From assembly GCA_000002435.2 (NCBI GenBank), contig CM018790.1: a DNA stretch of 64,000 bases, one strand, 5' to 3'. This DNA is from Giardia intestinalis. Its lineage: Eukaryota. Below, piece after piece: positions 1 through 64,000 of the stretch. Each line of letters opens with the position of its first letter. Within the stretch, counting starts at the first letter, position 1. A program made the position numbers and the translations under genes. Under the pieces are notes generated by a model. The model did not search any database, was not told the origin of the DNA, and worked only from the letters and a program-made list of their open reading frames with translations.

Positions 1-1
1 G

Positions 2-1285
2 ACAGTCATTAAGCTTCTCTATGCATGTGTCCTATTTATTATATTTGTTTTAAAAATGTTTCCAATCCGTTATGTTATTTTAGGTTGGTTCAGATTGACT
101 ATAGACACAAGAAAAGGAAAGATAATTTTTTACATATTGGGATTGCTGATAGTTACAATGGCAACTCTACTCTCTATTTTTGTGCCAAACATAGACACAG
201 TATTCAATGCAATCAGTGCGTTATTCGGTATAGTCACCTATTGGCTTGTACCCCTTCTCCTGGTGTATAAAAGGCCATATTTAGAAGCTACCAGCGTGAA
301 CACGCTTTTGGGCGAGCCCACTAAGGGAAGTAAAAAGAGAAGACACCAAAATCGCGTGTTGGTTGACGACCATGAGAACCAGCAACTTTTGGAGGAGGAT
401 GATGTTGCCGTTGAAAGTGGTGTACGCTATTCCAGAGAACCGCACAGGCACCATGGACACTCTCAAGTTGAAGAGACGTCCGTTGATCAGGTTGGTGTAG
501 GGTTTCTGGCGTTTTTCGGCTTCTCAATTAAGCAAGCGAGAGCGTTTACCAAGGTTTTCAGGGCCGCACACCCCATGCAAGAGAGACTCTTGACTCGACA
601 AGATCGACACATAATAAAGCACCACGAAATATGGCATAACCGCGCCTGCTCTCTTCCTGCATCCGAGGCAGGGTCAGAGGAAATAGAAAGCGCCCATCAA
701 ATGGTACAAGAAGTTATTTCATGTGAATATATCGATGATGGAACAAGAACCGGAGAGATGGAGTCCTCAGCATCCCACGCTATTGCAATCTACAAGATAA
801 GGAAGATGCAGGAGGAGCAACAACACCTCCTGTCTGATACTGAAGATCGAACTTGCACAAAGGACGGCAGCAGACCTCCCGCGAAAGCACTCAGAACAAT
901 CATGACCATGCGAAAGCGGCGGAACAGTGTGAGTGAGTCCAACCCAGCACAGGACTATTGTTTGCTGCAGGATACGATACCTCCGAACACACTCCCCAGA
1001 GGTCCCTATGCAAATGCTGCTGCTGCCATACGTAATCAGGAGACCAAAGACCAAGGTGATACCAACCCACGTACAGTTCATGATGAGCTGCTGGTTGCCG
1101 GTGGTCACGAGACAATTCAGAGCATCAATAAAGAGGAAGAAAGAAGATATGCGTTGAAGAAGAAGATGACCAGAACACGTCTAGCACTTGCCATATGTGC
1201 AACAGTGTTGATAGGAGCTATCAATCTGACGGGATTTGTCCTTTCTACATTTGTGGATACAGAAACATTTAATTGGATATTTTAG
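2..1285 (+). CDS. Hypothetical polytopic membrane protein, 5'-partial (reading frame open to window start). The N-terminal part has transporter-like TM helices, possibly the C-terminal half of an amino-acid-transporter-like protein. It continues with a long hydrophilic region and a final C-terminal TM helix.
   Basis: Frame 2 has no stop from nt 2. Hydrophobic helices IFVPNIDTVFNAISALFGIVTYWLVPLLL and LALAICATVLIGAINLTGFVLSTFV. ATG at 56 is internal. Confidence 0.45.
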   Translation, partial: TVIKLLYACVLFIIFVLKMFPIRYVILGWFRLTIDTRKGKIIFYILGLLIVTMATLLSIFVPNIDTVFNAISALFGIVTYWLVPLLLVYKRPYLEATSVNTLLGEPTKGSKKRRHQNRVLVDDHENQQLLEEDDVAVESGVRYSREPHRHHGHSQVEETSVDQVGVGFLAFFGFSIKQARAFTKVFRAAHPMQERLLTRQDRHIIKHHEIWHNRACSLPASEAGSEEIESAHQMVQEVISCEYIDDGTRTGEMESSASHAIAIYKIRKMQEEQQHLLSDTEDRTCTKDGSRPPAKALRTIMTMRKRRNSVSESNPAQDYCLLQDTIPPNTLPRGPYANAAAAIRNQETKDQGDTNPRTVHDELLVAGGHETIQSINKEEERRYALKKKMTRTRLALAICATVLIGAINLTGFVLSTFVDTETFNWIF

Positions 1286-2987
1286 TTAAGCAACCCAATA
1301 AAGCAACGTTTCGTTTAGTGAGAAGATTCTGCCGACGCACGTAGTATTTAAATGCTGGCGTAATTGACCGCAAAGCCGCCTCGATTGACCGTCGAAGCAT
1401 CAAAAGTCCTAGTTGTGCCCCTCCTATGAGGTCGAGCTCCTCACGCTCCATGTCCCTAGAGCATTCAGAATGCTTCAGTGTTAGAAGATCATCCAGGACG
1501 GGAAGTCTTTCAAACCATTGTGTGTAAATTTCTCTTGCATTGAGCTCGTCCACGCATACGACATTGGAGCCGATGTTTTGTGGGAGATCAACATCTATTA
1601 GTTGGTAAACATCGTCTGCAACAATCCGCACATGCCACATCCAGATGTAAAAACGTATAATCTGCGGATACAGCTCTGACAGGAAACGAGTACCTAAGGG
1701 ACGGATCCGTAAATGCGTATGCATACTCAGGTTATAGGCCTCTAAACACAGAAGCTCTGGCCTAGACAAGTCATCCCAATCCAATAGGGCATAAAGAAGG
1801 AGCAGGGTTACTCCATAAACTAGTTGTGGAAGTGCGTTTTCAACGTCCTCTATAAGCAAAAGCGAGTTGACAAAGATTGGTGCAATGTTGTTGCTACGAC
1901 AAATAACAGCTTTGGCAGAATCAGCACACCTCTGAGCGTTAATCGGAGAAGAGATGGCAAGAGTAGTGATCTGTGAGAGAGCTGAAGTGAAGTTTCTCAG
2001 CGTAATAATAAGAATATCGTGTGAGAGTGAGTGGTGTCCCGTTAAGATAGTCGGTATAAGAAACTGAAGCAAGCATGATAGCGAAGGGCTGTCATCTATC
2101 TCCTGGAAGCTGCGTTTGGCTGCTTCAGAATAGAACGAAAGGTAGTGGACGAGTAGGGTCTCATCAACAGAGCTCCTGCTATTGAGCATGGACCAACCTA
2201 TATATGTGTCTAAGAAGAGTTTGAGAGCTTGTGGCGATGGTGCGGGCAAGAATGACAGCGTGTACTCAAGTAGCTCTGCTGTTGCAAACTGGTCTAACTG
2301 CATTGAACGACGTTCCTGAATACTTGTTATGCTTTTCCAGCACGAGAACAGAAGCTCTATGCAGAGGGACACGGATGGAGGTATCGTAGCAATGTATGCG
2401 GCGAACATACCGCTAGTTTGCAGGCTTTGCAGAAGAAGCATGGATGTCTGTACTGCAGAGATGGAGGCTCGTGCTCTAAGAAGGGTATAAGGCTCGATGT
2501 GGCTATTGACTGTGAGTGCCAACTCACAAAATGATGCTAGAAAGACGTTGCTCCCTGAAATTTGAGAGCTCAGCACACAGGGTACTAGCCCCCGAACAAA
2601 GGAACGTTTCCGTTCGTGATTATCTTTTGTTCTGCCGGAGGCAAAAGTGAGTAGAGCATAGAGATAGAGGAGCGCGCCGAGTTCAGTGTGGGCTTTGGTG
2701 CTCTTATCATATAACGTGCTTTTAGTAGCAAGAGAGAAGAACAGATGGCGGATGTAGGGAGAGGTACTAAAGTAGTTGCCACCGACCGATGATCTGTGCT
2801 CTCTAAGCGCCTTCTTGTCATCTGATTTCACGGTAATGTCATCCAGGAGAAGAAGAGCTAGACGGTCGGCGGATTCTGTGAGCTCTGCTAAAGTAGCATC
2901 CGAAAGTGTCTCGCCGTTCTCCTGTAGAGTGGGATAAATGAGGTGTATTATGTCTAATAGAGAGTGTTTAGGAACATCTACAATCAT
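1269..2987 (-). CDS. Hypothetical protein, 572 aa, alpha-helical, no recognisable domain.
   Basis: Long ATG-initiated ORF (CAT at 2985-2987). Its 3' end overlaps the convergent upstream gene by 17 bp. Confidence 0.6.
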   Translation of the reverse strand: MIVDVPKHSLLDIIHLIYPTLQENGETLSDATLAELTESADRLALLLLDDITVKSDDKKALREHRSSVGGNYFSTSPYIRHLFFSLATKSTLYDKSTKAHTELGALLYLYALLTFASGRTKDNHERKRSFVRGLVPCVLSSQISGSNVFLASFCELALTVNSHIEPYTLLRARASISAVQTSMLLLQSLQTSGMFAAYIATIPPSVSLCIELLFSCWKSITSIQERRSMQLDQFATAELLEYTLSFLPAPSPQALKLFLDTYIGWSMLNSRSSVDETLLVHYLSFYSEAAKRSFQEIDDSPSLSCLLQFLIPTILTGHHSLSHDILIITLRNFTSALSQITTLAISSPINAQRCADSAKAVICRSNNIAPIFVNSLLLIEDVENALPQLVYGVTLLLLYALLDWDDLSRPELLCLEAYNLSMHTHLRIRPLGTRFLSELYPQIIRFYIWMWHVRIVADDVYQLIDVDLPQNIGSNVVCVDELNAREIYTQWFERLPVLDDLLTLKHSECSRDMEREELDLIGGAQLGLLMLRRSIEAALRSITPAFKYYVRRQNLLTKRNVALLGCLTKISN

Positions 2988-3127
2988 GTGTGCATCCCAC
3001 CGGCGCAGCTCTCACTATATAATATGCACTGTGCAATCTCTTAGGGCTGTGATTAAAAATTGTAATTTAAAGCACAGAAGCTTGAAGAAAAGTACGTCAC
3101 AGTAGTACGCCTTGCTGAGCCCACGAT

Positions 3128-3439
3128 ATGCCATCGTTTTGTCAGGAATGTGCCACTATACTAGAGACAATGGGCCCCTATGACTATTGTGCGCTTTGTC
3201 AAAAGAAATATGAGAGAGCGCGGCAAGGGGACGTGGTAACATCTGAGGTTCATCTTCAGACACACTATGTGGCCCAAGAACGCATGACGGAGAATAGGCC
3301 TGTCATCGACGAGACGTGTCCCAAGTGCCACCACGGCCAGGCCTACTACGCATCCATGCAGATGCGCTCTGCTGACGAGGGCCAGACGATTTTCTTTGAA
3401 TGCTGCAGTTGCGGTCACAAGTACAGAACAAATACGTAG
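3128..3439 (+). CDS. DNA-directed RNA polymerase zinc-ribbon subunit, RPA12/RPC11 (TFIIS-type C-ribbon) family.
   Basis: N-terminal ribbon FCQEC...CALC. C-terminal CPKCHHGQAYYASMQMRSADEGQTIFFECCSCGHKYRTNT carries the acidic RSADE hairpin typical of A12.2/C11/TFIIS. Length 103 aa. Confidence 0.8.
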   Translation: MPSFCQECATILETMGPYDYCALCQKKYERARQGDVVTSEVHLQTHYVAQERMTENRPVIDETCPKCHHGQAYYASMQMRSADEGQTIFFECCSCGHKYRTNT

Positions 3440-3551
3440 GTATTTGGTTGTAATCACTTGTTGTAATCACCTGATCACGAAATCCTTTGGGCCGGATCCC
3501 GTCTACGGATGGCGGACAAAAATTAAAAAACTTAATTCGTGGGTGAGGCGT

Positions 3552-3974
3552 ATGAGCTGCTGGAGTAGGTTTGTCTTTTACGTGATTATGATACTCCTTA
3601 CGACAGGGATGATCATTGTGACCACTATAATCAACTCCCTCCATTATGACATGAAATACAAGTCTAGAGACATTTTCCAGCACAACAGACGGGTGAACCT
3701 CCTGGTAAAGTTCGACATAGCAGCTCCCGTTGTATTCTTCGTGGTTTCTATCTTTTACAGGCAGGTGATATTACCGATACTCTGTTTACCTTTCATAGGG
3801 ACGACAATAGTGCTGTACAAGGAGAATCGCCTCTTCTTTACACCCAACAACCTGCAGAACAGGTTGAAGTTCGATGAAAAGTACTCCCTAGTGAAAATGC
3901 TCATGTACAGCGGTTTGTTCGTTTACCTGGTCATCCGGGGCGCTGTTCAGCTGGGTATCTGCCTGTCCTCGTGA
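3552..3974 (+). CDS. Hypothetical small 4-TM membrane protein (140 aa).
   Basis: The ORF-track start at 3396 is TTG. The first ATG is 3552, preceded by an AT-rich stretch (aaaattaaaaaacttaatt). Four hydrophobic helices. Confidence 0.35.
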   Translation: MSCWSRFVFYVIMILLTTGMIIVTTIINSLHYDMKYKSRDIFQHNRRVNLLVKFDIAAPVVFFVVSIFYRQVILPILCLPFIGTTIVLYKENRLFFTPNNLQNRLKFDEKYSLVKMLMYSGLFVYLVIRGAVQLGICLSS

Positions 3975-4356
3975 TGTGGTTTTTGTGCTGATAGATTTTC
4001 AGCATGTAAAACGTGTAAATTGGGCCTTTGTAGAATGGGTTTACGTTGTGGCACTCTGGGTGCGCAAAAGACAGCGGTTTTGGTCAGTGCTGATACTAAG
4101 GTAGATGTCAATCTGATGTAAAGGAATGTAGATTGCTTTTTTAAAAAAGTTTAAAGTACTCGAACATCTCTCGAATTATTTTAAGCTGCAAGGATACTTA
4201 GACTATCAAGTGAACTGTATCATCGTGCTATCTTCTATGAACAAGTGCGTGTCTATGCTCAGTAAATAGCAAACAAATTAAGTGATAGGAGGTGGAATAT
4301 CGGCACCATTTGAGTCAAGTCTATCTGGTACTACTTTAACAACCACAATGGTATAG

Positions 4357-5571
4357 TTACTTGAGCCGTGTTACTTGATTTGCCATGCACTGGCCACTAG
4401 TATTGCCCTCACATGAGCAAGCCCCCTGTCCAATCGGTGCAACAAGGAGCATAATTCTTGAGAGAGTAGGCTCTGCGACGATGAAGGTCAAGCTCCCATC
4501 AAGCTCTTTGTGACAAGACAGTTGGTCCACAAATGAGGTATCAACAAGAAGTTCTATTTCTACAGCAGATTGCAATCCTAATTTAATAGATGGGCGGATA
4601 TAAGCCACGAGTTCGGAAGAGCTATAGATCGTTCTATATACCGATCGGGAGGGTGCTCCTGTGAACGGAATGACCATTGAAAGGAACGATGCTCTATCCT
4701 GTATCGTCACTCTTACGACCTTTGGTGGCTTGCTTAGATATATCTTTGTGATGTCTGCCTCCAACAGTTGAATGGTGAGATGTCTGCTTTGGACACGTGA
4801 TGCCAAATCAAGTACGATTTCTCCACTAGCTATTATATTTGAAAGGCTGATGCTTTCTCCAGCAAACTCACGTATAATAAGAGGATCTATCCGGAACAAC
4901 TCGCTGAGCACAGCTATTTCGGCTTCGTAGTCCGCAGTACAAATTCGTCTACCTTGTCGCCCACGTCCCGCTTCTTTCATGTCAACTAACCACAGTGGTA
5001 TATCGCTTTCAGTAATCAAGTGATACTGAGTTCTGTCTTTCCAGTATCCATAATCAAACCACGGCTCTGTAACATAGATCCTCTTTCTGGTTGGGTTGGA
5101 GATGTGCAGCGAGACTGTATTGCCTATGCTGTTCGCCTTGTTGCCTGTAGTATCTGCCCTATTTCCAGTGACGTTGAGAGCTACAAGTGATGACCGCTTA
5201 TTTGCATTAGGATAGGCAGTGTAATTCAAGAGCATGGCAAAGGAAAAGGTGTCCTTTGGGTTAAATTCGTTTGTGTCAGGCACAGAAAAGTGGATGCTAT
5301 CATAGCCGCCGTCATAAGTTGGGATCTCCGTCTGGTAGAGTAATGAGGTGAGCCCATTAGTACCAAGCGTTGTCGAGGCACTCAATGACACTGAGTGGGT
5401 GTTAGCATTTGTCCCGCAAAAGTTAGCATCTATGACCAGGTACATTATCGCCCCGAGCATGATAGACCCCAGAATCGCAGACACACCAACAAGGAGTGTC
5501 ACGAGAGACCCAGACAAGTAACGAGGAACACGGGGATACTCTTTAGCAGGCCGCAAAGCCAAGTCATGCAT
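4357..5571 (-). CDS. Hypothetical type II membrane protein (N-terminal signal anchor, 404 aa).
   Basis: ATG ORF. N-terminal TM LVTLLVGVSAILGSIMLGAIMYLVI followed by a Ser/Thr/Asn-rich ectodomain. Confidence 0.55.
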   Translation of the reverse strand: MHDLALRPAKEYPRVPRYLSGSLVTLLVGVSAILGSIMLGAIMYLVIDANFCGTNANTHSVSLSASTTLGTNGLTSLLYQTEIPTYDGGYDSIHFSVPDTNEFNPKDTFSFAMLLNYTAYPNANKRSSLVALNVTGNRADTTGNKANSIGNTVSLHISNPTRKRIYVTEPWFDYGYWKDRTQYHLITESDIPLWLVDMKEAGRGRQGRRICTADYEAEIAVLSELFRIDPLIIREFAGESISLSNIIASGEIVLDLASRVQSRHLTIQLLEADITKIYLSKPPKVVRVTIQDRASFLSMVIPFTGAPSRSVYRTIYSSSELVAYIRPSIKLGLQSAVEIELLVDTSFVDQLSCHKELDGSLTFIVAEPTLSRIMLLVAPIGQGACSCEGNTSGQCMANQVTRLK

Positions 5572-5647
5572 GCCTGAGTTTGTGCTCTAACTCTGTAAGC
5601 GTTTACTGGTGGTCTTTGCATAGCAACAGATTCATGTACCTGTAAAG

Positions 5648-7330
5648 CTACTTACTGGGAGTAGCAGAGAGGCCAGCTTGCACTAGTTTAGAAGAGATGG
5701 TCTCAAGGCATGTACCTTTGGCCACCATGGCTGCTTCTTCAGGATTTGTGGCTCCCAGGATATTCTGAAGAGAAAGAAGAGGTGCACAAATCTGTGTGGC
5801 TGGAAGCTTAAGGACACGACGTAAAGCGACTGCAATCTCCTTGAAGGCTTGTTTTAAACACTGGAGTTGGTTCAGTGAGATGGGGCTTTGTATTAAGATG
5901 TTAGCTAGCATCACTGTGCTCTGCTTAATAACGGCAGACGCCAGTTCTGATGTGTAGCTAAGACTGTAATCTTGCTGCTCAAGCATAGTACAGAGTGATT
6001 CAATGAAAAGAGTTGGATCTTGGGTTTGAGCAATGACCAATAGTTCCGAGTGGACTGCACTAATAAAGTTACTAGCGAAGGTACTCAGGGCTGCTTGATA
6101 GGTTCTTGTAGCTTGCTCTTCCAGTTGGTGATTGTGTCCATACTGGGACACAAAGGTCGTGAGTAGGTATAATGTTAGAAGCTCAGGATCTGACGAACCC
6201 TGTGCTGCAAGCCTCGACAGTGTCTGTTGAACAATGCTACTCTCCAAGGAGTGGATAGCCTCTTTGTGGACACGCTCGAGGCGCTGAATTCGTTGAAAGG
6301 CATACTCGACGGAATTCTCAAACTGTTCGAATTCTCTGTCGAGTAGCAGAGTGGCTAAAGTGGAGGACGTAAGGTCTATTTCTACGGTTTTGTATAACGA
6401 ACATATCTGGTTATGCAGGGTTATGTACTTGGTTATAGCAGACCCTGCAGACATCCCTGTCAGTTGCTGTGCGTGGGAATCATGATGTTCTATTATATTG
6501 ATGAAGCGTGTAACGAGATTGGCGATCAGCTGAAGGTAATCGGCGCTCGATTCCCGCTCTGTTGTAATACTATTAATACCATCTAAGATTGCGTTAATAG
6601 ACGACGTAAGAGTAGATGCAGTTTTATTGAGAATGTACTGAATAGAATGATCATAGATATCCAGAAGAAGCACGTTACTATCAACGCACCTAATTATAGA
6701 AAGAGACTGTATGTTGGTGTAAGCAGTATGAAATGCATAGAATGCTTTGTCAACTTGTTGTGCAAGGGCTTGTATGTGTAGAGAGAGTAGCTTAGTTGTT
6801 TCAGCTAAAAGCGGACTAGGCGCTACGGGGGGTATGTCAGCACACAGTCGGGCACACCAGTCATCCAGCGAAAGTGTAAGTGGCACAATGCATCCTGACT
6901 GATTTAGTTCCCACCGCTCAAGAATGGCCAACATTCTGTCAGAATCTATCTTGAGCTCCGTTGCCGTTCGTGCAGTCTGAATGGAGTCTGCAGCAAGCTT
7001 CAAGGCTCTGTCGGGAGTTGGTAGCTGCAAAAGTGCCTCGAGGCGAGCAATGGTGCCTTCTCCCCCGGAAACCATGTCGATTGTCAAGAGAAGTTTGCGG
7101 GCAGAGATAAGCTGTGAAAATAAGTCTTGTGGCAACGCAGAAACTTGGCTCAATCCGTTAAGGTGGTCGAAGGAAGAGGAGACAGCAATAGCGACTTTTT
7201 CACCACGTTGCATGCTCTGTTCAAGCTGATAATAGCTGGAAAGAACACGTCCTCGAGCTCTCTGGCGAAGGTCATGGACGACAGCTAAGTCTGCAGAGAG
7301 CAGATCCTTAGAAGCAGGCAGCTGCGCCAT
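5648..7330 (-). CDS. Hypothetical alpha-helical protein, 560 aa. A CATCHR-type tethering subunit is possible but unproven.
   Basis: ATG ORF lying 18 bp downstream of the Bet5-like gene on the same strand. No diagnostic motif. Confidence 0.55.
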   Translation of the reverse strand: MAQLPASKDLLSADLAVVHDLRQRARGRVLSSYYQLEQSMQRGEKVAIAVSSSFDHLNGLSQVSALPQDLFSQLISARKLLLTIDMVSGGEGTIARLEALLQLPTPDRALKLAADSIQTARTATELKIDSDRMLAILERWELNQSGCIVPLTLSLDDWCARLCADIPPVAPSPLLAETTKLLSLHIQALAQQVDKAFYAFHTAYTNIQSLSIIRCVDSNVLLLDIYDHSIQYILNKTASTLTSSINAILDGINSITTERESSADYLQLIANLVTRFINIIEHHDSHAQQLTGMSAGSAITKYITLHNQICSLYKTVEIDLTSSTLATLLLDREFEQFENSVEYAFQRIQRLERVHKEAIHSLESSIVQQTLSRLAAQGSSDPELLTLYLLTTFVSQYGHNHQLEEQATRTYQAALSTFASNFISAVHSELLVIAQTQDPTLFIESLCTMLEQQDYSLSYTSELASAVIKQSTVMLANILIQSPISLNQLQCLKQAFKEIAVALRRVLKLPATQICAPLLSLQNILGATNPEEAAMVAKGTCLETISSKLVQAGLSATPSK

Positions 7331-7348
7331 TTACACGGTAGAAAAAAG

Positions 7349-7750
7349 CTAGTCGGGCATGTTTTTGACTACAAGGTCTAGAGCATGGGTAAATGCCTCG
7401 TTGTTTTGGAAGGATGTCGCCGGTATCCACTCTAAATTCTTCACTACCGTGGGAACAAAGATATCTCGGTAGATGGCCTGCAGTTCGTCGCTGAGAGGCT
7501 TGCTCTCGGGCCTCGTCAAAAAGACGAACCAGTATCCACTTGCAGTCTCGTAAATGTGACAGGTGTAGGTATCTGTTTTGAAGAACTCCAACCGGGCGTC
7601 CTCGCCCGGCGTCAAGGCTACTGAACTGCGTCGCAGAGCAAAAAGTAGCCCGGCCAACATGTCCATCGGGGCGTCATCAGCGTGCTCGAAGGCGCGGAAG
7701 TACAGCAGGGCCCCGGAGCGCCGGTAGACGTAGAACTGGAGAGGCGGCAT
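7349..7750 (-). CDS. TRAPP complex subunit Bet5/TRAPPC1-like (sybindin/longin fold), 133 aa.
   Basis: LQFYVYRRSGALLYF...TCHIYETASGYWFVFLTRPES...IYRDIFVPTVVKN parallels TRAPPC1 (YKLHYYETPTG...VVKNP). AT-rich initiator precedes the ATG. Confidence 0.65.
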   Translation of the reverse strand: MPPLQFYVYRRSGALLYFRAFEHADDAPMDMLAGLLFALRRSSVALTPGEDARLEFFKTDTYTCHIYETASGYWFVFLTRPESKPLSDELQAIYRDIFVPTVVKNLEWIPATSFQNNEAFTHALDLVVKNMPD

Positions 7751-7960
7751 AGCAAAGTATTTTAAATTGGATTCGCTTCGGAGAAAGAAAAAGGACGCCG
7801 AAGCAGCCGCGGCCTCTGGCTTGGACCCCGTGGCGTCGCCGGCCTCCGCGGAGGCAGGGGCCGGCCCGCCTTCAACTCAGCCGGACAGCCGGAGGCCGGA
7901 GACGGAGCACGGTCAGGCGGGCGGGGTGCAGTGCCAGCCCCAGCCGCAGAGCGGCTTCCT

Positions 7961-8764
7961 TTACTCAAGATCGGGCGGGTTCGGGGGTTCCTCGTCCTCC
8001 CCGAAGCCCAGGATCAGGTCTGCGCGCGCCGCGACGGCGTGGACGGTCTCCGGCTCCGTCGCGGTGTACGGGACGAAGCAGAGCCCGCCCTCTGCGACGA
8101 CGGCCTGCTCGATCGCGGCGTCGAGGGGCCGCGTCCTGGCCACGCGGGGCTCCGCCATGCTGGCCACGAGGTCCTGCAGCTCGTCGTGGCCCGCACCAAG
8201 GAGCCGCGCCTGCAGCTCCGACCCAAGTAAATCGACCTTGCTCATCACGGGCAGGAAGGCCGTGCCGCAGCTGCTCATGGCGCTCATGGCGACCAGGACG
8301 GTGGAAAGGTAGGAGCTCCGGGTCTGGAACTTCTGGGCCTCTGCTATGTAGACAAGCAGGACGGTGTATCCGCGCGTCTGGAGCACACGGCTCAGGATCC
8401 CTATGCAGTCGTAATAGGTGAAAAGCTCGACCTGCCCCGCGAAGTCGATGAGGAGGTAGTCGTCTGGGTAGTCTCCCAGTGCGTCGTCGAGCCACGATTG
8501 CTGCAAGGGATCTGAGAGAGCGTACTCGAGCGCATAGACAAGGGCGCCGTTTGGTCCAAGGCTGCAGTACTCCATCACGTCCTGAACCGAGACAAACTCG
8601 CGTATGTCTACAGCAGCAGAGTAGGGGATGGTCTCCGACGCCGGGTCAAAGTTAAAGACATTCACTGTTCTGTGCAGAAGGGAGAAGTGGTCCTGAAGAA
8701 TTGCGCAATACGTTGACTTTCCAGATCCTGCCGGTCCCACGACAATCTGGCAGAACTTGCCCAT
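7961..8764 (-). CDS. GPN-loop GTPase (GPN2/GPN3-like), 267 aa.
   Basis: P-loop GPAGSGKST, GPN motif (SLGPNGAL), and size typical of GPN3. The 3' half is very GC-rich. Confidence 0.85.
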   Translation of the reverse strand: MGKFCQIVVGPAGSGKSTYCAILQDHFSLLHRTVNVFNFDPASETIPYSAAVDIREFVSVQDVMEYCSLGPNGALVYALEYALSDPLQQSWLDDALGDYPDDYLLIDFAGQVELFTYYDCIGILSRVLQTRGYTVLLVYIAEAQKFQTRSSYLSTVLVAMSAMSSCGTAFLPVMSKVDLLGSELQARLLGAGHDELQDLVASMAEPRVARTRPLDAAIEQAVVAEGGLCFVPYTATEPETVHAVAARADLILGFGEDEEPPNPPDLE

Positions 8765-8799
8765 TTCTTTTAGGGATTCAGGAGTAAAAAAGTGAGTGC
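8765..8799. promoter_or_regulatory. 35-bp bidirectional promoter/initiator region between divergent GPN GTPase and coiled-coil genes.
   Basis: Only 35 nt (ttcttttagggattcaggagtaaaaaagtgagtgc) separate the two ATGs. A-rich core. Confidence 0.4.
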
Positions 8800-10356
8800 A
8801 TGACTTTAAATCTCAGCTTCCCCCTTTACAGAATATATGACCACTACAGAGACGCCCACTACGCCTTTGGTGAAGAGATAACGAGCATCTTTGCCGGATT
8901 GGAGCCTGCCATCAAGGCCTTTGGAGTCGAACTGGATCAATACAAACTCTCGGACCCAATCAATATGGCTCCCTTTCCTGAGGTGTTGCATGCAGTGGCA
9001 ACAACAAGTAGTAGTCGCTTCAGCAGTGTATTCAAGCGGCTTGATGACCTATCCCTGATCAAGGAAATGATATCCGAGATTCGTGCCGCCAGTAAAAGTA
9101 GAGAAAGCAGAATGCAGCATACCATACAGGTCCAGCGTGATGTTTCTGTAGCTCTCCACAAGACTCCTGCTGGCTCTGTCTCGGAACCCGATCTAAAGAA
9201 GGCACTTGGTCAAAAGCCAAACCAGATCCCAGATAACCTAGAGGAGATTGTTCGTCAGAAACAAGTGGAACTGGAAAAAGAGATGCGGGCTCGTGTCGAG
9301 GTCATGGTAGAAAAGGAGAAAGAACTGCAAGAGAGGGTAGAGCAGATGGACGCAGAGATCAAGCGTCTTGAGCGACAAAACGCAGAACTTGATCAGAAAA
9401 TGAAAAAGGAGATTGATGAAGAAAGAAGTTTACGGGAAAAGGAAGCAAATCTGGCTACTGAATACGAGAAGAAAATTAAAAGCCTAGCCAACGAGCTAGC
9501 AGAGCTCCACCAACAAAAGTCCACATACGAGCAGAACTTTGCCATTAAAAAAGCAGAGTGTGAAGACGAGTTACACAGCATTCAGCAGGCGCTCTTGAAA
9601 GTCAAGACTGAATTGGCCCAGGTGTCCGCTGCGAAAACCACTACACAAACGGAGCTAGAGAGTGTAGGGAAGAAGCGACAGCAAAATGCAGAAGACATAG
9701 TCAACTTGGCATCGCAGCTCTCGGAGGCAGGCCCTCTGATAGATAGAAACATTAAGATATTTGAGTATGTGATGGACAGCGGCGAAGAGATGATATCTTC
9801 TGCAATCCATAGGTTAATGAAGACTGGATCACGTGTAGAGAGCACAGAGTTCGAGGGCACTCGAGAGTTCACCATGCCTCTCACAGAAAACTTGCGGGGG
9901 ATTGGTGAAAATAAAGATTCAACACATAGTGAGAGATGCTTGTTGCTTGATAAGCTTAAGCAATCAGATCAGGACTCGGCACAGCAACAACAACAGCAGC
10001 AAGTACCTACAGATGGAAGTGGAGCAGAAAAGAAGGCAGAGAAATACGTCATTCCCATAGAGTATGAAGCTGACTTGTCGAAGAGCCAGGTGCCGGTTGC
10101 AGACTGGGCAGTGGATGCCCTGCTCTCAAAGTGCATCAACCAGTCATCTAAGATCGATCCTGACACGGTATTTCAGCCCCCTCAACAGAAAGTCACAGTA
10201 TATGAACTCTTTGGAATAAGCAACCATCCCTATGACAACAGAACCAGGCAAACACAGAACTGGTCCACTGACAAACTAACACAAAAGGAGATAGAGCTTT
10301 ATAACGCCAAGATGGGGTTCTCTGCCCAAAGACCCCATTCCAGCTACCATAAATAG
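8800..10356 (+). CDS. Coiled-coil protein, 518 aa, hypothetical.
   Basis: Central ~250 aa of heptad-rich E/K/Q sequence, and a poly-Q tract (QQQQQQQ) near the C-terminus. Confidence 0.6.
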   Translation: MTLNLSFPLYRIYDHYRDAHYAFGEEITSIFAGLEPAIKAFGVELDQYKLSDPINMAPFPEVLHAVATTSSSRFSSVFKRLDDLSLIKEMISEIRAASKSRESRMQHTIQVQRDVSVALHKTPAGSVSEPDLKKALGQKPNQIPDNLEEIVRQKQVELEKEMRARVEVMVEKEKELQERVEQMDAEIKRLERQNAELDQKMKKEIDEERSLREKEANLATEYEKKIKSLANELAELHQQKSTYEQNFAIKKAECEDELHSIQQALLKVKTELAQVSAAKTTTQTELESVGKKRQQNAEDIVNLASQLSEAGPLIDRNIKIFEYVMDSGEEMISSAIHRLMKTGSRVESTEFEGTREFTMPLTENLRGIGENKDSTHSERCLLLDKLKQSDQDSAQQQQQQQVPTDGSGAEKKAEKYVIPIEYEADLSKSQVPVADWAVDALLSKCINQSSKIDPDTVFQPPQQKVTVYELFGISNHPYDNRTRQTQNWSTDKLTQKEIELYNAKMGFSAQRPHSSYHK

Positions 10357-10378
10357 GAGTCCCCAGCTGATTAATCGG

Positions 10379-11182
10379 CTATCTGCCCTCTGTTATAGAG
10401 GTGAGCAAATCGACATACCTTTGTATTACACTATCAACCAGCGATGCCAAGGCATCTGTGTGTAAACTCTTGGGGATAGCCTTGATCCGGTCGAGGTTCC
10501 ATGCAAAGGGAAGCATAAAGAGCTTCGCCTTCCTATGACCTCCCTTGATGCACGCAGTAGGAAGGGCATCTAAAAGAGCAGCCTGTTGTGTGGTGGGGGC
10601 ACCAATAGTAGCCGTTTGTCCGGCAACTGATGCACTCTTCTGATAGAATGTCTGAAAGTTAGTGTTCAGAGCAGACATGATGGGGTGCAATTCTGGATCC
10701 CCGTCCACTACTGCCTGATAGAACGGAATGGTTAGAAGCTCGTAGAAGGGCTGAGAGAAAAGGCACGAGGGGATGACCGCCTTTAAAGACCCCAGCCCAC
10801 TGGAGGCTCCTAGATCACATGGAATTGCAAGAAATGTCGGTAGCGAATGCAAAAACTCAAGGGGCCGAAGCTCCTCACCTTCAAAGGGATACGTAACTAG
10901 CTGAACATGCTGCTCAAGTCCTCGCTGCTTCTTAAGTTTATCTAAAATGATCCGCTGAATAGCACTGTGCTCCGGTTGCACACGAAGCAGAGAGAGCTCA
11001 ACCATCATCTTTGGGCTCTTCCGCTTTCTAAGGAAGACCGCGTCGCAAATAGCGTCTGTAAAGGTTTCCACGTGCGTCTTGACCTGTTTCTGCTTTGTAA
11101 TATCTAGCCCTGGTGGAAAGATGAGCGGGAATAGGAGAGCAGGACGCCGTTGATCCGTTGTATTCATCTTCAATATTTTCAT
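10379..11182 (-). CDS. Hypothetical protein (~267 aa).
   Basis: ORF-track start 11194 is TTG. In-frame ATGs are at 11182 and 11167, embedded in AT-rich sequence. Confidence 0.5.
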   Translation of the reverse strand: MKILKMNTTDQRRPALLFPLIFPPGLDITKQKQVKTHVETFTDAICDAVFLRKRKSPKMMVELSLLRVQPEHSAIQRIILDKLKKQRGLEQHVQLVTYPFEGEELRPLEFLHSLPTFLAIPCDLGASSGLGSLKAVIPSCLFSQPFYELLTIPFYQAVVDGDPELHPIMSALNTNFQTFYQKSASVAGQTATIGAPTTQQAALLDALPTACIKGGHRKAKLFMLPFAWNLDRIKAIPKSLHTDALASLVDSVIQRYVDLLTSITEGR

Positions 11183-11245
11183 TTGAAATTTCAATTAACA
11201 CGTCATAAATGTTAATTTTTATAAAGGATTGACACAGACAACTTC

Positions 11246-12475
11246 ATGACTGACCAGGGTGCCAGGCAGAAAGATCCGCAGAAGGATAGGCACGAGACAT
11301 CCAACTTATCAGTAACAGCAGACTATGTTGACAAGTGCAATAGCTCTCCGTTAGAAACGTACCTGCGTCTCTTCGCAGATATTTTCCTCAGTGACGAAGA
11401 GTACGTCTACTTTATGCTCGCAATTGCTAACACAGGGCGCATAGAAACAAAGGGCGGAGCCATTGCGTACCATGTGAGTGACTACATAAACGCCATTCTC
11501 AATCAGAAGCGCATAGAGAAGGTCAATAAGGACCATAACTCGGTGCTCCACGGAAAGGGTACAGACGACCCTGCTGTAAGGGCCTTCTGTGAAATGATTG
11601 AGATAAATTTCATAGAAAGAAATACCTCGGCCCAGCACTCTAATTACCAAGCTAATGCCTCCTATCTTTTCAATCTCAAGAAATTTCTAATTACTAGCTT
11701 TTATAATCTAGATATATATGTTACCAAGTTAGAAGCAGAGCTGAAGGACCCGATATCCATGGGACATGTCAAGTACCATTGTGAGTATTGTGATAAAAGG
11801 TTTACAGAAGCAGATCTATATAAGCTTAATAAGAACGGAAATATCAAAAGCAGCACATGCCCTAAGTGCTTCAAGCCACGGCTAACCTTGGTGACCAAGC
11901 ACAACCAAGACAAGGATGACACCGCAATGAAAAAGGGAATGTTGTCGGTGTTGAAGGAACTGCATGCTTTGGGGAAGAGGATAATCAGTGAATACATGGA
12001 CAAGAAGGAGAACTACTATGCAGTGAGGCTCAGAGAATTCCAGAACTCCTATCAGAATAACTTCCTGGAGGGCCAGCGAATATATAATAAGTGCAACGGT
12101 GCAGCAGCAATGAAGGTAGCAGATGAAGATGGAGAAGGGAGCGAAGACCAGGAAGACACTTTCACGTGGTTGTCGGCGAATACAGACGGGGTATCGTCTG
12201 CAACCTCGAGCCAGGAAGTGGCCAATGTGTCAGGACTTCGGCCAAGCCAAGGAGCTGCACACACAAATTCATATAGCCTTGGTGGAAAGAAGCGGCGACG
12301 AATAGACGTCACCTCTACTGATTTCAGATCTGTCTTTAGCAAGAGAAACGGGGCGTTCTGGAGGAGCGAGAAGCTTGGTGGGATGACCGTCCTCGGTGAG
12401 TCAACAAGAAGACCCAAGTGGTTCGTCGCTATAAACGAAAAGGCACAGAGGGTATTAAATAGGGGCAAGCGCTAA
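11246..12475 (+). CDS. Zinc-ribbon protein, 409 aa. It may be TFIIE-alpha-like.
   Basis: YHCEYCDKRFTEADLYKLNKNGNIKSSTCPKC resembles the TFIIE-alpha Zn ribbon (C-x2-C...YT..EA..L...C-x2-C). Acidic/Ser-rich tail. The identity call is weak. Confidence 0.5.
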   Translation: MTDQGARQKDPQKDRHETSNLSVTADYVDKCNSSPLETYLRLFADIFLSDEEYVYFMLAIANTGRIETKGGAIAYHVSDYINAILNQKRIEKVNKDHNSVLHGKGTDDPAVRAFCEMIEINFIERNTSAQHSNYQANASYLFNLKKFLITSFYNLDIYVTKLEAELKDPISMGHVKYHCEYCDKRFTEADLYKLNKNGNIKSSTCPKCFKPRLTLVTKHNQDKDDTAMKKGMLSVLKELHALGKRIISEYMDKKENYYAVRLREFQNSYQNNFLEGQRIYNKCNGAAAMKVADEDGEGSEDQEDTFTWLSANTDGVSSATSSQEVANVSGLRPSQGAAHTNSYSLGGKKRRRIDVTSTDFRSVFSKRNGAFWRSEKLGGMTVLGESTRRPKWFVAINEKAQRVLNRGKR

Positions 12476-12531
12476 CAACAAAAGATAGTATCGTAAGATG
12501 TCTCAGGGTGACCCTACACTACACTACACTG

Positions 12532-14349
12532 TCAACAAAGCTCCCTTTCCATTTCAAAGGCAATATCTGGGGAAACGAGCGTTGCATCTACGAGGGCCTT
12601 TTCAATGTTTCCTACCCGTCGATATATGATCATCCTGTTGTACAGTGCATCACCGTGGAGTGGATTAATATCGAGTGCGTGATTCAGCAAGAATAGGGCC
12701 TTTGTGTATGCAGCATGGATGTCTTCACCTTGAGTGCTGCCCTGCGCACTGATCACCAGCAAAACAGCAAGATTGACCAGTGCTTCGACATGGGTACAGT
12801 CTATTTTGGAAACAATAGTGAAGCAGTTCTTGGCTGCACCCATATCGGACAGATGTAAAAAGCAGATACCAATGTTGAACCAAATGTCGCTGCGCATCCT
12901 TACAATTCTGTCGTCAGAAAAGCTAAGCTCTCGCTGAGCAGTCTCTAGTCTGTTCAACGCAGTTAGCAGATGAATAAATGCATCGTGATACTGATGCTTT
13001 TCTATATGACAGACGCCTAGGTTGTTCCAGATGGCTGGATCGGCTGGAACAAAGAGGAGAACGCGTTTGTAGAGGATCAGTGCGGTAGATGGAGACTCAA
13101 GTGTGTGCAGTACCTTCTTACCTAAAGCCTTAGCACCCAGTCCAACTCCTTGCACTAATAGGGACGCCAGACTGGCTAAGGCCTCGACGCTGGACGGGTT
13201 CCTTTCTAGAGCGTCTGCATATGAATATGCACATCGCTCATAGTTCTGGATAAGCTCGTAAAGCCTTGCCATTGCCAAATGAGGAACTGCACTGGTCTGA
13301 AACCGCTCCGCACACTCACGAAGGACCAAAATGCCCGAGTTGATATGTCCCCTTGCTACCAGTGTACTGGCCAGCTTTAAATACGTGTCGATCCTGGGAG
13401 ACTCCTTCAATGCGTTTCGAAGGTGTTTTTCGGAATCATTGTAGCATCCCATAGAATAGTAGATTCTTCCCTTCCGATCGCTGTAGAACCAATCTGAACA
13501 ATCGGATGGATTGATTTTCGACAAAAAGAACAACGCATGTCGAGGCATCGGTGTGGCGTCAATGTATTCGGGTGGAATATTGACATCTTTATCCCCGAGT
13601 GCTGACCTGGAGGCCGCGCTGTCTTCTGTCAATAGAAGATAGTCTAATTTTGTTGGACGCATCCGCGTCATATATGCAATGAGGAGACGGGTGTAGTTTC
13701 CATGGGCTATGAAATCGACAGGAAACTCTTGAAGAAGATTGCACAAAGACCCAGTTCTCAACTCCAAGTGAGAACTAAGCACGTTTCCGGCGAAGCCTCT
13801 GACAACAGCTGCAGCAATAGTCGCCGTGGAGGAGCGGCTTCCCGTTCGACTGCTTGCTCGACTTCCTGCCCTGCTTCCAGCTCTACTTCCCATACGTGAC
13901 CCTGTGCGAGAGCTCGACATAAGCCTGGATGTGCCCCGGGTAAGAGGCTTTCCTGCCGCATTAGTTGCTGGCCTTACGAACCCCACTTCAATCTGTCTTG
14001 TTGATGCCGATACTGGTGATAAATATGGATGTGTAAAGTTATTCTTCTCTAACTCATTCTCTTTTGGATGCTGTTGCGGCTGCTGTAAGCCGGTGCCCCC
14101 AGGCATCTGGAAGGACATGTTTCTGGTTGCATCCATCAAGCCTATAGTATCTAGCTCTGTCTCGTCTAAATACGAGGCCTCTATGGCGCATTGGAGCCGG
14201 AGAAGAAAGGCCTGCTGGTTCGTCCTGTCAGTTCTCAGCATATCTTCGGTGGAGGCAGCACACCGCGAGTATTCTCCATACTGCAGATGCTGGTATGCTT
14301 CATAGAGGGTTGGAAGGGGGCTTTTCTCTATACCAGCAAACCGACTCAT
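12532..14349 (-). CDS. TTC8: Bardet-Biedl syndrome 8 / TTC8-like TPR protein, 605 aa.
   Basis: N-terminus YEAYQHLQYGEYSRCA...QAFLLRLQCAIEASYLDETELD and TPR blocks (...THVEALVNLAVL; DIWFNIGICF...) align with BBS8. A repetitive Arg/Ser linker (GSRAGSRAGSRASSRTGSRSS) sits where BBS8 has its Pro/Arg-rich linker. Confidence 0.75.
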   Translation of the reverse strand: MSRFAGIEKSPLPTLYEAYQHLQYGEYSRCAASTEDMLRTDRTNQQAFLLRLQCAIEASYLDETELDTIGLMDATRNMSFQMPGGTGLQQPQQHPKENELEKNNFTHPYLSPVSASTRQIEVGFVRPATNAAGKPLTRGTSRLMSSSRTGSRMGSRAGSRAGSRASSRTGSRSSTATIAAAVVRGFAGNVLSSHLELRTGSLCNLLQEFPVDFIAHGNYTRLLIAYMTRMRPTKLDYLLLTEDSAASRSALGDKDVNIPPEYIDATPMPRHALFFLSKINPSDCSDWFYSDRKGRIYYSMGCYNDSEKHLRNALKESPRIDTYLKLASTLVARGHINSGILVLRECAERFQTSAVPHLAMARLYELIQNYERCAYSYADALERNPSSVEALASLASLLVQGVGLGAKALGKKVLHTLESPSTALILYKRVLLFVPADPAIWNNLGVCHIEKHQYHDAFIHLLTALNRLETAQRELSFSDDRIVRMRSDIWFNIGICFLHLSDMGAAKNCFTIVSKIDCTHVEALVNLAVLLVISAQGSTQGEDIHAAYTKALFLLNHALDINPLHGDALYNRMIIYRRVGNIEKALVDATLVSPDIAFEMERELC

Positions 14350-14901
14350 AAGATTTTATTTTACACTGGTGCGCGCTCACTCCTCTCATCGAGCAGCCTC
14401 GGATACTGGCAGCTATGATCGTGGGAGGCATCTGGCTGCATCAGAAGGCCTTTGTTTAAAGTTCTGTTTAACGTTTTCCAGAAGAGACGAAAGAGCAGCA
14501 TCTTGCTAGAGCTAGCAAGGCGCGCACTTTGTCATGATATTGTTGCAATTTACAATAAACTAGCTTTTGTAGTGTTTAATTTATTGAAAACCTTTGGAGA
14601 TTGGAAGCGATTGGTTTTGCCTAGGCGCCATATGGGCCCAAACACACTAATAAAGCAGTATTTTTAGCGTAATGACGCAGACATATTTGCTATGACTATA
14701 TTTTGCAAAATTTAAGGAAATTTCATTGTTTTCCCACACAGACCGAGTAATTTCGCCGACAGTCTCTAAAGGGAACGAATTCTGTAACAGTGTCAGCGTC
14801 ACCTGACGGATCGTATCACTAGTCAAGACTCTAAAGATATTAAACTAAAACATTTTCTACAAATAAAGCTTGAGAAATTAAATTTTGGGGAAGACGTAGA
14901 G

Positions 14902-15201
14902 ATGGCAACGTTTGAGGGTGAAAAGAGTGTCAGCGTTACATACATTCTGTGGTTCTTCCTGGGCGTGTTCGGGGCCCATAGATTCTATCTCAGGCGCTGG
15001 TGCACTGCTGTTTTGTGGCTTTTGACAGGAGGCATCCTTGGGATAGGCTGGCTCGTCGATCTGTTTCTGAATGCACGTATGGTCGAATTATATAACAAAG
15101 CCGTCCATGAGAACAACGCTAACGTAATATCATTAGCTACCCAAGGTCAGAACACTAAAACAAGCACCTCCTATCTTTCTGAGTGCACTCCTCTAGTTTA
15201 G
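14902..15201 (+). CDS. TM2-domain protein, 99 aa.
   Basis: ILWFFLGVFGAHRFYLRRW...LLTGGILGIGWLVDLF matches the TM2 double-helix motif (G.HRFYLG...G..G.GW..D). Confidence 0.7.
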   Translation: MATFEGEKSVSVTYILWFFLGVFGAHRFYLRRWCTAVLWLLTGGILGIGWLVDLFLNARMVELYNKAVHENNANVISLATQGQNTKTSTSYLSECTPLV

Positions 15202-15843
15202 AATGGCCAAAGTCATATCTGTAAATGCTAACAATATGTCATAATGGAAGTTGGAGTAAATCTAGAGCTGTATTATTGTGGTGAGAGAAATGGTTGATAA
15301 GTTAGGTATGGCTTATCGACGTAGGTCACAAATAACTTTAAAACTTATATAAAAGCATACTTGTGGAAGCAGACAGAAAAAGACAGAGTCAATGGAGCAA
15401 AGAAGTACACTAGGCACAAAGTCCACACATCAAACGGCGGTAATAGCGAGGAAATCTACGTTTTCTCACGAACTAAAGTTTCAATTGATTTAAATACATC
15501 ATACTATCGAGTTCGTTTCAACCAAGACCTTGTCGATAAGTGCTTATAAGGGCAGACTGAGGCCTGTCTACAAAGATACTGAGCAGTAATTCCTTAGTCA
15601 GTGAAAGAGGCGAACACGCCTTGGATGTCCAAGAAAGCCATTGTGAGAAAACCTTTTAGAAGTAGATGACGTTAAACTACAGATACCTGCATCGACAAGA
15701 GACCTGGTGTCTGTTGCACCACCTTCCAGTCGTGGTTAGCATAGAAAAAGGTAGCGTTGCATAAGTTGATGGGTTGACTAGTTTCATTGGCTGAATCGAT
15801 GATGTCAGAAACTTCATGTGCCGAATAATAAATTCTCACCCAA

Positions 15844-16551
15844 ATGCTTAAGCTCATGCAGCTTTCCCTACTGTGGGCGTTCCTCTCTGACCTGAATAAG
15901 GTCGATACTGGATCCGATAAGTGCGACTTCACTACCAGTCAGGTCCCACCAGGGTCCTGTGCAGGCCCTCTAGAGCGTGCACTCAAAATGCGCCTGGCAG
16001 CGGCCTTGCCACTAACTAATACCGGGTGTGCGATCAATCAAATCCCGTTCCGTCCCGACTCTAGTACCACAATCACAAAGTGTGGCCAATGTGATCCCCA
16101 GCAAACCCTTCCATCGGGATATAACCCCAACTGCCCCATCTCACATATTTGTAACGATGCTGGACTGTGTACCAGGGCTAACGCATATGAGCTTTTTGGA
16201 CAGCCTTGCCCGGGGGGAGGCGCATCTCTGTGGTGTGGATCTCTAATATGTATTAATCGTCGCTGCGCACAGTGCGTTGATGGGACGGTTATAGGTGGGT
16301 ACACATGCATAGGTGGGCAGTATTATGGAGACTACCTTGCAAAGATGCGGGCCGATGCATCGACGATCACTGCCTTCTGTGCCATAGCTGTGACATGCGC
16401 AGTCATACTACTTTGCTCCGTTGTTGGGTGTGTGCAGTGCACAATCCTCAAAAGAAAAATTAAACAACACATCTATCAAAAGATACCCACCACAAACGTG
16501 ACTTCCGCTACACTACTTTCCACAACGCCACTTACAAATGCACAAAGTTAA
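15844..16551 (+). CDS. Small cysteine-rich type I membrane protein, 235 aa.
   Basis: N-terminal hydrophobic leader, ~20 Cys in the ectodomain, C-terminal TM (ITAFCAIAVTCAVILLCSVVGCV) and a short basic tail. Confidence 0.5.
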   Translation: MLKLMQLSLLWAFLSDLNKVDTGSDKCDFTTSQVPPGSCAGPLERALKMRLAAALPLTNTGCAINQIPFRPDSSTTITKCGQCDPQQTLPSGYNPNCPISHICNDAGLCTRANAYELFGQPCPGGGASLWCGSLICINRRCAQCVDGTVIGGYTCIGGQYYGDYLAKMRADASTITAFCAIAVTCAVILLCSVVGCVQCTILKRKIKQHIYQKIPTTNVTSATLLSTTPLTNAQS

Positions 16552-16647
16552 GAAAGGATAGGCAAAGAGTTGTAAATTATAAATTGAAATTTCACTAAAT
16601 AAATCACTAGCTAGTCCTGCATTAATAAAATCCTGCAATAATAAAAA

Positions 16648-19392
16648 ATGGCCCAGCATGGCTCCGCCGAAGGAGCCGGAAACCTCAGTACGCTTATATT
16701 GGACGATGATCCATTCGATGCTAAGCACTATGTGCATAATATAATGGGTATTTTCGCCGATAGGCTGTACATTCTAAACAGCGAGCCTATAGACATCAGG
16801 TGTGAATTTTGCTGTAGCTTCAGCACAAATATGTGTGCGGCAGCATGTGGGCATAATTACTGCATGTCATGCATCTACGAAGACTTAGCTAGCCTAGGTA
16901 TTGCAAAGTGCCCTGTCTGTTTTGTAGATAATTTAATTAACCGGGAAAGAAATAAATCTGCAGCCATTAGGTCCAACTCTACTGGCAAACCATCTCTCAA
17001 GCAAGAACTGGAGTCATCCAAGCAGATTCTCCAGCACTACACCACATACTTTTCTCAAGAGTTCGATCCATCGATGCAGAGTATCTACATGGAAGGTATG
17101 GGAAATGTTTCTCTTAAGGGCTATAGTATGCGGTGCACGGCCGAGATTTTTCCAATCCACGGCTATACTGTCTCCGTGTCTCAATCAAAAGACATTCAGA
17201 ACTCTCTGTACGAGCCAGTAGAGATACTGTGCCGCTTCCATAAGGATATAAGCCCTTTACTGAGTGAGTGCCGAAGCAAGTTTCACTTTACCGAGGACGG
17301 GCTCCAGCGCTACCACGATCATATGTTGCATTGCTATAAGACCAACATTCTATACAAGCAGCATCAACAGTTAGAAGCAAACCATTTGAAGCACATTAAG
17401 CAGCGATTGACCCAGAGATTTAATGAAAAGATAACTGAATACACCCCTGCAAAGCCTGCTGAGCTTGATTCTCCAGAGCCGGTACCAGATCCACATCCAC
17501 ATCCAGAACCAGAGCCAGATTTAGATCCAGATGGTGACACTCCAAACAAGAATACTAACAATTTAGGACATATAATTAGCAACAACACTATGCTGATGGG
17601 GAACGCTATTCCAGCAAGTCCGATTAGTTCGGAATTTCTCCCCTACTCTATGTCGTTTTACAGTGCCGAATGTAAGAGACTTTTCAAGGCTGATACCGAT
17701 AGTGCATATAGCGAAAAGTATTCCTTCCAAAAGGAGATATTCCGTGTTCCACCAAACAGAAATCCGGTTGTGGGCCATATTATTCTTAAGCGATTGGTTT
17801 ATGACGTTCTTGAGCACGAGCAGTTTCTACTTCAACGAGATTTTTGGAACTGTCAAGTGATATTTTTTATTAATCCGTACGAGACTATTAATTATTTTCT
17901 TTTTTCAAATATTACATTGGGATTGCAGGTTGAAGCGCCCGATGGGAGGTCTTCCACATACGAGTTTGTTGTCGACAGAGAAAACTTTCAAGAACATCCC
18001 ATTCTACGGTTTTATTTGCGGGTTCTCACGTTCTACGAGGGAAGATACTCCTTTACCCTCAAGTGGAGCTGTTCACTGCCGAATGCCCAGACGGGAGGAT
18101 ATACCATCTTCCAGAGCGGTGAGCAAATCTCCACATTTGTAGCTAAGCCCATTCTTGGGCCCAACCTTTCACCCATCTGTCTCAAATCCTATATAGATTC
18201 TGCACCGCCAATCCATCCAAAACTACTTGGTCTTCTAACCTTAGGCCATGAAGTCCTTACAAGGGGACATGAATGCATCAGCCAGATCGCCCCAGATGAC
18301 ACATCGTCTCCAGTTGTGCCCTCAGACTTGTCTAAGAGTTTACCGACTCTCGGGCTAAAGGAGATTGAAGCCCTTTACCTGTATGCGGCGTATTCTCACA
18401 CGGTCAAGGATGGGTGCTTCTTCTGTGTTGGTTGCAAGGCCTACGCATATGTCAAAGAGTCCGCAACTCTGATGAACACTGCACCCTTTCTGCATGCTCT
18501 TATACTTATATTGGATCGTTATCCAGAGGTTGAGATTATACAGACACCAGCCATAGACCTTATCTTAGCGTTGGGCACGACGCTTCCCAACTTTTTTAGC
18601 TCTACATCTATCGTTGGCAACAGTCTGCTTGGAAGGCTGCGTAGGATCAAGCACATTTTCAAGAACTTAACTAAGCCATTAAAGGACACGATATATATGA
18701 TTTCTCAGAGAGCATATCACGTTCTTCCAACGCAGCTAAGTACTGTATTTGAGGACTTCAGCAAAGCAAACGAGTTGACCCGTCTCTACATCAATAGGGA
18801 AATTCTAAATAAGATCCCATGTTGTAGCTCCTTCTCTATGCTGGACATGGTGAGATTTTATCTAGCGGCGCTTCGATTATTGAGAGACAGTGATCCAGGC
18901 AAAATTGCCTTTGAGATCTCGGGGATTTCTCGGCTTGTTATTCATCTCAGCAGGGACTCCCCGTTGTTTAAGATCGATCCAAAGAGTGCTATAACAGAGA
19001 AGGACATGTATTCGTTTTATTTGAATGAGCGAGCACGGCTCACACCAACGCCCAATACCTGGCGTGAATATGTTATGCTACACATTGTAGGGTATCTTTG
19101 TGGTATCTGGGATGCATCGAAAGACACACTACAAACCTTTTACAAAGCACTGTTCGAGATAATTATTAATAACCGCGCAAGCAACGGAGACTTCATCACA
19201 GCACCATCGTTTACTAAGCTGCATGAGAAGCTACTGGCTCTACTTCCAGGTAAGATCCTTGACATAGACAACCCATATAATGATAAAAACATCGCCATTA
19301 TAAAGGCAAACGTAGAATTTCTGACCAAAGAAGAGTCTGCCTCGCGCACACCGCGCACTACATCAACCGAAACCAGCCATGCCACGGTGTGA
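16648..19392 (+). CDS. RING-finger (C3HC4) protein, 914 aa.
   Basis: CEFCCSF...CGHNYCMSCIYEDLASLGIAKCPVC near the N-terminus. Low-complexity PEPVPDPHPHPEPEPDLDPDGD tract. AT-rich initiator before the ATG. Confidence 0.7.
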   Translation: MAQHGSAEGAGNLSTLILDDDPFDAKHYVHNIMGIFADRLYILNSEPIDIRCEFCCSFSTNMCAAACGHNYCMSCIYEDLASLGIAKCPVCFVDNLINRERNKSAAIRSNSTGKPSLKQELESSKQILQHYTTYFSQEFDPSMQSIYMEGMGNVSLKGYSMRCTAEIFPIHGYTVSVSQSKDIQNSLYEPVEILCRFHKDISPLLSECRSKFHFTEDGLQRYHDHMLHCYKTNILYKQHQQLEANHLKHIKQRLTQRFNEKITEYTPAKPAELDSPEPVPDPHPHPEPEPDLDPDGDTPNKNTNNLGHIISNNTMLMGNAIPASPISSEFLPYSMSFYSAECKRLFKADTDSAYSEKYSFQKEIFRVPPNRNPVVGHIILKRLVYDVLEHEQFLLQRDFWNCQVIFFINPYETINYFLFSNITLGLQVEAPDGRSSTYEFVVDRENFQEHPILRFYLRVLTFYEGRYSFTLKWSCSLPNAQTGGYTIFQSGEQISTFVAKPILGPNLSPICLKSYIDSAPPIHPKLLGLLTLGHEVLTRGHECISQIAPDDTSSPVVPSDLSKSLPTLGLKEIEALYLYAAYSHTVKDGCFFCVGCKAYAYVKESATLMNTAPFLHALILILDRYPEVEIIQTPAIDLILALGTTLPNFFSSTSIVGNSLLGRLRRIKHIFKNLTKPLKDTIYMISQRAYHVLPTQLSTVFEDFSKANELTRLYINREILNKIPCCSSFSMLDMVRFYLAALRLLRDSDPGKIAFEISGISRLVIHLSRDSPLFKIDPKSAITEKDMYSFYLNERARLTPTPNTWREYVMLHIVGYLCGIWDASKDTLQTFYKALFEIIINNRASNGDFITAPSFTKLHEKLLALLPGKILDIDNPYNDKNIAIIKANVEFLTKEESASRTPRTTSTETSHATV

Positions 19393-21291
19393 CTTTTGGG
19401 TTCTGAAGTGCCATGCTTGATTATCTTCGTCCCAGCTAGCAATGCTCTCGATCGACCTCTGATATTCCTCTGGAACAAACATTGAAACAATGAACTGACG
19501 AAGCTCACAGAGCTTGATCTGGTCTGCATAGTCGTTCCGTATTATCTCTCGCTCCTTTGCCTGGTCTGCCTCTACATTATGAAGTTCTTCTCTGCGCTCA
19601 GCCAGCTGCTCTTTGTATTCATTCAAGCGTAGCTCCAGCTGCTGAGCCTGATCCAATGCAGTCGTGCATTGCTCCTCAAGCTGTTTCCTTTGTTGCTCTG
19701 CCTCTATCAACTCTTTCTTGAGCCTCTCTGCTTCTTTCTTTTGGGCGACAAGCGCGTTGCGGGCCTCGCGGATCGCCGCATCTTTAAGCCTTTCCTCGTT
19801 TTCGAGAACCTTCTTGTCAACCATCTTAGATTTGTTAGCCTCTATGAGTGCTGCTATCTTCTTAGCCATAAGCTGCCGTTCTTTGGCTTTGCGCTCGCTT
19901 TCCTTAATTTGCTCTTCCAACTTCTTCTGCTCCTCCTCAAGGGTTGCAAGCTCCTCGGCAGAAACAGCTTCTTCGTTCTCCTTTCTCTGCTCAACGTACT
20001 TGACCCTTTTCTTTTTTGTCTTGTCAAGATTCTTCCGCAATGACTGCACATTGGCCATTTCATCCGCTGTATAGCCCGTAAACCCTGCACCCATGTTTCC
20101 CTCGCCGTCATATGCTTCTTTATCTTCTACCTCGCTTCCGCTTCCTGCATTTGCTTGTTGCATAATTTCTGCAAGCTGGGCCTCGAGCTTGGTTACATAG
20201 TTGCGCATTTCCCTAATCTGCGCATCCTTCGGGTCTTCATTGATTCGTGGCTTATTCTTGATTTGCTTGGCACGATCAGCATACCGGAGGGTTGACATGG
20301 TCTCATCGTAGTTAGTTGAAGCAGGGCTAACGGCCACGACCATTAGAGTCTTGCTATTCCCACCCAAGGAGTCCTGGAGCAGCCTAGTGAGCTTGGAGTC
20401 GCGATATGGAATGTGCTTAGATCCTTCCACTAACTTTGAAATGACACATCCAAGGGTTGTCAAGCTCAGATTGATTTTGGCAGCTTCTTTTAGACGGTCG
20501 CCGGTCGCTCCCGTCTTCTCTTGCCGTTCAGACCCAGCAAGGTCGACAAGGTTAAGCTTGCCAACGCGAATACATTCTCTCCCATCAATTACTGTCATGC
20601 GTTCAAGCACCACCTGAAAGATGCTGTGCGATCTGGAGCTAGTGGCATTCATAAGGGTTGCTGCTACAGCCCTGCTTTCATTTCCCTTTTGTATAAGTTT
20701 GTCAATATGACGCTCATCTGAAACGGGGTGTTCGGAGAGATCTTTGATAAACACCCCCTTAACAGGATCCTCTTTAAGCTGAAGATGCGTAGCACCAGTA
20801 AGTAGATCTTTAAGGTCCTCATTATAAATTTCAACAAAACTAGCTCGCACCAGAAACTGATCATCCTTGGCTTGTGCTATGAAATCGAAGATGCGCTGAA
20901 AGGCAAGGGGGATCATGCCTGGATTGTCTTTCTGACCCATCATTGTGTGTGTCTTGCCCGACCCTGTCTGTCCATAGGCAAACACAGTAGCATTATACCC
21001 TTCAAGACATCCGTCTATCATCTCACGAACAGATTCATCAAAGACCTCAACCTGTGTGGAGTTGCTTGGATAGACGGCGTCGTAGGTAAATACCTTTTTA
21101 GATGGTAGGCATTCGCTGGTCGCAGAACCCGCGCCCTTTTCCACAGGCTTGTGCAGGGTCACCGTGCAGAGGGTCTTGTCCATTTCGATGATTTCCGTCG
21201 CACCCTCCTGTTCTTCCCTCTTATTAAAAGGGCGCACACGGACCATAACCATGACGTTGTCGGAGGAGCCTTTGCCCTTACTCTTGCTCAT
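19363..21291 (-). CDS. Kinesin-2 (KIF3-like) motor protein, 642 aa.
   Basis: Motor motifs GQTGSGKT, SSRSH, LVDLAGSE. Kinesin-2 neck RAKQIKNKPRINEDPKDA. Coiled-coil stalk. ORF-track start 21294 is TTG; the ATG is at 21291. Confidence 0.9.
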   Translation of the reverse strand: MSKSKGKGSSDNVMVMVRVRPFNKREEQEGATEIIEMDKTLCTVTLHKPVEKGAGSATSECLPSKKVFTYDAVYPSNSTQVEVFDESVREMIDGCLEGYNATVFAYGQTGSGKTHTMMGQKDNPGMIPLAFQRIFDFIAQAKDDQFLVRASFVEIYNEDLKDLLTGATHLQLKEDPVKGVFIKDLSEHPVSDERHIDKLIQKGNESRAVAATLMNATSSRSHSIFQVVLERMTVIDGRECIRVGKLNLVDLAGSERQEKTGATGDRLKEAAKINLSLTTLGCVISKLVEGSKHIPYRDSKLTRLLQDSLGGNSKTLMVVAVSPASTNYDETMSTLRYADRAKQIKNKPRINEDPKDAQIREMRNYVTKLEAQLAEIMQQANAGSGSEVEDKEAYDGEGNMGAGFTGYTADEMANVQSLRKNLDKTKKKRVKYVEQRKENEEAVSAEELATLEEEQKKLEEQIKESERKAKERQLMAKKIAALIEANKSKMVDKKVLENEERLKDAAIREARNALVAQKKEAERLKKELIEAEQQRKQLEEQCTTALDQAQQLELRLNEYKEQLAERREELHNVEADQAKEREIIRNDYADQIKLCELRQFIVSMFVPEEYQRSIESIASWDEDNQAWHFRTQKSHRGMAGFG

Positions 21292-21325
21292 CAATTTTTA
21301 GATTGAAATATGGTAAATACAACCT

Positions 21326-23488
21326 TTACTGGGACTCCTTGTCATCTAATACACCACTACGCCGCACAAGCAAGAAGATGGCGAGATAGCTAGTGAATAT
21401 TGGCACGGTAAGCAGAGCGAGCCCGTAGATGAGCGCCATGTCGGTGTTACTATTATAGATATCGCGAAGGGTGTTCATCAGTATCAATCGCGCAGAGGGT
21501 GGCAAGCAGTGTGGTAGATGCATCCCTCTGTAACGACAGACCGTGCATTCTTCGGGATCAGTGTCGCTGCAGCTGAGGCACCAGTTGGAGCAAACGTCAT
21601 TGCAATTATGTGATGTGCTAGTCATCCCTTCCTTACAGGAGGTACACCTGTTCCCAGTGCACGTTGCACAAAAACTGGCCAACTCAGGGTTACACTCTCC
21701 CGGTGGATAACAGTACGGAGGCTCTGTCCCCTCGGTGCTGCAGGCTCCACAATATGCAGCGTCATTGATCATACAGGTACTACAGTACTTGTGACATACC
21801 TCTTTGCAGTGATCTCCAGTATAACCGTCTTTACATTCAGTGCATCTCTCATCTATACATGACTTGCAGTTCTTGTATTTCTCCGCGTCCAAGCATTGAC
21901 CTGGAGGGAGGCATCGAGGAGGTGTGGCAGCATCAGACGTGCAAGTAACACAGCTAGAAGCGTCTAGCGGATGGCACGTAGCGCAGAACTTGGAGCAATG
22001 TTCTGTACATTCTTTGGCTGGATTTGTAAAACCGTCCTTGCACGATAAACAGACGATTCCGTTACAAGACCCACAAAACTGAAGGCTAGCATCAGACTGA
22101 TCACACTCTCCATAAGGAAGACACTTAGGAGCATACCGGCTACTATCTGCGCAGGTGAGGCAGACAGTAGAATCATGTGGGCTACAATCCTTACAAAGAG
22201 ATGAGCACCTGATTGAACACCTCTTCTCAGGTCCTGAGAATCCTTCCCTACATTTTGTGCACGTGCTTCCGTCACACTCACTACAGTGTTGGAGCTCTTT
22301 GTCATTTTGGTCGCAAACACCACGAGGAAGACAGAGAGGAGGATAGCGTGTCTCATCCTTGCAGATTGTACATGCGGCAAAGTCTACATCGGCGCAAGCG
22401 GCACAGGAATCGACACACTTTTTGCTGCAATTGGACATAGAATCAGACCAGCCTGGTACACACGTGAGACAAGCTGATCCGTCGCAGGTCGCACAATTGG
22501 ACACGCTAGGATCAATGGTACTACACTGACCATAGGGAAGACACTCAGGAAGATGAGCAGACGCACTAGCACACTCAGTGCAGACAGATGGCTCTGTCTG
22601 ATCACACGTTAAGCAGTGCTCACTGCAGCGCACCTTACACTGCGACGAAGGCATCGCATAACCAGCCTTGCAGCGAAGGCACTGAGTGCGACTGCACTCC
22701 ATGCAGTTGGCGAGGTCCTCTAATTCAGGATCGCAAACACCTTCAGGATAGCAATGAGGAGGATCTCCTGCTGTAGCACTGGCACAGACGGTACAGTGAC
22801 GAGAATCACCAGGACTGCACTCCGCGCATCGAGCATCGCACTGTGTCGTGCACCCCGTTTCCGGTCCTGAATATCCCGCCAGGCACGCCAAACACGTTTC
22901 ATTACTTTGGCACTTGGCGCAATGGGACAGTGAAGGAGGGCATATTGTTGTGTCTATACAGTCAGGCGGCTCGCCAATGGCTGAATCTAGACACTCTATA
23001 CAGTGTGTTGGATCATAAGCATCACAGACTTTGCATCTTTCATGGCATTCAACAAAGCATCCCATTGCCGGTGAACTGTACCCAGGAAGACACGCAAGGC
23101 AGACACCATCATAACATACACTACAATGCTTGAGACCCTTTGGACACAAGGACGGGTCGGTCTCAACCGGAACAACAAGTGTCTGCACCTCAGGTACACA
23201 TGGCTTACATTTCTCACACTCCGGGCATTTAGCGCACTTTGGACACTCCGGACACTTTGGACATGGAGAAGGTTCAACATGAACCACGCGAGGCCGGGAC
23301 GCCCAGGTAAGTAGTACCTTTTCAAAAGTAGAGGGAAGCTGACAGTATCTAAGAGTTATAAGGCTTAGGTAGACGATCACGACTAGTAGGGCCGCTATGA
23401 ACCCGCATGAAATTCGTTGCAGGTTTGAGGACCTGCTAACCCTTGCTGTGGTGTCTACAGGAGTCACTGCGGGGGCGCTTTCCTCCAT
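21326..23488 (-). CDS. High-cysteine membrane protein (furin/EGF-like Cys repeats), 720 aa.
   Basis: About 14% Cys in repeated C..C..G.......C units. N-terminal hydrophobic anchor, a PKCPECPKCAKCPECEKCKPC tract, and a C-terminal TM plus short tail. Confidence 0.75.
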   Translation of the reverse strand: MEESAPAVTPVDTTARVSRSSNLQRISCGFIAALLVVIVYLSLITLRYCQLPSTFEKVLLTWASRPRVVHVEPSPCPKCPECPKCAKCPECEKCKPCVPEVQTLVVPVETDPSLCPKGLKHCSVCYDGVCLACLPGYSSPAMGCFVECHERCKVCDAYDPTHCIECLDSAIGEPPDCIDTTICPPSLSHCAKCQSNETCLACLAGYSGPETGCTTQCDARCAECSPGDSRHCTVCASATAGDPPHCYPEGVCDPELEDLANCMECSRTQCLRCKAGYAMPSSQCKVRCSEHCLTCDQTEPSVCTECASASAHLPECLPYGQCSTIDPSVSNCATCDGSACLTCVPGWSDSMSNCSKKCVDSCAACADVDFAACTICKDETRYPPLCLPRGVCDQNDKELQHCSECDGSTCTKCREGFSGPEKRCSIRCSSLCKDCSPHDSTVCLTCADSSRYAPKCLPYGECDQSDASLQFCGSCNGIVCLSCKDGFTNPAKECTEHCSKFCATCHPLDASSCVTCTSDAATPPRCLPPGQCLDAEKYKNCKSCIDERCTECKDGYTGDHCKEVCHKYCSTCMINDAAYCGACSTEGTEPPYCYPPGECNPELASFCATCTGNRCTSCKEGMTSTSHNCNDVCSNWCLSCSDTDPEECTVCRYRGMHLPHCLPPSARLILMNTLRDIYNSNTDMALIYGLALLTVPIFTSYLAIFLLVRRSGVLDDKESQ

Positions 23489-23570
23489 AACACTTGTAGA
23501 GTAAAGAATGATCTAAAGTTTTTGATCGTTAAAAGCCTCAGACGCCCTTGAGGCGGAAAATAAATTCCAG

Positions 23571-24521
23571 ATGTCGGCAGGGAAAACGGTTGTGATTGCG
23601 CTGGGCGGCAACGCTATGCTTCAGGCCAAGGAGAAGGGGGACTATGACACTCAACGTAAGAATGTTGAGATTGCGGCCTCGGAGATTTATAAAATCCATA
23701 AGGCTGGCTATAAGGTTGTTCTCACAAGTGGTAACGGGCCGCAGGTGGGTGCCATAAAACTCCAAAACCAGGCTGCAGCAGGTGTTTCTCCAGAAATGCC
23801 CCTCCACGTCTGTGGTGCAATGTCCCAGGGATTCATCGGCTACATGATGTCTCAGGCGATGGACAACGTTTTTTGCGCGAATAACGAGCCAGCAAACTGT
23901 GTTACCTGTGTCACTCAGACATTAGTCGATCCGAAGGATCAGGCTTTCACAAATCCCACAAAGCCCGTTGGGAGGTTCTACACCGAGCAGGAGGCGAAGG
24001 ACCTCATGGCTGCAAACCCGGGAAAAATCCTCCGCGAGGATGCTGGCCGCGGCTGGCGTGTTGTCGTCCCATCTCCTCGTCCTCTTGAGATCGTGGAGTA
24101 TGGTGTCATCAAGACCCTCATTGACAACAACGTTCTTGTCATTTGTACGAATGGGGGAGGAATCCCTTGCAAGCGCGAGAACAAGGTCATCAGTGGCGTG
24201 GATGCTGTCATCGACAAGGACCTTGCAACCTCTCTTCTAGCTAAAACGCTGAACTCGGACTACCTTATGATACTTACGGACGTCCTCAACGCGTGCATCA
24301 ATTACAAGAAGCCCGATGAGAGAAAGCTCGAGGAGATCAAGCTTAGCGAGATTCTCGCCCTCGAAAAGGACGGCCACTTTGCTGCCGGATCTATGGGGCC
24401 GAAGGTCCGTGCAGCAATCGAGTTTACACAGGCAACTGGAAAAATGAGCATCATCACCTCCCTGAGCACTGCGGTGGATGCGCTCAATGGTAAATGTGGG
24501 ACCCGCATCATCAAGGATTAA
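23571..24521 (+). CDS. Carbamate kinase (arginine dihydrolase pathway), 316 aa.
   Basis: VVIALGGNAM...LTSGNGPQVG...GSMGPKVRAAIEF motifs of amino-acid-kinase-fold carbamate kinase. The length matches the known 316-aa Giardia enzyme. Confidence 0.95.
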   Translation: MSAGKTVVIALGGNAMLQAKEKGDYDTQRKNVEIAASEIYKIHKAGYKVVLTSGNGPQVGAIKLQNQAAAGVSPEMPLHVCGAMSQGFIGYMMSQAMDNVFCANNEPANCVTCVTQTLVDPKDQAFTNPTKPVGRFYTEQEAKDLMAANPGKILREDAGRGWRVVVPSPRPLEIVEYGVIKTLIDNNVLVICTNGGGIPCKRENKVISGVDAVIDKDLATSLLAKTLNSDYLMILTDVLNACINYKKPDERKLEEIKLSEILALEKDGHFAAGSMGPKVRAAIEFTQATGKMSIITSLSTAVDALNGKCGTRIIKD

Positions 24522-27376
24522 CTTTGAAGCGAGGCTGTACGCTCCCACTCATATATCAGTGAATTTTCCAGCTGCTCTACCTTCGTCATTAGCCGCATAA
24601 TCTCGTCCTCGTATGGCTTGCCTGCCCTGTTGAGCCGAAGAGCAGTATTCAGCTGTTCGATCTCTATATTCTTTTCCTCTATCATGAAAGTAAGATCATC
24701 ATCCCTATGCATCGATAGTAGCACAGCCTTCAGCATATTAATCTCGGTCTGCTTATCCTTTAAGGATGCAGCTATCTTGACCTCTGTTTCTCTATGCAAA
24801 TCAAGAATGCAGGACTGCAACCGCTGTATTTCGAGGTCTTTAACAGACGTTATGCTAAGTATCTCATTGGCATAGGCCTCCTTCGTTGCAATTAACTGTT
24901 GAAAGTGGCTATTTTCAAGTTTGAGCCGCTCATTTTCAATAATTAGCTGATCTAGTTTCCGTTTAACACTGGGATAGTCACCATACTTTGCTAAAAGAGC
25001 TTTGAGTCGTACTATCTCACCGGCAAGGTTTGTCTGAGATGTGGGACCCAGAGTAGTTGCAGAAGAGCGATCGGCATCAGAGGACTGCCTGTACATAGTC
25101 ACAGAAGACCTCATGTGAGAAGGGAGAAGATTGTTTTCATAAAGCTGCGACACGGACATAGGGACTCCGTGCTCTAAGATAATCTGAGAGTGAGTTAGAG
25201 AAGGCTCCGGACTGCTGGAGTCTGGCGGAGAGAGAGTACCCTGCGATTCTGGGTGGACCTTAAACAAGTATCGCTTAAGATTTGCTATTTCGTTATCCTT
25301 GCGCTTTAATTCATCCTTATAGAAGCCAGCTGAAGAGCGCTTCAAGAGCTCTCGGCGTAGGTTTGCAATACTGGTATCATAGTCACTTTTGATGCTGTGG
25401 TATTTTTGTTCTATGGCTATTAGCCTTTGGCACAGAGAGTGGCAATGGCTACAATTAGGACGTGAGACTAAGTCTAATGTACAAGTGCTCAGCCCATTCT
25501 TCAGGATCACAGAATCTGCACACGATGACTCAGGTGTTGATAGAGATAGTATCTTCGAAAAGCGGACATTGGATGACCGACTAGGAGACGTTGCCTTTGG
25601 AGTAGAAATCATCTTGCCCGGTTGCAGTGCTGTAGGTATTTGAACCGCATCTGTTGGGTCATTAACAGAGCCTTTTCTGATTTTGGTATTCTTCTCTGAG
25701 GGTGCAGATAGGGAAAACGTGCCAGGGACAACCGTCCTATACCGGGGGCTCTTTGCCAAGGACTGGGACTGGTCTGGTACAAGAATTGATCTGGCCATGG
25801 GAGACAGCGATATAGGTGCACTGCTATGAAAGAGCGTGCTACCGCGCATCGAGGTATTGGCATATGCTCGAGGGGAAGCGATAGAGGTTCGTAAGAACTG
25901 ACGCGAGGCAGACCGCCGGCTCCCATCCCAAGCAATCTCTTGAGAATCATAGGATTGATGTGGATTGGATAGGATCCGCCTCGAAGCTTCCATGGCGGAG
26001 CTTGTGGTTATCGGTGTCTTTGTAAGCCACTCTGGGCCACGAAAGCTCTCCCGTAATTGATTAATAGATTCTCGAGTAGCTGCGTTGCTCACTGTGTTAC
26101 TAGAGCTCCTCCAATAATTAGGCTGAGTGGAATCTGTTGGCCTGATGTACTGGCTTTTACTCATGTAAGCTGTTTCCATCTCTGCTTTTTCATCCACCAG
26201 CCCACGGAGAGTAGAGTTGATGATGTTCACGAATGATTGTCTGCTGAAGCTATCTGATTTTTTTGATAGTTTAGGTTGACTATCAAGCCTTGTTTCTGGA
26301 GACACACCCCGAGCTATAGACGGACGGAGGGTCTCGGAAGGCTTGGGGAGTCTGCTAAGAAAGTTATTAACAAGCTCGACACAATCTCCCCGCATTTTCC
26401 CCAGAAGCGCAGTGCTTGTCAGAAGCGAGCCGTCATGGAACAGGTGCTTCCTCTTGTGGTAGGCAGAGTTATACTGACAGTCCATGATATGCTTGGAGAT
26501 ATCCGACAAGCAACCTGTTTCCGTGCATAAGAAAAGCTGATGATGTGCAAGACGGTCATTGAGCTCATATATCGTTTGTGCCAAACGTTTGATGCACAGC
26601 TCACGCCGTTCCTTAGACTGTGTGTTAGAGACTATGATGCTTCGAGCCATTAGATCAGTTGCATCATCTACCGCAGCAGGCGATGATAGGATGCAACTAG
26701 ACATCATCGGCCCTATCCGCTCTGCAGCCATCATCTGCTTTAGGAACTCCTTCTCCGGGACGTCCATGGCATTTTCCTTAGCAAAATAACAACCAAACTT
26801 CATGGTTTTGTAGGCTTCCAGCAATGAAACATCCAGTGTTACCAATTCAATGGATTGCTGACCAACGCATACCGGGCAATAAGGCGTCTTTTGTCGTTTT
26901 AAGGTGTGCTCCAAACAAAACCGGCAAATGGTTGTTCCACATGGATAGAGCTTGCAAGGCTGTATCATATGTTGATAGCAGCATCCACAGCGACTCGTTG
27001 TTCCTTCTTGCCTTATGGCCTCTGCTGCTTCCTTCTCGTCAATGGTCGGGTTTCCAAGCGCATTGCGAGGCAGTATTGATAAAAGTAGTGAATAGCACGA
27101 TGGTATTTGATAAATTGTAGGCGGTGGTAAAAACGAAAGCAGGAAGTCACTAGGGTTTTGGACGGGGGTTTCCATTGTCTGGATTAAAATTGTCTTTAGT
27201 CTGATGCTATCCTCTATTGCTGAGAGCCCAGGAAAGTCCGCCTCCTTATAAAGGGTCTGATAAATTCCATACACAGCGGCCTCGAATGATCCTTCAAAGC
27301 GGAAAGGATATTTGTATACCGAAAGGATTTGCTGGTACGTGACTGTGGCCAGTTGTGGAACAATGGCAAAGGCCAT
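24518..27376 (-). CDS. RING/zinc-finger plus coiled-coil protein (TRAF-like architecture), 952 aa.
   Basis: Cys cluster CGCCYQHMIQPCKLYPCGTTICRFCLEHTLKRQKTPYCPVC, a second C/H finger (LFLCTETGCLSDISKHIMDCQYNSAYH), and a C-terminal ~250-aa coiled coil. Confidence 0.65.
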   Translation of the reverse strand: MAFAIVPQLATVTYQQILSVYKYPFRFEGSFEAAVYGIYQTLYKEADFPGLSAIEDSIRLKTILIQTMETPVQNPSDFLLSFLPPPTIYQIPSCYSLLLSILPRNALGNPTIDEKEAAEAIRQEGTTSRCGCCYQHMIQPCKLYPCGTTICRFCLEHTLKRQKTPYCPVCVGQQSIELVTLDVSLLEAYKTMKFGCYFAKENAMDVPEKEFLKQMMAAERIGPMMSSCILSSPAAVDDATDLMARSIIVSNTQSKERRELCIKRLAQTIYELNDRLAHHQLFLCTETGCLSDISKHIMDCQYNSAYHKRKHLFHDGSLLTSTALLGKMRGDCVELVNNFLSRLPKPSETLRPSIARGVSPETRLDSQPKLSKKSDSFSRQSFVNIINSTLRGLVDEKAEMETAYMSKSQYIRPTDSTQPNYWRSSSNTVSNAATRESINQLRESFRGPEWLTKTPITTSSAMEASRRILSNPHQSYDSQEIAWDGSRRSASRQFLRTSIASPRAYANTSMRGSTLFHSSAPISLSPMARSILVPDQSQSLAKSPRYRTVVPGTFSLSAPSEKNTKIRKGSVNDPTDAVQIPTALQPGKMISTPKATSPSRSSNVRFSKILSLSTPESSCADSVILKNGLSTCTLDLVSRPNCSHCHSLCQRLIAIEQKYHSIKSDYDTSIANLRRELLKRSSAGFYKDELKRKDNEIANLKRYLFKVHPESQGTLSPPDSSSPEPSLTHSQIILEHGVPMSVSQLYENNLLPSHMRSSVTMYRQSSDADRSSATTLGPTSQTNLAGEIVRLKALLAKYGDYPSVKRKLDQLIIENERLKLENSHFQQLIATKEAYANEILSITSVKDLEIQRLQSCILDLHRETEVKIAASLKDKQTEINMLKAVLLSMHRDDDLTFMIEEKNIEIEQLNTALRLNRAGKPYEDEIMRLMTKVEQLENSLIYEWERTASLQS

Positions 27377-27504
27377 TTCAGAAATTTAATTTTACCAGAG
27401 ATGGATCATTTAGTCCTATAAACTTAATGCGAAGCACTGAGGGGCCCCTCGTGTATATTATCAGGCCAGGAAATCTGTAAAAGAAAATCTGTAGAAGGTT
27501 TACA

Positions 27505-29283
27505 TTAGGGATAAGACCTTGCACCAGTGCTCAGGATCCGATAAACATTGTATCCTCCATAACCCTCTGCATTCTCGAGGGCAGTGGAGCCGCACTCATC
27601 AACTATATCGATCTCTTCTAAGAGGTACGTCACACACTTGTACGCGTCACTGCGTGAAGCAAGTATAAGCGCTGTATCGCCGCTTTTGTCGACCATCCTT
27701 TTCTCGTACGGTGCAAGCTGCCTTACTGCTATGTAATTGTTGTTACTAGCTGCCTTCATAAGGGCTGTCTCACCATTTTCGTCTTGAATACCAGTGAGTC
27801 CAATGAGAAGCTTCACAAATGGGAGGCATTCATCGGGCTCCAGAAGCACTGCATACATAAGAGCGCTGCGCCCCTCATTATCCACTATGCGTGACTCTGC
27901 TAAGAGATCCTTTGCACAGTCCAACTGCTTGCCCATCACCGCATACATAAGCGCAGTTCGGCCACCTGAATCCCGGCGTTGCAGCATTACGGATCTCAGC
28001 CTCTTCATTGCATGTCTTTTTCCAGTACATGCGTAAACCATGAGATCACTGGCGCCAACTCTGCACTTTTCATGTGGAAGGAGAAGCCTTACAACATCAA
28101 GCTTACCTGAGGAAAGGCATTCCTCTAATGGAGACATGGCCTTCTTCGGTAACAGTGGCAGTTCATCTAGCAAAAGAGACACAAGTTTAGAAGAGCCAGT
28201 TGCGGCCGCCAACGAAAGAGCACTGTACCCCGAATCATTGACGAAGCCTAGCTCATAATCCTTCAGCATCCGCACGCATTGTATTTTGTTTTCCTGTGCT
28301 GCACACATAAGGGCAGTCGTTCCATCATTGTTCATCGTTGCTTTGGCTTCATATGGAATAAGAAACTCTACTATATCTACGTGACCACCAGAAGCAGCCC
28401 CGCCCAGCCCGGTGTCACTTGAATTCTTAAACTTGTCAATGTACTGAACAAGGGCTTTTACACAGCTTAAGTGACCGCTATTCGCGGCGATATACAGAGA
28501 TGAAAACCCGTTATAGAATATCGAGTGCTCCTTTTCCATAGTCATTTTGACTATCTCCAAACAGCCTTCTCCGGCAGCCGTGTATAGTGCGGTACCCCCT
28601 ATTTTTGTCGATAGCCCTAGTTCCTTTTCCACAAGGACGCGTGCGGCATCCACACTTGAGTTTTGAGCAGCATGCATTAAAGCCGTTTCTTCATAATCAT
28701 CCCTTAGCCCAGCTTCATAAGGAAGTAGAAGTTCTGCTGTTTGGGCTTGATTTGAGAAGGCAGCAAACATTAATGCAGTATACCCACCATGGGCTCGCTT
28801 ACCCAGATCACTCTTTAACGAAATTTCCTCTTGAACTGTCGATACATCCCCCACAAATGCTGCCCACATTAGTGGTGTGATCTTTACTTTGTCCTTTTCA
28901 TTATTGTAGAACAGCTCAGCACATTGGATTTCACCTGCACACATCGCATTCATCAGCGAGCTTCCCAGTAGGTCAGTTGGCTCTACATGCCCTTGGAGCG
29001 GAAGAAGATACTGCGCGACCTCGAGAGCTCCACACTCAGCCGCATGCATTAGTGCCACCTCTCCATATGATCCTACGAGGTGCCCCTCCAGGGGCTCTAA
29101 TATTTTAACAATGTCTAAGTAGTTGTGACGGGCTGCGTGCATAAGTGCAGTCATTTTCATGGAGTCATAAATTCCAGCATAGCTCAGAAACATCTGCACC
29201 ATCTCTGGGTTATTGTCCCGTACTGCATCAAACAACGGAGAGACATCATCGTAAATCTCGTATTGCCCGATCCTCCGATGCAT
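27505..29283 (-). CDS. Ankyrin-repeat protein of the 'protein 21.1' type, 592 aa.
   Basis: About 15 consecutive ANK repeats (..G.TALM.AA..G...V..LL). Confidence 0.85.
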   Translation of the reverse strand: MHRRIGQYEIYDDVSPLFDAVRDNNPEMVQMFLSYAGIYDSMKMTALMHAARHNYLDIVKILEPLEGHLVGSYGEVALMHAAECGALEVAQYLLPLQGHVEPTDLLGSSLMNAMCAGEIQCAELFYNNEKDKVKITPLMWAAFVGDVSTVQEEISLKSDLGKRAHGGYTALMFAAFSNQAQTAELLLPYEAGLRDDYEETALMHAAQNSSVDAARVLVEKELGLSTKIGGTALYTAAGEGCLEIVKMTMEKEHSIFYNGFSSLYIAANSGHLSCVKALVQYIDKFKNSSDTGLGGAASGGHVDIVEFLIPYEAKATMNNDGTTALMCAAQENKIQCVRMLKDYELGFVNDSGYSALSLAAATGSSKLVSLLLDELPLLPKKAMSPLEECLSSGKLDVVRLLLPHEKCRVGASDLMVYACTGKRHAMKRLRSVMLQRRDSGGRTALMYAVMGKQLDCAKDLLAESRIVDNEGRSALMYAVLLEPDECLPFVKLLIGLTGIQDENGETALMKAASNNNYIAVRQLAPYEKRMVDKSGDTALILASRSDAYKCVTYLLEEIDIVDECGSTALENAEGYGGYNVYRILSTGARSYP

Positions 29284-29299
29284 CGCTTTATAAAATTAA
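29284..29299. promoter_or_regulatory. 16-bp AT-rich bidirectional initiator between divergent genes.
   Basis: The intergenic sequence between the two ATGs is just cgctttataaaattaa. Confidence 0.4.
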
Positions 29300-30454
29300 A
29301 TGACAGCCAATTACATATACACACCCAAGGATAATCCTCGTGAACATACAGATGTTTACAAGCCAACAATATTTATGACGGACACGCTATCTCCGTCACA
29401 GGGATCCCCAAAGGAGCCAGCTGGACGAAGATCTGTTAGGTTTTCGTCCATAGAAACAACTTTACCCGTTAATAGGTCAAGCCTTCTTACTGGCTCACAT
29501 ACTGCAGAGCCACATACCACGCAAAGAGTACCTAAAACAGCACAGCATCGGAGAGCAGAAGGATTCTCAACCATGCCTTTACAGCGGCCAAAGAGCACTC
29601 TTGCAGCGTCATCTGAAAAGCGTCCCATTGCAGAGTCCACAGACTTAAAGCCTATGCTAGATGAAGGCAGGTACTTCCTAGCAACCTCTAGCTCTGCTTC
29701 TGACTCCAAAGTGTCACGCATATCATGTGCCAATCAACTTTCGCAAGCCTCTAGAAGCGAAGACACCCGGATAGATTCATCGTTTTCTAGTGCATCTAAC
29801 AAGACTCAACGCCACACCTCATCTACCCGGCATAATCCTCTGTTGGATGGTCCGACGTCACGGCCCGAGTACATTGCAAAGGGGCCAGTCGAGCAAGAGA
29901 TCCCTTTGCCGCAGTTCCATGTCATCAAGCTATTGCAAGCAGAATACGTCCTACTATTGCTCAGAAATGAGCGTTTGCAAAAGTATCGCGCCTTTTGTGC
30001 ATTTACCCACAATTTGTTATTGAAGACGCTTAGGAATAAGGCAGCAAGCATACGCACAGAGGTTTTAAAAGCTGCATATTCAGATCTGGCCCAATCCCTC
30101 AACGCTGCGAACGCCGCTCTTCAGGACATTTCTAAGAGAACACTTGCTACGTTTACTCCATCTACTCTCAAGCAACTCAGTGCTTTGAATGATGCTGTGG
30201 AGGCATGTACGGCTGCGAGGTTACGAGGGCTGAGTCTTGTTCCTGCTAGTGAGTGCACGGAGCGCTTGTTAGAGCTGCTCAGAGCTGCTGATGAATTTCT
30301 CGAGCACATTTCTCCCATTGAAGCTGACGTAGCGATTGATTCAGCAGAAGGGGTTAATGCTGGACTAGTGAGTCATCTCTGCAGATCAACAGCGAGGCTA
30401 CAGGCGCTGATTTATGAGGCTGCCCTTCTGGGTCACAGGAAAGATCATGGTTAA
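29300..30454 (+). CDS. Hypothetical protein, 384 aa (Ser/Thr-rich N-terminus, helical C-terminus).
   Basis: ATG ORF immediately after the 16-bp AT-rich spacer. Confidence 0.55.
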   Translation: MTANYIYTPKDNPREHTDVYKPTIFMTDTLSPSQGSPKEPAGRRSVRFSSIETTLPVNRSSLLTGSHTAEPHTTQRVPKTAQHRRAEGFSTMPLQRPKSTLAASSEKRPIAESTDLKPMLDEGRYFLATSSSASDSKVSRISCANQLSQASRSEDTRIDSSFSSASNKTQRHTSSTRHNPLLDGPTSRPEYIAKGPVEQEIPLPQFHVIKLLQAEYVLLLLRNERLQKYRAFCAFTHNLLLKTLRNKAASIRTEVLKAAYSDLAQSLNAANAALQDISKRTLATFTPSTLKQLSALNDAVEACTAARLRGLSLVPASECTERLLELLRAADEFLEHISPIEADVAIDSAEGVNAGLVSHLCRSTARLQALIYEAALLGHRKDHG

Positions 30455-30477
30455 AAAAACACTATATAATTTGAACC

Positions 30478-31326
30478 ATGTATGCGACAATCTCGCCAAT
30501 TGTAGTGCTCAACGACTCCACGCGGATTCTTGCTGACCTGTTTTATCGCCTATCAACGTTCAAGGGTGAGTTCGGCTTCCGTGTCTCGCTTCGCCTGGGT
30601 TACCTCAAAGACCCTATGCCTATGCTTTCCAACTGTATTTTTCACCAAAAGTGCTACAGGGAGACAACACGTGTCATTGGGGAGACATATAAACTGCTGG
30701 AGGTTCTTCCAGCGTCTGTTTTTGAGAAGCTTCTCTATGCGTTTATATTCCCTGAAAAGCCTGCCCCTGCACCGAGGGCAGGCTCCTCTGTTCTAAAGCC
30801 ATCAGACCTACCTCCCTTCGACCTTAATTTTAGGCGTAGCATGCAATCAGAGCTTAATTCTGTTATAGTTACAGAGAACCATACTGACGGCGTTCTTACG
30901 CATAAATACATTCAGCATGAATTTTTTTCATCGACACTTGTCTGCGGTGGTGCCACACGCCTCTTAGTCGAACAAGTTGTCGAAGACACCCGTGCAATCT
31001 CGGCCAATACCTGCGAAGTTTATAAGTGGTCGCGCTGCATACGTCTAGGAGATACACTCAAGGATAGTGACCTTCTAGCACAACTGCCTTTGCAGTTGGT
31101 GTTCGAACTTGAGGAAACAACCTTCGAGACTCGCTACCTTTTCAGAGTAGAAGTTCTGCAGATTGATGAACTTTTGGAGGTAGGATCCCGTGAGCTTAGT
31201 AATATAGACTACGAAGCTGATATTCAAGCGGCTCAAAAATGTCTTACAGAGACTCTTTTCTGGAAGTACGCCGACGCCATCTTACGACTTCAGGCAGGCG
31301 TGGACAGAATTCTCAGCCTTAGCTAA
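30478..31326 (+). CDS. Hypothetical protein, 282 aa.
   Basis: ATG ORF 23 bp after the preceding stop. No recognisable domain. Confidence 0.5.
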   Translation: MYATISPIVVLNDSTRILADLFYRLSTFKGEFGFRVSLRLGYLKDPMPMLSNCIFHQKCYRETTRVIGETYKLLEVLPASVFEKLLYAFIFPEKPAPAPRAGSSVLKPSDLPPFDLNFRRSMQSELNSVIVTENHTDGVLTHKYIQHEFFSSTLVCGGATRLLVEQVVEDTRAISANTCEVYKWSRCIRLGDTLKDSDLLAQLPLQLVFELEETTFETRYLFRVEVLQIDELLEVGSRELSNIDYEADIQAAQKCLTETLFWKYADAILRLQAGVDRILSLS

Positions 31327-31378
31327 TCATAACCTAGGTAGTCATATAAAATACTCTAGGTTTATGTTAATAAACTTA

Positions 31379-34300
31379 CTAAATTGTTAGTGGCTGGAGA
31401 GATCCATTGCCTGCGCATCCGCGCTTGCACACTGTCAGGCCGAGTGCAAGGCCAATGGCCCCGCCTACAAGAACGGCCACGCCAAGGGTGATCCCTGTGA
31501 TCGCGCCTGGGCCGAGGCTACGCTTGACCGACGAGCCTCCGCAGTAGTTCTCCAGGGGGAGATCTCCGTCCGCACAACGGAGGCAGAGGACGGCGCCTGA
31601 CCATGCCTGCGCCTGGCAGAGCCCGCACCCGTGGATGCCTGCCATCCGAAGCCCCTGGGGCGCCGTCTGGTCGCAGGGCACACAGTCCCGGGGGCCTCCG
31701 AGGGGCGTCGCCTGGAAGTACCCGTCGGCACAGGCCAGACAGCTGGCTGCCGACGAACAAGCGGCGCACAGAGGGGGGCATGCCAGGCAGCGGTCGCCTG
31801 CCAGGTGCCAGCCCCTCTTGCAGGAGGTGCAGACGCCCCCGTCGCAACGGGCGCAGCCGGCCGCGGTGCACGGGCTGCACGAGCCCCCGGAGAGCCCGTA
31901 GCCCTCCGCGCAGGCGTGGCACGTGACCCCCGCCCTTGTCAGGTCTGCTGCGCACACGGCACAGTGTGGAATTCCCGTGAAACCGTTCTGACTTGTTGCG
32001 TCATCGCACGGGCGGCAATCGGACGGAGCAGAGACAGAGCTCTGCGTCGAGTAGTATCCCTGGCTGCACGCGCTGCATGTAGTGGCAGATGTGCAGCGGA
32101 GGCAACCAGGCACGCAGGGGATGCATTCCCTGCCGCTTGTCCAGAAGCCCTCTGCCGGACAGTCGCGGGGGCACAGGAGCATCCCGTCCAGAGTCAGCGC
32201 CTTGCGTCCACTCTCGCACGCCAGACAGACGACCGGGCCCACGCGATCAGCGAGGCGGCACCTGCTGGCGCTGGAGTGGGTCGGCCTGACCTCGACGGCG
32301 TTCTCGTTGCATCCTGTGCACGCTATGCTTTGCTCCCTACAGAGGCACTGCGGAGGGCAGATCTTAGGGACGCACTCTTCGCCGTTCCAGATGTGCTCTG
32401 GGACGCAGCTGGTGCATCTCGTGCTTGTACACGTTGCACAGTTGTCGATCGCACACGGGATGCAGCTGCCGGCGGCCTCGTAGTACGCCACTGGACAGAC
32501 TGCATGGCAGGTCACCTCTGTCCCGGTCGAGAGCGCCTTGTAGCCCGGGAGACAGTCCTTGCACAGTGCGGGGCCCGCTACCTTCGGAGCCTCACAGAGC
32601 CTGCAGCCACTCACTCCCACCCAGCTGTCCCTGCCAGATGTGTCCGAGCAGGCAAGACAGGTTCCCAGGCCAGGCGTGGCGAACGTGCCAAAGTACCCCT
32701 CGGCGCACTCTTTGCACCTATCAGCCCCCATACCATCGCACGTCTTGCACGCCGGGTGGCACGCAATGCAGGACGTACTCTGGAGATAGTATCCGGCCCT
32801 GCAAGCGGTGCACGTGTTGGGGTCGTCTACGCACGCGCCGCAGTTGGGATCGGAGCAGCGCACGCAGCCCTTGTCTGTCTTGGAAAAGCCTGCCTCGCAT
32901 GCATTGCACCCGGACGTTGACTCCGTGGTGTCTCCACAAATGCTCGTCCCCGGCGCCCTTCCCTTTGTGTAGCAGGCGCCCTCGAAGAGGAACATCCCGT
33001 CTCCGCAGTGCGAGCACACACCCTTGCTGCAGATAAGTCCCTCCTTCGGCTCTGCGCACGTGCCATCCAGGGGAACCTCTCCGTCAATCAGGCAGCGCCC
33101 GCAGACGACCTGGCCGTCGACGACCGCTGCATCGCGCTCATCACAGATGCCCGTGCCGGGGTACTCGCCTGCGGAGTAGCAGCCCCCCTGGTAGAGGAAG
33201 TAGCTCCCTCGGCACGCGGTGCAGCGGCCCTTCTTGGCGTCCTTTACGCATGGACCGGCAAGTGAGCGAGCTTCTCCAGGATAGAGTGTGCAGATGCCGT
33301 CGATCGGCACGTAATCACTCGACGCGCACTGCGAGCACAGAGACCCGTCCATGACTGTGCAGGAGCCCCAACTACAGGCATCCTGCCCCACTCTTTTGCA
33401 GGGCTTCGTGCAGTATGCCCCGGCCCCGACGCCTGTCAGCGTGTAGGGCTGAATGCATTCTGTGCAGTACTTCACGTCTATCTCGCAGCTGGCGCAGTTG
33501 GAGACGGCGCAGGACATGCACGTCAGCGTCTCCTTATTGTGACGGTAGCCGGGTCTGCACCGCCGACAGGTCCCGGCTTCGCGGCCTGTTCCAAGGACCT
33601 CGCAAATCCCACTTCCAGGAGTAGTCGTGATATCATAGCAGCCTCCCTCGTGGAAGAAGTAGTTCTCGGGACATATGACGCATAAACCGCTGGAGCACGA
33701 GACACCATCTGGCACATCCTTTGTACACAGGCCATTTATTGGAAACTCTCCTGCAAGATTGCACTGCTTGCAATATGTGCGCCCTCCGACTGTCAGAAGC
33801 TCCCTACAAATGCCAGACCCGGGAGTCGCGGCAGGGTCATAGCACCCGCCCATGTAGAGCATGTATCCGCGTAGGCACCCTGTGCAGACACCCTTCCCCT
33901 TCTCGCAAACATAGTCTGTGTCATGCCCCGTGCAAGCCCCGTTGATCGGCCACTCGTCATCCAGCGCACACCTGGAACAGTACAGCGAGCCCATCGCCGT
34001 ACAGCTGCCAGCCTTACAGTTACCAGACTCTGATCCACTGTCGTTGCAGCTTTGGATACACCGCGAGCCGTCCTCGCTAGGAATGTGCTTGTCCTTGCAT
34101 CGCGTGCAGATGACCCTCTTTGGTGCCTCGCTTGGATAGCACTCTGTGCAGCCGTCAACGCCCGTGTATCCATTTGTTCCACCTGTATCATTACATAGGA
34201 TGCAGGACTCCTTTGTGGGATCGAGCAGGCCTGTGCTGTAGTACCCGGAGGCACACGATGTGCACACTCCTGCAACCGCTGAGTCGACGGCCACTGCACA

Positions 34301-37300
34301 AAGCACCGTTCCAGGCGAGCGTCCTATCTCGTAGCACCCCCCGGCGTGCAGGAAGAACCTTGGTCCGCAGCGTGTGCACGACGTGGGGCTTGGTGTGGCA
34401 GCGACACATTGCGATCTGATTGCCCTAGTGTCGGTCAGTGCAACGCATGAGCCATCGATCGGGACTTCCCCGTCTTGCTTGCATTGCTTGCAGATAGTGT
34501 ACGGGCCCAGCGTAGCTTGATGCTGGCTGTCACATATGGCAGTCCCAGCTGCTGCGCCTTTAGCATAGCAGCCCCCATAGTAGAGGAGGTGCGTGTCCTT
34601 GCAAGCCGCACACGTCCCGCTGGATGGGGTTGTACGGATGCAAGCGTCGTCATTTGCCTTGCACTTTCCGTCGATGATAACGCTGCTTAATAGCGCACAG
34701 CGGCTGCATGCAAGCGTGCCGTTGACATTGCAGTATCCTGCAGCACAGGACGTGGAAAGCAATCCAACGGGGCATTCCTCAATACATATGTTATTCCTCA
34801 GTGCAAATCTATCCTTGCAGACCTTACACCCAGTACTATCGCACTTCTTACACCCGGGTGTGCATGCAACACACGAGTTCCCACTGGCATAATACCCATC
34901 CTGGCAAGAGGCGCAGGTATTTGCCGCATTGCACGTCAAGCAGTGGAGCACGCTGCAAGCAACACACTTTTCGGCCGCAAGATAAAAGCCGTCTGCGCAT
35001 CCCGTGCATTTTGCTGCACTATCTTGACACGTCTTGCAGCTCTTATCGCACAGCTGACAGAACTCAGCAGACTCATACATCCCATCCGGACACTTAGTAA
35101 AGCATGCAACCGTTGCAGGACTTCCATCCTTGGTTATCTGGAATGACTTAACACCCTGTTTGCACGACTTGCAGATGCCATCCTCCTTGACGGTGCAGTC
35201 ATCCGAGACCTTGCACTCCCCATCAACGGGCACCTCATCCTTCTGCTTACACTTCGCACAAAACGACCCTGCGCCCGATGTCACGACATCCTGGGCGTCG
35301 CAGATGTCCCTCGCCTCGAACGACCCCGCTTCATAGCAGCCACCCTTGTACTTGATGTATCCGTGGGCGCAGTATTTGCAGGTGCCATTAGCTTGTTCAT
35401 ATTGTATGCACACGCCTGCGGCCACTGAAGCACACACGCCGTTGACTGGGCCCTCGGCGTCAGCAGCGCACTGGGAGCAGTAGAACGTGCCCAGGACATC
35501 ACACTTGTCCTTTCTGCACCTGTGCTCCTTGGGGTCTGCCTCTGCCTCAACGCACGTTTGCACGCACTCCGTTCCCCCATTCATTGGTCTGTAGAACTGC
35601 TCGCAGGCAACACAGACCAGGAGTCCGTTGGAAACCTCGCAGCTCTTGCAGTGGGGTATGCCCTTCAGCGTGTCGCTGTTCTCTGTGCACGGAACACACG
35701 AGTCGCTGACACTTGAGCGGTCGGGGGGCGGGTAGTATCCATCCTTGCAGGTGCTGCAAATGCCGTCATGCACTCCAAGGTCTTTGCAAACCGTGTTTCC
35801 AGGAGCCCTTTCTGCCGAGACGCAGCTCCCAAGCATCAGGAAGTAGTCGCTGCTGCAATAGTAGCACGTGCCAGTGGGGACGCGGTGCAGAGTGCACACC
35901 GCAGCCTCTGTGCTGCCGGGCGTAAGGCAGTGTCCATCGACCAGAAGGTCTGTCACGACTCCGCACTGGAAGCAGTATAGCGTGTTGCCTATTAGGTTAT
36001 GCCTAACGCACGCTTTACTCCCGGGAGGCGCAGCTGGATTGTAGCACCCGCCCATGTAGAGGATGTGGGTCGTCGCACACGACGCACACGTATCATTTTG
36101 TTGTGTTTGCGGTGTGCAAACATTACTATTAGTGGAGGTACACCTTCCATCCACGAGATAATCTGACTCTAGCGAACACCTAGAACAATACTTCCCGTTG
36201 AGCACGTTGCAGTAGCCCTTCAAACACTTTCCTGTCGCCTTGCTGCTCTCCTCTACTTCTGGACAGGATTCTTCGCATCGATTCTGCTCGTTCAAGATGT
36301 ACCTATCTGCGCAGTCTGTACAGGTAGCCGGTCCTGCTGCTTTAGGAGGCAGGCATGTATCGCAGTGATCTATTCCAGTATACCCGTTGCTTCCAACTGT
36401 ATCGTTGCACGCAATGCATGAGTCTATCGCCGTGCTAGCCACCGGGTTCTTGAAGTACGATTTGCCGCACTCCTCACAGACCCCGGCCCCGACCCTGGCG
36501 CAGATATCTGAGTGTGATTCCTGCCGCATGCATATTCCCCTGTGCATAAAGTAGCCGGACCCGCATGCAGTGCACTTGCTGCTTGTGCACGTATTTCCGT
36601 CAAGTTCTGCTGTGCATGACCCATCGACAGGGTACTCGCCCGCATCATTACACGCTTTGCAATAGGCAGTGCCCTTTTCTACTATCTGACTATCTTGTTT
36701 GCAGATCTCGATCACTGGCTGGGTAATCTTATAGCACCCGCCGTAGTATAGCAGGTGGGTTGCGGCGCAGCGAAGGCATGTTCCCGAAGAGGCATTCAGA
36801 CATATGCGGGCCCGTTCTCCTCCCAACGAGCAAACTCCATCTATGGGGACCTCGTTTGCCTCGCTGCATCTGCTGCAAAAGGTGTTGTCTCGAACCGTGC
36901 ATCCTCCGTAGATACACTTCCCTGGGCCGATGCCCTCCTCACAGACTTTTTCGCAGACCTTCGACCCCTTTGTGTTGTCCTTGAGGAAGTATCCCGAGTT
37001 GCAGCTGGTGCAGGAGGCTGCATCTCCGGAACAGGCCCGGCAGTTGCTAACCTCGCAGACCTTGCATCCGTTGCCCGATGACATGTATCCATCTTCGCAC
37101 TTGGAACAGGTGCTGGTGCTGTCGTCTTCATCTTTGCAGATAAGCATGCCAGGCATGACACCCTTTCGGTAGCATCCCCCGTTGTATAGAAAGTACCCCG
37201 ATGCGCAGGATGTGCAGGCGCCATCTTGTGCACTGTGCCCATCTAGGGTGGCTGTGCATATGCCGTCAACAGGACATTCTGCAGATGTGGCGCACCTTGA

Positions 37301-38929
37301 ACAATAAGTGTTGGAAATGGTATTGCAGTGTCCCGTTTTGCACTGTTCCGCCCCCTCAGCCCCTTCATGACAAACCTGCACACAGCTGTTGCCCTTGAGG
37401 ACATGCCCAGTGGTGCACTTTGTGCAGATAGGCATGGTCCCGCTGGGCTTGGGGCTGCACCTCTCGCAATTTGCGACCCCTACGATTGTGATAGTGGCCA
37501 CCGGATCGTTGCAGGGCTTGCAGTAGCCGCGCCCCCCGCTGAAAACCTCAAAGTAGACATCCTTTTTGCAGGACAGGCAGCTGTCGGCAGCACCGCTACT
37601 GCATGTTTCACAGGACTGGTGGCATGGTGCGCACGTGCTGCCACTGCGGTAGTACTTGTTCCTGCACACTTTGCAGCCACCCGTGCCGTCCAGCTCGTCG
37701 CATATGACGTTCCCGGGCGACGTCTCGTTTGAGTAGCAGCCGCCTTTGTAGAGGAAGGCTTTCGCTCCACAGCTTGCACATGTCGTGTCCGTGGGTGTGA
37801 CCGCAGAGCCCCGGGACGTCACACAGCCCACTGCTGCCACCTCTTGCGCGTCGTACCTCAAACAGACCCCTGAGACAGGCACGAAGCCCGGCTGCGCACA
37901 TCGGACACAGACCGTACGCTCCTGGACCTCGGAGGTCTCTGCGCACACCTCCTGCCCCAGAGGTTCTGCTACGCTATAGCAGCCTCCCTGAAAGAGCAAA
38001 TGCCCCTTGGCACAGACACTACAGGTGCCGTTGGGGGGATCGAATGGGGTGCAGATCTTCTTGTCATCTGCAGAGACGCATTTCCCATCAATAAGAAGGT
38101 CGCTACTGCTAGCGCACTGAGAGCAGTATCTGTTATTCAGCGCGGTGCACATGCTTGTTTTGCATTTGGTTGCCTGGCTATCGTGCTCATCACATGTCTG
38201 CGTACATCTTTTGGCAGTAAGGTCGTACGAGTACTTGCTCACGCATACACTGCAATCCTCTGGTCTTTCGCCTGTGCATGTGGCACAGTTGTCAGCGCAA
38301 GCGGTGCACTTACCCTCTTTAATGAAGTACTTTTCTTTACATAGAGTGCAAGTGATCTCGTCGGAGTTTTGAGAGCACTGTGCACAAGCTGTTACTCCAC
38401 CATCTGCAGCAGAGCACTCCTTACATTCGTTATTCTTGAGAAACCGATCTGACCGGCAACTGAGGCAGGACTGAGCAGTGTTGCTTGTGCACGTGGCGCA
38501 TGTGGAGTGGCAGGGCTTGCACTGGTGAATGCTGGATGTCGTGTCTAGAAAGAATCCATCTACACACAGCGTGCAGTATCCTGATGTAGCAGTTCTGCAT
38601 ATGCGGTTTCCGGGGCTATAGAGCACGTTATAGCACCCTCCCTCGTGGAGAAAGTAGCTTCCGTCGCGGCAAAGTTCGCACTTCCTGGCAGAGGTACTCA
38701 GCGGAGCCCCTACGCTGCCTCCGCAACCAGATGCTACTGCCCTGGGGTCAGTGAGGGGGATGCACACCCCGTTAATAGGCACCTCTCCGGGGATTGCACA
38801 CTCGGCGCAATATTGCCCGTCCAAAACTTTACAATTGTTTTCTGCACAGATAGCTGTATCTCGATCAGAGCCTGCAGCTTGGATGCATATCGAAAGAGCC
38901 GCGCCTATCAGCTCAAGAAAAAGAATCAT
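31379..38929 (-). CDS. Giant VSP-like high-cysteine membrane protein (HCMP), 2516 aa.
   Basis: Signal peptide, more than 13 GGCY motifs, CXXC pairs throughout, a single C-terminal TM, and a tail CKRGCAGNGSLQPLTI that is not the VSP CRGKA tail. The ectodomain consists of about 8 repeated ~300-aa modules. Confidence 0.85.
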   Translation of the reverse strand: MILFLELIGAALSICIQAAGSDRDTAICAENNCKVLDGQYCAECAIPGEVPINGVCIPLTDPRAVASGCGGSVGAPLSTSARKCELCRDGSYFLHEGGCYNVLYSPGNRICRTATSGYCTLCVDGFFLDTTSSIHQCKPCHSTCATCTSNTAQSCLSCRSDRFLKNNECKECSAADGGVTACAQCSQNSDEITCTLCKEKYFIKEGKCTACADNCATCTGERPEDCSVCVSKYSYDLTAKRCTQTCDEHDSQATKCKTSMCTALNNRYCSQCASSSDLLIDGKCVSADDKKICTPFDPPNGTCSVCAKGHLLFQGGCYSVAEPLGQEVCAETSEVQERTVCVRCAQPGFVPVSGVCLRYDAQEVAAVGCVTSRGSAVTPTDTTCASCGAKAFLYKGGCYSNETSPGNVICDELDGTGGCKVCRNKYYRSGSTCAPCHQSCETCSSGAADSCLSCKKDVYFEVFSGGRGYCKPCNDPVATITIVGVANCERCSPKPSGTMPICTKCTTGHVLKGNSCVQVCHEGAEGAEQCKTGHCNTISNTYCSRCATSAECPVDGICTATLDGHSAQDGACTSCASGYFLYNGGCYRKGVMPGMLICKDEDDSTSTCSKCEDGYMSSGNGCKVCEVSNCRACSGDAASCTSCNSGYFLKDNTKGSKVCEKVCEEGIGPGKCIYGGCTVRDNTFCSRCSEANEVPIDGVCSLGGERARICLNASSGTCLRCAATHLLYYGGCYKITQPVIEICKQDSQIVEKGTAYCKACNDAGEYPVDGSCTAELDGNTCTSSKCTACGSGYFMHRGICMRQESHSDICARVGAGVCEECGKSYFKNPVASTAIDSCIACNDTVGSNGYTGIDHCDTCLPPKAAGPATCTDCADRYILNEQNRCEESCPEVEESSKATGKCLKGYCNVLNGKYCSRCSLESDYLVDGRCTSTNSNVCTPQTQQNDTCASCATTHILYMGGCYNPAAPPGSKACVRHNLIGNTLYCFQCGVVTDLLVDGHCLTPGSTEAAVCTLHRVPTGTCYYCSSDYFLMLGSCVSAERAPGNTVCKDLGVHDGICSTCKDGYYPPPDRSSVSDSCVPCTENSDTLKGIPHCKSCEVSNGLLVCVACEQFYRPMNGGTECVQTCVEAEADPKEHRCRKDKCDVLGTFYCSQCAADAEGPVNGVCASVAAGVCIQYEQANGTCKYCAHGYIKYKGGCYEAGSFEARDICDAQDVVTSGAGSFCAKCKQKDEVPVDGECKVSDDCTVKEDGICKSCKQGVKSFQITKDGSPATVACFTKCPDGMYESAEFCQLCDKSCKTCQDSAAKCTGCADGFYLAAEKCVACSVLHCLTCNAANTCASCQDGYYASGNSCVACTPGCKKCDSTGCKVCKDRFALRNNICIEECPVGLLSTSCAAGYCNVNGTLACSRCALLSSVIIDGKCKANDDACIRTTPSSGTCAACKDTHLLYYGGCYAKGAAAGTAICDSQHQATLGPYTICKQCKQDGEVPIDGSCVALTDTRAIRSQCVAATPSPTSCTRCGPRFFLHAGGCYEIGRSPGTVLCAVAVDSAVAGVCTSCASGYYSTGLLDPTKESCILCNDTGGTNGYTGVDGCTECYPSEAPKRVICTRCKDKHIPSEDGSRCIQSCNDSGSESGNCKAGSCTAMGSLYCSRCALDDEWPINGACTGHDTDYVCEKGKGVCTGCLRGYMLYMGGCYDPAATPGSGICRELLTVGGRTYCKQCNLAGEFPINGLCTKDVPDGVSCSSGLCVICPENYFFHEGGCYDITTTPGSGICEVLGTGREAGTCRRCRPGYRHNKETLTCMSCAVSNCASCEIDVKYCTECIQPYTLTGVGAGAYCTKPCKRVGQDACSWGSCTVMDGSLCSQCASSDYVPIDGICTLYPGEARSLAGPCVKDAKKGRCTACRGSYFLYQGGCYSAGEYPGTGICDERDAAVVDGQVVCGRCLIDGEVPLDGTCAEPKEGLICSKGVCSHCGDGMFLFEGACYTKGRAPGTSICGDTTESTSGCNACEAGFSKTDKGCVRCSDPNCGACVDDPNTCTACRAGYYLQSTSCIACHPACKTCDGMGADRCKECAEGYFGTFATPGLGTCLACSDTSGRDSWVGVSGCRLCEAPKVAGPALCKDCLPGYKALSTGTEVTCHAVCPVAYYEAAGSCIPCAIDNCATCTSTRCTSCVPEHIWNGEECVPKICPPQCLCREQSIACTGCNENAVEVRPTHSSASRCRLADRVGPVVCLACESGRKALTLDGMLLCPRDCPAEGFWTSGRECIPCVPGCLRCTSATTCSACSQGYYSTQSSVSAPSDCRPCDDATSQNGFTGIPHCAVCAADLTRAGVTCHACAEGYGLSGGSCSPCTAAGCARCDGGVCTSCKRGWHLAGDRCLACPPLCAACSSAASCLACADGYFQATPLGGPRDCVPCDQTAPQGLRMAGIHGCGLCQAQAWSGAVLCLRCADGDLPLENYCGGSSVKRSLGPGAITGITLGVAVLVGGAIGLALGLTVCKRGCAGNGSLQPLTI

Positions 38930-39140
38930 TGATTCCTTTTAAATTTGCAAATTGCTGGATAATATCACTATTGCAAAAAGCTCTAAGTGATGATCCCAGA
39001 TAAATCTATGTACATTTATCTCACGCATCTGAATTTAAAAAACTGACCTCTTCATTGGACATATTATTTGAAACCTAATTATTATGAAATGAAACAATAT
39101 ATTCCGGTCTTTAGGCAGCTCGAATATACGAGGATTCCCC

Positions 39141-42100
39141 ATGCCACCGTGCACAGTGGAGCTATCCTTGTACTTTCTTGCCTGGGATAAGGTATATGCG
39201 TATTTGCGCTATAGAGATTTACCAATCTTCAATAAGACTGGCAGGCACGAACCGCTCGGTGTGTTTTTCCCTGCCGGACGTCCGTGTCTCATTAAGTACC
39301 AAAACGTTGAGCTGGCCGGGGAAAAGCTTGATGCAGAGTGGTCTGCTGCCTGCAAACCCACAGCTAGCTCTCCAAAAATGCTTTTTATATCTGATCATGC
39401 AGAGCCAGTCGAGGGCCTGTCTGAGCTTAGCCTTGCTGCGGTCTACTCTGTTGGCGGAGACATCTTTTTTGGTGACAGGAGCTTCCTGATATCTAGATTT
39501 GAAGGCTTTTTTCCCATACCAGAGATGTACGCCACATCGGCTGCTCAACTTAGCGGATTTGAATTTATTGTAAAGGACGTTCACCTATATATCTCCAAGG
39601 CTCTGCTAATTGCTTTGCATTCGGGCGACTCTGCTGCTTTGAACGCTCTTCCAGAACAGGGTGTTTTGCACCAGATGAGAACGTCCATTCGAGGAATTTC
39701 GTCTCTGAGCGCGTCACTTGTGGCATCTGTGGAGCTCCAGGAACAGGAGTACAACGAGAACCTGGAGGCACTTGCTACCCTTATAGTTCCCGAGAGTGTT
39801 CAACGTTCTTCCTCCTGTCCCGATTCTGAGTCTAGCTTGTTTACACAATTGGCTAGTTTGCTTGGAGATGTTTTTATGCCGATCTATCTGTTTGATTTCT
39901 CTAAGGGAAAGCCACCCTCTGTCGATTCGTCAGAACCCACTTTGCAAGCATACCAGGGAGAAAGGTTCTTCATTTCTCTTGTTGCTGATGTCGAGGTATA
40001 TAGTAAGCCCAGCAGCTTGACGTGGATTCACAGGACAACAACGCCGTGCTTTTGCGGCACCACTTTACGCTTTTTTCTCGATGACATGTATAAGATAATT
40101 CAGTTATTTTTTCAAAAAATTGAGCTACAGCCGGTTATTTATTTATACCCTGCGGCCACAATGAATGATTGCAACGCAGAAATAGACCTTGTTCAGTATT
40201 CTTCTAAATCAGGGTTGTTTGGGGCAGTTGTTTTAGTTCCCTTCCTTTGCACGCACGCGTTTCTATCGTCTGCGGAAGCTTGCATTGATGTAGCTGCTAA
40301 TATCTTTACTTATTGCTTTCTGTCCTGGGCGGTTAGCTCTATTCTCTCATATAGTACGACGCATACCAGAATGAAGAGCTCCCTGACGGATTTCTTCATG
40401 CTGTCCCTTTTCTATCAATATAAGTCTTTAATTCTATCGTTTCTAAGCGATTCCGGACTCTGCATGGACGCCTATCATACCTATGACCCACAACTCTTGG
40501 AATACACCGCTATCGACAGGCTGATGAAAGATATACATGCACTACGGCAGATGACGTATTACAGATATGATCGGAGGCTTGATCTGCAAATTTATGAGTT
40601 CATAATCTCTCTCCACAAGAGCGCGTCTCTTGATCTATACAGCTCTCAGACGTCTAGTAAGTATCTCAGTGACATGGCAAAGCTGCTTGCGTTTTCTTTG
40701 AGCCTGGATCTTCCATCCAGTATTCTCACAAACACCTGGGCGCAAGATAACATCATAAAAGAGGTTGAGTGTGCGTTTTTCTCTCCAATCCTGACACGAT
40801 ATGTCGCATTACACGATGGTTCCCATGCACTGCATACCAAGAATCGCACCGCTACGTCCTCTAACTCGCACATGAGCTTCTTGCCGACGGTGATGTTTGT
40901 TTGCGGACCAACCGACAAGACCTATGCAACTTACTTTGAACAGCATGCAGATCCAGTACGTTCCATTTTCTCGCGGCCACCTCAATCTGGTTCATCTCAG
41001 AACTCCGTTTTTTCTTGCTTAAAGACCTTGCTACTGCTTCCTAGTAATGTCATTGGATTATCTTCCTCATGTCCACAGTTAAGATCTATGAAGGACGTCC
41101 TCATGGATACTAAGGACGTCTTTGCGGAGATTGCTACTTACTTGAGTCCGCCGATGACATACACGTTTTCTCTTCTTGAAAATGATCACATCAAGCTTAC
41201 TACGTACTCTAAGCATGTCATTTTGTCCGCCTCTACCATCTATGCGCAGTTCTATTCTAAGCTATATACTCTTCCACAAGTCACCGTGCAATCTGAGCTA
41301 CTAAGATTGGCCGAAAGTCTATCAATTATTAATACAATACCCTCGAAATTATCATGTCTTTTCTGCCCCCATTACACGCGAAATGCATTTTTTCTTCAAA
41401 TCATGACTCCTAAGGCACTTAAATCCCTGCACCAGCAAGAGATGCCTGACGATGGACAAGTCAAGGCCCCAGATGGGATCTTGTGTATTGGCACTGCTGC
41501 CCAAGAATGTTCTCAATCCCTCTCCGCAGCGGTTGAGCTGACGAAGATCATCAGCTCCACACACAACCAGGCTAGAGTGCTGGAGCAACTATACACGGGG
41601 TCTCACCACGAAGACCGTCATCTGTCTATGTTGACTCACTTTGACTCTAATTTCTCAATACCCTTTTCTAGCCTAAGGCTTTTACTCGACAAGAAGGTTC
41701 AAAATGAGCGGCCTATAGTGGTGTTCAAAGCAGAGCTTAACTTAATTTTCAAAAGCATTAGCGCAAGCACCGGTGAGTACTTTTCTACCAGTGGGGCCTC
41801 ATCTCCGGCACCTCTTACTGACGTTATGTTTGTGCACATCCTCCATCCAGGCTCATTTAGAGACCTTGCTAAAGTCTTCTATGCTAGAGACTTCTCTAAT
41901 TTGCAATTGAATTCTGGCATTGTAGTGTCCTATCCTTCTACCAACTGCTTTGTCGCACGGCATGCACGAAGCGGTATTCTTGGCATAGTTGAACCTTTTC
42001 TGCTGTTTGTCTGCCCCCGTGGTAATCCACCCGATCCATTGCGGCTCGTAGAGGCTTTGAATATGTCTGCCAGAAACGCACATCTGCATTTCCTATACAA

Positions 42101-44150
42101 AATTGGGGCGGAGCTCTCCCAGATGGGCACCATCAACGCTGATTTAATAGACATCATCATGTCCACTGTGGAGACGCAAGGAATCTTCAGCCAGCTCAGT
42201 ATCTATTTCCTTGTTATGTCCAAGCTTCTCTTCGTTCTTAGAAGCATTATTTTGAATGAAACCTCATCTGTAACCTCGTCCCTGCGACGGGCAGCAGCCT
42301 CTTATCTTTATCTCATTGGTGACCGCGTCTGGTTGATAGACTACCTGACCACCCTTTTACGGATCATCCGACACTATACAGACCAATCTTCTGCTATTGT
42401 TGCAGCCGGTATAGTCAAGTCACTACTGCCTATCTTTTGCCGGGTGGACGCAGGCCTCTACCTGCTGCTGCAGCTTTGTATTCGAGGTGTCTGTAGCAAG
42501 GAGCGCAAGGCACTGGATACTAATCGTGACGGACTTAGAACTGTGGTATTAACAGACGCAGAGTGCCGCTGCAACTTAGTTTATAATATGGATTTCTGTG
42601 CACAAGTCCTGCGCAATGCGGCCATCTTTTCCTACACTAGAGCCACTGGTCCCACGGTGTCATCATTCGACTTGCAGCGCTCCTGTTCGCCAACCTGCTT
42701 GTGTGATCTAGATGGGCAGAAGTTGTCGTCTGGCTGTGAGGGCAAGCCAAAAACAGCGTGTACCCTCCGGACCATGCTCGGCATTCGGCAAAAGGTGACA
42801 GACCTCATCGATCTGTTGATGAATCCCGCATCGGTACACAGTCTCAGGGTTATAAAGTCTCTCGATGACGTGTCAGAATTGGTACAGTCCGTTTTATTCT
42901 ATGCAGTAACGCGTATCCGTCTATTTTCTGAAATGGAGTGGCTATTGAAGCTCCCATCCATATGCGAGACCATATATATCTATATAGGTAGGTATTCAGA
43001 AGGCACTGATCTCCTGTGCACCCAATCAGATATTGCTAAGTGCCCTGAGCCCATCAGGACGAAGGTCCAAACAATTCACTTTCAAATGCTTGCCAATCTA
43101 TTATCCATACCGGTAAAGCAACATGCGCTCGTGGTTGTTGAACAAGCTGAACGTAGCTCTTCACCCTATTGGACCACCATGCACCAGCTGCTTTCTCACT
43201 TAGTGCATGTCAATGTACCAATTAGCGAGTTCACCCTATCATCTGTGCTGCACCTACTGGTCAAGTTAGGGACAGACCTACACTTAGCTCCACAGTGCCG
43301 ACAAATGGCACTTCAACTGGCGTACATACTGCTATCACGCACTAACGTTGTAACACCTGTAGCACCAGCTCACTTTTTATACATAAACATTATCATAGGC
43401 GCTTTTGGGACTCGCAGGGCGATCCACTCTTTGACGTTTCTGGAATGGACGCTTGAGGTCCAACCCTACATTACGTACTTTATGAATAATTTTGGAGGCT
43501 ACGCGTTCAACCCCCAGCGGCCCTCTATTCCGCGCATTTTCTCATTCATGGAGCCAGCCTGTCCCGATTGTTTCTTCGGCACATGCACATGTTCATTTCT
43601 TTCTGATTCGTTGTACTATAGGAGCGTCAGGGAGATGGCTCATGAACCGTTCCTGAAGAAGATGCTTGCGCTAGGCCAGACGGTCCTTTCTATGATGAAC
43701 ATGCCTATAGCCATTTGCGGGGACATGCGGATATATGAGGACTATGAACAATCATTTACATCACGAATTGAGGAGCTGCGCAAGCCGCGGATTGAAGAGC
43801 GAATGGACTTCATAGCAAAAATTATGCGGAGCCCGGAGGAGCCACAGGATGTGGACAACCCGTCGCAGCAAATGCTGACAAGCACGGAGCTGGCCCGAGA
43901 AGAGATGCGATTAATTCAAGGATACTGTATGCATTCTCAAGACGGAGAGCTCCGCTTGTTGGCACAGCATGTTCTGAAGCTAATCACCTTGATATTGGGG
44001 GACACAATTGCAAAGTATGATGTCCCTGGGACGGGAAAACTTATTCTTCGTGACGCACCCCATAAAAATAAAATGCTGGACAAGTCGGAATTAGTTCTAA
44101 TACACTTCAGAGACAGATGCATCTGTATGAGATCATATTCCAACCCCTAA
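39141..44150 (+). CDS. Large hypothetical protein, 1669 aa. The N-terminus may be beta-rich, followed by a helical solenoid.
   Basis: Uninterrupted ATG ORF. Ends 5 bp before the stop of the convergent Dopey-like gene. Confidence 0.75.
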   Translation: MPPCTVELSLYFLAWDKVYAYLRYRDLPIFNKTGRHEPLGVFFPAGRPCLIKYQNVELAGEKLDAEWSAACKPTASSPKMLFISDHAEPVEGLSELSLAAVYSVGGDIFFGDRSFLISRFEGFFPIPEMYATSAAQLSGFEFIVKDVHLYISKALLIALHSGDSAALNALPEQGVLHQMRTSIRGISSLSASLVASVELQEQEYNENLEALATLIVPESVQRSSSCPDSESSLFTQLASLLGDVFMPIYLFDFSKGKPPSVDSSEPTLQAYQGERFFISLVADVEVYSKPSSLTWIHRTTTPCFCGTTLRFFLDDMYKIIQLFFQKIELQPVIYLYPAATMNDCNAEIDLVQYSSKSGLFGAVVLVPFLCTHAFLSSAEACIDVAANIFTYCFLSWAVSSILSYSTTHTRMKSSLTDFFMLSLFYQYKSLILSFLSDSGLCMDAYHTYDPQLLEYTAIDRLMKDIHALRQMTYYRYDRRLDLQIYEFIISLHKSASLDLYSSQTSSKYLSDMAKLLAFSLSLDLPSSILTNTWAQDNIIKEVECAFFSPILTRYVALHDGSHALHTKNRTATSSNSHMSFLPTVMFVCGPTDKTYATYFEQHADPVRSIFSRPPQSGSSQNSVFSCLKTLLLLPSNVIGLSSSCPQLRSMKDVLMDTKDVFAEIATYLSPPMTYTFSLLENDHIKLTTYSKHVILSASTIYAQFYSKLYTLPQVTVQSELLRLAESLSIINTIPSKLSCLFCPHYTRNAFFLQIMTPKALKSLHQQEMPDDGQVKAPDGILCIGTAAQECSQSLSAAVELTKIISSTHNQARVLEQLYTGSHHEDRHLSMLTHFDSNFSIPFSSLRLLLDKKVQNERPIVVFKAELNLIFKSISASTGEYFSTSGASSPAPLTDVMFVHILHPGSFRDLAKVFYARDFSNLQLNSGIVVSYPSTNCFVARHARSGILGIVEPFLLFVCPRGNPPDPLRLVEALNMSARNAHLHFLYKIGAELSQMGTINADLIDIIMSTVETQGIFSQLSIYFLVMSKLLFVLRSIILNETSSVTSSLRRAAASYLYLIGDRVWLIDYLTTLLRIIRHYTDQSSAIVAAGIVKSLLPIFCRVDAGLYLLLQLCIRGVCSKERKALDTNRDGLRTVVLTDAECRCNLVYNMDFCAQVLRNAAIFSYTRATGPTVSSFDLQRSCSPTCLCDLDGQKLSSGCEGKPKTACTLRTMLGIRQKVTDLIDLLMNPASVHSLRVIKSLDDVSELVQSVLFYAVTRIRLFSEMEWLLKLPSICETIYIYIGRYSEGTDLLCTQSDIAKCPEPIRTKVQTIHFQMLANLLSIPVKQHALVVVEQAERSSSPYWTTMHQLLSHLVHVNVPISEFTLSSVLHLLVKLGTDLHLAPQCRQMALQLAYILLSRTNVVTPVAPAHFLYINIIIGAFGTRRAIHSLTFLEWTLEVQPYITYFMNNFGGYAFNPQRPSIPRIFSFMEPACPDCFFGTCTCSFLSDSLYYRSVREMAHEPFLKKMLALGQTVLSMMNMPIAICGDMRIYEDYEQSFTSRIEELRKPRIEERMDFIAKIMRSPEEPQDVDNPSQQMLTSTELAREEMRLIQGYCMHSQDGELRLLAQHVLKLITLILGDTIAKYDVPGTGKLILRDAPHKNKMLDKSELVLIHFRDRCICMRSYSNP

Positions 44151-44155
44151 CATGA

Positions 44156-47100
44156 TTACGTGCAGAGCAGCGTGCAGACTTGGTTGAGAGCATCGCAAAT
44201 AGTATCATGGAGGCCTATTTTCTTGGTAGAGCTGTCTAACATTGATACAGACCAAGAGATTCTCTTGAACCTCTCACCAAGTGTACTCTGAATCAGCGAA
44301 ACAGTTCCGTTTATAGTCCTTCTGGTTGGAAGGAACTTTCCAGCGGAGTCCGTCGTGTTCTTGCCCGAGTGATTAGATGTACGTGCTGAGTTTACCACTT
44401 TCATGGCAAAGTTTAAAGCGGTATTTAAAGAGAGAATTAGGCTGTGAACCTCAGTACTCATTTCAGCAGGAACATTGGCTATGCATGCGTTGATAAGGAA
44501 CAATTTCCCGTAAAGTTTGCAGACTCCGGCACGCAAAACAATTTGAGAAGACGCTGTCTCTGATGCTCCCTTCCCTGGCTTACCACTTAGGATTGCCGTA
44601 TCAGGCAGGTACTCCTTCGTTTGATTGAAGACGTTATCAAGATAGGTTTGTAATGTGCCTAAGAGCTCGGTGCAGTATTTTGTAAGCACTTCCTTTGCTT
44701 GGTGAGTATCTGCAAAATGGTATATTATTTTTGCCAACACAAACGACTTAATCATATCTTCAGATATCCTAGAGACGCTAAGAATAAGATTATCTCTGTC
44801 CTTGTTTCCTAGTAAGTCTATCATATCTGTAAGTTCGGTGCTTGTCACTGTCGCAACTATTTTTTTACACTGAGCCATGCTTATCCTTTTAGGCACAACA
44901 CCTTTCGCTAACTTATCAGCTACTCCTTCTAGGGTTAAAGCGGTGGAACGCCCCATGATTTGGGCTAGACTGTTGAACGCTGTACTCTGCAAGAGAATGC
45001 ACAGCACTTCTGGAGCAACTACTATCTGTGCAATGATATCAGCAATGAGCTGGGAGTCGCTGGCGAAAGAAATATGAGCCAAAAGCTGCACTACGTGCAT
45101 AGCAAAGTCTGCTACTCCTGCTGAGACCTTTTTAGGGGTTTTTAGGAAGTTCAGTTCTTTCAGAAGAAACAAAATCTGATGGCATACCGTGGAGGCGAGC
45201 TTGGTTCCTGCCTGCTTATCTGTTGGAGTGCTTGCATGGGTGAGTTGTCGGGTCACGGCTATGGCAGAAGGTTCCATCTGAAGTATGTCCAGCACATCCA
45301 TTGACCCTGCGCCTGCAAGCACTATTAGTGCAATGTGGTCTAAAACGATATTAGGCGATTTGATGCGAGTCCCGTCTGTCAGCTTCTTCAGCTGTAGCTC
45401 GATAATGAACTTTGTTCTCTCCATGAGGATATCCTTAATGGATTGCAAAACCTTCTCGTCTGCCGAGGGGGTTGTCTTAGATTGGCAGTGGGCTAGAATA
45501 GAGTGCGCAAGGGAAATACAGCGAGCCAACGCTAAGAGATAGTCTATTGACATGTACGCACTTATGCTAAACAGAGAGTGCTCATTGGTGGAGGACACTA
45601 CCTTTAGTATTTTGGGTAACTTTAACCCAGTGCTTGTTGCATTCATAGTCATTGTAGACGATGATGCCACTGAAGTCATCTGAGCTGTGAATGCAGTATC
45701 AGCAAGGAAGCCTCCAGGTGCTCCAAACTCAATACCGAACGTTGACCTGGTTAACCTGGTGATTGCAGGAAGTAGCGTCGCGTTGCAATCATTGAGCGTC
45801 TGAGTGGTGAACAAGAGCACAGTGATAAGGTCTATTACATATCTTGATACCAAGGGAGTGGAGCCCACAGCTATTGTTCCCATAGCCTCGGACTGAAATG
45901 CAACCATGAAAAGGTCTAATGCGTCACGACCGTTCATCCCACTAAGAGACACCAGCAACTCGCGTAGTGGTCTATTCACCACCTGGTTAACCTCTGGGTA
46001 AGGGCGTGTTTGGAGGTTGTACATAAGATCCTGCACAGATAAGAACGCCAGAAGAAGGCTCTGGGCAGAGAGTCTAACGGCGCCACAGGAAGGGCTGTCT
46101 GGTGCAGAGAGCGTGTTATCGCATCCTGTATCCAAAAAGGGCTTTATGAGGAAGTAATATATGTAATGAGACTTTTCTTTTCCAGCAATGAGGAGACATC
46201 CAAGAGCGTAGTGATAAGAATTGTAACACAAAAGAGGCTTCAGCACACGGTCGAAGATAGTCTTAGTGTTTGCGCTATTCTTTAGGCACAATCGTAGCGC
46301 CACACGCAGTAGTCGGGGGTATGCATATATGACTTGAAAATCTCCCGAAAATGGCGTTACAACCTCTTTGTTGATGTGCTTGGCCTGAGTCTCAAAGGCT
46401 AGTGCAGAGATTCCCGGTGTTTGTGGGGTCTTTTTATAGCTATAGAACACTAGAATCCGCACCACTGAACTAAGATAAGACAAGAGATTAGAGTCTAGGA
46501 CATAGTCGTTCAATATACCGTACAGGAGGAACCAAGCAAATAAGCACAGCGGCTGGAGGCGACACGGTGCGGGCAAGAATGCACGTTTATCCATTCCTGC
46601 CTTCCTTGTTGATCCGTCAGGGCCATTTGCAAGGATCTCCTTGAAAGACTTATCCCAATCTTTTGTTAGAGTATTAGTGGATTCCTTGATTGTGGAGCAA
46701 AAGGGAGCCACCTCGATAACGTGTTTGTATTCCAACAACAGCTGCTGAAGGGGAGCTCCTGGAATACCTAGTAAGTCTGCGGGCAAGTCAGCGGTTGAGG
46801 ATGTATTTGTGAACTGGCTAGCCTCTGCTGCTGTTATCTGATACAATATGTTGAGTCTCTCAAACGTTGCCAATGTCGCAGAGACCAAGCGAGGGTTCCT
46901 TTGCATAAAGGAAAAGAAGGTCTGTTGCGGAGATGAGAGCACTTGAAAGTAACGTACAAGAAAAAGCGTGGTCCTGGAAGAGGTGCCATAGATCGTCTTT
47001 CCAGAGGCACACAGGTGGGAGAAAACGTCAAAGCTTGCGTTCAAAAGACAAATAAATACGTCTGTAAGAAGGGGCGAAAGAGTGTCTGAATGCCTGATCA

Positions 47101-50100
47101 ACCCAGAAACTTGCTGCCAAAAGACGTAGGAGAGCTTGTTTATCATTCGAACAAGATGGTTATTCAGCTGATGATCAGAAGAAGCACCCTCCAGCATGGC
47201 GCTAATAAGGCAGCTCAAGCACCTTAGAGCAATCATGCGCGCAGGAAGAAGCACATCGCCTTCAGAGGGTGGACGCTGCGTAGCCAGGAACACCCTGTGC
47301 TCCAAAAGAAGAACAATCAACAAGTCTAGCAGTGCCTCTAGGGGGCTACCTGGGCAGTCCACTGATTCATCCGTGCACAAAAAGCTCCGCGTGAGAGAAG
47401 GATTGAGTAGGCAAACGGTTAGTTTTCCTACCGTTAAATTTTCTATGAGTTTGTGCCCAAAAACCAATACTATATGGGTAAAGGATTGCAAAGAAAAAAC
47501 AAGCCTATCGACATCGACCGGAGAGTTGGATTGCATGGATAAATGTGTGAGACCATCTGTCTTTTCCAAATCGACATCTAAATTAAGACGTGTCTCGCTC
47601 AGTCTAAAGGCCGCATGCAACAGGTAGAGAGACCCATCAAGCGAATCAACTAGAAGCGAGATGATCTTAAAGTATGACGACTGGGTATCAACCGCATCCT
47701 GCCTAGCCATTGTACCTACCATTTCATATATCAAAATGTCAAATGCATCAGGTATAGAGTGCATTTCTATGCATCTCTGTAGAACGTCATACATTAGCAC
47801 AAGTGCAGCTCCGCGCGGCTGCCGTAACTCCTCCATAAGATGGACACTATATTCTTCGGCTAAGCCAGGCAATTGTCGACAAAATAGAAGGGAGAAAAGA
47901 AAAGCCAACACATCCTCCATGACAGGAGAGGGCGAATCACTTTGGCTATAGATGCTCTCACATACGTCAAAAAGGAGCTGAGTAGGGCGACACAAGCTCA
48001 ACTGCTTAAACCTGGCTTCTATTGCTGATGAGGTAGACTCAGTATGGTGCACCGACTTGTCTGAACCCGGTGAATCAACAGACCTTGGGTGGGATAGAAG
48101 CAGATACCCAGCAAAATCTAAATATAGTGAAAGAAATGTGCTATTGAATGCATCGACTGTTATCTGTGGCTGTTCCACGCCGTCAGTTGGCGGTGTGGAC
48201 CAAATTGTGCAATTGACGTCTGATGAACCGAAAAATGCACTTCTCAGCAGAAGAAGCTTCTCGTGGTTGTCCTTGGGAAGTGATGTAACGAAGTTAATAA
48301 ATAGTGGGCTGAATCGTTCAAAGCTTTGGAAAAGGCCAAAGAACAGTAGGTGGATGTGAAGAAGAAAGTAAAGCCGATGAGCACTGTTGAAGCCTGAAGT
48401 CGTGAAGGCCGCATTTCCAAACGAGCAGTACGCAGCCAGTATTTCCAAAAGCGTACTCCTATCCTCGGATTCTGCCTCCAGAACTTTGAGGCAGACCACG
48501 TAAAAGAGCAAATAGAGCGTGTCAATTGGTACGGGATCTGCCTCTGTTTGCCAGTTATCCTCTTGAAAGTTCGGTATTATTGCACCGATAGCCTTCTTGA
48601 CGCACTGCAACAGGTCGTTATATTGGTTGAACAAAACATTGTGCTGTTGTGTCCAGTACTGGCTCTCCGTTAACAGGACCCACAAGAGGTGCCGTGTCGC
48701 CGGTTCTGTACAAACGACGAGTAACTTATTAGCTAATACAAATGTATCTTTGGAACAATTGAGCGAAGCTTTTGTTACGAAACTACTTACTAGGAGAGAG
48801 GCTCCGCTAAAAAGAAGGCTAGCGACTAATTCTACGGCAACCATTGCAAGGTTGCTTCCTACATTGTAAATCTTATCTCCTAATGTGTCCAGAACCGAGT
48901 GCGTAAGCTCGAGAGGTGCTTGTACTGACGCTATGAGACGGGGAAGATAGGAGAGGTATACCTCTAATCGCTGAGCAAACCGGAGATCCGTATGCCTACG
49001 TGTAAAGACTATCTGAGCGTACATGGGTCCCACATGATGGAGAATAAGACCATCGGCACCAGATTCATCCGGTTTATCAGTAGTGAATTTGAGCTTAAGT
49101 GATGGCCATCCGTGAGAGCTTGTTACACAGAGGGAGCGATAAAGCATAACGGTAATATTTGAGGTGGCAGTAAAAAGCTCTGTGAACGCGGCTCCAAGTT
49201 TAGAATACGGAGACACAGTCAAGATATATGGAAGAACACACATCAGTGCATCTATGTATATGGTGGATACGACTGTAGCTTCTTGCAATAGGGGAGCTAG
49301 CAGTTGCAGCACCCCTGTTAAGCGAAGAGGAAGAAAAGTGGCCAGTGCGGTAAGCATACCAGGAGACCCGGCATCCATCGCTGTCAAGTACTGTTCGGCA
49401 CAGCAGAAAAATAGAAGTGCGTTATAAGCATAGCAACTCAAAAGACAATCTGGAACCTCGTCGATAAGATATTTATGGCAGCGGGCTCGAACCCCGGCAT
49501 CATCTATACTGAGGTGAGTAGTGCACGCAAAGAAAAATACGTAATTAGTACACAGATCCTCCAACTTGCGGCAGTCGGTGTCACTCATCGCATTGGGATC
49601 TGAAAGATACTCAATGGAATAGGCTGCAGGGTCATATAAAAGGCTATCTATGTGCAGTAACCGGGGAAGGATATCAAATAACGCCTTCACAAGCACCATG
49701 TCACTATTAGCCAATAGTAAGCGTGAAGCAGTAGCTTTCAACCTAAGCAAATCTATAGCGCATTGTGCGGGAGGCTGCAGATTGAGAAGACATGATTGCT
49801 CAGGGATAGAGGAGGACGCATCTTCCTTTGAAAGATATCGTGAAAGGAGCAGAAAGGCGTTGGTGCGCTCAAGAGTGGTCGCCTGTTCAAAAGCAATCAC
49901 GTCAAGGATGGCTGACATGACCGCCTTGCAGCAGAGGGGGTCCTTCATCCACGAAATGACAAGGTCGAACGTACGAGCAGACAGGGGGTCAGTTTCGACC
50001 ATTTGTACAGAGCAAAGCGAGATTATAATGGAAAAGAACATGGAGGAAAATGCCTTCTTATCCATCCTCTCGTACACAGTCTGGATAATGTCTAGAAGGG

Positions 50101-50446
50101 CTTCTCGTGTCTGTATCTTTGAGAGCGGCATAAAGTCCAAGAGAGGTTGCAGCAGTACATGCGCCGTCCGACTCAAGCCATCTGGTGATTGTAACGTAAG
50201 AAGCAGCTGAATTATTTCCATGCAACAGGCGTGCACTCCTGTCTGCAAATGTGGCAGGAGTCCGTAAGACAGCTTCTGGGAAACCGCGACAGGAGAATAC
50301 AATTCGTCAAACTGGTCGGCACGCTGGACAAGCTCAAGAGTTTTCTGGAAAGCTCTGGCACAGTCCGACCAATCCCTTGCTGTATTGTCGACTTGACTGA
50401 GCATATTCAAGATGCTATTGGTCAACCCAATAGCGACCTTAGCCAT
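44156..50446 (-). CDS. Dopey (DOP1) family protein, 2096 aa.
   Basis: The N-terminal ~170 aa (DWSDCARAFQKTLELV...LLPHLQTGVHACCMEIIQLLL...LLQPLLDFMPL...ALLDIIQTVYERMDKK) tracks the Dopey_N domain (EWADLISALGKL...[21 protein letters not shown]...LFPLL...LLSLYEIYYLPLGK). Very long helical-repeat body. Confidence 0.6.
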   Translation of the reverse strand: MAKVAIGLTNSILNMLSQVDNTARDWSDCARAFQKTLELVQRADQFDELYSPVAVSQKLSYGLLPHLQTGVHACCMEIIQLLLTLQSPDGLSRTAHVLLQPLLDFMPLSKIQTREALLDIIQTVYERMDKKAFSSMFFSIIISLCSVQMVETDPLSARTFDLVISWMKDPLCCKAVMSAILDVIAFEQATTLERTNAFLLLSRYLSKEDASSSIPEQSCLLNLQPPAQCAIDLLRLKATASRLLLANSDMVLVKALFDILPRLLHIDSLLYDPAAYSIEYLSDPNAMSDTDCRKLEDLCTNYVFFFACTTHLSIDDAGVRARCHKYLIDEVPDCLLSCYAYNALLFFCCAEQYLTAMDAGSPGMLTALATFLPLRLTGVLQLLAPLLQEATVVSTIYIDALMCVLPYILTVSPYSKLGAAFTELFTATSNITVMLYRSLCVTSSHGWPSLKLKFTTDKPDESGADGLILHHVGPMYAQIVFTRRHTDLRFAQRLEVYLSYLPRLIASVQAPLELTHSVLDTLGDKIYNVGSNLAMVAVELVASLLFSGASLLVSSFVTKASLNCSKDTFVLANKLLVVCTEPATRHLLWVLLTESQYWTQQHNVLFNQYNDLLQCVKKAIGAIIPNFQEDNWQTEADPVPIDTLYLLFYVVCLKVLEAESEDRSTLLEILAAYCSFGNAAFTTSGFNSAHRLYFLLHIHLLFFGLFQSFERFSPLFINFVTSLPKDNHEKLLLLRSAFFGSSDVNCTIWSTPPTDGVEQPQITVDAFNSTFLSLYLDFAGYLLLSHPRSVDSPGSDKSVHHTESTSSAIEARFKQLSLCRPTQLLFDVCESIYSQSDSPSPVMEDVLAFLFSLLFCRQLPGLAEEYSVHLMEELRQPRGAALVLMYDVLQRCIEMHSIPDAFDILIYEMVGTMARQDAVDTQSSYFKIISLLVDSLDGSLYLLHAAFRLSETRLNLDVDLEKTDGLTHLSMQSNSPVDVDRLVFSLQSFTHIVLVFGHKLIENLTVGKLTVCLLNPSLTRSFLCTDESVDCPGSPLEALLDLLIVLLLEHRVFLATQRPPSEGDVLLPARMIALRCLSCLISAMLEGASSDHQLNNHLVRMINKLSYVFWQQVSGLIRHSDTLSPLLTDVFICLLNASFDVFSHLCASGKTIYGTSSRTTLFLVRYFQVLSSPQQTFFSFMQRNPRLVSATLATFERLNILYQITAAEASQFTNTSSTADLPADLLGIPGAPLQQLLLEYKHVIEVAPFCSTIKESTNTLTKDWDKSFKEILANGPDGSTRKAGMDKRAFLPAPCRLQPLCLFAWFLLYGILNDYVLDSNLLSYLSSVVRILVFYSYKKTPQTPGISALAFETQAKHINKEVVTPFSGDFQVIYAYPRLLRVALRLCLKNSANTKTIFDRVLKPLLCYNSYHYALGCLLIAGKEKSHYIYYFLIKPFLDTGCDNTLSAPDSPSCGAVRLSAQSLLLAFLSVQDLMYNLQTRPYPEVNQVVNRPLRELLVSLSGMNGRDALDLFMVAFQSEAMGTIAVGSTPLVSRYVIDLITVLLFTTQTLNDCNATLLPAITRLTRSTFGIEFGAPGGFLADTAFTAQMTSVASSSTMTMNATSTGLKLPKILKVVSSTNEHSLFSISAYMSIDYLLALARCISLAHSILAHCQSKTTPSADEKVLQSIKDILMERTKFIIELQLKKLTDGTRIKSPNIVLDHIALIVLAGAGSMDVLDILQMEPSAIAVTRQLTHASTPTDKQAGTKLASTVCHQILFLLKELNFLKTPKKVSAGVADFAMHVVQLLAHISFASDSQLIADIIAQIVVAPEVLCILLQSTAFNSLAQIMGRSTALTLEGVADKLAKGVVPKRISMAQCKKIVATVTSTELTDMIDLLGNKDRDNLILSVSRISEDMIKSFVLAKIIYHFADTHQAKEVLTKYCTELLGTLQTYLDNVFNQTKEYLPDTAILSGKPGKGASETASSQIVLRAGVCKLYGKLFLINACIANVPAEMSTEVHSLILSLNTALNFAMKVVNSARTSNHSGKNTTDSAGKFLPTRRTINGTVSLIQSTLGERFKRISWSVSMLDSSTKKIGLHDTICDALNQVCTLLCT

Positions 50447-50519
50447 TGCAAAAACTAAAAAACCTTTCGGTACTCTCTTTCGACACTCTCTCTCGGCGCC
50501 CTTGGTCTAGATATCGAAA

Positions 50520-52004
50520 ATGCCAAATCACAGTGTTGTAAGCACCGAAACTCTATCGGAGCATCAAGTCTTCGTCATGAGTGATGCATCTTGCTGCTCC
50601 ACCATGAGCACAAAGCCACAGGATCGCTCGGACATCGGTCTTTTCGTGGTGAAAAACACAATCAAAGCCATTGAGCCGTCCCATAAAGGCACCACAAGCG
50701 TGACAGTCAATAATATGCCAGTCCTTAGATCCGATGGCCAACACTCTGCAAACCCTAAGCAAAAGAAGAATCAACCGACTCTCCTGACAGTTTATGGGTT
50801 TGCCACTAACGACAGGAAGTTCAACTATCTCCTGAAATTGAGACAGGCCTCTAACGGTGGCGTTGTTGAGCCTGTGCTGGTTTCTGAGCGACTCTCGCTG
50901 CCAGTGGATCAGTGTCTTACGGTCCACGACCAAGTCAAGAAGCTTAAGGTGTCTGTGCTTGGCCTGCTAGAAAGATATGAAAGGGTTATCTACACGGGTA
51001 AAGAGAAGATGGGAAAGCACTTCGATTACACCGTTTTCGTTACTGATCAAAACTCGCGACTTCGTGAGCTCTTCTGGTTGGACTTTACTCGCGAGAGGGT
51101 GCTGACAAGTCATACAATAGAGAGCGTGTTTCTGGAATACGATCGTTGCCAGGAGGAATTCACACGCCTCAACACGAAATACACCAACCTACTGGCTGAG
51201 TATAATAAGGTGGATGCTGAGATTAAGGCCTTTGAAAAGATGAACGATGTCAGCCTGTTGTCATGTTCTCTGGCCAAGTACGTCAATGTGCAGAACCTTG
51301 ACGATTTCTTTACCACTGACTATCTCACGTGTTGTCTTATCGTAGTGCCAAAGACAGGCGTTAATGAATTTCTTGCTGAGTATGCTGCTCTCGGCTGTGA
51401 GGATGCTGATGGGGCGAAGAAGAAAGGAAGGCCTGATCAACCAACAGTAACACCAACCCTTCCACTTGATGGGGACAGTGCAGTGTTGGGCGTTGTTCCA
51501 GGGTCTGCTCGTAGGCTGAAGGATGACTCCACACACGCTCTCTTCTCGGTTATTCTCTTCAAGAAAGACCAGCAACGCTGTCTAGATTACTTCCGAGAGA
51601 AGAAGTGGATTGTTAGGGAGTACATTCCCGAAGAAGCAGACGCTGGTTCGGAAGGAAGATTGGCGACCCTAACGCACGTGAAGGCTGACCGTGAGAAGGC
51701 CTTTCAACAGCACATTGAAAGTACTCTTGCTGCCTGTTTGGCACTTGCCATTGACACCTCTATTCTAGAGCTGTATATAGAGGCCCAGCTTCGCTTTGGC
51801 GCAGACTTCCAAATGCTCATGTTCATGAGCAGCGGAGTAACCAGGAAAGGGCTCAAACAAATTGTCAACTATTCGTTCAATGAGCTGTTGAACGGGTGCG
51901 ACCAGAGGGTCTATGACGTGGATGTTGAAGCTGAGAATCCCTATCTACCGTTTGTGCTCTGCTCTACCAAATTGGCAGATGAAGCAGCCATTAAGGCTAA
52001 GTGA
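50520..52004 (+). CDS. V-type H+-ATPase subunit C, 494 aa, with an extra ~100-aa N-terminal extension.
   Basis: DYLTCCLIVVPKTGVNEFLAEY and HALFSVILFKKDQQRCLDYFREKKWIVREY align with Vma5 (HLTTVLVAVPKSLKSDFEKSY; YVLFNVHLFKKNVQEFTTAAREKKFIPREF). Confidence 0.85.
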   Translation: MPNHSVVSTETLSEHQVFVMSDASCCSTMSTKPQDRSDIGLFVVKNTIKAIEPSHKGTTSVTVNNMPVLRSDGQHSANPKQKKNQPTLLTVYGFATNDRKFNYLLKLRQASNGGVVEPVLVSERLSLPVDQCLTVHDQVKKLKVSVLGLLERYERVIYTGKEKMGKHFDYTVFVTDQNSRLRELFWLDFTRERVLTSHTIESVFLEYDRCQEEFTRLNTKYTNLLAEYNKVDAEIKAFEKMNDVSLLSCSLAKYVNVQNLDDFFTTDYLTCCLIVVPKTGVNEFLAEYAALGCEDADGAKKKGRPDQPTVTPTLPLDGDSAVLGVVPGSARRLKDDSTHALFSVILFKKDQQRCLDYFREKKWIVREYIPEEADAGSEGRLATLTHVKADREKAFQQHIESTLAACLALAIDTSILELYIEAQLRFGADFQMLMFMSSGVTRKGLKQIVNYSFNELLNGCDQRVYDVDVEAENPYLPFVLCSTKLADEAAIKAK

Positions 52005-52111
52005 ACGTTTTGATGCCGCCCATCTGTTTGTGATTAGATTTCTGCAGTTTGCTTCTACGGTTCTGGTTGCGGAGTCAACAGAGTGAATTCACCGTAAACT
52101 CAGTATCTGCC

Positions 52112-52555
52112 TCAGTACCTGCCCGCATGCAGGTGTATGAAGTCTGTGAACTGTGCTAAGCTTATCGTGTCTAGACCTCCTGCATATTGGTATAGTCCGA
52201 CTAATAATTCTTCAGTCACATCATCTAAACCTAACATAGTGGCGTTGTGCTGAAATGCTGAAACAAATTCTGAGAGAGTCAAGGTACTCTTCGGGAAGAC
52301 CGTCTGCAGCGCAGAGGCAAGATCTTCAGGTGAAGGAGGTTCATTGTTAACCGTGCGAAGCAGTTCCTTCATCGCATCAGAGAATTCTCTGTATGTAAGC
52401 CCATCCTTGTCTTGAAAGCCCAGTTGTAACAAGAAGTCCTGTATGGGCGGGTGTCCAACAAGGGAAATAACGGCCAAAATGAACCCGTCTTCACTTATGT
52501 ATCCAGTCTTAGCATACTTCCCGAAAAGCTCTCCAATTTGTAAAGCAGAGCTCAT
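52112..52555 (-). CDS. Small EF-hand-like protein (~147 aa).
   Basis: ORF-track start 52570 is TTG; the ATG is at 52555. Degenerate EF-hand-like loops (YISEDGFI; DKDGLTYREF). Confidence 0.45.
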   Translation of the reverse strand: MSSALQIGELFGKYAKTGYISEDGFILAVISLVGHPPIQDFLLQLGFQDKDGLTYREFSDAMKELLRTVNNEPPSPEDLASALQTVFPKSTLTLSEFVSAFQHNATMLGLDDVTEELLVGLYQYAGGLDTISLAQFTDFIHLHAGRY

Positions 52556-52711
52556 TAAGAAGCCAACCAAGAAAAATTAGTTGCTTGGCTGTTTATTTGT
52601 GGAATTTCGGCTGAGAAGTGCGTGATAGTTCCGTGAATTCACGACACAACTTCATTCAATCAGAGAGTGGGCCGTATTAGAAGATAGGCGATGGATGACT
52701 AAACATCAAAA

Positions 52712-52963
52712 ATGGAAACTTTTCGTGATGATGTTATGAAGGCTAAGAAGGAGCTGACAGAGGCGAGGAATAGGCTGTACTGGCAAAATACTATCTTAGA
52801 TGTTTCCACCATTGTTTTCCAGAAGGTTTTCTCGAAGTCCTCGTTCAACCGGCCTCCAACATCTGCAGAACTTAAACTATGCCGGAACGCAGCCTCCCTT
52901 TATGTAGAGACCTCCAGAATAGTTGCTAGTTCGATTTCTGAGCTGTTCACAGGCCGGAGGTAA
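52712..52963 (+). CDS. Possible small ORF, 83 aa.
   Basis: ATG-initiated, lies in a 448-bp divergent spacer, and has an AT-rich upstream sequence. No homology signal. Confidence 0.2.
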   Translation: METFRDDVMKAKKELTEARNRLYWQNTILDVSTIVFQKVFSKSSFNRPPTSAELKLCRNAASLYVETSRIVASSISELFTGRR

Positions 52964-53003
52964 GGAGGTAAGGCGAGGAAGTAAATAAGCAGGGTAAGAG
53001 TTA

Positions 53004-54008
53004 ATGCACCTACGGACTTGTCTTACGGCTGGAACCACTGTTCTCGAGAATCTGCGTGGGAAGAATAGTATCCTGCTGAGCACAAGCAATGGAGTGGCTT
53101 TGTTGGGAGACGGCGTATCATTGTTTGAAGCCAGCTGGGATCCAGATGGGCGAAGGGATATTCGTCTCACACGCATGCCTGTAGCAGAGCACTATGGCAT
53201 GTCCAATGGCGTGGCAACACTTGTGCCAACACTACGTGTGGAGGTGGTCTCCATAGAGGACAACAAGTTGTCTCCGCTTCAATTGCTTCAGAACCTTTCG
53301 GAAGCGCCATTAGCAGAGACAGAAACTATCCAGATCATAGATAGCGAGTCTGACGTTGCTGGAGAGAACCGTTTCACTGTGGTGGTCACCGGGCCACCCA
53401 TCCTTCCCGTTCTTGGATGCGTCCTGCAGCACAAGAAGAACTTGTGGATAGCTCTTTACAGAAAAGGCTTTCATTGCCTTCACTTGTTTCGTTATTCCAA
53501 GTGTGAAGCATCCAAGAGTCAGGGTGAGAGTGGACTTGCACTGGTTCCTTTTGACCCTTCTACCTTGACGCTCCCAGCACCTATACACGGCTTGGCGCCA
53601 CTGCACAATTTTGGCGCCTTTATTATTGCTACGTGTGAGAGATCGTCATCAACACTCTATATGAAGCCCAACACATCCTTTGAGGTGAACATTCATAGCT
53701 GTCTTCTCCCAAATGGTGACGCAGACAAGGAATTGGCACCAAAAAAAGTCTCAAGCACAACTCTCTCGACCTGCGAAAGTATCGCTGCTGACCATGCACA
53801 CCAAGCATTCTCACTGATCACACAATTTGCTACGGATCCCAATCTTTCTGCCCAGGAAAAGACCTCTTTAATTACAGCAATGTCTAGTGTTTATGACTCA
53901 GCGTTGAGGGCTGCCTGTGCTGGCAGACAAGTCCTGGACGCCCAGTTAAAATGTTATCCAGAGAACTTTGGTTCAACGCCATTAGAAGGCACGACTATGC
54001 CTTTGTAA
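53004..54008 (+). CDS. Hypothetical protein, 334 aa.
   Basis: ATG ORF. Its last 58 nt overlap the start of the downstream ankyrin gene in a different frame. Confidence 0.5.
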   Translation: MHLRTCLTAGTTVLENLRGKNSILLSTSNGVALLGDGVSLFEASWDPDGRRDIRLTRMPVAEHYGMSNGVATLVPTLRVEVVSIEDNKLSPLQLLQNLSEAPLAETETIQIIDSESDVAGENRFTVVVTGPPILPVLGCVLQHKKNLWIALYRKGFHCLHLFRYSKCEASKSQGESGLALVPFDPSTLTLPAPIHGLAPLHNFGAFIIATCERSSSTLYMKPNTSFEVNIHSCLLPNGDADKELAPKKVSSTTLSTCESIAADHAHQAFSLITQFATDPNLSAQEKTSLITAMSSVYDSALRAACAGRQVLDAQLKCYPENFGSTPLEGTTMPL

Positions 54009-55654
54009 ACGCTAATTTAGATAAGTTCAAGCGTGTTCGTGATGATCTAGGCTTTACAGGGCTTATGTACGCTGCTTGGACAAATGACATGGAGATGGTG
54101 AGACTGCTTGCAGATGACGAGCTCAACCTTAGCAACGGCCAGGGAAACACTGCTACTATAATTGCAGCCCTTAATGGGAGCGTTGATGCCTGTCAGTATC
54201 TTCTAACGCGAGAAACTATTGGGCTCAATGAGTTTGGGCACACGCCTCTCACATTAGCTGCAGCCGAGGGAGTCACGGCTACGATACCTGTGCTCCTTCC
54301 TTACTACGGAACCATGAAGGATGCAAACGGCTGGACGCCTCTGGATCACGCCGCAAGTAACGGACACATAGATGCAGTCAAGCTTCTCATTGCCGATCTT
54401 TCCCCACGCATTCTCTCCTTGGATTCAGCTATAGAGCATGCCATGCTTTCGGGAAACAAGCATGTTGTGGAGCTTCTAGCGCTTTGCAAAGACACTGTAA
54501 CTAGTTCTCCTTGCATTACATGTAACTACTATCGAACTCTTTGGGTCTCACAACTATCTGCTCCAACCTCTCGTAAAGATGAAGAAAAAGCACCCTTGGG
54601 AGACCAACCGTCTGGTCATGGACCGTTGCATACAGAGTGCCTCGATATATCTCTAGCAAGGATGGAGTGGAGCCACGTTTCTCAGATATGTAGCGAAAGG
54701 TTAGCAAGTGTCCGCAGCACTCGTAAAGGTCTAGCTACCCTCGACCGATACCTCTCTGCTCTACTTGCCCTTTGGGGCTCTTCTGGGCCCGAAGCCCCAC
54801 TCTACCAACCAGACTCTTCCCTTCACGGCATAACGCCCTTGATGGTAGCAGCATCCAGTGGACGTGCAGATCTAGTAGAAACTCTCATTACCGAATATCT
54901 AGGTAAGAGGAATAGCCAAGGGCTGACGGCTCTCATGATAGCTGCCCGGAGAGGGCATCTAGACTGCGTGAAGTTGCTCGTTCCAGAGGCAAAAAAGGTA
55001 GACATTGACGGCTATACCGCTCTCATGCATGCTGTCATGGCAAACGCAATGAGTGTGGTTGACTATCTTGCTGATTATGAATGTGGCATTCGCTGTCCTG
55101 ATGGAAACACGGCATTGCTGCTTGCAGCAAAGTTAGGTCACCCCAGAGTTCCTCCGTCACTGATTAAAGCAGAGGCAAAGATAAAAGATACTGATGGTAA
55201 CGTTGCCCTCATATACGCTGCTTTAGATAGAAACAAGCCGTTGATATCTCTGCTCTGTGAAGCAGAAGCAGGCATCTCTAACTATATGGGGCTCACAGCG
55301 CTCATGGCAGCTGCATATACAAACGATTGCGATACAATATTGTTGACTCTGTCGACTGGGAAGAAAAAAAGGATGCATGGAGGATTTACTGCCCTGATGA
55401 TTGCTGCCTGTCTTAACAACAGAGAGGCAGTCGAAGCCCTCGTAGGCCACGAGGCATTCTGTGTTACGGACACTCACTTTAGCGCTCTATTACTGGCCGT
55501 TGTATGCGGTTCGGTGGACGCGTCCAGGACTCTTGGACTTGTTGAGATGACCATACTGTCTCCTCATGGTCACAACGCGGTGACGCTTAGCGCTAACGGT
55601 CCATGTGGCTCTATAATATCGGATATATGTGATGGGATCAAGAACTCTGCTTAA
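53951..55654 (+). CDS. Ankyrin-repeat protein ('protein 21.1' type), 567 aa.
   Basis: N-terminal LWFNAIRRHDYAFVNANL...GFTGLMYAA followed by more than 12 ANK repeats. Confidence 0.8.
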   Translation: MLSRELWFNAIRRHDYAFVNANLDKFKRVRDDLGFTGLMYAAWTNDMEMVRLLADDELNLSNGQGNTATIIAALNGSVDACQYLLTRETIGLNEFGHTPLTLAAAEGVTATIPVLLPYYGTMKDANGWTPLDHAASNGHIDAVKLLIADLSPRILSLDSAIEHAMLSGNKHVVELLALCKDTVTSSPCITCNYYRTLWVSQLSAPTSRKDEEKAPLGDQPSGHGPLHTECLDISLARMEWSHVSQICSERLASVRSTRKGLATLDRYLSALLALWGSSGPEAPLYQPDSSLHGITPLMVAASSGRADLVETLITEYLGKRNSQGLTALMIAARRGHLDCVKLLVPEAKKVDIDGYTALMHAVMANAMSVVDYLADYECGIRCPDGNTALLLAAKLGHPRVPPSLIKAEAKIKDTDGNVALIYAALDRNKPLISLLCEAEAGISNYMGLTALMAAAYTNDCDTILLTLSTGKKKRMHGGFTALMIAACLNNREAVEALVGHEAFCVTDTHFSALLLAVVCGSVDASRTLGLVEMTILSPHGHNAVTLSANGPCGSIISDICDGIKNSA

Positions 55655-56600
55655 AGAGACTGCGAACCAATTTTTTCTTCTCCGCTGGGTCAATTGGGTG
55701 CCTGGCGTCTTCATACCCACCGGGTGGTATGCGACTACTATATTGTGGCGAGTCTCCATGAAAATCGGATCCCATTGAGGCGGTCAGGCCATGCCTGTCA
55801 CAGTACTGCTTCAAGTGGAGGATGTTCTTCTGGGTATGGCTAGGGTGATAAACCTCAAGATGCTTCATTCCGCTTTGAACAGCCTCCTCAAGGACCTTGA
55901 CGGTAGCATCCCAATCATACTTAAGACAAGCATGAGCAAGGACAGGGACTCCTCCCAGCTGAATTGCTCTTGTAATAGCGTACCGAAGAGGAAGCATTTC
56001 CTTTTTAAGTGATTCTATCGGCTCTTTTGCCAGATATTTATCAAATGACTCTCTTACCGTTGTGCAGTAGCCCTTGTGAATTAGGTAATTTGCAATGTGT
56101 GGTCTCCCAATGGTCCCGTCTGCTGTACTGGTCTTTTGGTTTATCCTATTGAGGGTGCAAAACTCGTCCCACGAGAGATCAAGGCCGTAGGTTGATGAGA
56201 GAACTTCGAGGCAAAGCTTTGCTCTTTCAATCCTTTTCTCGCGCAATAGAGATAGTTCTGTTTCTAGTTCCTTGAGGCCTGCAATGTCAGCCATGGTAGG
56301 GGGGTCTTGCTTGGTTAGGGAGAGGCGCTTGAAGGCCCTTTCGGTTCCCATTGCAAATCGCGGGAAATAAACGAGCAAGTGGGACTCTTTGCCGAGGAGG
56401 TTCTCCGTGGTGATCTCGACTCCGGGAAGGAAGACTAGGTCTGGAAGATTGAGGGCCTCGAGGCGGAAGTACGCCTGCAGTGTGTCGTGGTCTGTGAGCG
56501 CGCAAAGGGCCGTATCGTTGGAGTATGCCATCTCGAGAACGGTCTCCGGAGGGTGCTCCCCGTCGGAGAGCTGCGTGTGCATGTGCAGGTCGATATGCAT
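55638..56600 (-). CDS. PHP-domain metal-dependent phosphoesterase (bacterial TrpH/YciV/RNase AM-like), 320 aa.
   Basis: IDLHMHTQLSDG, ALTDHDT, LPGVEIT, GGVPVLAHA and ASMGSDFHG reproduce the PHP His/Asp metal-binding motifs in the TrpH order. Confidence 0.85.
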   Translation of the reverse strand: MHIDLHMHTQLSDGEHPPETVLEMAYSNDTALCALTDHDTLQAYFRLEALNLPDLVFLPGVEITTENLLGKESHLLVYFPRFAMGTERAFKRLSLTKQDPPTMADIAGLKELETELSLLREKRIERAKLCLEVLSSTYGLDLSWDEFCTLNRINQKTSTADGTIGRPHIANYLIHKGYCTTVRESFDKYLAKEPIESLKKEMLPLRYAITRAIQLGGVPVLAHACLKYDWDATVKVLEEAVQSGMKHLEVYHPSHTQKNILHLKQYCDRHGLTASMGSDFHGDSPQYSSRIPPGGYEDARHPIDPAEKKKLVRSLFKQSS

Positions 56601-56663
56601 TTAAACGCCTGCAGACTATCCATATAAATATAATGCGCATCCTGTAGACTGGCCCGCGTCCAG

Positions 56664-56736
56664 GGTTTCATAGTGTAGTTGGTTAGCACATGGGACTCTG
56701 AATCCCATAACCCCGGTTCGAATCCGGGTGAAACCG
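56664..56736 (+). tRNA. tRNA-Gln (anticodon CUG), 73 nt.
   Basis: Acceptor stem GGTTTCA/TGAAACC. D-arm with GG. Anticodon stem TGGGA/TCCCA with loop CTCTGAA. T-arm CCCGG-TTCGAAT-CCGGG. Near-identical to eukaryotic tRNA-Gln-CTG. Confidence 0.9.
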
Positions 56737-56737
56737 C

Positions 56738-56741
56738 TTTT
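56738..56741 (+). terminator. Pol III T4 terminator directly after the tRNA.
   Basis: TTTT begins 2 nt after the discriminator base. Confidence 0.5.
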
Positions 56742-56752
56742 CCCCGGCGAAA

Positions 56753-57139
56753 ATGGGGGGTGCGACGCGCAAGAAGAACAAGACGAACCACCGCGAAGTC
56801 AGCCGCAGGGTGAAGACCAAGCGCCGCACAAAGGACGTCGACGAGATCCTCGAGATGCTCAGCCCGGAGAACGTGGAGAAGATCAAGAACAGGGACCCCG
56901 ACCCCCTGCTCCCCGGGGACGGCATGCACTTCTGCATCATCTGCGACAGGTACTTCATCAGTGCAGAGGCGCTGGAGACACACAAGGCCACCGGGAAGCA
57001 CAAGTTCCAGGTCAAGCGCGTCAGGGAAGGCGGCATCTCCCCCAAGGAGACAGAGCTCTTTGCCCGCCGCGGGCTTCCCGATAACGGGCGGAAGATTGTA
57101 AGAGATGAGAACGGTGAGCTGATAGGATTTACTGATTGA
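56753..57139 (+). CDS. ZNF593/Bud20-type C2H2 zinc-finger ribosome-biogenesis protein, 128 aa.
   Basis: KTKRRTKDVDEI...DPDPLLPGDGMHFCIICDRYFISAEALETHKATGKHK parallels ZNF593 (KAKRRRPDLDEI...[35 protein letters not shown]). Confidence 0.8.
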   Translation: MGGATRKKNKTNHREVSRRVKTKRRTKDVDEILEMLSPENVEKIKNRDPDPLLPGDGMHFCIICDRYFISAEALETHKATGKHKFQVKRVREGGISPKETELFARRGLPDNGRKIVRDENGELIGFTD

Positions 57140-58031
57140 GCTGTGCCCTCAGCTCTGTCTCGTACTGTTTGTAGTATTTCCTATACCTCTCCACTGTTGT
57201 CGAGTATGGAATTTTCCCACAAGAGCAAGCGTATTCAACAAAGTCGTCCGCGTGCTTCGTAAAGGAGTTCATAATGCACGATGAGTAAATCACGAAAATG
57301 GAGACCTCTGCAGCTGTTATCAGGTAAAGAGGGATGGGAGTGGCGAAGTATGCTGCAAACTCTACGTCGTGAACCGTTTTTATCTGCCTATCGAGGTCGT
57401 CCTGTGAAAAGACAAGGGGGGACTGCTCTTTTTCTAGAAAGTTACAATACGTCTTGAGCATGCAGAGAGACAGCCCAACGGCAATGTCGCGGTAGAGATC
57501 GAGCTTCGTTGCTGCAATGAACTGCCGCTCCATTTGTTGAAACTCGGCATGAACTCGATCCTCCTTCTTGATCTGGAGCGTCAGGCCATAGCACTCTAAA
57601 ACATGACCAACATCTCTGAAGCCAAAGAAGCGCGCCATCAGTGAGGAGTCCTTGAGACGCGCTATGCTATTTGCTTTGTACATCTGATGGAAGGTGGCTA
57701 TACGCGTGTGTATGACTTCTAGACTGTCGATAGTGACGTTGAGGGTCCGCAGCGTGTGGATAGCAACGATGATAGCTACCTGTCCCCTGACCTTCGTATC
57801 ACTGAGGAACTGGTCCCTCATGTGCTTCTTGCTTTCTGAGTTGTGATCGTCAATGTAGAAGAAGCGGCGGAGAAGCGTTGCAGAGCGCATGGTGGACTCT
57901 CGTGTGAGAGTAGTGAAAAGGTGAAAGGGTCCCTCGAAGAGGGCCTTGATTGCATAGCACGTGTTGATAAGAAGCTCGTCATCTTTGATAGTGATAACTG
58001 GCGGTATGCGGTGGTTTATCTGGGAAATCAT
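57129..58031 (-). CDS. Hypothetical protein, ~300 aa.
   Basis: ORF-track start 58292 is TTG, and the apparent N-terminal 87 aa would run through a simple repeat. The first ATG is at 58031. Confidence 0.5.
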   Translation of the reverse strand: MISQINHRIPPVITIKDDELLINTCYAIKALFEGPFHLFTTLTRESTMRSATLLRRFFYIDDHNSESKKHMRDQFLSDTKVRGQVAIIVAIHTLRTLNVTIDSLEVIHTRIATFHQMYKANSIARLKDSSLMARFFGFRDVGHVLECYGLTLQIKKEDRVHAEFQQMERQFIAATKLDLYRDIAVGLSLCMLKTYCNFLEKEQSPLVFSQDDLDRQIKTVHDVEFAAYFATPIPLYLITAAEVSIFVIYSSCIMNSFTKHADDFVEYACSCGKIPYSTTVERYRKYYKQYETELRAQLNQ

Positions 58032-58090
58032 GTTGGACAGGCCGCAAAGGGCAGCGCCAAAAATCTCGTGCTCGGTGATCACCCAATTCT

Positions 58091-58150
58091 GTTGATGTAT
58101 GGTATGGTATGGTAGGGTAGTGTATAGTAGTGTAGTGTAGTGTATAGTAT
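58091..58150. repeat. Degenerate (GTATG)n/(GTAGT)n microsatellite in a divergent promoter.
   Basis: gtatggtatggtatggtagggtagtgtatagtagtgtagtgtagtgtatagtat. Confidence 0.6.
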
Positions 58151-58196
58151 TAATTATGCATCCAATTGTACATCTCTTTTTAAAGACTCTTTGGGG

Positions 58197-61100
58197 ATGG
58201 AAGACCAGTGTGTACAGGACAAGATTTTTCAGTTGATGAGCCTGGGGGCTACCAGCTTGCCAGAGAGCTTTCCTCTGTTTCCATACATTCAAAAGACGCT
58301 TTTGATGATGACGCGGCCTTGCGTGAAATCTTGTGCTTCAGTGACCGGGTGCAACCCTCTGGAAGCTGGAGAAGCTGGATCTCTCATTGCCCTGTGCGTT
58401 GAGATCCTTCTAAGCCGCGACTCATCTCTATCGTTGCTCCAGATTGCAAGTGATGTCCTTTTACTGACCTTTCAAGCCTCACCCAAAGAGGACATGTCAC
58501 GAGGGATTATATCTCTTACTGGAGCAATTCTCAACAGGAGGCTCAAGATTTCTACCACGCGACTTGTTCTCTCTCTATTCCACACCATAATTCGGAACGG
58601 TATGCACAAAAATCTATTTACCAATACAAGCACACAGGGCCTCGCAGACGAATTTTCATTTGAGATGATTAACCTTTGTATATTAGCTAAATTGGCCATG
58701 ACCGACGGACACCTCGATACAGGGATAGTAATCTACAATGAGGATCTTGAAGCCAGCGGAGTACATATGCACACACTTGTCTTCTTTGCTAGCTTTTTAA
58801 TGATCTACCTGATACCTGGCTCTGAGCTTTCGCGTACGCCGTTCTATGTATCCCTGACCAAAGGCTTTCCAGCATGGATTCCGAAGCACTTCTTGGATGG
58901 TTTTGAGTGTGTGTCTGTGTTAGAATTGCTTAGAGCAACCTTGTGCTTCTTTAAACAGCGCCTGTCTGAATTCAAAACATTCTTGACTGAGCAACCAAGG
59001 TTTGTCGGAGAGTTTGTCACTCTAGCCACTTCACTTACTTGCTCCTCTCGTGAAGCATATCAAGTATTGCGTCAAATAGTAGTAGATATCATTATAGTGC
59101 TCATTGAGATCGTCGAAGAAGCAGAAGACTTAACTTCTCTTATCTGTGTTACTCTATTTCATTGTCTCAATTCTCTAATTGTTTTACCACTGTTTTCTAA
59201 GAGTGTTATTTTTGCCAATCTAGACTGTCCCATCATCCCAAAGGCTATTGGCCACCTGGTACTCAGTGACGCTTATAGCTGTTTAGACGAAGACATAGCA
59301 ATGGAGCTCAGAAGACAGAAAGAAAGCCTGGTGAAGGAGATGAGTTCCGGATCATCAAGAGCCGAAAGAGGGAGCAAGATAGCAGTAGAGCGCGCATACT
59401 TTTGTCTTTGGTCCCTTCTGCGTGTTATTACCGGAGAAAAATACCGGCTATACCCTGTGTACTTGATAAAGCTGACGTACTTACCGTCCACATCCTTGCT
59501 TCTCTACTATCTCCTGAACGTACTAACAAATCTTGCCAGTGCTAATAGTCAAGATATATCTGGTCTTGCCCTTAATTGTATGATTAATCTGTATATGCAC
59601 TGTCTTGGCGTGCTCGTGCAGGCCTCCAGCATGACTTGTGCTTCAGCAACTATATTCCGGCCACAGCCACCGAGCTCTATACTGTCTATTCAATCTAACA
59701 TAGTCGAGCGGTTGGATTTTCTTGGAAAGGTGAGAGGAATAGGGTCCTCCATTCTATCTTGTGGCAAGACCATTAGAGATGCCAAGCCCGATGCCATCCT
59801 ATCGGTACTCTCAGAATGCCTAGCTGATAGCTCTACTTCTCCTACTTCCAGGGCCCCAGCTGAACTGATTGCCATCCTCCCTCTTCTTGCTGGAGTTGTG
59901 CATCCATCAGTACCCTTTTTGTTACTCTTCTCCAAGAAAGGATCAGCAGTCCTAGACTCTACAATTTCTCAAGATGACTATTTCTATCACGTTCTTAGTG
60001 GCGAAACGATCCACCCGGATATGGACGAGCTTGATCTATTCCGCCTCTGCTTTAGGAATTTCCTTTTGAGCGGCGAAGGACAGGAGATCGAGCGTGCTAT
60101 GATCTCCATTTCCAATGATGTTGCGCGTGTCATTGGTGAGCTTCCCAGTGACCACAAGATCCGACTCATTGGGCACGCACCATCTTTGCGCATCTTATTG
60201 GGGTCTATAGTGGTGTTGACGACAGAGTGCTTGTCTGAAAAGATAGCTCTCAGTTCTAAAATGACCATGTCAAGATTTGTATCCATTTTGATGGGATCTT
60301 CACAGATCAAGGAGTATCTATCTGGAAACTATCAATTGTCGGAACAAACTAAAGGACAGCCTATCCCCTTACACGAGGATCTCGTTTCTAAGTTCTCTTC
60401 CATGTATCAACGAATTAGAAACGCTCCTCTGGCAGTTGACAGAACTATTTATGATGTACTATCCTTACCAACAGGAATAGCCTTGCCATCGTCAACATGT
60501 ATTAAGCTAGCTGAAAAAGCAAGCACTAGGACGAAAGATGCACTTGGTCCAAATGAGAGCGGGCAGCCAAGATTTGTTAATGTATTCAAAGATTGGTGCA
60601 CATCATCTTCTATGCTTCCTGGGACCATGGACCAATTGATTAGCATGACTGTTCATCAAACCTGCTTGCATATGCGGACTATGGAACAGCTGAAAAGCAT
60701 TCTTGGCCAGCAAAGAAGTAGATTACTGGATGGCGTCGAGACCGATAGTATTTCATTGATGGAATATTACTTTCATATCTATCTCTTGGTGCAGGCCGCA
60801 CTAACGCACTTTGTCTCCGGCGCATTGGCTGGTACAATAGGCTCTGGGGGCCTGGCTCTTTCAGTCGATTACTCATCAGGCCTTTACGCTGCATGTCATG
60901 CTGTCCATACCTACTCTCTCAAGATGCTAGCTCCGCTCTCCAAGTCATCTACATCCAGCAGCGCAGTGATGTCAAGCCTGATAGAACGCGAACTAATCTC
61001 CTCTTCGTATCTCTCTCGGTACTTTGCTGATCAGTGTGAGTACTTGCGTCTTTCTGAGTACATGTCTGCGTCATCTCCAAACGCGTGGATTAAGCTTAGC

Positions 61101-63137
61101 TCTAAGCTGCACAGCGGAGGTGCAAATCACACCTATGCGGCTCTCTACGGGATCAGCATATGCTCCTTCATCCAGTACAGTAATCACGCAACAGAAAAGT
61201 GGCGAGCTAAGAACTTAAACGACGTAGTTATGCACATGGTACGCATTTTAATAAGCTTGCACGCTCTCAATGTGATCTCTACATCCTTACCGGACCTGGC
61301 TGTTGAATTAGATATCTATCCCAGCATTAAAGATGTTATTCTCTCCACTGGACCCTTAGCGAGCCTGCAGTCTATTTGCAGTGTCTTCGCCTACTCTGGC
61401 GATGCCATTGCCAGCAAGGTTTTAATGTGCCCCTTTGAACTATGCAAGGAGGTTGTGGCCGCTTTTGAGACTAAAGCTGACTACTCGGTGATCATTCACG
61501 ACGGAATGATTAAGCTAGTGACCAGAACAGCGGATCTTAAGGGCCTAGACACAGAGGACTCGTCTCTTCTCAAGCACACAGCACAGATAAGCGCCACCTA
61601 TATGGCCTTAATGCTCCTGGGATCCCTTAAGTTCTATGCCAATATTATCTCCCATCTAGCGCCTCATGTTTTGGTCGTTTGCCTTCCAGAGGTAATAGGT
61701 CTAGTTGATTTGGCGTTGAAGACGGCCCAAACACACAGCACTACTATCTCCACTTCTCTACAACCAGTACACTCAAAGCTGAAGCCAGGCCAGGGGAACT
61801 TCAAACTTGAGACGAGTGTGGTGATTCTTTCACTTTGTATCTATCTTCTTCTACTCAAAAAATTGGCAGGAGGCATTAGGACTAGCTCAAGTTGTGTCTC
61901 TGATTTATCTCTCGTCTACAAGCGGTTGGAAGAGGCGGCATATCTAGAGGATACTTCCATCAAATATGTATCCAAGTCTATGATTGCGTTGATGGGAGCA
62001 ATATATGCAGAGTTGAATAGTTTAGACAATAGTGTAACAACTCTGCGGAACATAACCCTGTCATACCCTCAACTTTGTTTGACTATTCTCCGCCGTTATA
62101 CTCCTACCGATATATTCTTGTCCCTTTTGCTAGATTGCATATATGAGCTTTTGTGCTTAAATAGCTGTCAAGATAACATATTGTGCAGTATCTTTTTGCC
62201 ACAGCTGCGCTCGTTCTGCTCTACAAACCTTTTAACCCTGGCATCTCAGCTCCATCAGCTGTTCCGTGGTGAACCAATAAGCTCTGATATCTTAAAATCT
62301 CGACGTTCTGTCACAATCATGCTACCTATAGGGAGTAAGGTGGTAACTTTGCCGCCGCTGGCTTCATTCTTTTTCGGGGATGTGGCGTCCCCTAAAAGCT
62401 CTGAAAAGTCCGATGATGATGCAGTCAAATCTGTTCTATCAAGGATAGCGACTGTCCTATTACCGAAGAAGGCGCGTGACTCCTCTCCAGCTGTCACACA
62501 AGTTTCCATAAATAAAGAGACCATCGAACGGTTGGCAAAATTCTTGGCGACAATTTCATCTGCTGAAATTTCTCAAAGTATAGTGCTCAGATTTCTCTCT
62601 GAACTGGGGACGGAGAGCTTCGAGACCCTAAAGACTTCTACTGCCGTGTCTTGCGATATCCTATGCCTCTATTTTTCAATCTCTGTATATAACTTTTTGA
62701 GGACCACCCACGTCACATTTGACAGCTTTTATCTTTCCCTACCCTTATATTGGCTGGAAGACTCGGATACTGCTGCCTCAAATACTGTGACACAGTTTGC
62801 CATCCCGCTGCTCTTGCCCATCTTTTTGGCCACACGAGCACTTGAAGATACATTTAATCCACCCTTATGGATGCATATCGCTAATACGCTCGCATTCTTC
62901 GCACGTGAGCTGGCATGTTCTGACGATTCGCGGGCCTTCTTCTTCCAACAGGTTCTTCTTCCCATTATTCTTCTGGCCCGAAATACTGTTCCGTTGACCC
63001 AATTCGAGCAGAACCTATCACGGACCCCAGAGTTTATTAACAAAATTGTCAGCATTTCAAAGGAAGTTGTGAAAGATATCGCCAGCACTGAGCTGAGGGT
63101 TGCTCTAGCCCGTCAGTTGTCCGTATTGGGGCTTTGA
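58197..63137 (+). CDS. Large hypothetical helical-repeat protein, ~1647 aa.
   Basis: ORF-track start 58140 is GTG. The first ATG is 58197, preceded by ctctttttaaagac. Uninterrupted 4.9-kb ORF. Confidence 0.75.
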   Translation: MEDQCVQDKIFQLMSLGATSLPESFPLFPYIQKTLLMMTRPCVKSCASVTGCNPLEAGEAGSLIALCVEILLSRDSSLSLLQIASDVLLLTFQASPKEDMSRGIISLTGAILNRRLKISTTRLVLSLFHTIIRNGMHKNLFTNTSTQGLADEFSFEMINLCILAKLAMTDGHLDTGIVIYNEDLEASGVHMHTLVFFASFLMIYLIPGSELSRTPFYVSLTKGFPAWIPKHFLDGFECVSVLELLRATLCFFKQRLSEFKTFLTEQPRFVGEFVTLATSLTCSSREAYQVLRQIVVDIIIVLIEIVEEAEDLTSLICVTLFHCLNSLIVLPLFSKSVIFANLDCPIIPKAIGHLVLSDAYSCLDEDIAMELRRQKESLVKEMSSGSSRAERGSKIAVERAYFCLWSLLRVITGEKYRLYPVYLIKLTYLPSTSLLLYYLLNVLTNLASANSQDISGLALNCMINLYMHCLGVLVQASSMTCASATIFRPQPPSSILSIQSNIVERLDFLGKVRGIGSSILSCGKTIRDAKPDAILSVLSECLADSSTSPTSRAPAELIAILPLLAGVVHPSVPFLLLFSKKGSAVLDSTISQDDYFYHVLSGETIHPDMDELDLFRLCFRNFLLSGEGQEIERAMISISNDVARVIGELPSDHKIRLIGHAPSLRILLGSIVVLTTECLSEKIALSSKMTMSRFVSILMGSSQIKEYLSGNYQLSEQTKGQPIPLHEDLVSKFSSMYQRIRNAPLAVDRTIYDVLSLPTGIALPSSTCIKLAEKASTRTKDALGPNESGQPRFVNVFKDWCTSSSMLPGTMDQLISMTVHQTCLHMRTMEQLKSILGQQRSRLLDGVETDSISLMEYYFHIYLLVQAALTHFVSGALAGTIGSGGLALSVDYSSGLYAACHAVHTYSLKMLAPLSKSSTSSSAVMSSLIERELISSSYLSRYFADQCEYLRLSEYMSASSPNAWIKLSSKLHSGGANHTYAALYGISICSFIQYSNHATEKWRAKNLNDVVMHMVRILISLHALNVISTSLPDLAVELDIYPSIKDVILSTGPLASLQSICSVFAYSGDAIASKVLMCPFELCKEVVAAFETKADYSVIIHDGMIKLVTRTADLKGLDTEDSSLLKHTAQISATYMALMLLGSLKFYANIISHLAPHVLVVCLPEVIGLVDLALKTAQTHSTTISTSLQPVHSKLKPGQGNFKLETSVVILSLCIYLLLLKKLAGGIRTSSSCVSDLSLVYKRLEEAAYLEDTSIKYVSKSMIALMGAIYAELNSLDNSVTTLRNITLSYPQLCLTILRRYTPTDIFLSLLLDCIYELLCLNSCQDNILCSIFLPQLRSFCSTNLLTLASQLHQLFRGEPISSDILKSRRSVTIMLPIGSKVVTLPPLASFFFGDVASPKSSEKSDDDAVKSVLSRIATVLLPKKARDSSPAVTQVSINKETIERLAKFLATISSAEISQSIVLRFLSELGTESFETLKTSTAVSCDILCLYFSISVYNFLRTTHVTFDSFYLSLPLYWLEDSDTAASNTVTQFAIPLLLPIFLATRALEDTFNPPLWMHIANTLAFFARELACSDDSRAFFFQQVLLPIILLARNTVPLTQFEQNLSRTPEFINKIVSISKEVVKDIASTELRVALARQLSVLGL

Positions 63138-63193
63138 AGGCAAACGAAAGAGTGGTCCTGTTTAATATTATTTAAAAATTGCGAAATTTTGCA

Positions 63194-64000
63194 ATGATTT
63201 CCCTGATCGGGTACGAAGCATTCATCAAAAAGTACAGATTCTGCTCAGAAGTGCCACAGAGTGGATATGACAAGGTATACAGAGTGGAGAGCAAACACGG
63301 AGGCAACTTCTACACCTGCCGAGAGATATCTTACTCAAATATAGTACAGGACTCAATAGCCATTGATCCCGGGATATTTACTGCGCTTCTAGCCATCGAA
63401 CACCCATGCATAGCAAAGATTTATGACATCTACCACGACACAACGACCAAGAAACTGTACATAGTGACGGAACTTCTGGAAGATTCGACGCTGGAAACTC
63501 TAGTTGCAGCGCATCTCCGCACAAATGAATCGATGATAGAGGAGGTGGTATGGCGGGTTGCTGCCTACCTCTCCTCGGCCCTGTATTATTTTCTATTTCA
63601 ATTTCAAAAAAAATCAATCTGCGCCATATTTAAGCGATTCATCACACCACAGGATTGCGTGGTCTGTAGAACTGGACTTGTCAAGTTGCTATTGACAGAC
63701 TTAATTTTCATAGTTAACCCAAACTATGCTAAGCTCATGAGTCACCAAAAGCAGTGCTACTGTGCCCCTGAGATACTTCTCCATCTCCAGTATAGTGATA
63801 AGTCTGAGATGTGGTCCTTAGGGTGTATCTTGTATGAGTTGTGCACCCTGAAGCGGTTTATTGAGGACCCCAATCCAATGTTAGTAAGAAATCAGGCTGA
63901 AGCCGCCGAGAATCGCATCGTTCTACCAGGCTATTCAGAAGATATATGCAACCTTCTTAACGGTCTTTTGCGTTATGAACCAGGCAATCGCTATTCTGCC
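63194..64000 (+). CDS. NEK-like protein kinase-fold protein, probably a pseudokinase, 3'-partial.
   Basis: Kinase subdomains present (KLYIVTELLE; CYCAPEIL; SEMWSLGCILYEL), but no VAIK Lys (TCREI), no HRD, and DFG is replaced by TDL. The ORF runs to the window end. Confidence 0.7.
   Translation, partial: MISLIGYEAFIKKYRFCSEVPQSGYDKVYRVESKHGGNFYTCREISYSNIVQDSIAIDPGIFTALLAIEHPCIAKIYDIYHDTTTKKLYIVTELLEDSTLETLVAAHLRTNESMIEEVVWRVAAYLSSALYYFLFQFQKKSICAIFKRFITPQDCVVCRTGLVKLLLTDLIFIVNPNYAKLMSHQKQCYCAPEILLHLQYSDKSEMWSLGCILYELCTLKRFIEDPNPMLVRNQAEAAENRIVLPGYSEDICNLLNGLLRYEPGNRYSA

What the first reader, a model, noticed from the sequence alone, without database searches (positions are those of the whole stretch)
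31379..38929. 2516-aa VSP-like HCMP built from about 8 tandem ~300-aa double-GGCY supermodules
Each supermodule repeats the pattern KC..G.C........C.RC.......DG.C...(Cys-rich)...C..C...H.L.Y.GGCY.......G...C, and the GGCY motif recurs more than 13 times. The protein has a signal peptide and one C-terminal TM. Its 16-aa cytoplasmic tail (CKRGCAGNGSLQPLTI) is not the canonical CRGKA VSP tail. The size and regular modularity suggest expansion by internal tandem duplication. A surface Cys-rich protein of this size is unusual.
Basis: seen in the sequence. Interest (0 to 1): 0.55.

Follow-up and report, generated by a model that had tools for sequence, protein, structure and literature searches.

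The report
Known giant Giardia cysteine-rich membrane protein
This is the already catalogued Giardia intestinalis WB gene GL50803_113416, a 2516-residue non-variant relative of the parasite's variable surface proteins built from nine old, diverged cysteine-rich modules; it is real and intact, but it is not a new discovery.

Summary
The ORF is real: 31379..38929, minus strand, 2516 aa, 13.0% Cys, 108 CxxC. It is 100% identical to KAE8302064.1/XP_001708230.2, "High cysteine membrane protein TMK-like" of Giardia intestinalis WB. Its mass, CxxC and GGCY counts, TM segment and tail match ORF 113416 in Davids et al. 2006 (PMC1762436).

The modular reading is right in kind, but the numbers are off:
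- There are nine co-linear supermodules of 142-274 aa (mean about 230), not eight of about 300.
- There are 12 exact GGCY motifs and 15 GGCY-type units, not more than 13 GGCY.
- Seven modules have a second unit, and two are single.

Modules are only 26-42% identical and there is no DNA-level tandem repeat. The architecture is identical in the syntenic assemblage E (P15) orthologue, so the expansion is ancient with no copy-number variation seen.

- **Not a VSP:** it lacks the CRGKA tail, the PyAATGTT initiator and the extended poly(A) signal.
- **Conserved:** it sits among housekeeping genes. Between WB and P15, dN/dS is 0.14 and all 327 Cys are conserved.
- **Expressed:** it has been detected by mass spectrometry in trophozoites.

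An AlphaFold2 model of one module is confident (pLDDT 85.7). Only its furin-like part resembles a solved fold (R-spondin).

Verdict: already known; low interest.

The parts
31379..38929 (-). Complete CDS of GL50803_113416 (2516 codons plus TAG stop at 31379-31381), High cysteine membrane protein TMK-like
   Evidence: ORF list and translation. 100% identity over 2516 aa to KAE8302064.1/XP_001708230.2. Pfam PF03302 E = 2e-175.
38867..38929 (-). aa 1-21, hydrophobic N-terminus (MILFLELIGAALSICIQAAGS), predicted signal peptide
   Evidence: Kyte-Doolittle 19-aa window mean of 2.07 at residue 1. No dedicated signal-peptide predictor was available. Davids et al. 2006 class the protein as Type 1 integral membrane.
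38165..38848 (-). Supermodule M1 (aa 28-255): head plus one GGCY unit plus CxxC/furin-like repeats. The second GGCY unit is replaced by CxxC repeats.
   Evidence: Head and GGCY regex, module alignment, leave-one-out HMM 74.6 bits.
37343..38164 (-). Supermodule M2 (aa 256-529): head, two exact GGCY units and an extended furin-like part
   Evidence: (157.6 bits).
36917..37342 (-). Supermodule M3 (aa 530-671): short form with head, one GGCY unit and a furin-like part
   Evidence: (80.8 bits).
36227..36916 (-). Supermodule M4 (aa 672-901): head, a GGCY unit, a second unit with GICM, and a furin-like part
   Evidence: (152.2 bits).
35519..36226 (-). Supermodule M5 (aa 902-1137): head, a GGCY unit, a second unit with GSCV, and a furin-like part
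   Evidence: (153.9 bits).
34748..35518 (-). Supermodule M6 (aa 1138-1394): head, a GGCY unit, a second unit that has lost GGCY, and an extended furin-like part
   Evidence: (111.6 bits).
34019..34747 (-). Supermodule M7 (aa 1395-1637): complete double-GGCY module. This is the one modelled with AlphaFold2.
   Evidence: 152.8 bits. AF2 mean pLDDT 85.7, pTM 0.80.
33377..34018 (-). Supermodule M8 (aa 1638-1851): complete double-GGCY module
   Evidence: (151.2 bits).
32630..33376 (-). Supermodule M9 (aa 1852-2100): head, a GGCY unit, a second unit with GACY, and a furin-like part
   Evidence: (150.1 bits).
31520..32629 (-). aa 2101-2470: membrane-proximal CxxC/furin-like repeat region without GGCY. 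It matches the C-terminal part of the Pfam VSP model and contains the WB-specific 21-aa deletion site (aa 2222/2223, about 32263/32264).
   Evidence: The module HMM matches only with its furin-like positions 140-214. Pfam VSP profile positions 238-378. Deletion.
31436..31504 (-). aa 2476-2498, transmembrane segment AITGITLGVAVLVGGAIGLALGL
   Evidence: Strongest hydropathy peak of the protein. Identical to the TM listed for ORF 113416 in Davids et al. 2006, Table 1.
31382..31435 (-). aa 2499-2516, cytoplasmic tail TVCKRGCAGNGSLQPLTI with two Cys; not CRGKA
   Evidence: Translation. Identical to the tail in Davids et al. 2006, Table 1. The last 16 residues are identical in the P15 orthologue.
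38930..38960 (-). AT-rich sequence directly upstream of the ATG (..gcaaatttaaaaggaatcaATGatt..), the presumed minimal Giardia promoter. The start context CAATGAT is not the VSP initiator PyAATGTT.
   Evidence: Sequence. VSP initiator definition from bioRxiv 10.1101/2022.03.07.483299. Promoter function is inferred, not tested.

Best explanation
The locus is Giardia intestinalis WB (assemblage A1) gene GL50803_113416. [quoted passage not shown]

**Shown here**
- It encodes a type I membrane protein: a hydrophobic N-terminus, an ectodomain of about 2450 aa, one TM segment and a tail of 16-18 aa.
- The ectodomain is a string of nine homologous supermodules.
- Each supermodule has a 29-aa head (C-x4-C-x7-C-x2-C-x8-[DN]G-x-C), one or two GGCY units of about 70 aa, and two to four furin-like CxxC repeats.
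- About 370 aa of furin-like repeats next to the membrane follow the ninth module.
- The modules arose by ancient internal tandem duplication and are now fixed.
- The gene is a single-copy positional orthologue in a housekeeping neighbourhood and is under purifying selection, with every cysteine conserved.

**Inferred**
- The 324 ectodomain cysteines form about 162 disulfides.
- These would tie small beta-hairpin units into a long, stiff, protease-resistant stalk on the trophozoite surface.
- The two tail cysteines are candidate palmitoylation sites, by analogy with the Cys of the VSP CRGKA tail.
- The most likely role is as a constant (non-switching) surface component used for protection or host and environment contact. 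It is not an antigenic-variation protein or a kinase-coupled receptor.
For: **Identity**
- 100% identity over 2516 aa to KAE8302064.1/XP_001708230.2.
- Exact match to Davids et al. 2006, Tables 1 and 3, for ORF 113416: 262 kDa, 13% Cys, 108 CxxC, 1 CxC, 12 GGCY, and the same TM and tail strings.

**Family**
- Pfam VSP PF03302, 16 stretches, E = 2e-175.
- A profile of the nine modules retrieves only Giardia VSP-family proteins among the named hits; every hit but two unnamed metagenome sequences carries PF03302.

**Architecture**
-.

**Ancient, fixed modules**
- Modules are 26-42% identical.
- There is no DNA tandem repeat.
- GGCY positions are identical in the WB paralogue 114180 and the P15 orthologue.

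**Conservation**
- The P15 locus L001 is fully syntenic.
- dN/dS is 0.143 against 0.02-0.19 for six neighbouring genes, and Cys conservation is 327/327.

**Not a VSP**
- No CRGKA.
- Start context is CAATGAT, not PyAATGTT.
- No extended poly(A) signal or AGTRAA near the stop.

**Expression**
- ORF 113416 was quantified by shotgun MS in WBC6 trophozoites (PMC7775365).

**Fold**
- AF2 model of M7: pLDDT 85.7, pTM 0.80, made of short beta-hairpins.

**Family-level function hints**
- HCMPs are the most strongly regulated family during host-cell contact (PMC7461913).
- CRMPs are proposed to be stress-induced and protective during VSP switching (bioRxiv 10.1101/2022.03.07.483299).
Against: - No localisation, disulfide mapping, palmitoylation or knock-down data for this particular protein were found in the searchable literature.
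- The host-interaction paper's main text does not mention 113416, so family-level regulation may not apply to it.
- The signal peptide is inferred from hydropathy only.
- The related protein HCNCp localises to the cyst wall and encystation vesicles rather than the trophozoite surface, so a plasma-membrane location cannot be assumed.
- The AF2 model rests on an alignment of only nine internal repeats.
Confidence: 0.9

Rival explanations
1. It is a true variant-specific surface protein (VSP) that takes part in antigenic variation, merely with a mutated tail.
For: - Strong Pfam VSP match.
- Has CxxC and GGCY motifs, a signal peptide and a single C-terminal TM.
- Orthologues in other isolates are auto-annotated "Variant-specific surface protein".
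- The juxtamembrane CKRG resembles CRGK.
Against: - No CRGKA tail.
- The TM lacks the VSP ...GFLCWWF end.
- Start context is CAATGAT, not PyAATGTT.
- No ACTTAGRTAGTRAAYRY extended poly(A) signal, and no AGTRAA within 1.2 kb downstream.
- The gene lies in a housekeeping syntenic block conserved between assemblages A and E.
- dN/dS is 0.14 and the tail is identical in P15.
Confidence: 0.03
2. It is a signalling receptor of the Entamoeba transmembrane-kinase (TMK) type, as the name "TMK-like" suggests. The ectodomain would bind a ligand and signal across the membrane.
For: - Davids et al. report E = 1.3e-4 for ORF 113416 against an HMM of E. histolytica TMK ectodomains.
- Furin-like repeats are typical of receptor ectodomains (R-spondin and EphA2 hits).
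- The tail is conserved between assemblages.
- All three paralogue tails share an L[QR]PL[TY][IA]-COOH end.
Against: - The cytoplasmic part is only 16-18 aa.
- Pfam finds no kinase or any other intracellular domain.
- The TMK similarity is weak and confined to generic CxxC repeats.
- No partner is known.
Confidence: 0.05
3. It is a stage-specific cyst or excyzoite protein, like the related HCNCp. It would be trafficked through encystation vesicles to the cyst wall rather than being a trophozoite surface protein.
For: - HCNCp is a 1609-aa HCMP with 5 GGCY motifs. It is up-regulated late in encystation and goes to the cyst wall.
- Localisation of 113416 has not been reported in the papers searched.
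Against: - 113416 protein was measured in vegetative WBC6 trophozoites.
- It belongs to a different MEME group from HCNCp (Davids Table 3).
- No encystation-specific data for it were found.
Confidence: 0.07
4. The long ORF is a decaying pseudogene or an assembly artefact of a repetitive region.
For: - WB carries a private 63-nt deletion relative to all relatives.
- The third family member, 113319, now survives only as a 191-aa fragment.
Against: - There are 7548 nt without a stop codon.
- The protein length is the same in the 2007 and 2020 WB annotations.
- There are no DNA-level repeats that could mislead an assembler.
- The P15 orthologue is intact and syntenic.
- dN/dS is 0.14 with all Cys conserved.
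- Peptides have been detected.
- The deletion is in frame.
Confidence: 0.01

Closest known systems
GL50803_113416 itself (High cysteine membrane protein TMK-like; Davids et al. 2006, PLoS One 1:e44, Tables 1 and 3)
   Same: Everything that could be compared matches: 100% protein identity to the GenBank/RefSeq entry, 262 kDa, 13% Cys, 108 CxxC, 1 CxC, 12 GGCY, TM AITGITLGVAVLVGGAIGLALGL and tail TVCKRGCAGNGSLQPLTI.
   Different: Nothing differs. The report adds only an explicit nine-module map, the A-versus-E selection analysis, and a module structure prediction.
GL50803_114180 (WB paralogue, 2539 aa, the largest CRMP) and the 113319 fragment
   Same: - 94% identity overall and about 97% through the body.
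- Same nine modules with GGCY at identical positions.
- Same TM segment.
   Different: - Different signal-peptide region (68% identity in the first 100 aa).
- The tail ends ...STGEGLRPLYA.
- It retains the 21 aa that 113416 has lost.
- 113319 is now annotated only as a 191-aa C-terminal piece.
Giardia variant-specific surface proteins (VSPs, Pfam PF03302)
   Same: - Same domain family and same building blocks: CxxC repeats, GGCY units and furin-like repeats.
- Type I topology with a short Cys-containing tail.
   Different: - No CRGKA tail, no VSP-type TM end, no PyAATGTT initiator and no extended poly(A) signal.
- About four times the median VSP length (645 aa).
- Conserved syntenic orthologue under purifying selection, rather than an isolate-specific repertoire.
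HCNCp (GL50803_40376), the only experimentally characterised large HCMP
   Same: Large (1609 aa), about 14% Cys, type I membrane protein, multiple CxxC and GGCY motifs, non-CRGKA tail.
   Different: - Different MEME group (Group 1 rather than TMK-like).
- 5 GGCY motifs against 12.
- Encystation-induced and located in the cyst wall; nothing comparable is known for 113416.
Furin-like cysteine-rich repeats of metazoan proteins (R-spondin Fu1-Fu2; the EGFR/insulin-receptor CR-domain class)
   Different: - The match is weak and local.
- The head and GGCY units have no match among solved structures.
- There is no evidence of shared function.

Membership tests
HCMP / CRMP (Davids et al. 2006 criteria; Rodriguez-Walker et al. 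2022 decision tree) | At least 400 aa and at least 10% cysteine | tested here: met
   2516 aa, 13.0% Cys.
HCMP / CRMP (Davids et al. 2006 criteria; Rodriguez-Walker et al. 2022 decision tree) | At least 20 CxxC and/or CxC motifs | tested here: met
   108 CxxC and 1 CxC.
HCMP / CRMP (Davids et al. 2006 criteria; Rodriguez-Walker et al. 2022 decision tree) | Type I topology: N-terminal signal peptide and a single C-terminal TM | tested here: met
   Strong hydropathy peaks occur only at aa 1-21 and 2474-2502. This is a prediction from hydropathy; no SignalP or TMHMM was available, and topology has not been shown experimentally.
HCMP / CRMP (Davids et al. 2006 criteria; Rodriguez-Walker et al. 2022 decision tree) | Cytoplasmic tail is not CRGKA | tested here: met
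   The tail is (TV)CKRGCAGNGSLQPLTI, and CRGKA is absent from the protein.
TMK-like HCMP group (Davids et al. 2006) | Ectodomain scores against an HMM of Entamoeba histolytica transmembrane-kinase ectodomains | not tested
   No Entamoeba TMK sequences or HMM were available here. Davids et al. report E = 1.3e-4 for ORF 113416.
TMK-like HCMP group (Davids et al. 2006) | Sequence identity with the listed members 113416, 114180 and 113319 | tested here: met
   All Table 1 and Table 3 descriptors match 113416. Identity is 94% to 114180 (P0007).
Entamoeba-type transmembrane kinase (true TMK) | Intracellular protein kinase domain | tested here: not met
   Only 16-18 residues follow the TM. Pfam reports no family other than VSP.
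VSP (variant-specific surface protein) | Pfam PF03302 domain with CxxC and GGCY motifs | tested here: met
   E = 2e-175, 16 stretches. 12 GGCY motifs.
VSP (variant-specific surface protein) | C-terminal pentapeptide CRGKA | tested here: not met
   Absent.
VSP (variant-specific surface protein) | Conserved VSP TM consensus [25 protein letters not shown] | tested here: not met
   The TM here is GAITGITLGVAVLVGGAIGLALGL. It shares the GAIxGI...VGG core but lacks ...GFLCWWF (consensus).
VSP (variant-specific surface protein) | Initiator/Kozak-like PyAATGTT at the start codon | tested here: not met
   The start context is tCAATGATt. Definition taken.
VSP (variant-specific surface protein) | Extended poly(A) signal ACTTAGRTAGTRAAYRY within about 28 nt of the stop | tested here: not met
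   The 3' sequence is ..CAATTTAGTAAGTTTATTAAC.., with AGTAAG rather than AGTRAA. The nearest minus-strand AGTRAA is at 30152-30157, about 1.2 kb downstream.
VSP (variant-specific surface protein) | Mutually exclusive, switching expression | not testable with these tools
   This needs single-cell expression data for 113416.

The most novel reading that the evidence does not exclude
This protein and its paralogue 114180 would be constant, very long surface "masts" that project well beyond the switching VSP coat.
- Nine rigid disulfide-stapled modules plus a furin-like stalk would hold them out from the membrane.
- They would therefore be invariant, assemblage-conserved antigens or host-contact sensors.
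- Their GGCY unit would be a protein fold with no experimentally solved representative.

The evidence here does not exclude this:
- The gene is conserved and syntenic.
- It is under purifying selection with all Cys conserved.
- It is expressed in trophozoites.
- The module model is confident, but only its furin-like part matches the PDB.
Probability: 0.2. Interest if true: 0.4.

Novelty: already known. Interest (0 to 1): 0.1.

Why it matters
As a discovery it does not matter much. The gene has been annotated since the 2007 WB genome. Its size and its CxxC/GGCY counts, TM segment and tail were tabulated in 2006, and its family was re-analysed in 2020-2022.

This check adds some modest value:
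- It gives an explicit, statistically supported nine-module map.
- It shows that this giant HCMP is a conserved positional orthologue under purifying selection rather than part of the variable repertoire. That bears on the open question of what HCMPs/CRMPs do and whether any are useful invariant antigens.
- It gives a confident module model indicating that the GGCY unit lacks a solved structural relative.

Tried and rejected
- **Self-BLASTP of the whole protein.** It returned only the trivial self-hit. Replaced by fragment-versus-whole BLASTP.
It matches only twice. Replaced by the true head pattern.
- **My first strict head regex.** It had the wrong spacing and found nothing. The architecture was confirmed with an HMM instead.
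- **DNA-level tandem or dispersed repeats.** TRF found only three trivial 9-15 nt arrays. The repeat finder found only the ~47-nt stretch encoding the GGCY motif, at 62-85% identity. Recent duplication is rejected.
- **First exact-sequence cluster look-up.** It failed because I trimmed the wrong end of a minus-strand CDS. Resolved by direct comparison.
- **The look-up of encoding contigs for the paralogue P0007.** It returned nothing, so the paralogue's genomic context was not examined.
- **Antisense ORF 31631..32920 (429 aa).** Considered and rejected as a by-product of GC-rich coding sequence. It is Ala/Arg/Gly-rich and not kept open over the same span in P15.
- **VSP, true TMK and pseudogene readings.** Rejected; see the rival explanations.
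- **Literature searches for 113416 and 114180.** They found no functional study of this protein.
Full report

The window holds one uninterrupted ORF at 31379..38929 on the minus strand, 2516 codons plus a TAG stop.

- The product is 13.0% Cys, with 108 CxxC, one CxC and no CC.
- GGCY occurs exactly 12 times, at aa 97, 315, 396, 584, 730, 960, 1196, 1452, 1530, 1694, 1762 and 1915.
- Three degenerate copies (GICM, GSCV, GACY) lie in the same sequence context, giving 15 GGCY-type units.
- Kyte-Doolittle hydropathy shows only two strong hydrophobic segments, aa 1-21 and aa 2474-2502. This is consistent with a signal peptide and a single C-terminal TM.
- The TM is followed by CKRGCAGNGSLQPLTI, and CRGKA is absent.

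The raw observation stands, except that "more than 13" GGCY is an overcount.

**2. Modularity**

Fragment-versus-whole BLASTP shows each 150-aa fragment matching 7-16 other places at 24-55% identity, with E-values down to 4e-33.

A strictly spaced 29-aa head motif, C-x4-C-x7-C-x2-C-x8-[DN]-G-x-C, occurs nine times, at aa 28, 256, 530, 672, 902, 1138, 1395, 1638 and 1852. Cutting at these heads gives nine co-linear supermodules of 228, 274, 142, 230, 236, 257, 243, 214 and 249 aa. They align end to end with 22 invariant columns, 18 of them Cys, and pairwise identity is 26-42%.

Each supermodule is built in this order:
- the head;
- a first GGCY unit (...GTCxxCAxGYxLYxGGCYxxxxxPGxxIC);
- in M2 and M4-M9, a second unit that opens with CxxCxxxGExPVDGxC; its GGCY position is exact only in M2, M7 and M8, degenerate in M4, M5 and M9, and lost in M6;
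- two to four furin-like CxxC repeats.

M3 has no second unit, and in M1 that stretch is replaced by CxxC repeats.

Two tests support this map:
- **Leave-one-out test.** Each module scores 75-158 bits against an HMM of the other eight, while 100 composition-matched shuffles of each module never exceed -2.7 bits.
- **Six-frame scan.** An HMM of the nine modules was scanned over the six-frame translation of the whole window. It hits only this ORF, with nine matches that start at profile position 1, plus extra partial matches of the furin-like part only. Five of those partial matches lie in aa 2101-2470.

It should read nine modules of about 230 aa, seven of them two-unit, followed by a GGCY-free membrane-proximal stalk of about 370 aa.

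**3. How old is the expansion?**

- At the DNA level there is no tandem repeat. TRF finds only three trivial 9-15-nt arrays.
- The only dispersed repeat is the ~47-nt stretch that encodes the GGCY motif, at 62-85% identity.
- GGCY positions are the same in the WB paralogue (P0007) and in the assemblage E orthologue (P0001).

The internal duplication therefore predates the A/E split by a wide margin, and no copy-number variation is seen among the five full-length relatives available. A Giardia muris HCMP (P0002, 1407 aa, 25% identity) contains the same kind of CxxC...DGxC / GGCY units, so the unit itself is older than the genus split.

**4. What is it?**

- The protein is 100% identical over all 2516 residues to KAE8302064.1 / XP_001708230.2, "High cysteine membrane protein TMK-like" of Giardia intestinalis WB, ATCC 50803.
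- Davids et al. 2006 (PMC1762436), Tables 1 and 3, list ORF 113416 with 262.0 kDa, 13% Cys, 108 CxxC, 1 CxC, 12 GGCY, TM AITGITLGVAVLVGGAIGLALGL and tail TVCKRGCAGNGSLQPLTI. They place it in the MEME group "TMK-like". Every item matches this ORF.
- The same paper already states that most HCMP groups show "regular repeat patterns".
- Rodriguez-Walker et al. (bioRxiv 10.1101/2022.03.07.483299) reclassify HCMPs as CRMPs with lengths of 190-2539 aa, and single out the paralogue 114180 for its 12 GGCY motifs.
- Pfam assigns only PF03302 (VSP): 16 stretches, E = 2e-175.
- A profile of the nine modules searched against 5.8 billion proteins returns 33 hits. Every named one is a Giardia VSP-family protein (or a P15 hypothetical that UniRef names VSP), and all but two unnamed hits carry PF03302.

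**5. Not a VSP, not a kinase, not a pseudogene**

VSP-defining features were taken and tested here:

| VSP feature | Result here |
|---|---|
| CRGKA tail | Absent |
| VSP TM end ...GFLCWWF | Absent |
| Initiator PyAATGTT | Start context is CAATGAT |
| Extended poly(A) signal | Absent; AGTAAG overlaps the stop, and the nearest minus-strand AGTRAA is 1.2 kb away |

- **Not a kinase.** Nothing follows the TM except 16-18 residues, so it is "TMK-like" only in its ectodomain. Davids et al. give E = 1.3e-4 against the Entamoeba TMK ectodomain HMM, which I could not re-test.
- **Not a pseudogene or artefact.** This is excluded by the intact ORF, the same length in both WB annotations, the intact orthologue, the selection signature and detection of the protein by shotgun MS in WBC6 trophozoites (PMC7775365, Fig. 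4).

**6. Genomic context and selection**

- Neighbours are ordinary genes: an ankyrin-repeat protein, a Dopey-family protein, V-ATPase subunit C and several conserved unknowns.
- The P15 contig ACVC01000054.1 carries the same genes in the same order and orientation around a 2537-aa orthologue (L001).
- Nei-Gojobori estimates for WB versus P15 give dN 0.073, dS 0.513 and dN/dS 0.143 for the HCMP.
- Six flanking genes give dN/dS of 0.02-0.19.
- Per-module dN/dS is 0.10-0.15, and all 327 cysteines are conserved.
- The 16-aa tail is identical in P15.

This is the behaviour of a constrained, non-variant gene. It contrasts with the isolate-specific repertoires described for most Cys-rich genes.

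**7. Structure and likely mechanism**

- AlphaFold2 on module M7 (aa 1395-1637), using only the nine internal repeats as its alignment, gives mean pLDDT 85.7 and pTM 0.80. The architecture consists almost entirely of short beta-hairpins.
- By sequence profile, the last third of the module resembles R-spondin furin-like repeats (E = 2.6e-5).
- Foldseek against PDB gives nothing at E <= 0.001.
- The head and GGCY units therefore have no solved structural relative in the libraries searched.

Inference:
- 324 ectodomain cysteines (327 minus one in the signal peptide and two in the tail) are available for about 162 disulfides.
- A chain of small disulfide-stapled units should form a long, stiff, protease-resistant stalk.
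- The two tail cysteines are candidate palmitoylation sites, by analogy with the VSP CRGKA Cys.
- Family-level data suggest that HCMPs respond to host-cell contact and stress, but I found nothing specific to 113416.

I rate the identity and architecture as essentially certain. I rate the role as a constant surface structural or host-contact protein as the most likely but untested function.

**8. Novelty and score**

The gene, its family, its extreme size, its motif counts, its tail and the existence of internal repeats are all published, so the category is "already known".

New here are:
- the explicit nine-module map with statistics;
- the synteny and purifying-selection result;
- a WB-specific 21-aa microhomology deletion;
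- a confident module model.

These are incremental, and interest is low (0.1). The most novel reading still open is that these giant conserved HCMPs are invariant "masts" projecting beyond the VSP coat, with a structurally unsolved GGCY fold. I give that about 0.2 probability and moderate interest if true.

Noticed in passing
window ~32263/32264 (aa 2222/2223 of the HCMP); L001 ~16667-16729: WB 113416 lacks 21 aa (RCLLCNDAGAGGGWTGVDGCQ) that are present in the WB paralogue 114180, two other assemblage A sequences and the P15 orthologue. In P15 DNA the 63 nt are flanked by AGGTGC direct repeats, which suggests a microhomology-mediated in-frame deletion. It removes three Cys and the eighth copy of the sub-motif C-x2-C-[NSDT][DEQ]-x4-12-G[IV]-x2-3-C-x2-C; seven copies remain.
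   Followed up: partly
window 31379-38929 versus flanks: The gene is markedly more GC-rich (0.49-0.68 per 450 nt) than its surroundings (about 0.46). There is also an internal step: GC3 is 0.53-0.70 for aa 1-1800 but 0.74-0.78 for aa 1801-2516. The cause was not examined; candidates are biased gene conversion with paralogues or codon-usage selection.
   Followed up: no
window 31631-32920 (+) and 32425-33036 (+): Long antisense ORFs (429 and 203 aa) lie inside the GC-rich 3' part of the gene. The 429-aa product is Ala/Arg/Gly-rich, and the open stretch is not conserved in extent in P15 (439 versus 317 codons). It is probably a by-product of GC-rich coding sequence.
   Followed up: yes
proteins P0007 (GL50803_114180) and P0004 (191 aa), elsewhere in the WB genome: The WB paralogue is about 97% identical through the body, but only 68% in the first 100 aa (a different signal peptide), and it has a different tail end. 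That is closer than the A-versus-E orthologue pair (85%), so either the duplication is recent or gene conversion has acted while sparing the ends. The third "TMK-like" member, 113319, now exists only as a 191-aa C-terminal fragment.
   Followed up: partly
window 31382-31399 (last six codons of the HCMP): The tails of the three paralogues all end in L[QR]PL[TY][IA]-COOH (SLQPLTI, GLRPLYA, GLRPLTA), even though the rest of their tails differs. This may be a sorting or interaction signal.
   Followed up: no
window 31327-31378: Only 52 nt separate the stop codons of the HCMP and the convergent 282-aa gene (30478..31326). There is no AGTRAA poly(A) hexamer for the HCMP within 1.2 kb; only AGTAAG overlaps the stop. 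The 3' ends of the two transcripts probably overlap.
   Followed up: partly
window 39141-44150 (+), 24518-27376 (-), 29300-30454 (+), 30478-31326 (+): Four neighbouring ORFs (1669, 952, 384 and 282 aa) have no Pfam match. They are nevertheless conserved in order and orientation in assemblage E, with dN/dS of 0.07-0.19, so they are real genes of unknown function.
   Followed up: partly

Follow-up and report, generated by a model that had tools for sequence, protein, structure and literature searches.

The minus strand of the window, a 64,000-nucleotide stretch of the Giardia intestinalis genome, encodes at positions 55638–56600 a 320-amino-acid PHP-family phosphoesterase, whose gene diplomonads most probably acquired from a prokaryote, in one transfer that predates the split between Giardiinae and Hexamitinae. 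In our full reading, to which we assign a probability of roughly 75%, the product would be a three-metal PHP enzyme that cuts 5′-phosphonucleotides, with the clearing of short RNA and pNp as its favoured role, and its gene would derive from one old prokaryotic transfer. The gene, which we read as nuclear and functional, corresponds by name and length to GL50803_8929 ("Metal-dependent phosphoesterase") of Giardia duodenalis assemblage A, a gene ID given in the supplement of PMC7641422, and its product is 98% identical to an annotated G. duodenalis protein (P0001).

Since the annotation of the gene and the listing of its reaction as a candidate for lateral gene transfer (LGT) both precede our analysis, our finding confirms earlier work. 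A survey of diplomonad metabolism lists EC 3.1.3.97 as "Ancestral (LGT candidate)", the EC number row being the one tie between that table and GL50803_8929 (Jiménez-González and Andersson, 2020; PMC7762791 Table S1). According to the same table, the reaction is present in G. intestinalis WB and GS, G. muris, S. salmonicida and Trepomonas and absent from Kipferlia, and its BLAST-hit taxa comprise 2 eukaryotes, 10 archaea and 397 bacteria. The gene is absent from the supplementary material that we searched for LGT in Alsmark 2013, the Trepomonas paper and the GS genome paper. A full-text literature search on the gene, on PHP proteins and LGT in Giardia, and on Giardia oligoribonuclease found nothing; beyond the table entry, the literature found contained no dedicated tree or biochemistry for this gene.

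Results

Genomic context and host integration

The ORF is intact, running from an ATG start to a TGA stop, and overlaps tail to tail, by exactly the 17 bp of the preliminary description (55638–55654), a convergent ankyrin-repeat ORF of 567 amino acids on the plus strand (53951–55654, stop codon TAA). Its 5′-end faces a tRNA-Gln(CTG) gene predicted by ARAGORN 63 bp upstream of the ATG (56664–56737, plus strand) and a 128-amino-acid zf-C2H2_jaz (ZNF593/Bud20-like) ORF (56753–57139, plus strand), so that both of the neighbours originally proposed on this side were located. Giardia promoters are short and AT-rich, and the 63-bp intergenic region (56601–56663, minus strand), which is AT-rich next to the start codon (tatatttatatg...gcgtttaaATG), is a putative promoter/initiator of the Giardia type.

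The codon composition of the gene had been said to resemble that of its neighbours, and the comparison of GC3 and codon usage bears this out. The GC3 is 0.561, inside the span of 0.42 to 0.79 covered by 26 ORFs of the window, and the synonymous-codon correlation with the remainder of the window is 0.85, a value typical at such a gene length. Independent assemblies of assemblage A1, of A2 (DH) and of a 73%-identical lineage show the same gene order and the 17-bp overlap; in the 73%-identical lineage the overlap lies at positions 6947–6963 (L001). Differences between A1 and A2 spare the catalytic residues, and comparison with a 74%-nucleotide-identical orthologue gives a dN/dS of 0.11, showing that the gene is under purifying selection. 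Orthologues are found in other G. duodenalis lineages, in G. muris, where the gene is located on a 2.4-Mb contig, in Hexamita inflata, which has at least four paralogue groups, and as two further sequences, one of them on a eukaryotic contig. The gene is thereby both physically integrated and inherited, as seen from its eukaryotic flanks, its synteny in three G. duodenalis lineages and its orthologues in G. muris and Hexamita.

Family assignment

Judged from sequence comparison and a predicted structure, the protein is a phosphoesterase of the TrpH/YciV (RNase AM)/Cv1693 family, of the COG0613 type with an insertion domain. A profile match to Pfam PHP (PF02811) had been suggested as a check; residues 4–44 alone match, at 24.7 bits, slightly below the gathering score of 26.4, and the matches of orthologues are likewise marked "faint" or "weak". 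As the Pfam match is N-terminal and sub-threshold, the family assignment rests on NCBIfam, on PDB sequence and profile searches, and on fold searches, all of which back the family originally named. The protein matches NCBIfam NF041577 (3′,5′-nucleoside bisphosphate phosphatase) at 113.2 bits and NF047791 (RNase RNM/RNase AM) at 98.9 bits; the respective equivalog cut-offs, 400 and 375, are missed so widely that neither named activity is assignable. Sequence and profile searches of the PDB returned 9etk, 2yb1, 3e0f and 7ug9, with profile E values of 1e-29 to 7e-37, and the PDB and fold searches brought up no other family above E 1e-8. The AF2 model (pLDDT 91.7, pTM 0.90) has as its best Foldseek matches the RNase AM of V. 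cholerae, BAD_1165, Cv1693 and the RNase AM of E. coli, and every listed match at E ≤ 0.001 is to a PHP protein (RNase AM, Cv1693, Pol III alpha PHP domains and TM0559). Relatives in the databases go by "metal-dependent phosphoesterase TrpH" or "3′,5′-nucleoside bisphosphate phosphatase".

Active site and insertion domain

All nine PHP metal ligands are present and their codons were checked; their order, HxH, D, H, E, H, H, DxH, is the one that had been described as that of TrpH/RNase AM. The HxH...D motif with H6, H8 and D13 (56562–56585) is invariant in 8 diplomonad and 60 mixed sequences. It is followed on the same minus strand by H38 (56487–56489), E62 (56415–56417) and H74 (56379–56381), together spanning 56379–56489, and by the invariant H223 (55932–55934), D279 (55764–55766) and H281 (55758–55760), spanning 55758–55934. 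Across the 60-sequence alignment every ligand is invariant except H74, which is nearly so and among diplomonads varies in a single sequence (P0123). Eight of the nine match named ligands of RNase AM (PMC9410882): H6 and D13 correspond to His13 and Asp20; H38, E62 and H74 to His45, Glu72 and His83; and H223, D279 and H281 to His198, Asp255 and His257. The exception, H8, is the second histidine of HxH and does not vary among the 60 aligned sequences.

The insertion domain carries a predicted substrate pocket (56043–56234, minus strand), in which alignment places R123, R126 and R166 at the 5′-phosphate and F186 in base stacking. The three arginines align to R99, R102 and R134 of Cv1693, and the four residues match, by offset, R107, R110, R141 and F161 of RNase AM; the residues of both enzymes that bind the 5′-phosphonucleotide have been described (PMC9410882). 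The alignment of 60 sequences shows no variation at R166 and F186 and a conservation of 90% or more at R123 and R126. Helices 103–138 and 166–190 of the domain are modelled with confidence.

Two insertions in this domain are specific to diplomonads. Residues 80–102 (PRFAMGTERAFKRLSLTKQDPPT; 56295–56363, minus strand) form the first, at the start of the domain; they are modelled at a pLDDT of 91–95, and their columns are filled in all diplomonad sequences and in ~0% of 155 prokaryotic or unassigned sequences. The second, residues 150–157 (LNRINQKT; 56130–56153, minus strand; pLDDT 71–78), lies just N-terminal of the GRPH motif and is found in Giardia, G. muris, two further sequences (P0122 and P0123) and one Hexamita group (P0126/P0272), and is absent from prokaryotic sequences. 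In RNase AM the scissile phosphate at the metal centre is contacted by Arg201 (PMC9410882), a position that is not conserved: Giardia has A222-H223-A224-C225-L226-K227 against the bacterial AHPGR, and other diplomonads have AHP(L/G)(L/I) in this region.

Distribution and phylogeny

We scanned 1.84 billion representatives exhaustively with HMMER. Only Giardia-like, G. muris and Hexamita proteins and two further sequences, one of them from a eukaryotic contig, ranked above the TrpH proteins of prokaryotic or metagenomic origin, which form a continuum. The top 150 matches are of diplomonad type at first and then prokaryotic or metagenomic. Beyond the diplomonad-type sequences, the identifiable close relatives are all bacterial or archaeal, with identities of at most 40%, and many top matches are metagenomic. 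Archaeal homologues occur at similar identity, including an Asgard MAG protein (P0062, 32%) and many from Bathyarchaeia. A profile built without G. duodenalis scored G. duodenalis at 288–294 bits and the best prokaryote at 207 bits. The checkable matches of the exhaustive and profile searches included no identified eukaryote other than diplomonads. Of the top 150 matches, 29 were checked by name, and the one further entry labelled as eukaryotic comes from a mussel assembly; it is a fusion with a response regulator, and we take it for bacterial contamination. Spironucleus and Trepomonas sequences were not found in the exhaustive or profile searches, though both genera appear in the PMC7762791 table. 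A search with a single peptide pattern from an 8-sequence alignment returned Treponema, Deferribacteres and Bathyarchaeia at 25–33% identity, a biased set that is uninformative on the donor. Arabidopsis AT2G13840 is a candidate TrpH-like gene of a plant, on which a literature search yielded nothing of use. The claim that the family is essentially prokaryotic is supported by the relatives identified outside diplomonads, all of them prokaryotic, but falls short of proof given the two eukaryotic taxa in the PMC7762791 table.

In a neighbour-joining tree the diplomonad sequences form one group with 67% bootstrap support. The phylogeny called for in the preliminary description therefore held the diplomonads together but picked out no specific donor or sister clade: the nearest neighbours are metagenomic proteins on saturated branches. 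Distances are saturated at ~1.2–1.5, the diplomonad stem branch is 0.046, and the internal topology is weak, G. muris not grouping with G. duodenalis. Long-branch attraction among fast-evolving eukaryotic sequences may contribute to the grouping.

Discussion

A single diplomonad origin is indicated by the orthologues, by shared insertions that prokaryotes lack, by the profile scores and by the neighbour-joining group. Since the gene is common to Giardiinae and Hexamitinae and its composition is fully host-like, the acquisition is probably old. Following transfer, it would have taken on host composition and gained the lineage-specific insertions in the insertion domain. With prokaryotic relatives outside diplomonads and integration in the Giardia genome, the gene stands as the LGT candidate that it was proposed to be; the direction and timing of transfer are those that best fit this distribution.

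Two other accounts of its origin were weighed. That the gene is foreign to the Giardia genome, a bacterial contaminant or an assembly chimera, draws its sole support from the prokaryotic affinity of the nearest non-diplomonad relatives, and we give it next to no credence. Eukaryotic genes lie on both sides of it in one contig, one of them overlapped by 17 bp; the identical arrangement is found in many assemblies and in three or more independent lineages; codon usage is host-like; no prokaryotic or unassigned match exceeds 40% identity; and in G. muris the orthologue is part of a 2.4-Mb contig. Contamination, already thought unlikely at the outset, was rejected: the synteny seen across many assemblies rules it out. 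It is somewhat less far-fetched, though still improbable, that diplomonads retained a gene which almost all other eukaryotes lost, with no diplomonad-specific transfer. The archaeal homologues at similar identity, the failure of any single donor clade to emerge and the fully host-like composition would all suit such a history. It would nonetheless require many independent losses, and it sits poorly with the absence of the gene from the sister fornicate Kipferlia, with the count of 2 eukaryotes among ~409 BLAST taxa (PMC7762791) and with the lack of any non-diplomonad eukaryote among the checkable matches. One prokaryotic transfer before the Giardiinae/Hexamitinae split is the reading that we prefer.

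By homology, Arg123, Arg126, Arg166 and Phe186 of the insertion domain would hold a 5′-phosphorylated nucleotide, while metals on H6, H8, D13, H38, E62, H74, H223, D279 and H281 would activate a water molecule that cuts the phosphoester on the 3′ oxygen of the bound nucleotide. This one chemistry could serve two reactions: pNp → pN + Pi, that of a 3′,5′-nucleoside bisphosphate phosphatase (EC 3.1.3.97), and pNpN... → pN + pN..., that of a 5′→3′ nano- or di-ribonuclease. The activity and substrate suggested here for the Giardia protein derive from its resemblance to these relatives, and the enzyme is presumably cytosolic. Sulfate activation genes are missing in Giardia (PMC6801973), so PAPS-derived pAp is no obvious substrate. 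We consider the degradation of short 5′-phosphorylated RNA at least as likely as pAp hydrolysis, and favour the clearing of such fragments together with pNp nucleotides as the probable main role.

pAp inhibits Xrn enzymes, and the protein might instead be specifically a pAp phosphatase that shields Xrn exonucleases and replaces the Hal2/BPNT1-type enzyme of other eukaryotes. We find this doubtful, even though the best NCBIfam model is that of the 3′,5′-nucleoside bisphosphate phosphatase (113 bits against 99 for RNase RNM), the AMP/phosphate-binding residues of Cv1693 are conserved, EC 3.1.3.97 appears in the diplomonad metabolic reconstruction (PMC7762791) and Giardia has two Xrn homologues (PMC3282835). 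The score of 113 bits falls far short of the 400 bits required of an equivalog, the missing sulfate activation genes (PMC6801973) deprive Giardia of its main pAp source, and characterised members of the family have both activities, which sequence alone cannot tell apart. Much less credible again is that the protein has lost catalysis and persists as a PHP-fold remnant co-opted for binding or scaffolding. The unconserved Arg201 position and the lineage-specific insertions could be taken that way, but the nine metal ligands and the pocket residues are kept, most of them invariant across diplomonads more than 60% diverged. This complete ligand conservation and the dN/dS of 0.11 led us to reject a pseudo-enzyme.

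More speculatively, and in our view with rather long odds, the diplomonad PHP clade could be the main or only degrader of di- and oligoribonucleotides at the end of RNA decay, replacing an Orn/REXO2-type oligoribonuclease. The gene is one more well-documented prokaryote-derived enzyme on the long diplomonad list, with an acquisition that probably predates the Giardia/Hexamita split. It would carry practical weight only if the enzyme were essential, for example as the Giardia nanoRNase or pNp phosphatase. To our knowledge, mammals have no TrpH-type PHP enzyme, and an essential Giardia enzyme could therefore be a selective drug target. Were the clade indeed to finish RNA decay, it would constitute an essential drug target of bacterial type with no counterpart in the mammalian host.

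Comparison with known systems

The closest known systems include PHP proteins of bacteria. Cv1693 of Chromobacterium violaceum (PDB 2yb1/2yb4) is a PHP-type 3′,5′-nucleoside bisphosphate phosphatase (EC 3.1.3.97) with a distorted (beta/alpha)7 PHP barrel and an inserted helical domain, a layout that the AF2 model predicts for the Giardia protein as well. The two have nine trinuclear-metal-site positions in common, and the Arg99/Arg102/Arg134 pocket for the 5′-phosphate corresponds to R123/R126/R166. They differ in that identity is ~26% in the structural alignment, the Giardia protein is ~30 amino acids longer, with the two diplomonad-specific insertions, and AHACLK replaces AHPGR.

RNase AM (YciV/TrpH) of E. 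coli, V. cholerae and P. aeruginosa (PDB 7ug9, 9etk) is a 5′→3′ exoribonuclease and diribonuclease, and two studies describe its 5′→3′ activity on oligo- and di-ribonucleotides (PMC11528712; PMC7261194). It provides the best Foldseek match (9etk, E 2e-17, TM 0.68/0.77), and its eight named metal ligands and its Arg107/Arg110/Arg141/Phe161 pocket are all matched in Giardia, whereas Arg201 is not conserved and the score against NF047791 is 99 bits for a cut-off of 375. For its roles in the 5′ maturation of bacterial rRNAs and as a back-up of Orn, no counterpart has been demonstrated in Giardia, where 5′→3′ exonucleases of the Xrn type are present. BAD_1165 of Bifidobacterium adolescentis (PDB 3e0f/3o0f), a structural-genomics "putative metal-dependent phosphoesterase" of uncharacterised function, is the best PDB profile match (E 6.8e-37), with an alignment that spans most of the insertion domain, although identity is 24% and the diplomonad insertions are lacking. 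The other diplomonad genes classed as "Ancestral (LGT candidate)" (Jiménez-González and Andersson, 2020) are likewise present in Giardiinae and Hexamitinae, have mostly prokaryotic homologues and show host-like composition, and the PHP gene does not differ from them in kind.

Genomic setting of the PHP gene

The preliminary description had reported a bacterial-type PHP phosphoesterase gene among eukaryotic genes in the window and proposed it as a candidate for lateral gene transfer. The observation is correct, and the analysis supports lateral transfer as its interpretation; the gene itself is unremarkable, has been annotated before, and encodes a member of a known enzyme family. In the ORF listing it spans 55638..56600 on the minus strand and encodes 320 aa, with an ATG start and a TGA stop. 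As described, its 3′-end overlaps a convergent ankyrin-repeat ORF of 567 aa (53951..55654, plus strand; Ank_2, 207 bits), the TGA falling within the final 17 bp of the latter (55638..55654). Such an overlap is nothing special in a genome as compact as this, where genes commonly run into one another. A 334-aa hypothetical ORF (53004..54008, plus strand), for instance, shares its last 58 bp (53951..54008) with the 5′-end of the ankyrin ORF.

On the 5′ side, both neighbours named earlier are confirmed. ARAGORN places a tRNA-Gln(CTG), the sole tRNA in the entire window, at 56664..56737 (plus strand), 63 bp upstream of the PHP ATG, and the domain search recovers a 128-aa zf-C2H2_jaz ORF of the ZNF593/Bud20 type (56753..57139), whose ATG lies 16 bp past the tRNA on the same strand. 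A Pol III gene is here wedged between two Pol II genes almost without spacer. The end of the ZNF593-like ORF overlaps by 11 bp (57129..57139) the 3′-end of a convergent minus-strand ORF (57129..58031/58292). The AT-rich sequence immediately 5′ of the PHP ATG looks like a normal, putative Giardia initiator region.

The codon composition resembles that of the neighbouring genes, as had been noted. GC3 is 0.561 (the 26 long ORFs of the window span 0.42–0.79), the synonymous-codon profile correlates at 0.85 with the pooled rest of the window, and the chi-square per codon (0.18) is typical of ORFs of ~300 aa. The most deviant codon usage belongs to a 267-aa ATP_bind_1 (GPN-loop GTPase-type) ORF at 7961..8764 on the minus strand (GC3 0.79; chi-square per codon 0.50 vs. 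0.02–0.23 in the others), whose bias may stem from high expression. A 2516-aa ORF (31379..38929, minus strand; GC2 0.57, GC3 0.66) contains 15 stretches matching Pfam VSP, the Giardia variant-specific surface protein family, is of the high-cysteine membrane protein type, and maps to the GC-rich segment of the window (GC 0.56–0.62 at 32–38 kb). At 23571..24521 (plus strand), a 316-aa ORF matches the amino-acid kinase family (PF00696, 86 bits); it resembles carbamate kinase, an arginine dihydrolase pathway enzyme of prokaryotic type, and could be a second prokaryotic-type gene in the window.

Occurrence in Giardia and other diplomonads

The exact window protein is recorded in many assemblies, and we regard the window as G. 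duodenalis assemblage A. Presumably it is WB-like (A1) and assembly GCA_000498715.1 is DH (A2). The orthologue in the latter is 98% identical, with 8 amino-acid differences, none of them at catalytic residues; omega between these two assemblage-A assemblies (0.46) is similar to that of neighbour genes. Further G. duodenalis-type orthologues share 85% (P15), 79%, 76%, and 73% identity. The 73% orthologue retains the gene order Sec7-like, hypothetical, PHP, ankyrin, ..., V-ATPase C, Dopey, as well as the 17-bp overlap, and yields a dN/dS of 0.11 at a dS of 1.46. The protein-coding gene order of the PHP/ZNF593-like region is repeated in other G. duodenalis assemblies. Contamination, previously judged unlikely, is excluded, as the synteny and the 17-bp overlap recur in many assemblies. 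By name and length, the gene is GL50803_8929 of strain WB, listed in the G. muris genome paper as “Metal-dependent phosphoesterase, putative” and orthologous to GMRT_14351 (PMC7641422).

In an exhaustive HMMER scan over 1.84 billion cluster representatives, the G. duodenalis group was followed by three sequences that match full-length in a single stretch: G. muris TNJ28199.1 (39%), P0122 (35%), and P0123 (36%), the last from a JGI metagenome. P0122 (331 aa) is encoded at 10001..10996 of a 27-kb Logan contig (L007; SRR31929897), and its densely packed neighbours are eukaryotic (TMEM208/SND2, NTM1-type methyltransferase, protein kinase, cathepsin); the contig probably comes from a diplomonad, or a near relative of one, that has not been sequenced. 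In the free-living diplomonad Hexamita inflata, the scan and a profile search together revealed at least four PHP paralogue groups (P0126, P0271, P0272, P0165, and their members), including truncated copies of 183–196 aa; Giardia has a single copy. Past the diplomonad-type matches lies a continuum of 270–300-aa sequences with 33–40% identity, many of them metagenomic and without name, the named ones belonging to Firmicutes, Actinobacteria, Chloroflexi, Deltaproteobacteria, Spirochaetes, and Asgard or Euryarchaeota. A 390-aa response-regulator and PHP fusion annotated in the genome of the freshwater mussel Potamilus streckersoni (KAK3584271.1) looks like bacterial contamination of the mussel assembly rather than an animal gene.

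Origin of the diplomonad gene

Three lines of sequence evidence agree on one diplomonad origin. When 168 aligned sequences were placed in a neighbour-joining (NJ) tree, the 13 of diplomonad type fell together (bootstrap 67%). They also have in common insertions at which the other 155 sequences have essentially no residues: ~16–25 residues following the HLLVYFP strand (in Giardia, residues 80–102; motif FPxLxxG), ~8 residues directly before GRPH (L150–T157; NxINxxT), and 3–4 residues in the C-terminal helix. The highly divergent P0165 group of Hexamita is without the second insertion. Finally, when a profile was made from G. muris, P0122, P0123, and Hexamita alone, the G. duodenalis sequences left out of it reached 288–294 bits, against 207 for the best prokaryote. 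The tree itself is weak, with saturated distances, a stem branch of 0.046, and G. muris not pairing with G. duodenalis. The phylogeny proposed in the preliminary description recovers the diplomonads as a group but yields no donor clade; no donor lineage can be named, because of the saturation, the stem length, and nearest tree neighbours that are metagenomic proteins without names.

The gene is present in Giardiinae and Hexamitinae, prokaryotes are the only other close relatives identifiable, and no other eukaryotic relatives were identified among the matches that could be checked. This distribution fits one old prokaryote-to-diplomonad transfer, after which the gene's composition adapted to the host. 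The formal alternative, vertical inheritance since the last eukaryotic common ancestor with massive loss, is unparsimonious, although archaeal homologues exist. Transfer is also the reading already in the literature, where it is tabulated for the reaction: Table S1 of Jiménez-González and Andersson (2020; PMC7762791) classes RXN-16009/EC 3.1.3.97, a PHP-type nucleoside bisphosphate phosphatase, as “Ancestral (LGT candidate)”, a status given when the majority of matches are prokaryotic (here 2 eukaryotes, 10 archaea, and 397 bacteria by BLAST). In that table, G. intestinalis WB and GS, G. muris, S. salmonicida, and Trepomonas PC1 have the activity and Kipferlia lacks it (PMC7762791). The Giardia entry presumably refers to the PHP gene of the window, the only TrpH-type gene that our searches found in Giardia. 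We did not find the gene among the LGT candidates of Alsmark (2013), nor in those of the Trepomonas and GS genome papers. New here are confirmation of the active site at residue level, a structural model of high confidence, evidence that the gene is under purifying selection, and the diplomonad-specific insertions as common markers of a single acquisition.

Family assignment and putative function

Profile searches place the protein in the PHP family, as had been anticipated, but the Pfam PHP match stays below the gathering score (24.7 vs. 26.4 bits) and covers residues 4–44 only. The nearest NCBIfam models are 3′,5′-nucleoside bisphosphate phosphatase (113 bits) and RNase RNM/AM (99 bits), both far under their equivalog cut-offs (400 and 375), and assignment of the protein to one or the other of these characterised equivalogs is not warranted. 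Phmmer against PDB sequences matched 9etk (V. cholerae RNase AM), 2yb1 (Cv1693), 3e0f (BAD_1165), and 7ug9 (E. coli RNase AM) with E-values of 1e-18 to 1e-12, improving to between 1e-29 and 7e-37 with a profile of 8 diplomonad sequences. An AlphaFold2 model from a 60-sequence alignment (pLDDT 91.7, pTM 0.90) retrieved the same four proteins as best Foldseek matches (2e-17 to 1e-10), with other PHP domains ranking behind them. On the strength of these searches, the modelled fold, and the conserved active site, the protein belongs to the TrpH/YciV/Cv1693 branch within the PHP superfamily and is apparently active.

As for its role, specific pAp hydrolysis is the main rival reading. Giardia is without sulfate activation genes (PMC6801973), so the usual pAp source is missing, which makes the EC 3.1.3.97 label questionable for an organism without PAPS metabolism. 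We therefore lean towards clearance of short 5′-phosphorylated RNA fragments and pNp as the putative role. The protein begins MHIDLH, as bacterial proteins do; this absence of an N-terminal extension suggests a cytosolic enzyme. A 2011 in-silico inventory of Giardia RNA decay lists two Xrn homologues (PMC3282835), and a term search of its text found neither the PHP gene nor an oligoribonuclease. That the enzyme is the diplomonads' essential nanoRNase in place of Orn/REXO2 seems to us improbable.

The full set of metal ligands in TrpH/RNase AM order, as first described, holds at residue level. H6, H8, D13, H38, E62, H223, D279, H281, R166, and F186 are invariant in the 60-sequence alignment; for H74, R123, and R126, conservation is 90% or higher. 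All nine ligands are in place, eight of them pairing one-to-one with RNase AM His13, Asp20, His45, Glu72, His83, His198, Asp255, and His257 (ligands and pocket described in PMC9410882). In PDB-sequence and profile alignments, R123/R126/R166/F186 are the counterparts of Arg107/Arg110/Arg141/Phe161, which grip the 5′-phosphonucleotide in RNase AM and Cv1693 (PMC9410882). By homology, Arg123, Arg126, Arg166, and Phe186 would hold a 5′-phosphorylated nucleotide while the trinuclear metal centre activates water to cut the ester on its 3′ oxygen; a terminal 3′-phosphate would be released (pNp to pN and Pi), and from a 3′-linked substrate one nucleotide would be removed in the 5′ to 3′ direction. The characterised relatives cover both activities: RNase AM is a 5′ to 3′ exo-, oligo-, and di-ribonuclease according to PMC7261194 and PMC11528712, and the Cv1693 structure is bound to AMP and phosphate (PMC9410882). 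Unlike these pocket residues, Arg201 of RNase AM is not conserved, Giardia having AHACLK where the bacterial proteins have AHPGR.

Follow-up and report, generated by a model that had tools for sequence, protein, structure and literature searches.

The 64-kb window, the whole stretch of Giardia intestinalis WB DNA analysed here, contains one tRNA gene, and this gene lies on the plus strand between two divergently oriented protein-coding genes (Table 1). Four proteins encoded in the window, among them the products of both flanking genes, match G. intestinalis WB C6 proteins exactly; the organism was not known to the initial annotation, and it changes how the layout reads. ARAGORN called a single tRNA in the entire window, a tRNA-Gln with anticodon CTG at 56664-56737, and the Rfam family RF00005 matched 56664-56736 over its full length, with all four stems paired, a score of 70.4 bits (gathering score 29) and an E value of 2.4e-13. 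The tRNA-Gln gene is, in other words, a strong match that any tRNA scan would find. The initial annotation had placed a tRNA-Gln(CUG) inside a 152-bp intergenic gap at this site and had named a tRNA scan as the check on it; the ARAGORN call on this segment, the Rfam match and the sequence itself all bore the claim out. The A and B box motifs of the gene are structural needs of any tRNA, and their presence is therefore no proof of promoter use.

On the minus strand, the gap is flanked by a gene for a PHP-family metal-dependent phosphoesterase, whose product has a Pfam PHP domain and finds its relatives in the PDB among the TrpH/YciV-type phosphoesterases (9etk, 2yb1 and 7ug9). The plus-strand neighbour encodes an orthologue of ZNF593/Bud20, a pre-60S ribosome biogenesis factor. 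Its product aligned from residue 6 with human ZNF593 (PDB 6lss_9; E value 2e-14), matched yeast Bud20 with an E value of ~1e-13 and was assigned to the Pfam family zf-C2H2_jaz. Judged by these Pfam and PDB relatives, the names originally given to the two flanking genes, PHP and ZNF593/Bud20, were both correct.

ZNF593 has the highest GC3 of 24 ORFs examined in the window (0.83), which, from the codon bias of Giardia, is taken to fit strong expression. In the expression data of Franzen et al. (2013, Table S1, PMC3610916), where the gene is located at CH991763:1219028-1219414 (minus strand of that scaffold, with PHP at 1219567-1220529), its FPKM was 951 in WB, 696 in AS175, 479 in P15 and 709 in GS, on a scale on which the top 5% of genes had a median FPKM of 1119. 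The values for PHP in the same table were 51, 206, 77 and 128, respectively. A literature search returned no paper that mentions GL50803_16877 or GL50803_8929.

Table 1. Features of the PHP/tRNA-Gln/ZNF593 locus (positions are those of the 64-kb window)
Feature	Position	Strand	Description
PHP-family (TrpH/YciV-like) metal-dependent phosphoesterase, GL50803_8929	55638-56600	-	320 aa; ORF, exact match to XP_001708223.1
Candidate PHP initiator-like element	56598-56605	-	TTTAAATG; predicted start at an A, 5' UTR of 0-2 nt
Spacer, PHP ATG to tRNA 5' end	56601-56663	.	63 bp; invariant length, ungapped identity 44-73%
AT-rich block, candidate TATA-like/TBP site	56621-56635	.	CATATAAATATAATG; possibly common to the Pol III and Pol II units
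tRNA-Gln(CUG)	56664-56736	+	73 nt; ARAGORN and Rfam RF00005
A box	56671-56682	+	TAGTGTAGTTGG; fits a TRGCNNAGTGG-like consensus
Anticodon	56698-56700	+	tRNA-Gln(CUG)
B box	56715-56725	+	GGTTCGAATCC; fits the GGTTCGANTCC consensus
Discriminator	G56736	+	followed by C56737
Oligo-T run, candidate Pol III terminator	56738-56741	+	T4, one base past the discriminator; from the sequence
T-run-to-ATG gap	56742-56752	+	GC-rich variable spacer CCCCGGCG, then conserved A-tract 56750-56753
ZNF593/Bud20 orthologue, GL50803_16877	56753-57139	+	128 aa; pre-60S ribosome biogenesis factor; ORF, exact match to XP_001708219.1

Read directly from the sequence, the gap between the two divergent ORFs spans 56601-56752, i.e., 152 bp. 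The ATG of PHP is the reverse complement of 56598-56600, which leaves 63 bp to the 5' end of the tRNA gene, exactly the distance from the opposite-strand ATG that had been proposed. On the other side, the ATG of ZNF593 occupies 56753-56755, and 11 nt separate it from the T-run. The initial annotation had put a T4 Pol III terminator 12 nt before this ATG; the T4 run is indeed there, while the distance was off by one, a difference that depends on how the bases are counted.

Together, the tRNA gene and its terminator take up 78 bp of the gap, so that 74 bp remain free, nothing unusual for Giardia. The other divergent gaps in the window, measured between first-ATG ORFs, were 16, 35, 51, 73 and 211 bp long, and a neighbouring divergent gap 1.3 kb away (WB 58032-58196), which served as control, measured 165 bp. 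Each flanking gene also runs into the 3' end of its convergent neighbour, at 55638-55654 on the PHP side and at 57129-57139 on the ZNF593 side. In the G. intestinalis WB genome, the median intergenic distance is 81 bp and the tRNA genes number 65 (PMC7641422); intergenic regions of 30-177 bp are typical, and a divergent promoter of 153 bp, that of ran/phd, has been published (PMC1885649). The layout of the locus is odd by yeast or human standards and ordinary in the ultra-compact Giardia genome. The tRNA itself is far beyond chance, but its placement in the gap is not.

Conservation of the locus among Giardia lineages

The WB locus (assemblage A) was compared with those of GS (assemblage B, four loci) and P15 (assemblage E, one locus) and with those of two more divergent Giardia lineages assembled from public read sets (ERR3333378; SRR17450160, ERR3333379 and ERR3333382). 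In all five lineages the order was the same, with PHP pointing to the left and tRNA-Gln(CTG) and ZNF593 to the right. Assemblages A, B and E had a PHP-ZNF593 gap of 152 bp, the two other lineages one of 155 bp. Conservation within the gap was confined to the tRNA, a CAG directly 5' of it (56661-56663), the T-run, the A-tract with the ATG of ZNF593, the A/T tract at the ATG of PHP and an AT peak at a fixed position, and the rest of the gap drifts at about the synonymous rate.

The tRNA gene was 99-100% identical among the five lineages, compared with 44-73% for the adjacent spacer, a difference that indicates purifying selection on the tRNA; the only change was a T/C difference in the D-loop of P15. 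The T-run likewise recurred in every lineage, as T4 or, in two of them, T5. These observations bear on the suggestion of a silent or decaying tRNA copy, in which case the region would be a Pol II bidirectional promoter containing a tRNA-like sequence by chance. Such a copy would not be expected to stay 99-100% identical while neighbouring neutral sites have diverged by 30-60%, nor to keep a perfect cloverleaf scoring 70.4 bits together with a conserved terminator. Moreover, a genome with 65 tRNA genes can hold most isoacceptors only in one or a few copies, and of the two glutamine codons CAG is the commoner in 24 ORFs examined in the window (338 CAG versus 253 CAA). We regard a silent copy as hardly credible.

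In the spacer between PHP and the tRNA, length and sequence behaved differently. Its length of 63 bp was identical in all five lineages, while ~40-55% of its bases had changed between the most divergent ones; the control gap, a single neighbouring divergent intergenic region, varied between 116 and 165 bp across these genomes, with many indels. Spacer identity (44-73%) was comparable to that at PHP third codon positions (37-73%), with 26% expected at random. Two elements of the spacer kept their character as well as their position. At the PHP end, an A/T-rich tract abutted the ATG in each of the five lineages, reading TTTAAATG, GTAAAATG, TTCAAATG or TATAAAATG on the coding strand. In the middle, AT-richness scored in 8-nt windows peaked at the same place in all five (maxima starting ~-42 to -33 before the tRNA, corresponding to bases ~-42 to -26), the underlying sequence being degenerate.

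On the ZNF593 side, the spacer between the T-run and the A-tract varied in both sequence and length (8 nt versus 10-11 nt, with a 3-nt indel), and the distance from the tRNA to the ATG of ZNF593 was accordingly 16 or 19 nt depending on the lineage. The A-tract at 56750-56753 is part of a conserved (G/A)AAAATG, of which AAAATG was invariant across the lineages; the annotated ATG is also where nucleotide conservation sets in and where the homology to ZNF593/Bud20 starts. A T-run, then a drifting spacer, then an A-tract with the ATG is the pattern that would be expected of a terminator followed by an initiator.

Beyond these five Giardia lineages, no tRNA was found within 3 kb of the ZNF593 orthologue in Spironucleus salmonicida or on a diplomonad-like metagenomic contig, and a scan of metagenome contigs with the tRNA sequence gave no matches. 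For G. muris, whose genome has 68 tRNA genes, a word-indexed search with ZNF593 returned only proteins of the G. intestinalis complex, and an exhaustive search returned fungal and other diplomonad sequences and no recognisable G. muris protein.

Predicted start sites, candidate terminator and the probable packing of three transcription units

Genome-wide TSS-seq has yielded a single promoter consensus for Giardia, an A/T-rich stretch that spans -5 to +5 and has a central A as the start (e.g., TTTTTAAAATG), and nothing conserved further upstream (PMC3792122); an A-rich initiator before Giardia start codons has also been described (PMC7641422). In single-gene work, the start site coincides with an initiator-like AT element, and a second, TATA-like one lies ~30 bp upstream; AT-rich elements also fire both ways, giving rise to many sterile transcripts (PMC1885649). 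The 5' UTRs are 1-14 nt long and ribosomes do not scan (PMC3610916); capped mRNAs with very short leaders are translated best (Li & Wang 2004, cited in PMC5124965; PMC1885649). As for Pol III, homology searches detected no TFIIIC, Bdp1 or TFIIIA in Giardia, while TBP and BRF are present and the 5S genes have an upstream AT-rich region (PMC3369914). The TBP of Giardia is reportedly very divergent (PMC1885649).

At the PHP ATG, the A/T tract is similar to the initiator consensus from TSS-seq (PMC3792122), and a candidate TATA-like element lies ~30 bp further upstream, in the AT-rich block at 56621-56635 (-21 to -35 from the PHP ATG); to judge by TSS-seq, such an element is not a general one in Giardia. 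The same block is found at -43 to -29 from the 5' end of the tRNA gene. Of the relevant factors, homology searches in Giardia have turned up TBP and BRF but no TFIIIC, Bdp1 or TFIIIA, which makes the block the prime candidate for positioning Pol III on the tRNA gene. The invariant 63-bp spacing, combined with a block placed where it could do double duty, hints that PHP and the tRNA may rely on one and the same TBP site, a suggestion drawn from placement in the sequence that we hold tentatively and at somewhat less than even odds. Only two features of the locus are absent from the available literature: the strict constancy of the 63-bp spacing and an AT block that lies ~30 bp from a Pol II unit on one side and a Pol III unit on the other. 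Those highlighted in the initial annotation all follow from known Giardia biology, namely a compact genome and initiator-only promoters.

The candidate initiator of ZNF593, GAAAATG, corresponds to the A-rich half of the consensus only, the positions -10 to -1 are the least A/T-rich among 24 genes examined in the window (3/10 A/T), and the -30 region has no AT-rich TATA-like element and is occupied by the T-arm of the tRNA instead. A-rich tracts precede the ATG of other genes in the window too, e.g., atcgaaaATG for V-ATPase C. From the sequence, the ZNF593 initiator and start site probably lie in the A-tract at 56750-56753, with a predicted 5' UTR of 0-3 nt. Given 5' UTRs of 1-14 nt and initiators that abut the ATG, the 11 nt that follow the T-run are enough for a normal start at AAAATG. 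The logical point made at the outset, that the Pol II start of ZNF593 must fall within or just after the Pol III unit, is correct. ZNF593 can evidently reach a high Pol II output with the end of a tRNA gene only 16 bp upstream, and there is no sign of silencing; an FPKM of ~950 shows that the tRNA does not silence its neighbour. Polymerase interference, which the initial annotation had raised as a question, may occur but does not prevent high expression.

We consider it most probable, with a probability of roughly 0.7, that the 152-bp region consists of three independent transcription units that lie edge to edge, as is normal in Giardia. For PHP, Pol II would start in the initiator-like TTTAAATG at the ATG, helped by the AT block ~20-35 bp upstream. 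The tRNA-Gln gene would be transcribed by Pol III, probably positioned mainly by the AT block ~30-43 bp upstream, and its transcript, with a predicted start near the conserved CAG or up to ~10 nt upstream, would end at the T4-5 run directly after the tRNA. For ZNF593, Pol II would start in the A-tract of AAAATG, 9-12 nt past the T-run, and the capped mRNA would have 0-3 nt of leader and no tRNA sequence. Its core promoter would essentially be the initiator alone, as the DNA that would hold an upstream element is the 3' half of the tRNA. The polymerases would have to use the DNA in turn, which would not prevent the high expression of ZNF593. In this scheme the exact start sites, the use of the AT block by TBP and the sharing of the block by Pol II and Pol III are what we infer; the tRNA, the geometry of the locus, its conservation and the constant 63-bp spacing were observed, and the mRNA levels come from the literature.

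The initial annotation had raised the possibility of a tRNA-derived 5' leader on the ZNF593 mRNA. The mRNA would then come from a transcript running through the tRNA, made either by Pol II from the AT block or by Pol III reading past the T4, and would either keep the leader or be freed by RNase Z cleavage. Because AT-rich elements in Giardia fire both ways (PMC1885649), it is plausible that some Pol II transcripts cross the tRNA on the plus strand, and elsewhere Pol II does transcribe a tRNA, the tRNA-Sec of T. brucei (PMC2943599). Furthermore, a T4 run is a minimal terminator, and it has no back-up: the next run of four or more T on the plus strand lies 475 nt past the end of the tRNA and 72 nt beyond the ZNF593 stop codon. 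However, the resulting leader would be at least 90 nt long and structured, whereas Giardia mRNAs have very short leaders, which are preferred, and are translated without scanning. It would also contain an upstream ATG at 56689 (ATGGGACTCTGA; ATG GGA CTC TGA), followed by a stop two codons later, and a product of RNase Z or Pol III would lack a cap. Each of the two elements, T-run and A-tract, is conserved on its own while the spacer between them drifts, and the high level of poly(A)+ ZNF593 mRNA fits a dedicated Pol II start. We therefore judge this origin of the ZNF593 mRNA to be very improbable, and read-through may occur as a minor by-product of tRNA transcription.

Possible coupling between the units and comparison with known systems

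Independence of the three units has to be weighed against functional coupling, in which the tRNA gene or its Pol III complex would act as an upstream promoter or chromatin opener for ZNF593, and perhaps for PHP too. ZNF593 combines a weak initiator match with high expression, which the initiator on its own may fail to account for: FPKM values of 479-951 and a GC3 of 0.83 go together with the weakest A/T tract before an ATG among the window genes and with the lack of an AT-rich -30 element. The B box (TTCGAAT) would lie at about -33 to -27 from the predicted ZNF593 start, and the arrangement and the 63-bp spacing are invariant in five lineages. Precedent comes from the trypanosomatids, in which the snRNA and 7SL genes need the A and B boxes of an upstream divergent tRNA gene ~104 bp away, a dependence at a fixed distance that was shown by mutagenesis (Nakaar et al. 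1994; PMC4950102). That precedent, however, concerns Pol III targets and not protein-coding genes, and the absence of the linkage from Spironucleus salmonicida and the diplomonad-like contig implies that ZNF593 has no general need for a tRNA. In addition, genome-wide TSS-seq revealed no required upstream element in Giardia (PMC3792122), the distance from the tRNA to the ATG tolerates a 3-nt indel, and synteny at such divergences is expected anyway in a gene-dense genome. Coupling of this kind is, in our assessment, unlikely.

These elements can also be combined into one integrated module. A single degenerate AT-rich TBP site, kept at a fixed distance from both starts by the 63-bp spacer, would serve BRF and Pol III for the tRNA as well as Pol II for PHP, and the Pol III-occupied body of the tRNA gene, with its B box at about -30, would act as an upstream promoter or nucleosome-excluding element for ZNF593, allowing high output from a minimal AAAATG initiator. 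If true, this would couple the expression of a tRNA and a ribosome-assembly gene in a eukaryote for which no TFIIIC has been detected; we rate it as distinctly improbable.

Three units packed edge to edge remain our preferred reading, and the closest known cases are the promoters of ran/phd (153 bp) and of alpha2-tubulin in Giardia itself (PMC1885649). As in ran/phd, the genes are arranged head to head ~150 bp apart with an A/T-rich tract at each ATG, and promoters of the ran/phd and alpha2-tubulin type have a TATA-like AT element ~30 bp upstream and 5' UTRs of a few nucleotides. The present gap differs from ran/phd in that a Pol III gene fills about half of it, leaving 63 + 16 bp free, and in that ZNF593 lacks an AT-rich -30 element; the starts are predicted here. 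The locus is a clear example of the compression of eukaryotic transcription units, with a Pol III terminator 9-12 nt from a predicted Pol II start and one AT-rich patch that plausibly serves two polymerases. It matters little beyond Giardia. Were the 63-bp spacing and the shared AT block functional, the locus would offer a small, tractable system for Pol III initiation with TBP and BRF only, and also for the sharing of DNA by Pol II and Pol III.

The likeness to the trypanosomatid snRNA and 7SL genes consists in a divergent tRNA gene at a conserved distance, here 63 bp from the PHP ATG, with box A 71 bp away. Unlike in that system, both neighbours are protein-coding and give poly(A)+ mRNA, so that the defining feature, a Pol III small RNA, is absent. 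In Schizosaccharomyces pombe and in plants, tRNA promoters are TATA-assisted at -30, and archaeal TBP/TFB promoters likewise have a TATA at -30, which the AT block resembles. The Giardia tRNA-Gln gene is similar to those of S. pombe and plants in having an A/T-rich element ~30 bp upstream and an oligo-T run after it, and the archaeal analogy has been drawn for Giardia Pol III before (PMC3369914). Its element differs from a TATA-assisted promoter in being degenerate, with only AT-richness and position conserved, and it is a candidate TBP site. In budding yeast, tRNA genes mediate the silencing of nearby Pol II genes, and the setting here is alike, with a Pol II promoter directly beside an active-looking tRNA gene. 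Unlike in yeast, the gene that begins 16 bp past the tRNA, ZNF593, belongs to the more highly expressed ones (FPKM ~950).

Several further candidates were set aside. The near-palindrome TTTT-N8-AAAA between the tRNA and ZNF593 was considered as a split symmetrical initiator and rejected, as its middle is not palindromic in the two more divergent lineages. The minus-strand ORFs at 56287-56640, 56435-57001 and 56683-57045 were discarded as genes, being antisense to or overlapping the conserved genes and the tRNA. A missing gene number between the orthologues (e.g., AS175_771/773) was dismissed as a sign of an annotated tRNA, because it could equally reflect a spurious ORF; in the GS assembly, an ORF call of 117 aa and of spurious type overlaps the tRNA.

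Origin of the PHP phosphoesterase gene

The strongest matches to the PHP gene product, a TrpH/YciV-like phosphoesterase, in a protein similarity search (120 matches listed) were its Giardia orthologues, with 73 to 98% identity. Beyond Giardia, the nearest relatives among the matches listed were TrpH/3',5'-nucleoside bisphosphate phosphatase-like proteins with approximately 29 to 35% identity and, where named, these were mostly bacterial, along with a few archaeal MAGs. No named eukaryotic sequence outside Giardia was present among the 120 matches listed, many of which were unnamed. This distribution makes the PHP gene a candidate for lateral transfer into Giardia. In Spironucleus salmonicida, the 3 kb around the ZNF593 orthologue contained no called PHP gene.

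Features of the tRNA-Gln(CUG) neighborhood and the wider window
Feature	Coordinates	Strand or orientation	Remarks
VSP-type ORF (2516 aa)	31379-38929	-	Pfam VSP
PHP phosphoesterase gene	55638-56600	-	Relatives from protein similarity search
PHP/ankyrin-repeat protein gene overlap	55638-55654	Convergent	17 bp
Long spurious ORF	56287-56640	-	ORF listing, window
Long spurious ORF	56435-57001	-	ORF listing, window
ZNF593 gene	56753-57139	+	GC3, T-run and A/T content checked
ZNF593/300-aa hypothetical gene overlap	57129-57139	Convergent	11 bp
Divergent intergenic region	58032-58196		Between 300-aa gene and Sec7-domain gene; lineage comparison
Spurious ORF, assemblage B (GS) locus	L003 2931-3284	-	Annotated gene call

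ZNF593 composition and overlapping transcription units

Both genes flanking the tRNA, PHP and ZNF593, overlapped the 3' ends of their convergent neighbors. Because the ZNF593 3' UTR is about 155 nt long (PMC3610916, Table S1) and the genes already overlap, it extends antisense into the 300-aa neighbor. The GC3 of ZNF593 (0.83) was the highest of the 24 ORFs in the window, followed by 0.79 and 0.66, and a scan of its sense strand detected no T4 run. Its -10 to -1 region was the least A/T-rich of the window genes compared (3/10 A/T); the mRNA level was high despite this A/T-poor region.

Long spurious ORFs crossed the tRNA and ZNF593, which is GC-rich, in antisense. The GS assembly of assemblage B lists one of these, of 117 aa, as a gene, a call that is likely an annotation artefact.

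The neighboring divergent region and the VSP-type ORF

Across lineages, the divergent region upstream of the Sec7-domain gene varied from 116 to 165 bp, with differences arising via short GTAGTGTA/GGTATGGTA-like repeats. Strongly conserved within it was an initiator-like CTCTTTTTAAAGACT, approximately 11 nt upstream of the Sec7-domain gene ATG. This ATG, at position 58197, is probably where the gene truly starts, and not the GTG at position 58140.

Elsewhere, the 2516-aa ORF, which is composed of cysteine-rich VSP-type repeats (15 Pfam VSP stretches, E 2e-175), coincided with the window's GC-rich part, where GC is 0.56 to 0.62 versus ~0.46 in the remainder.
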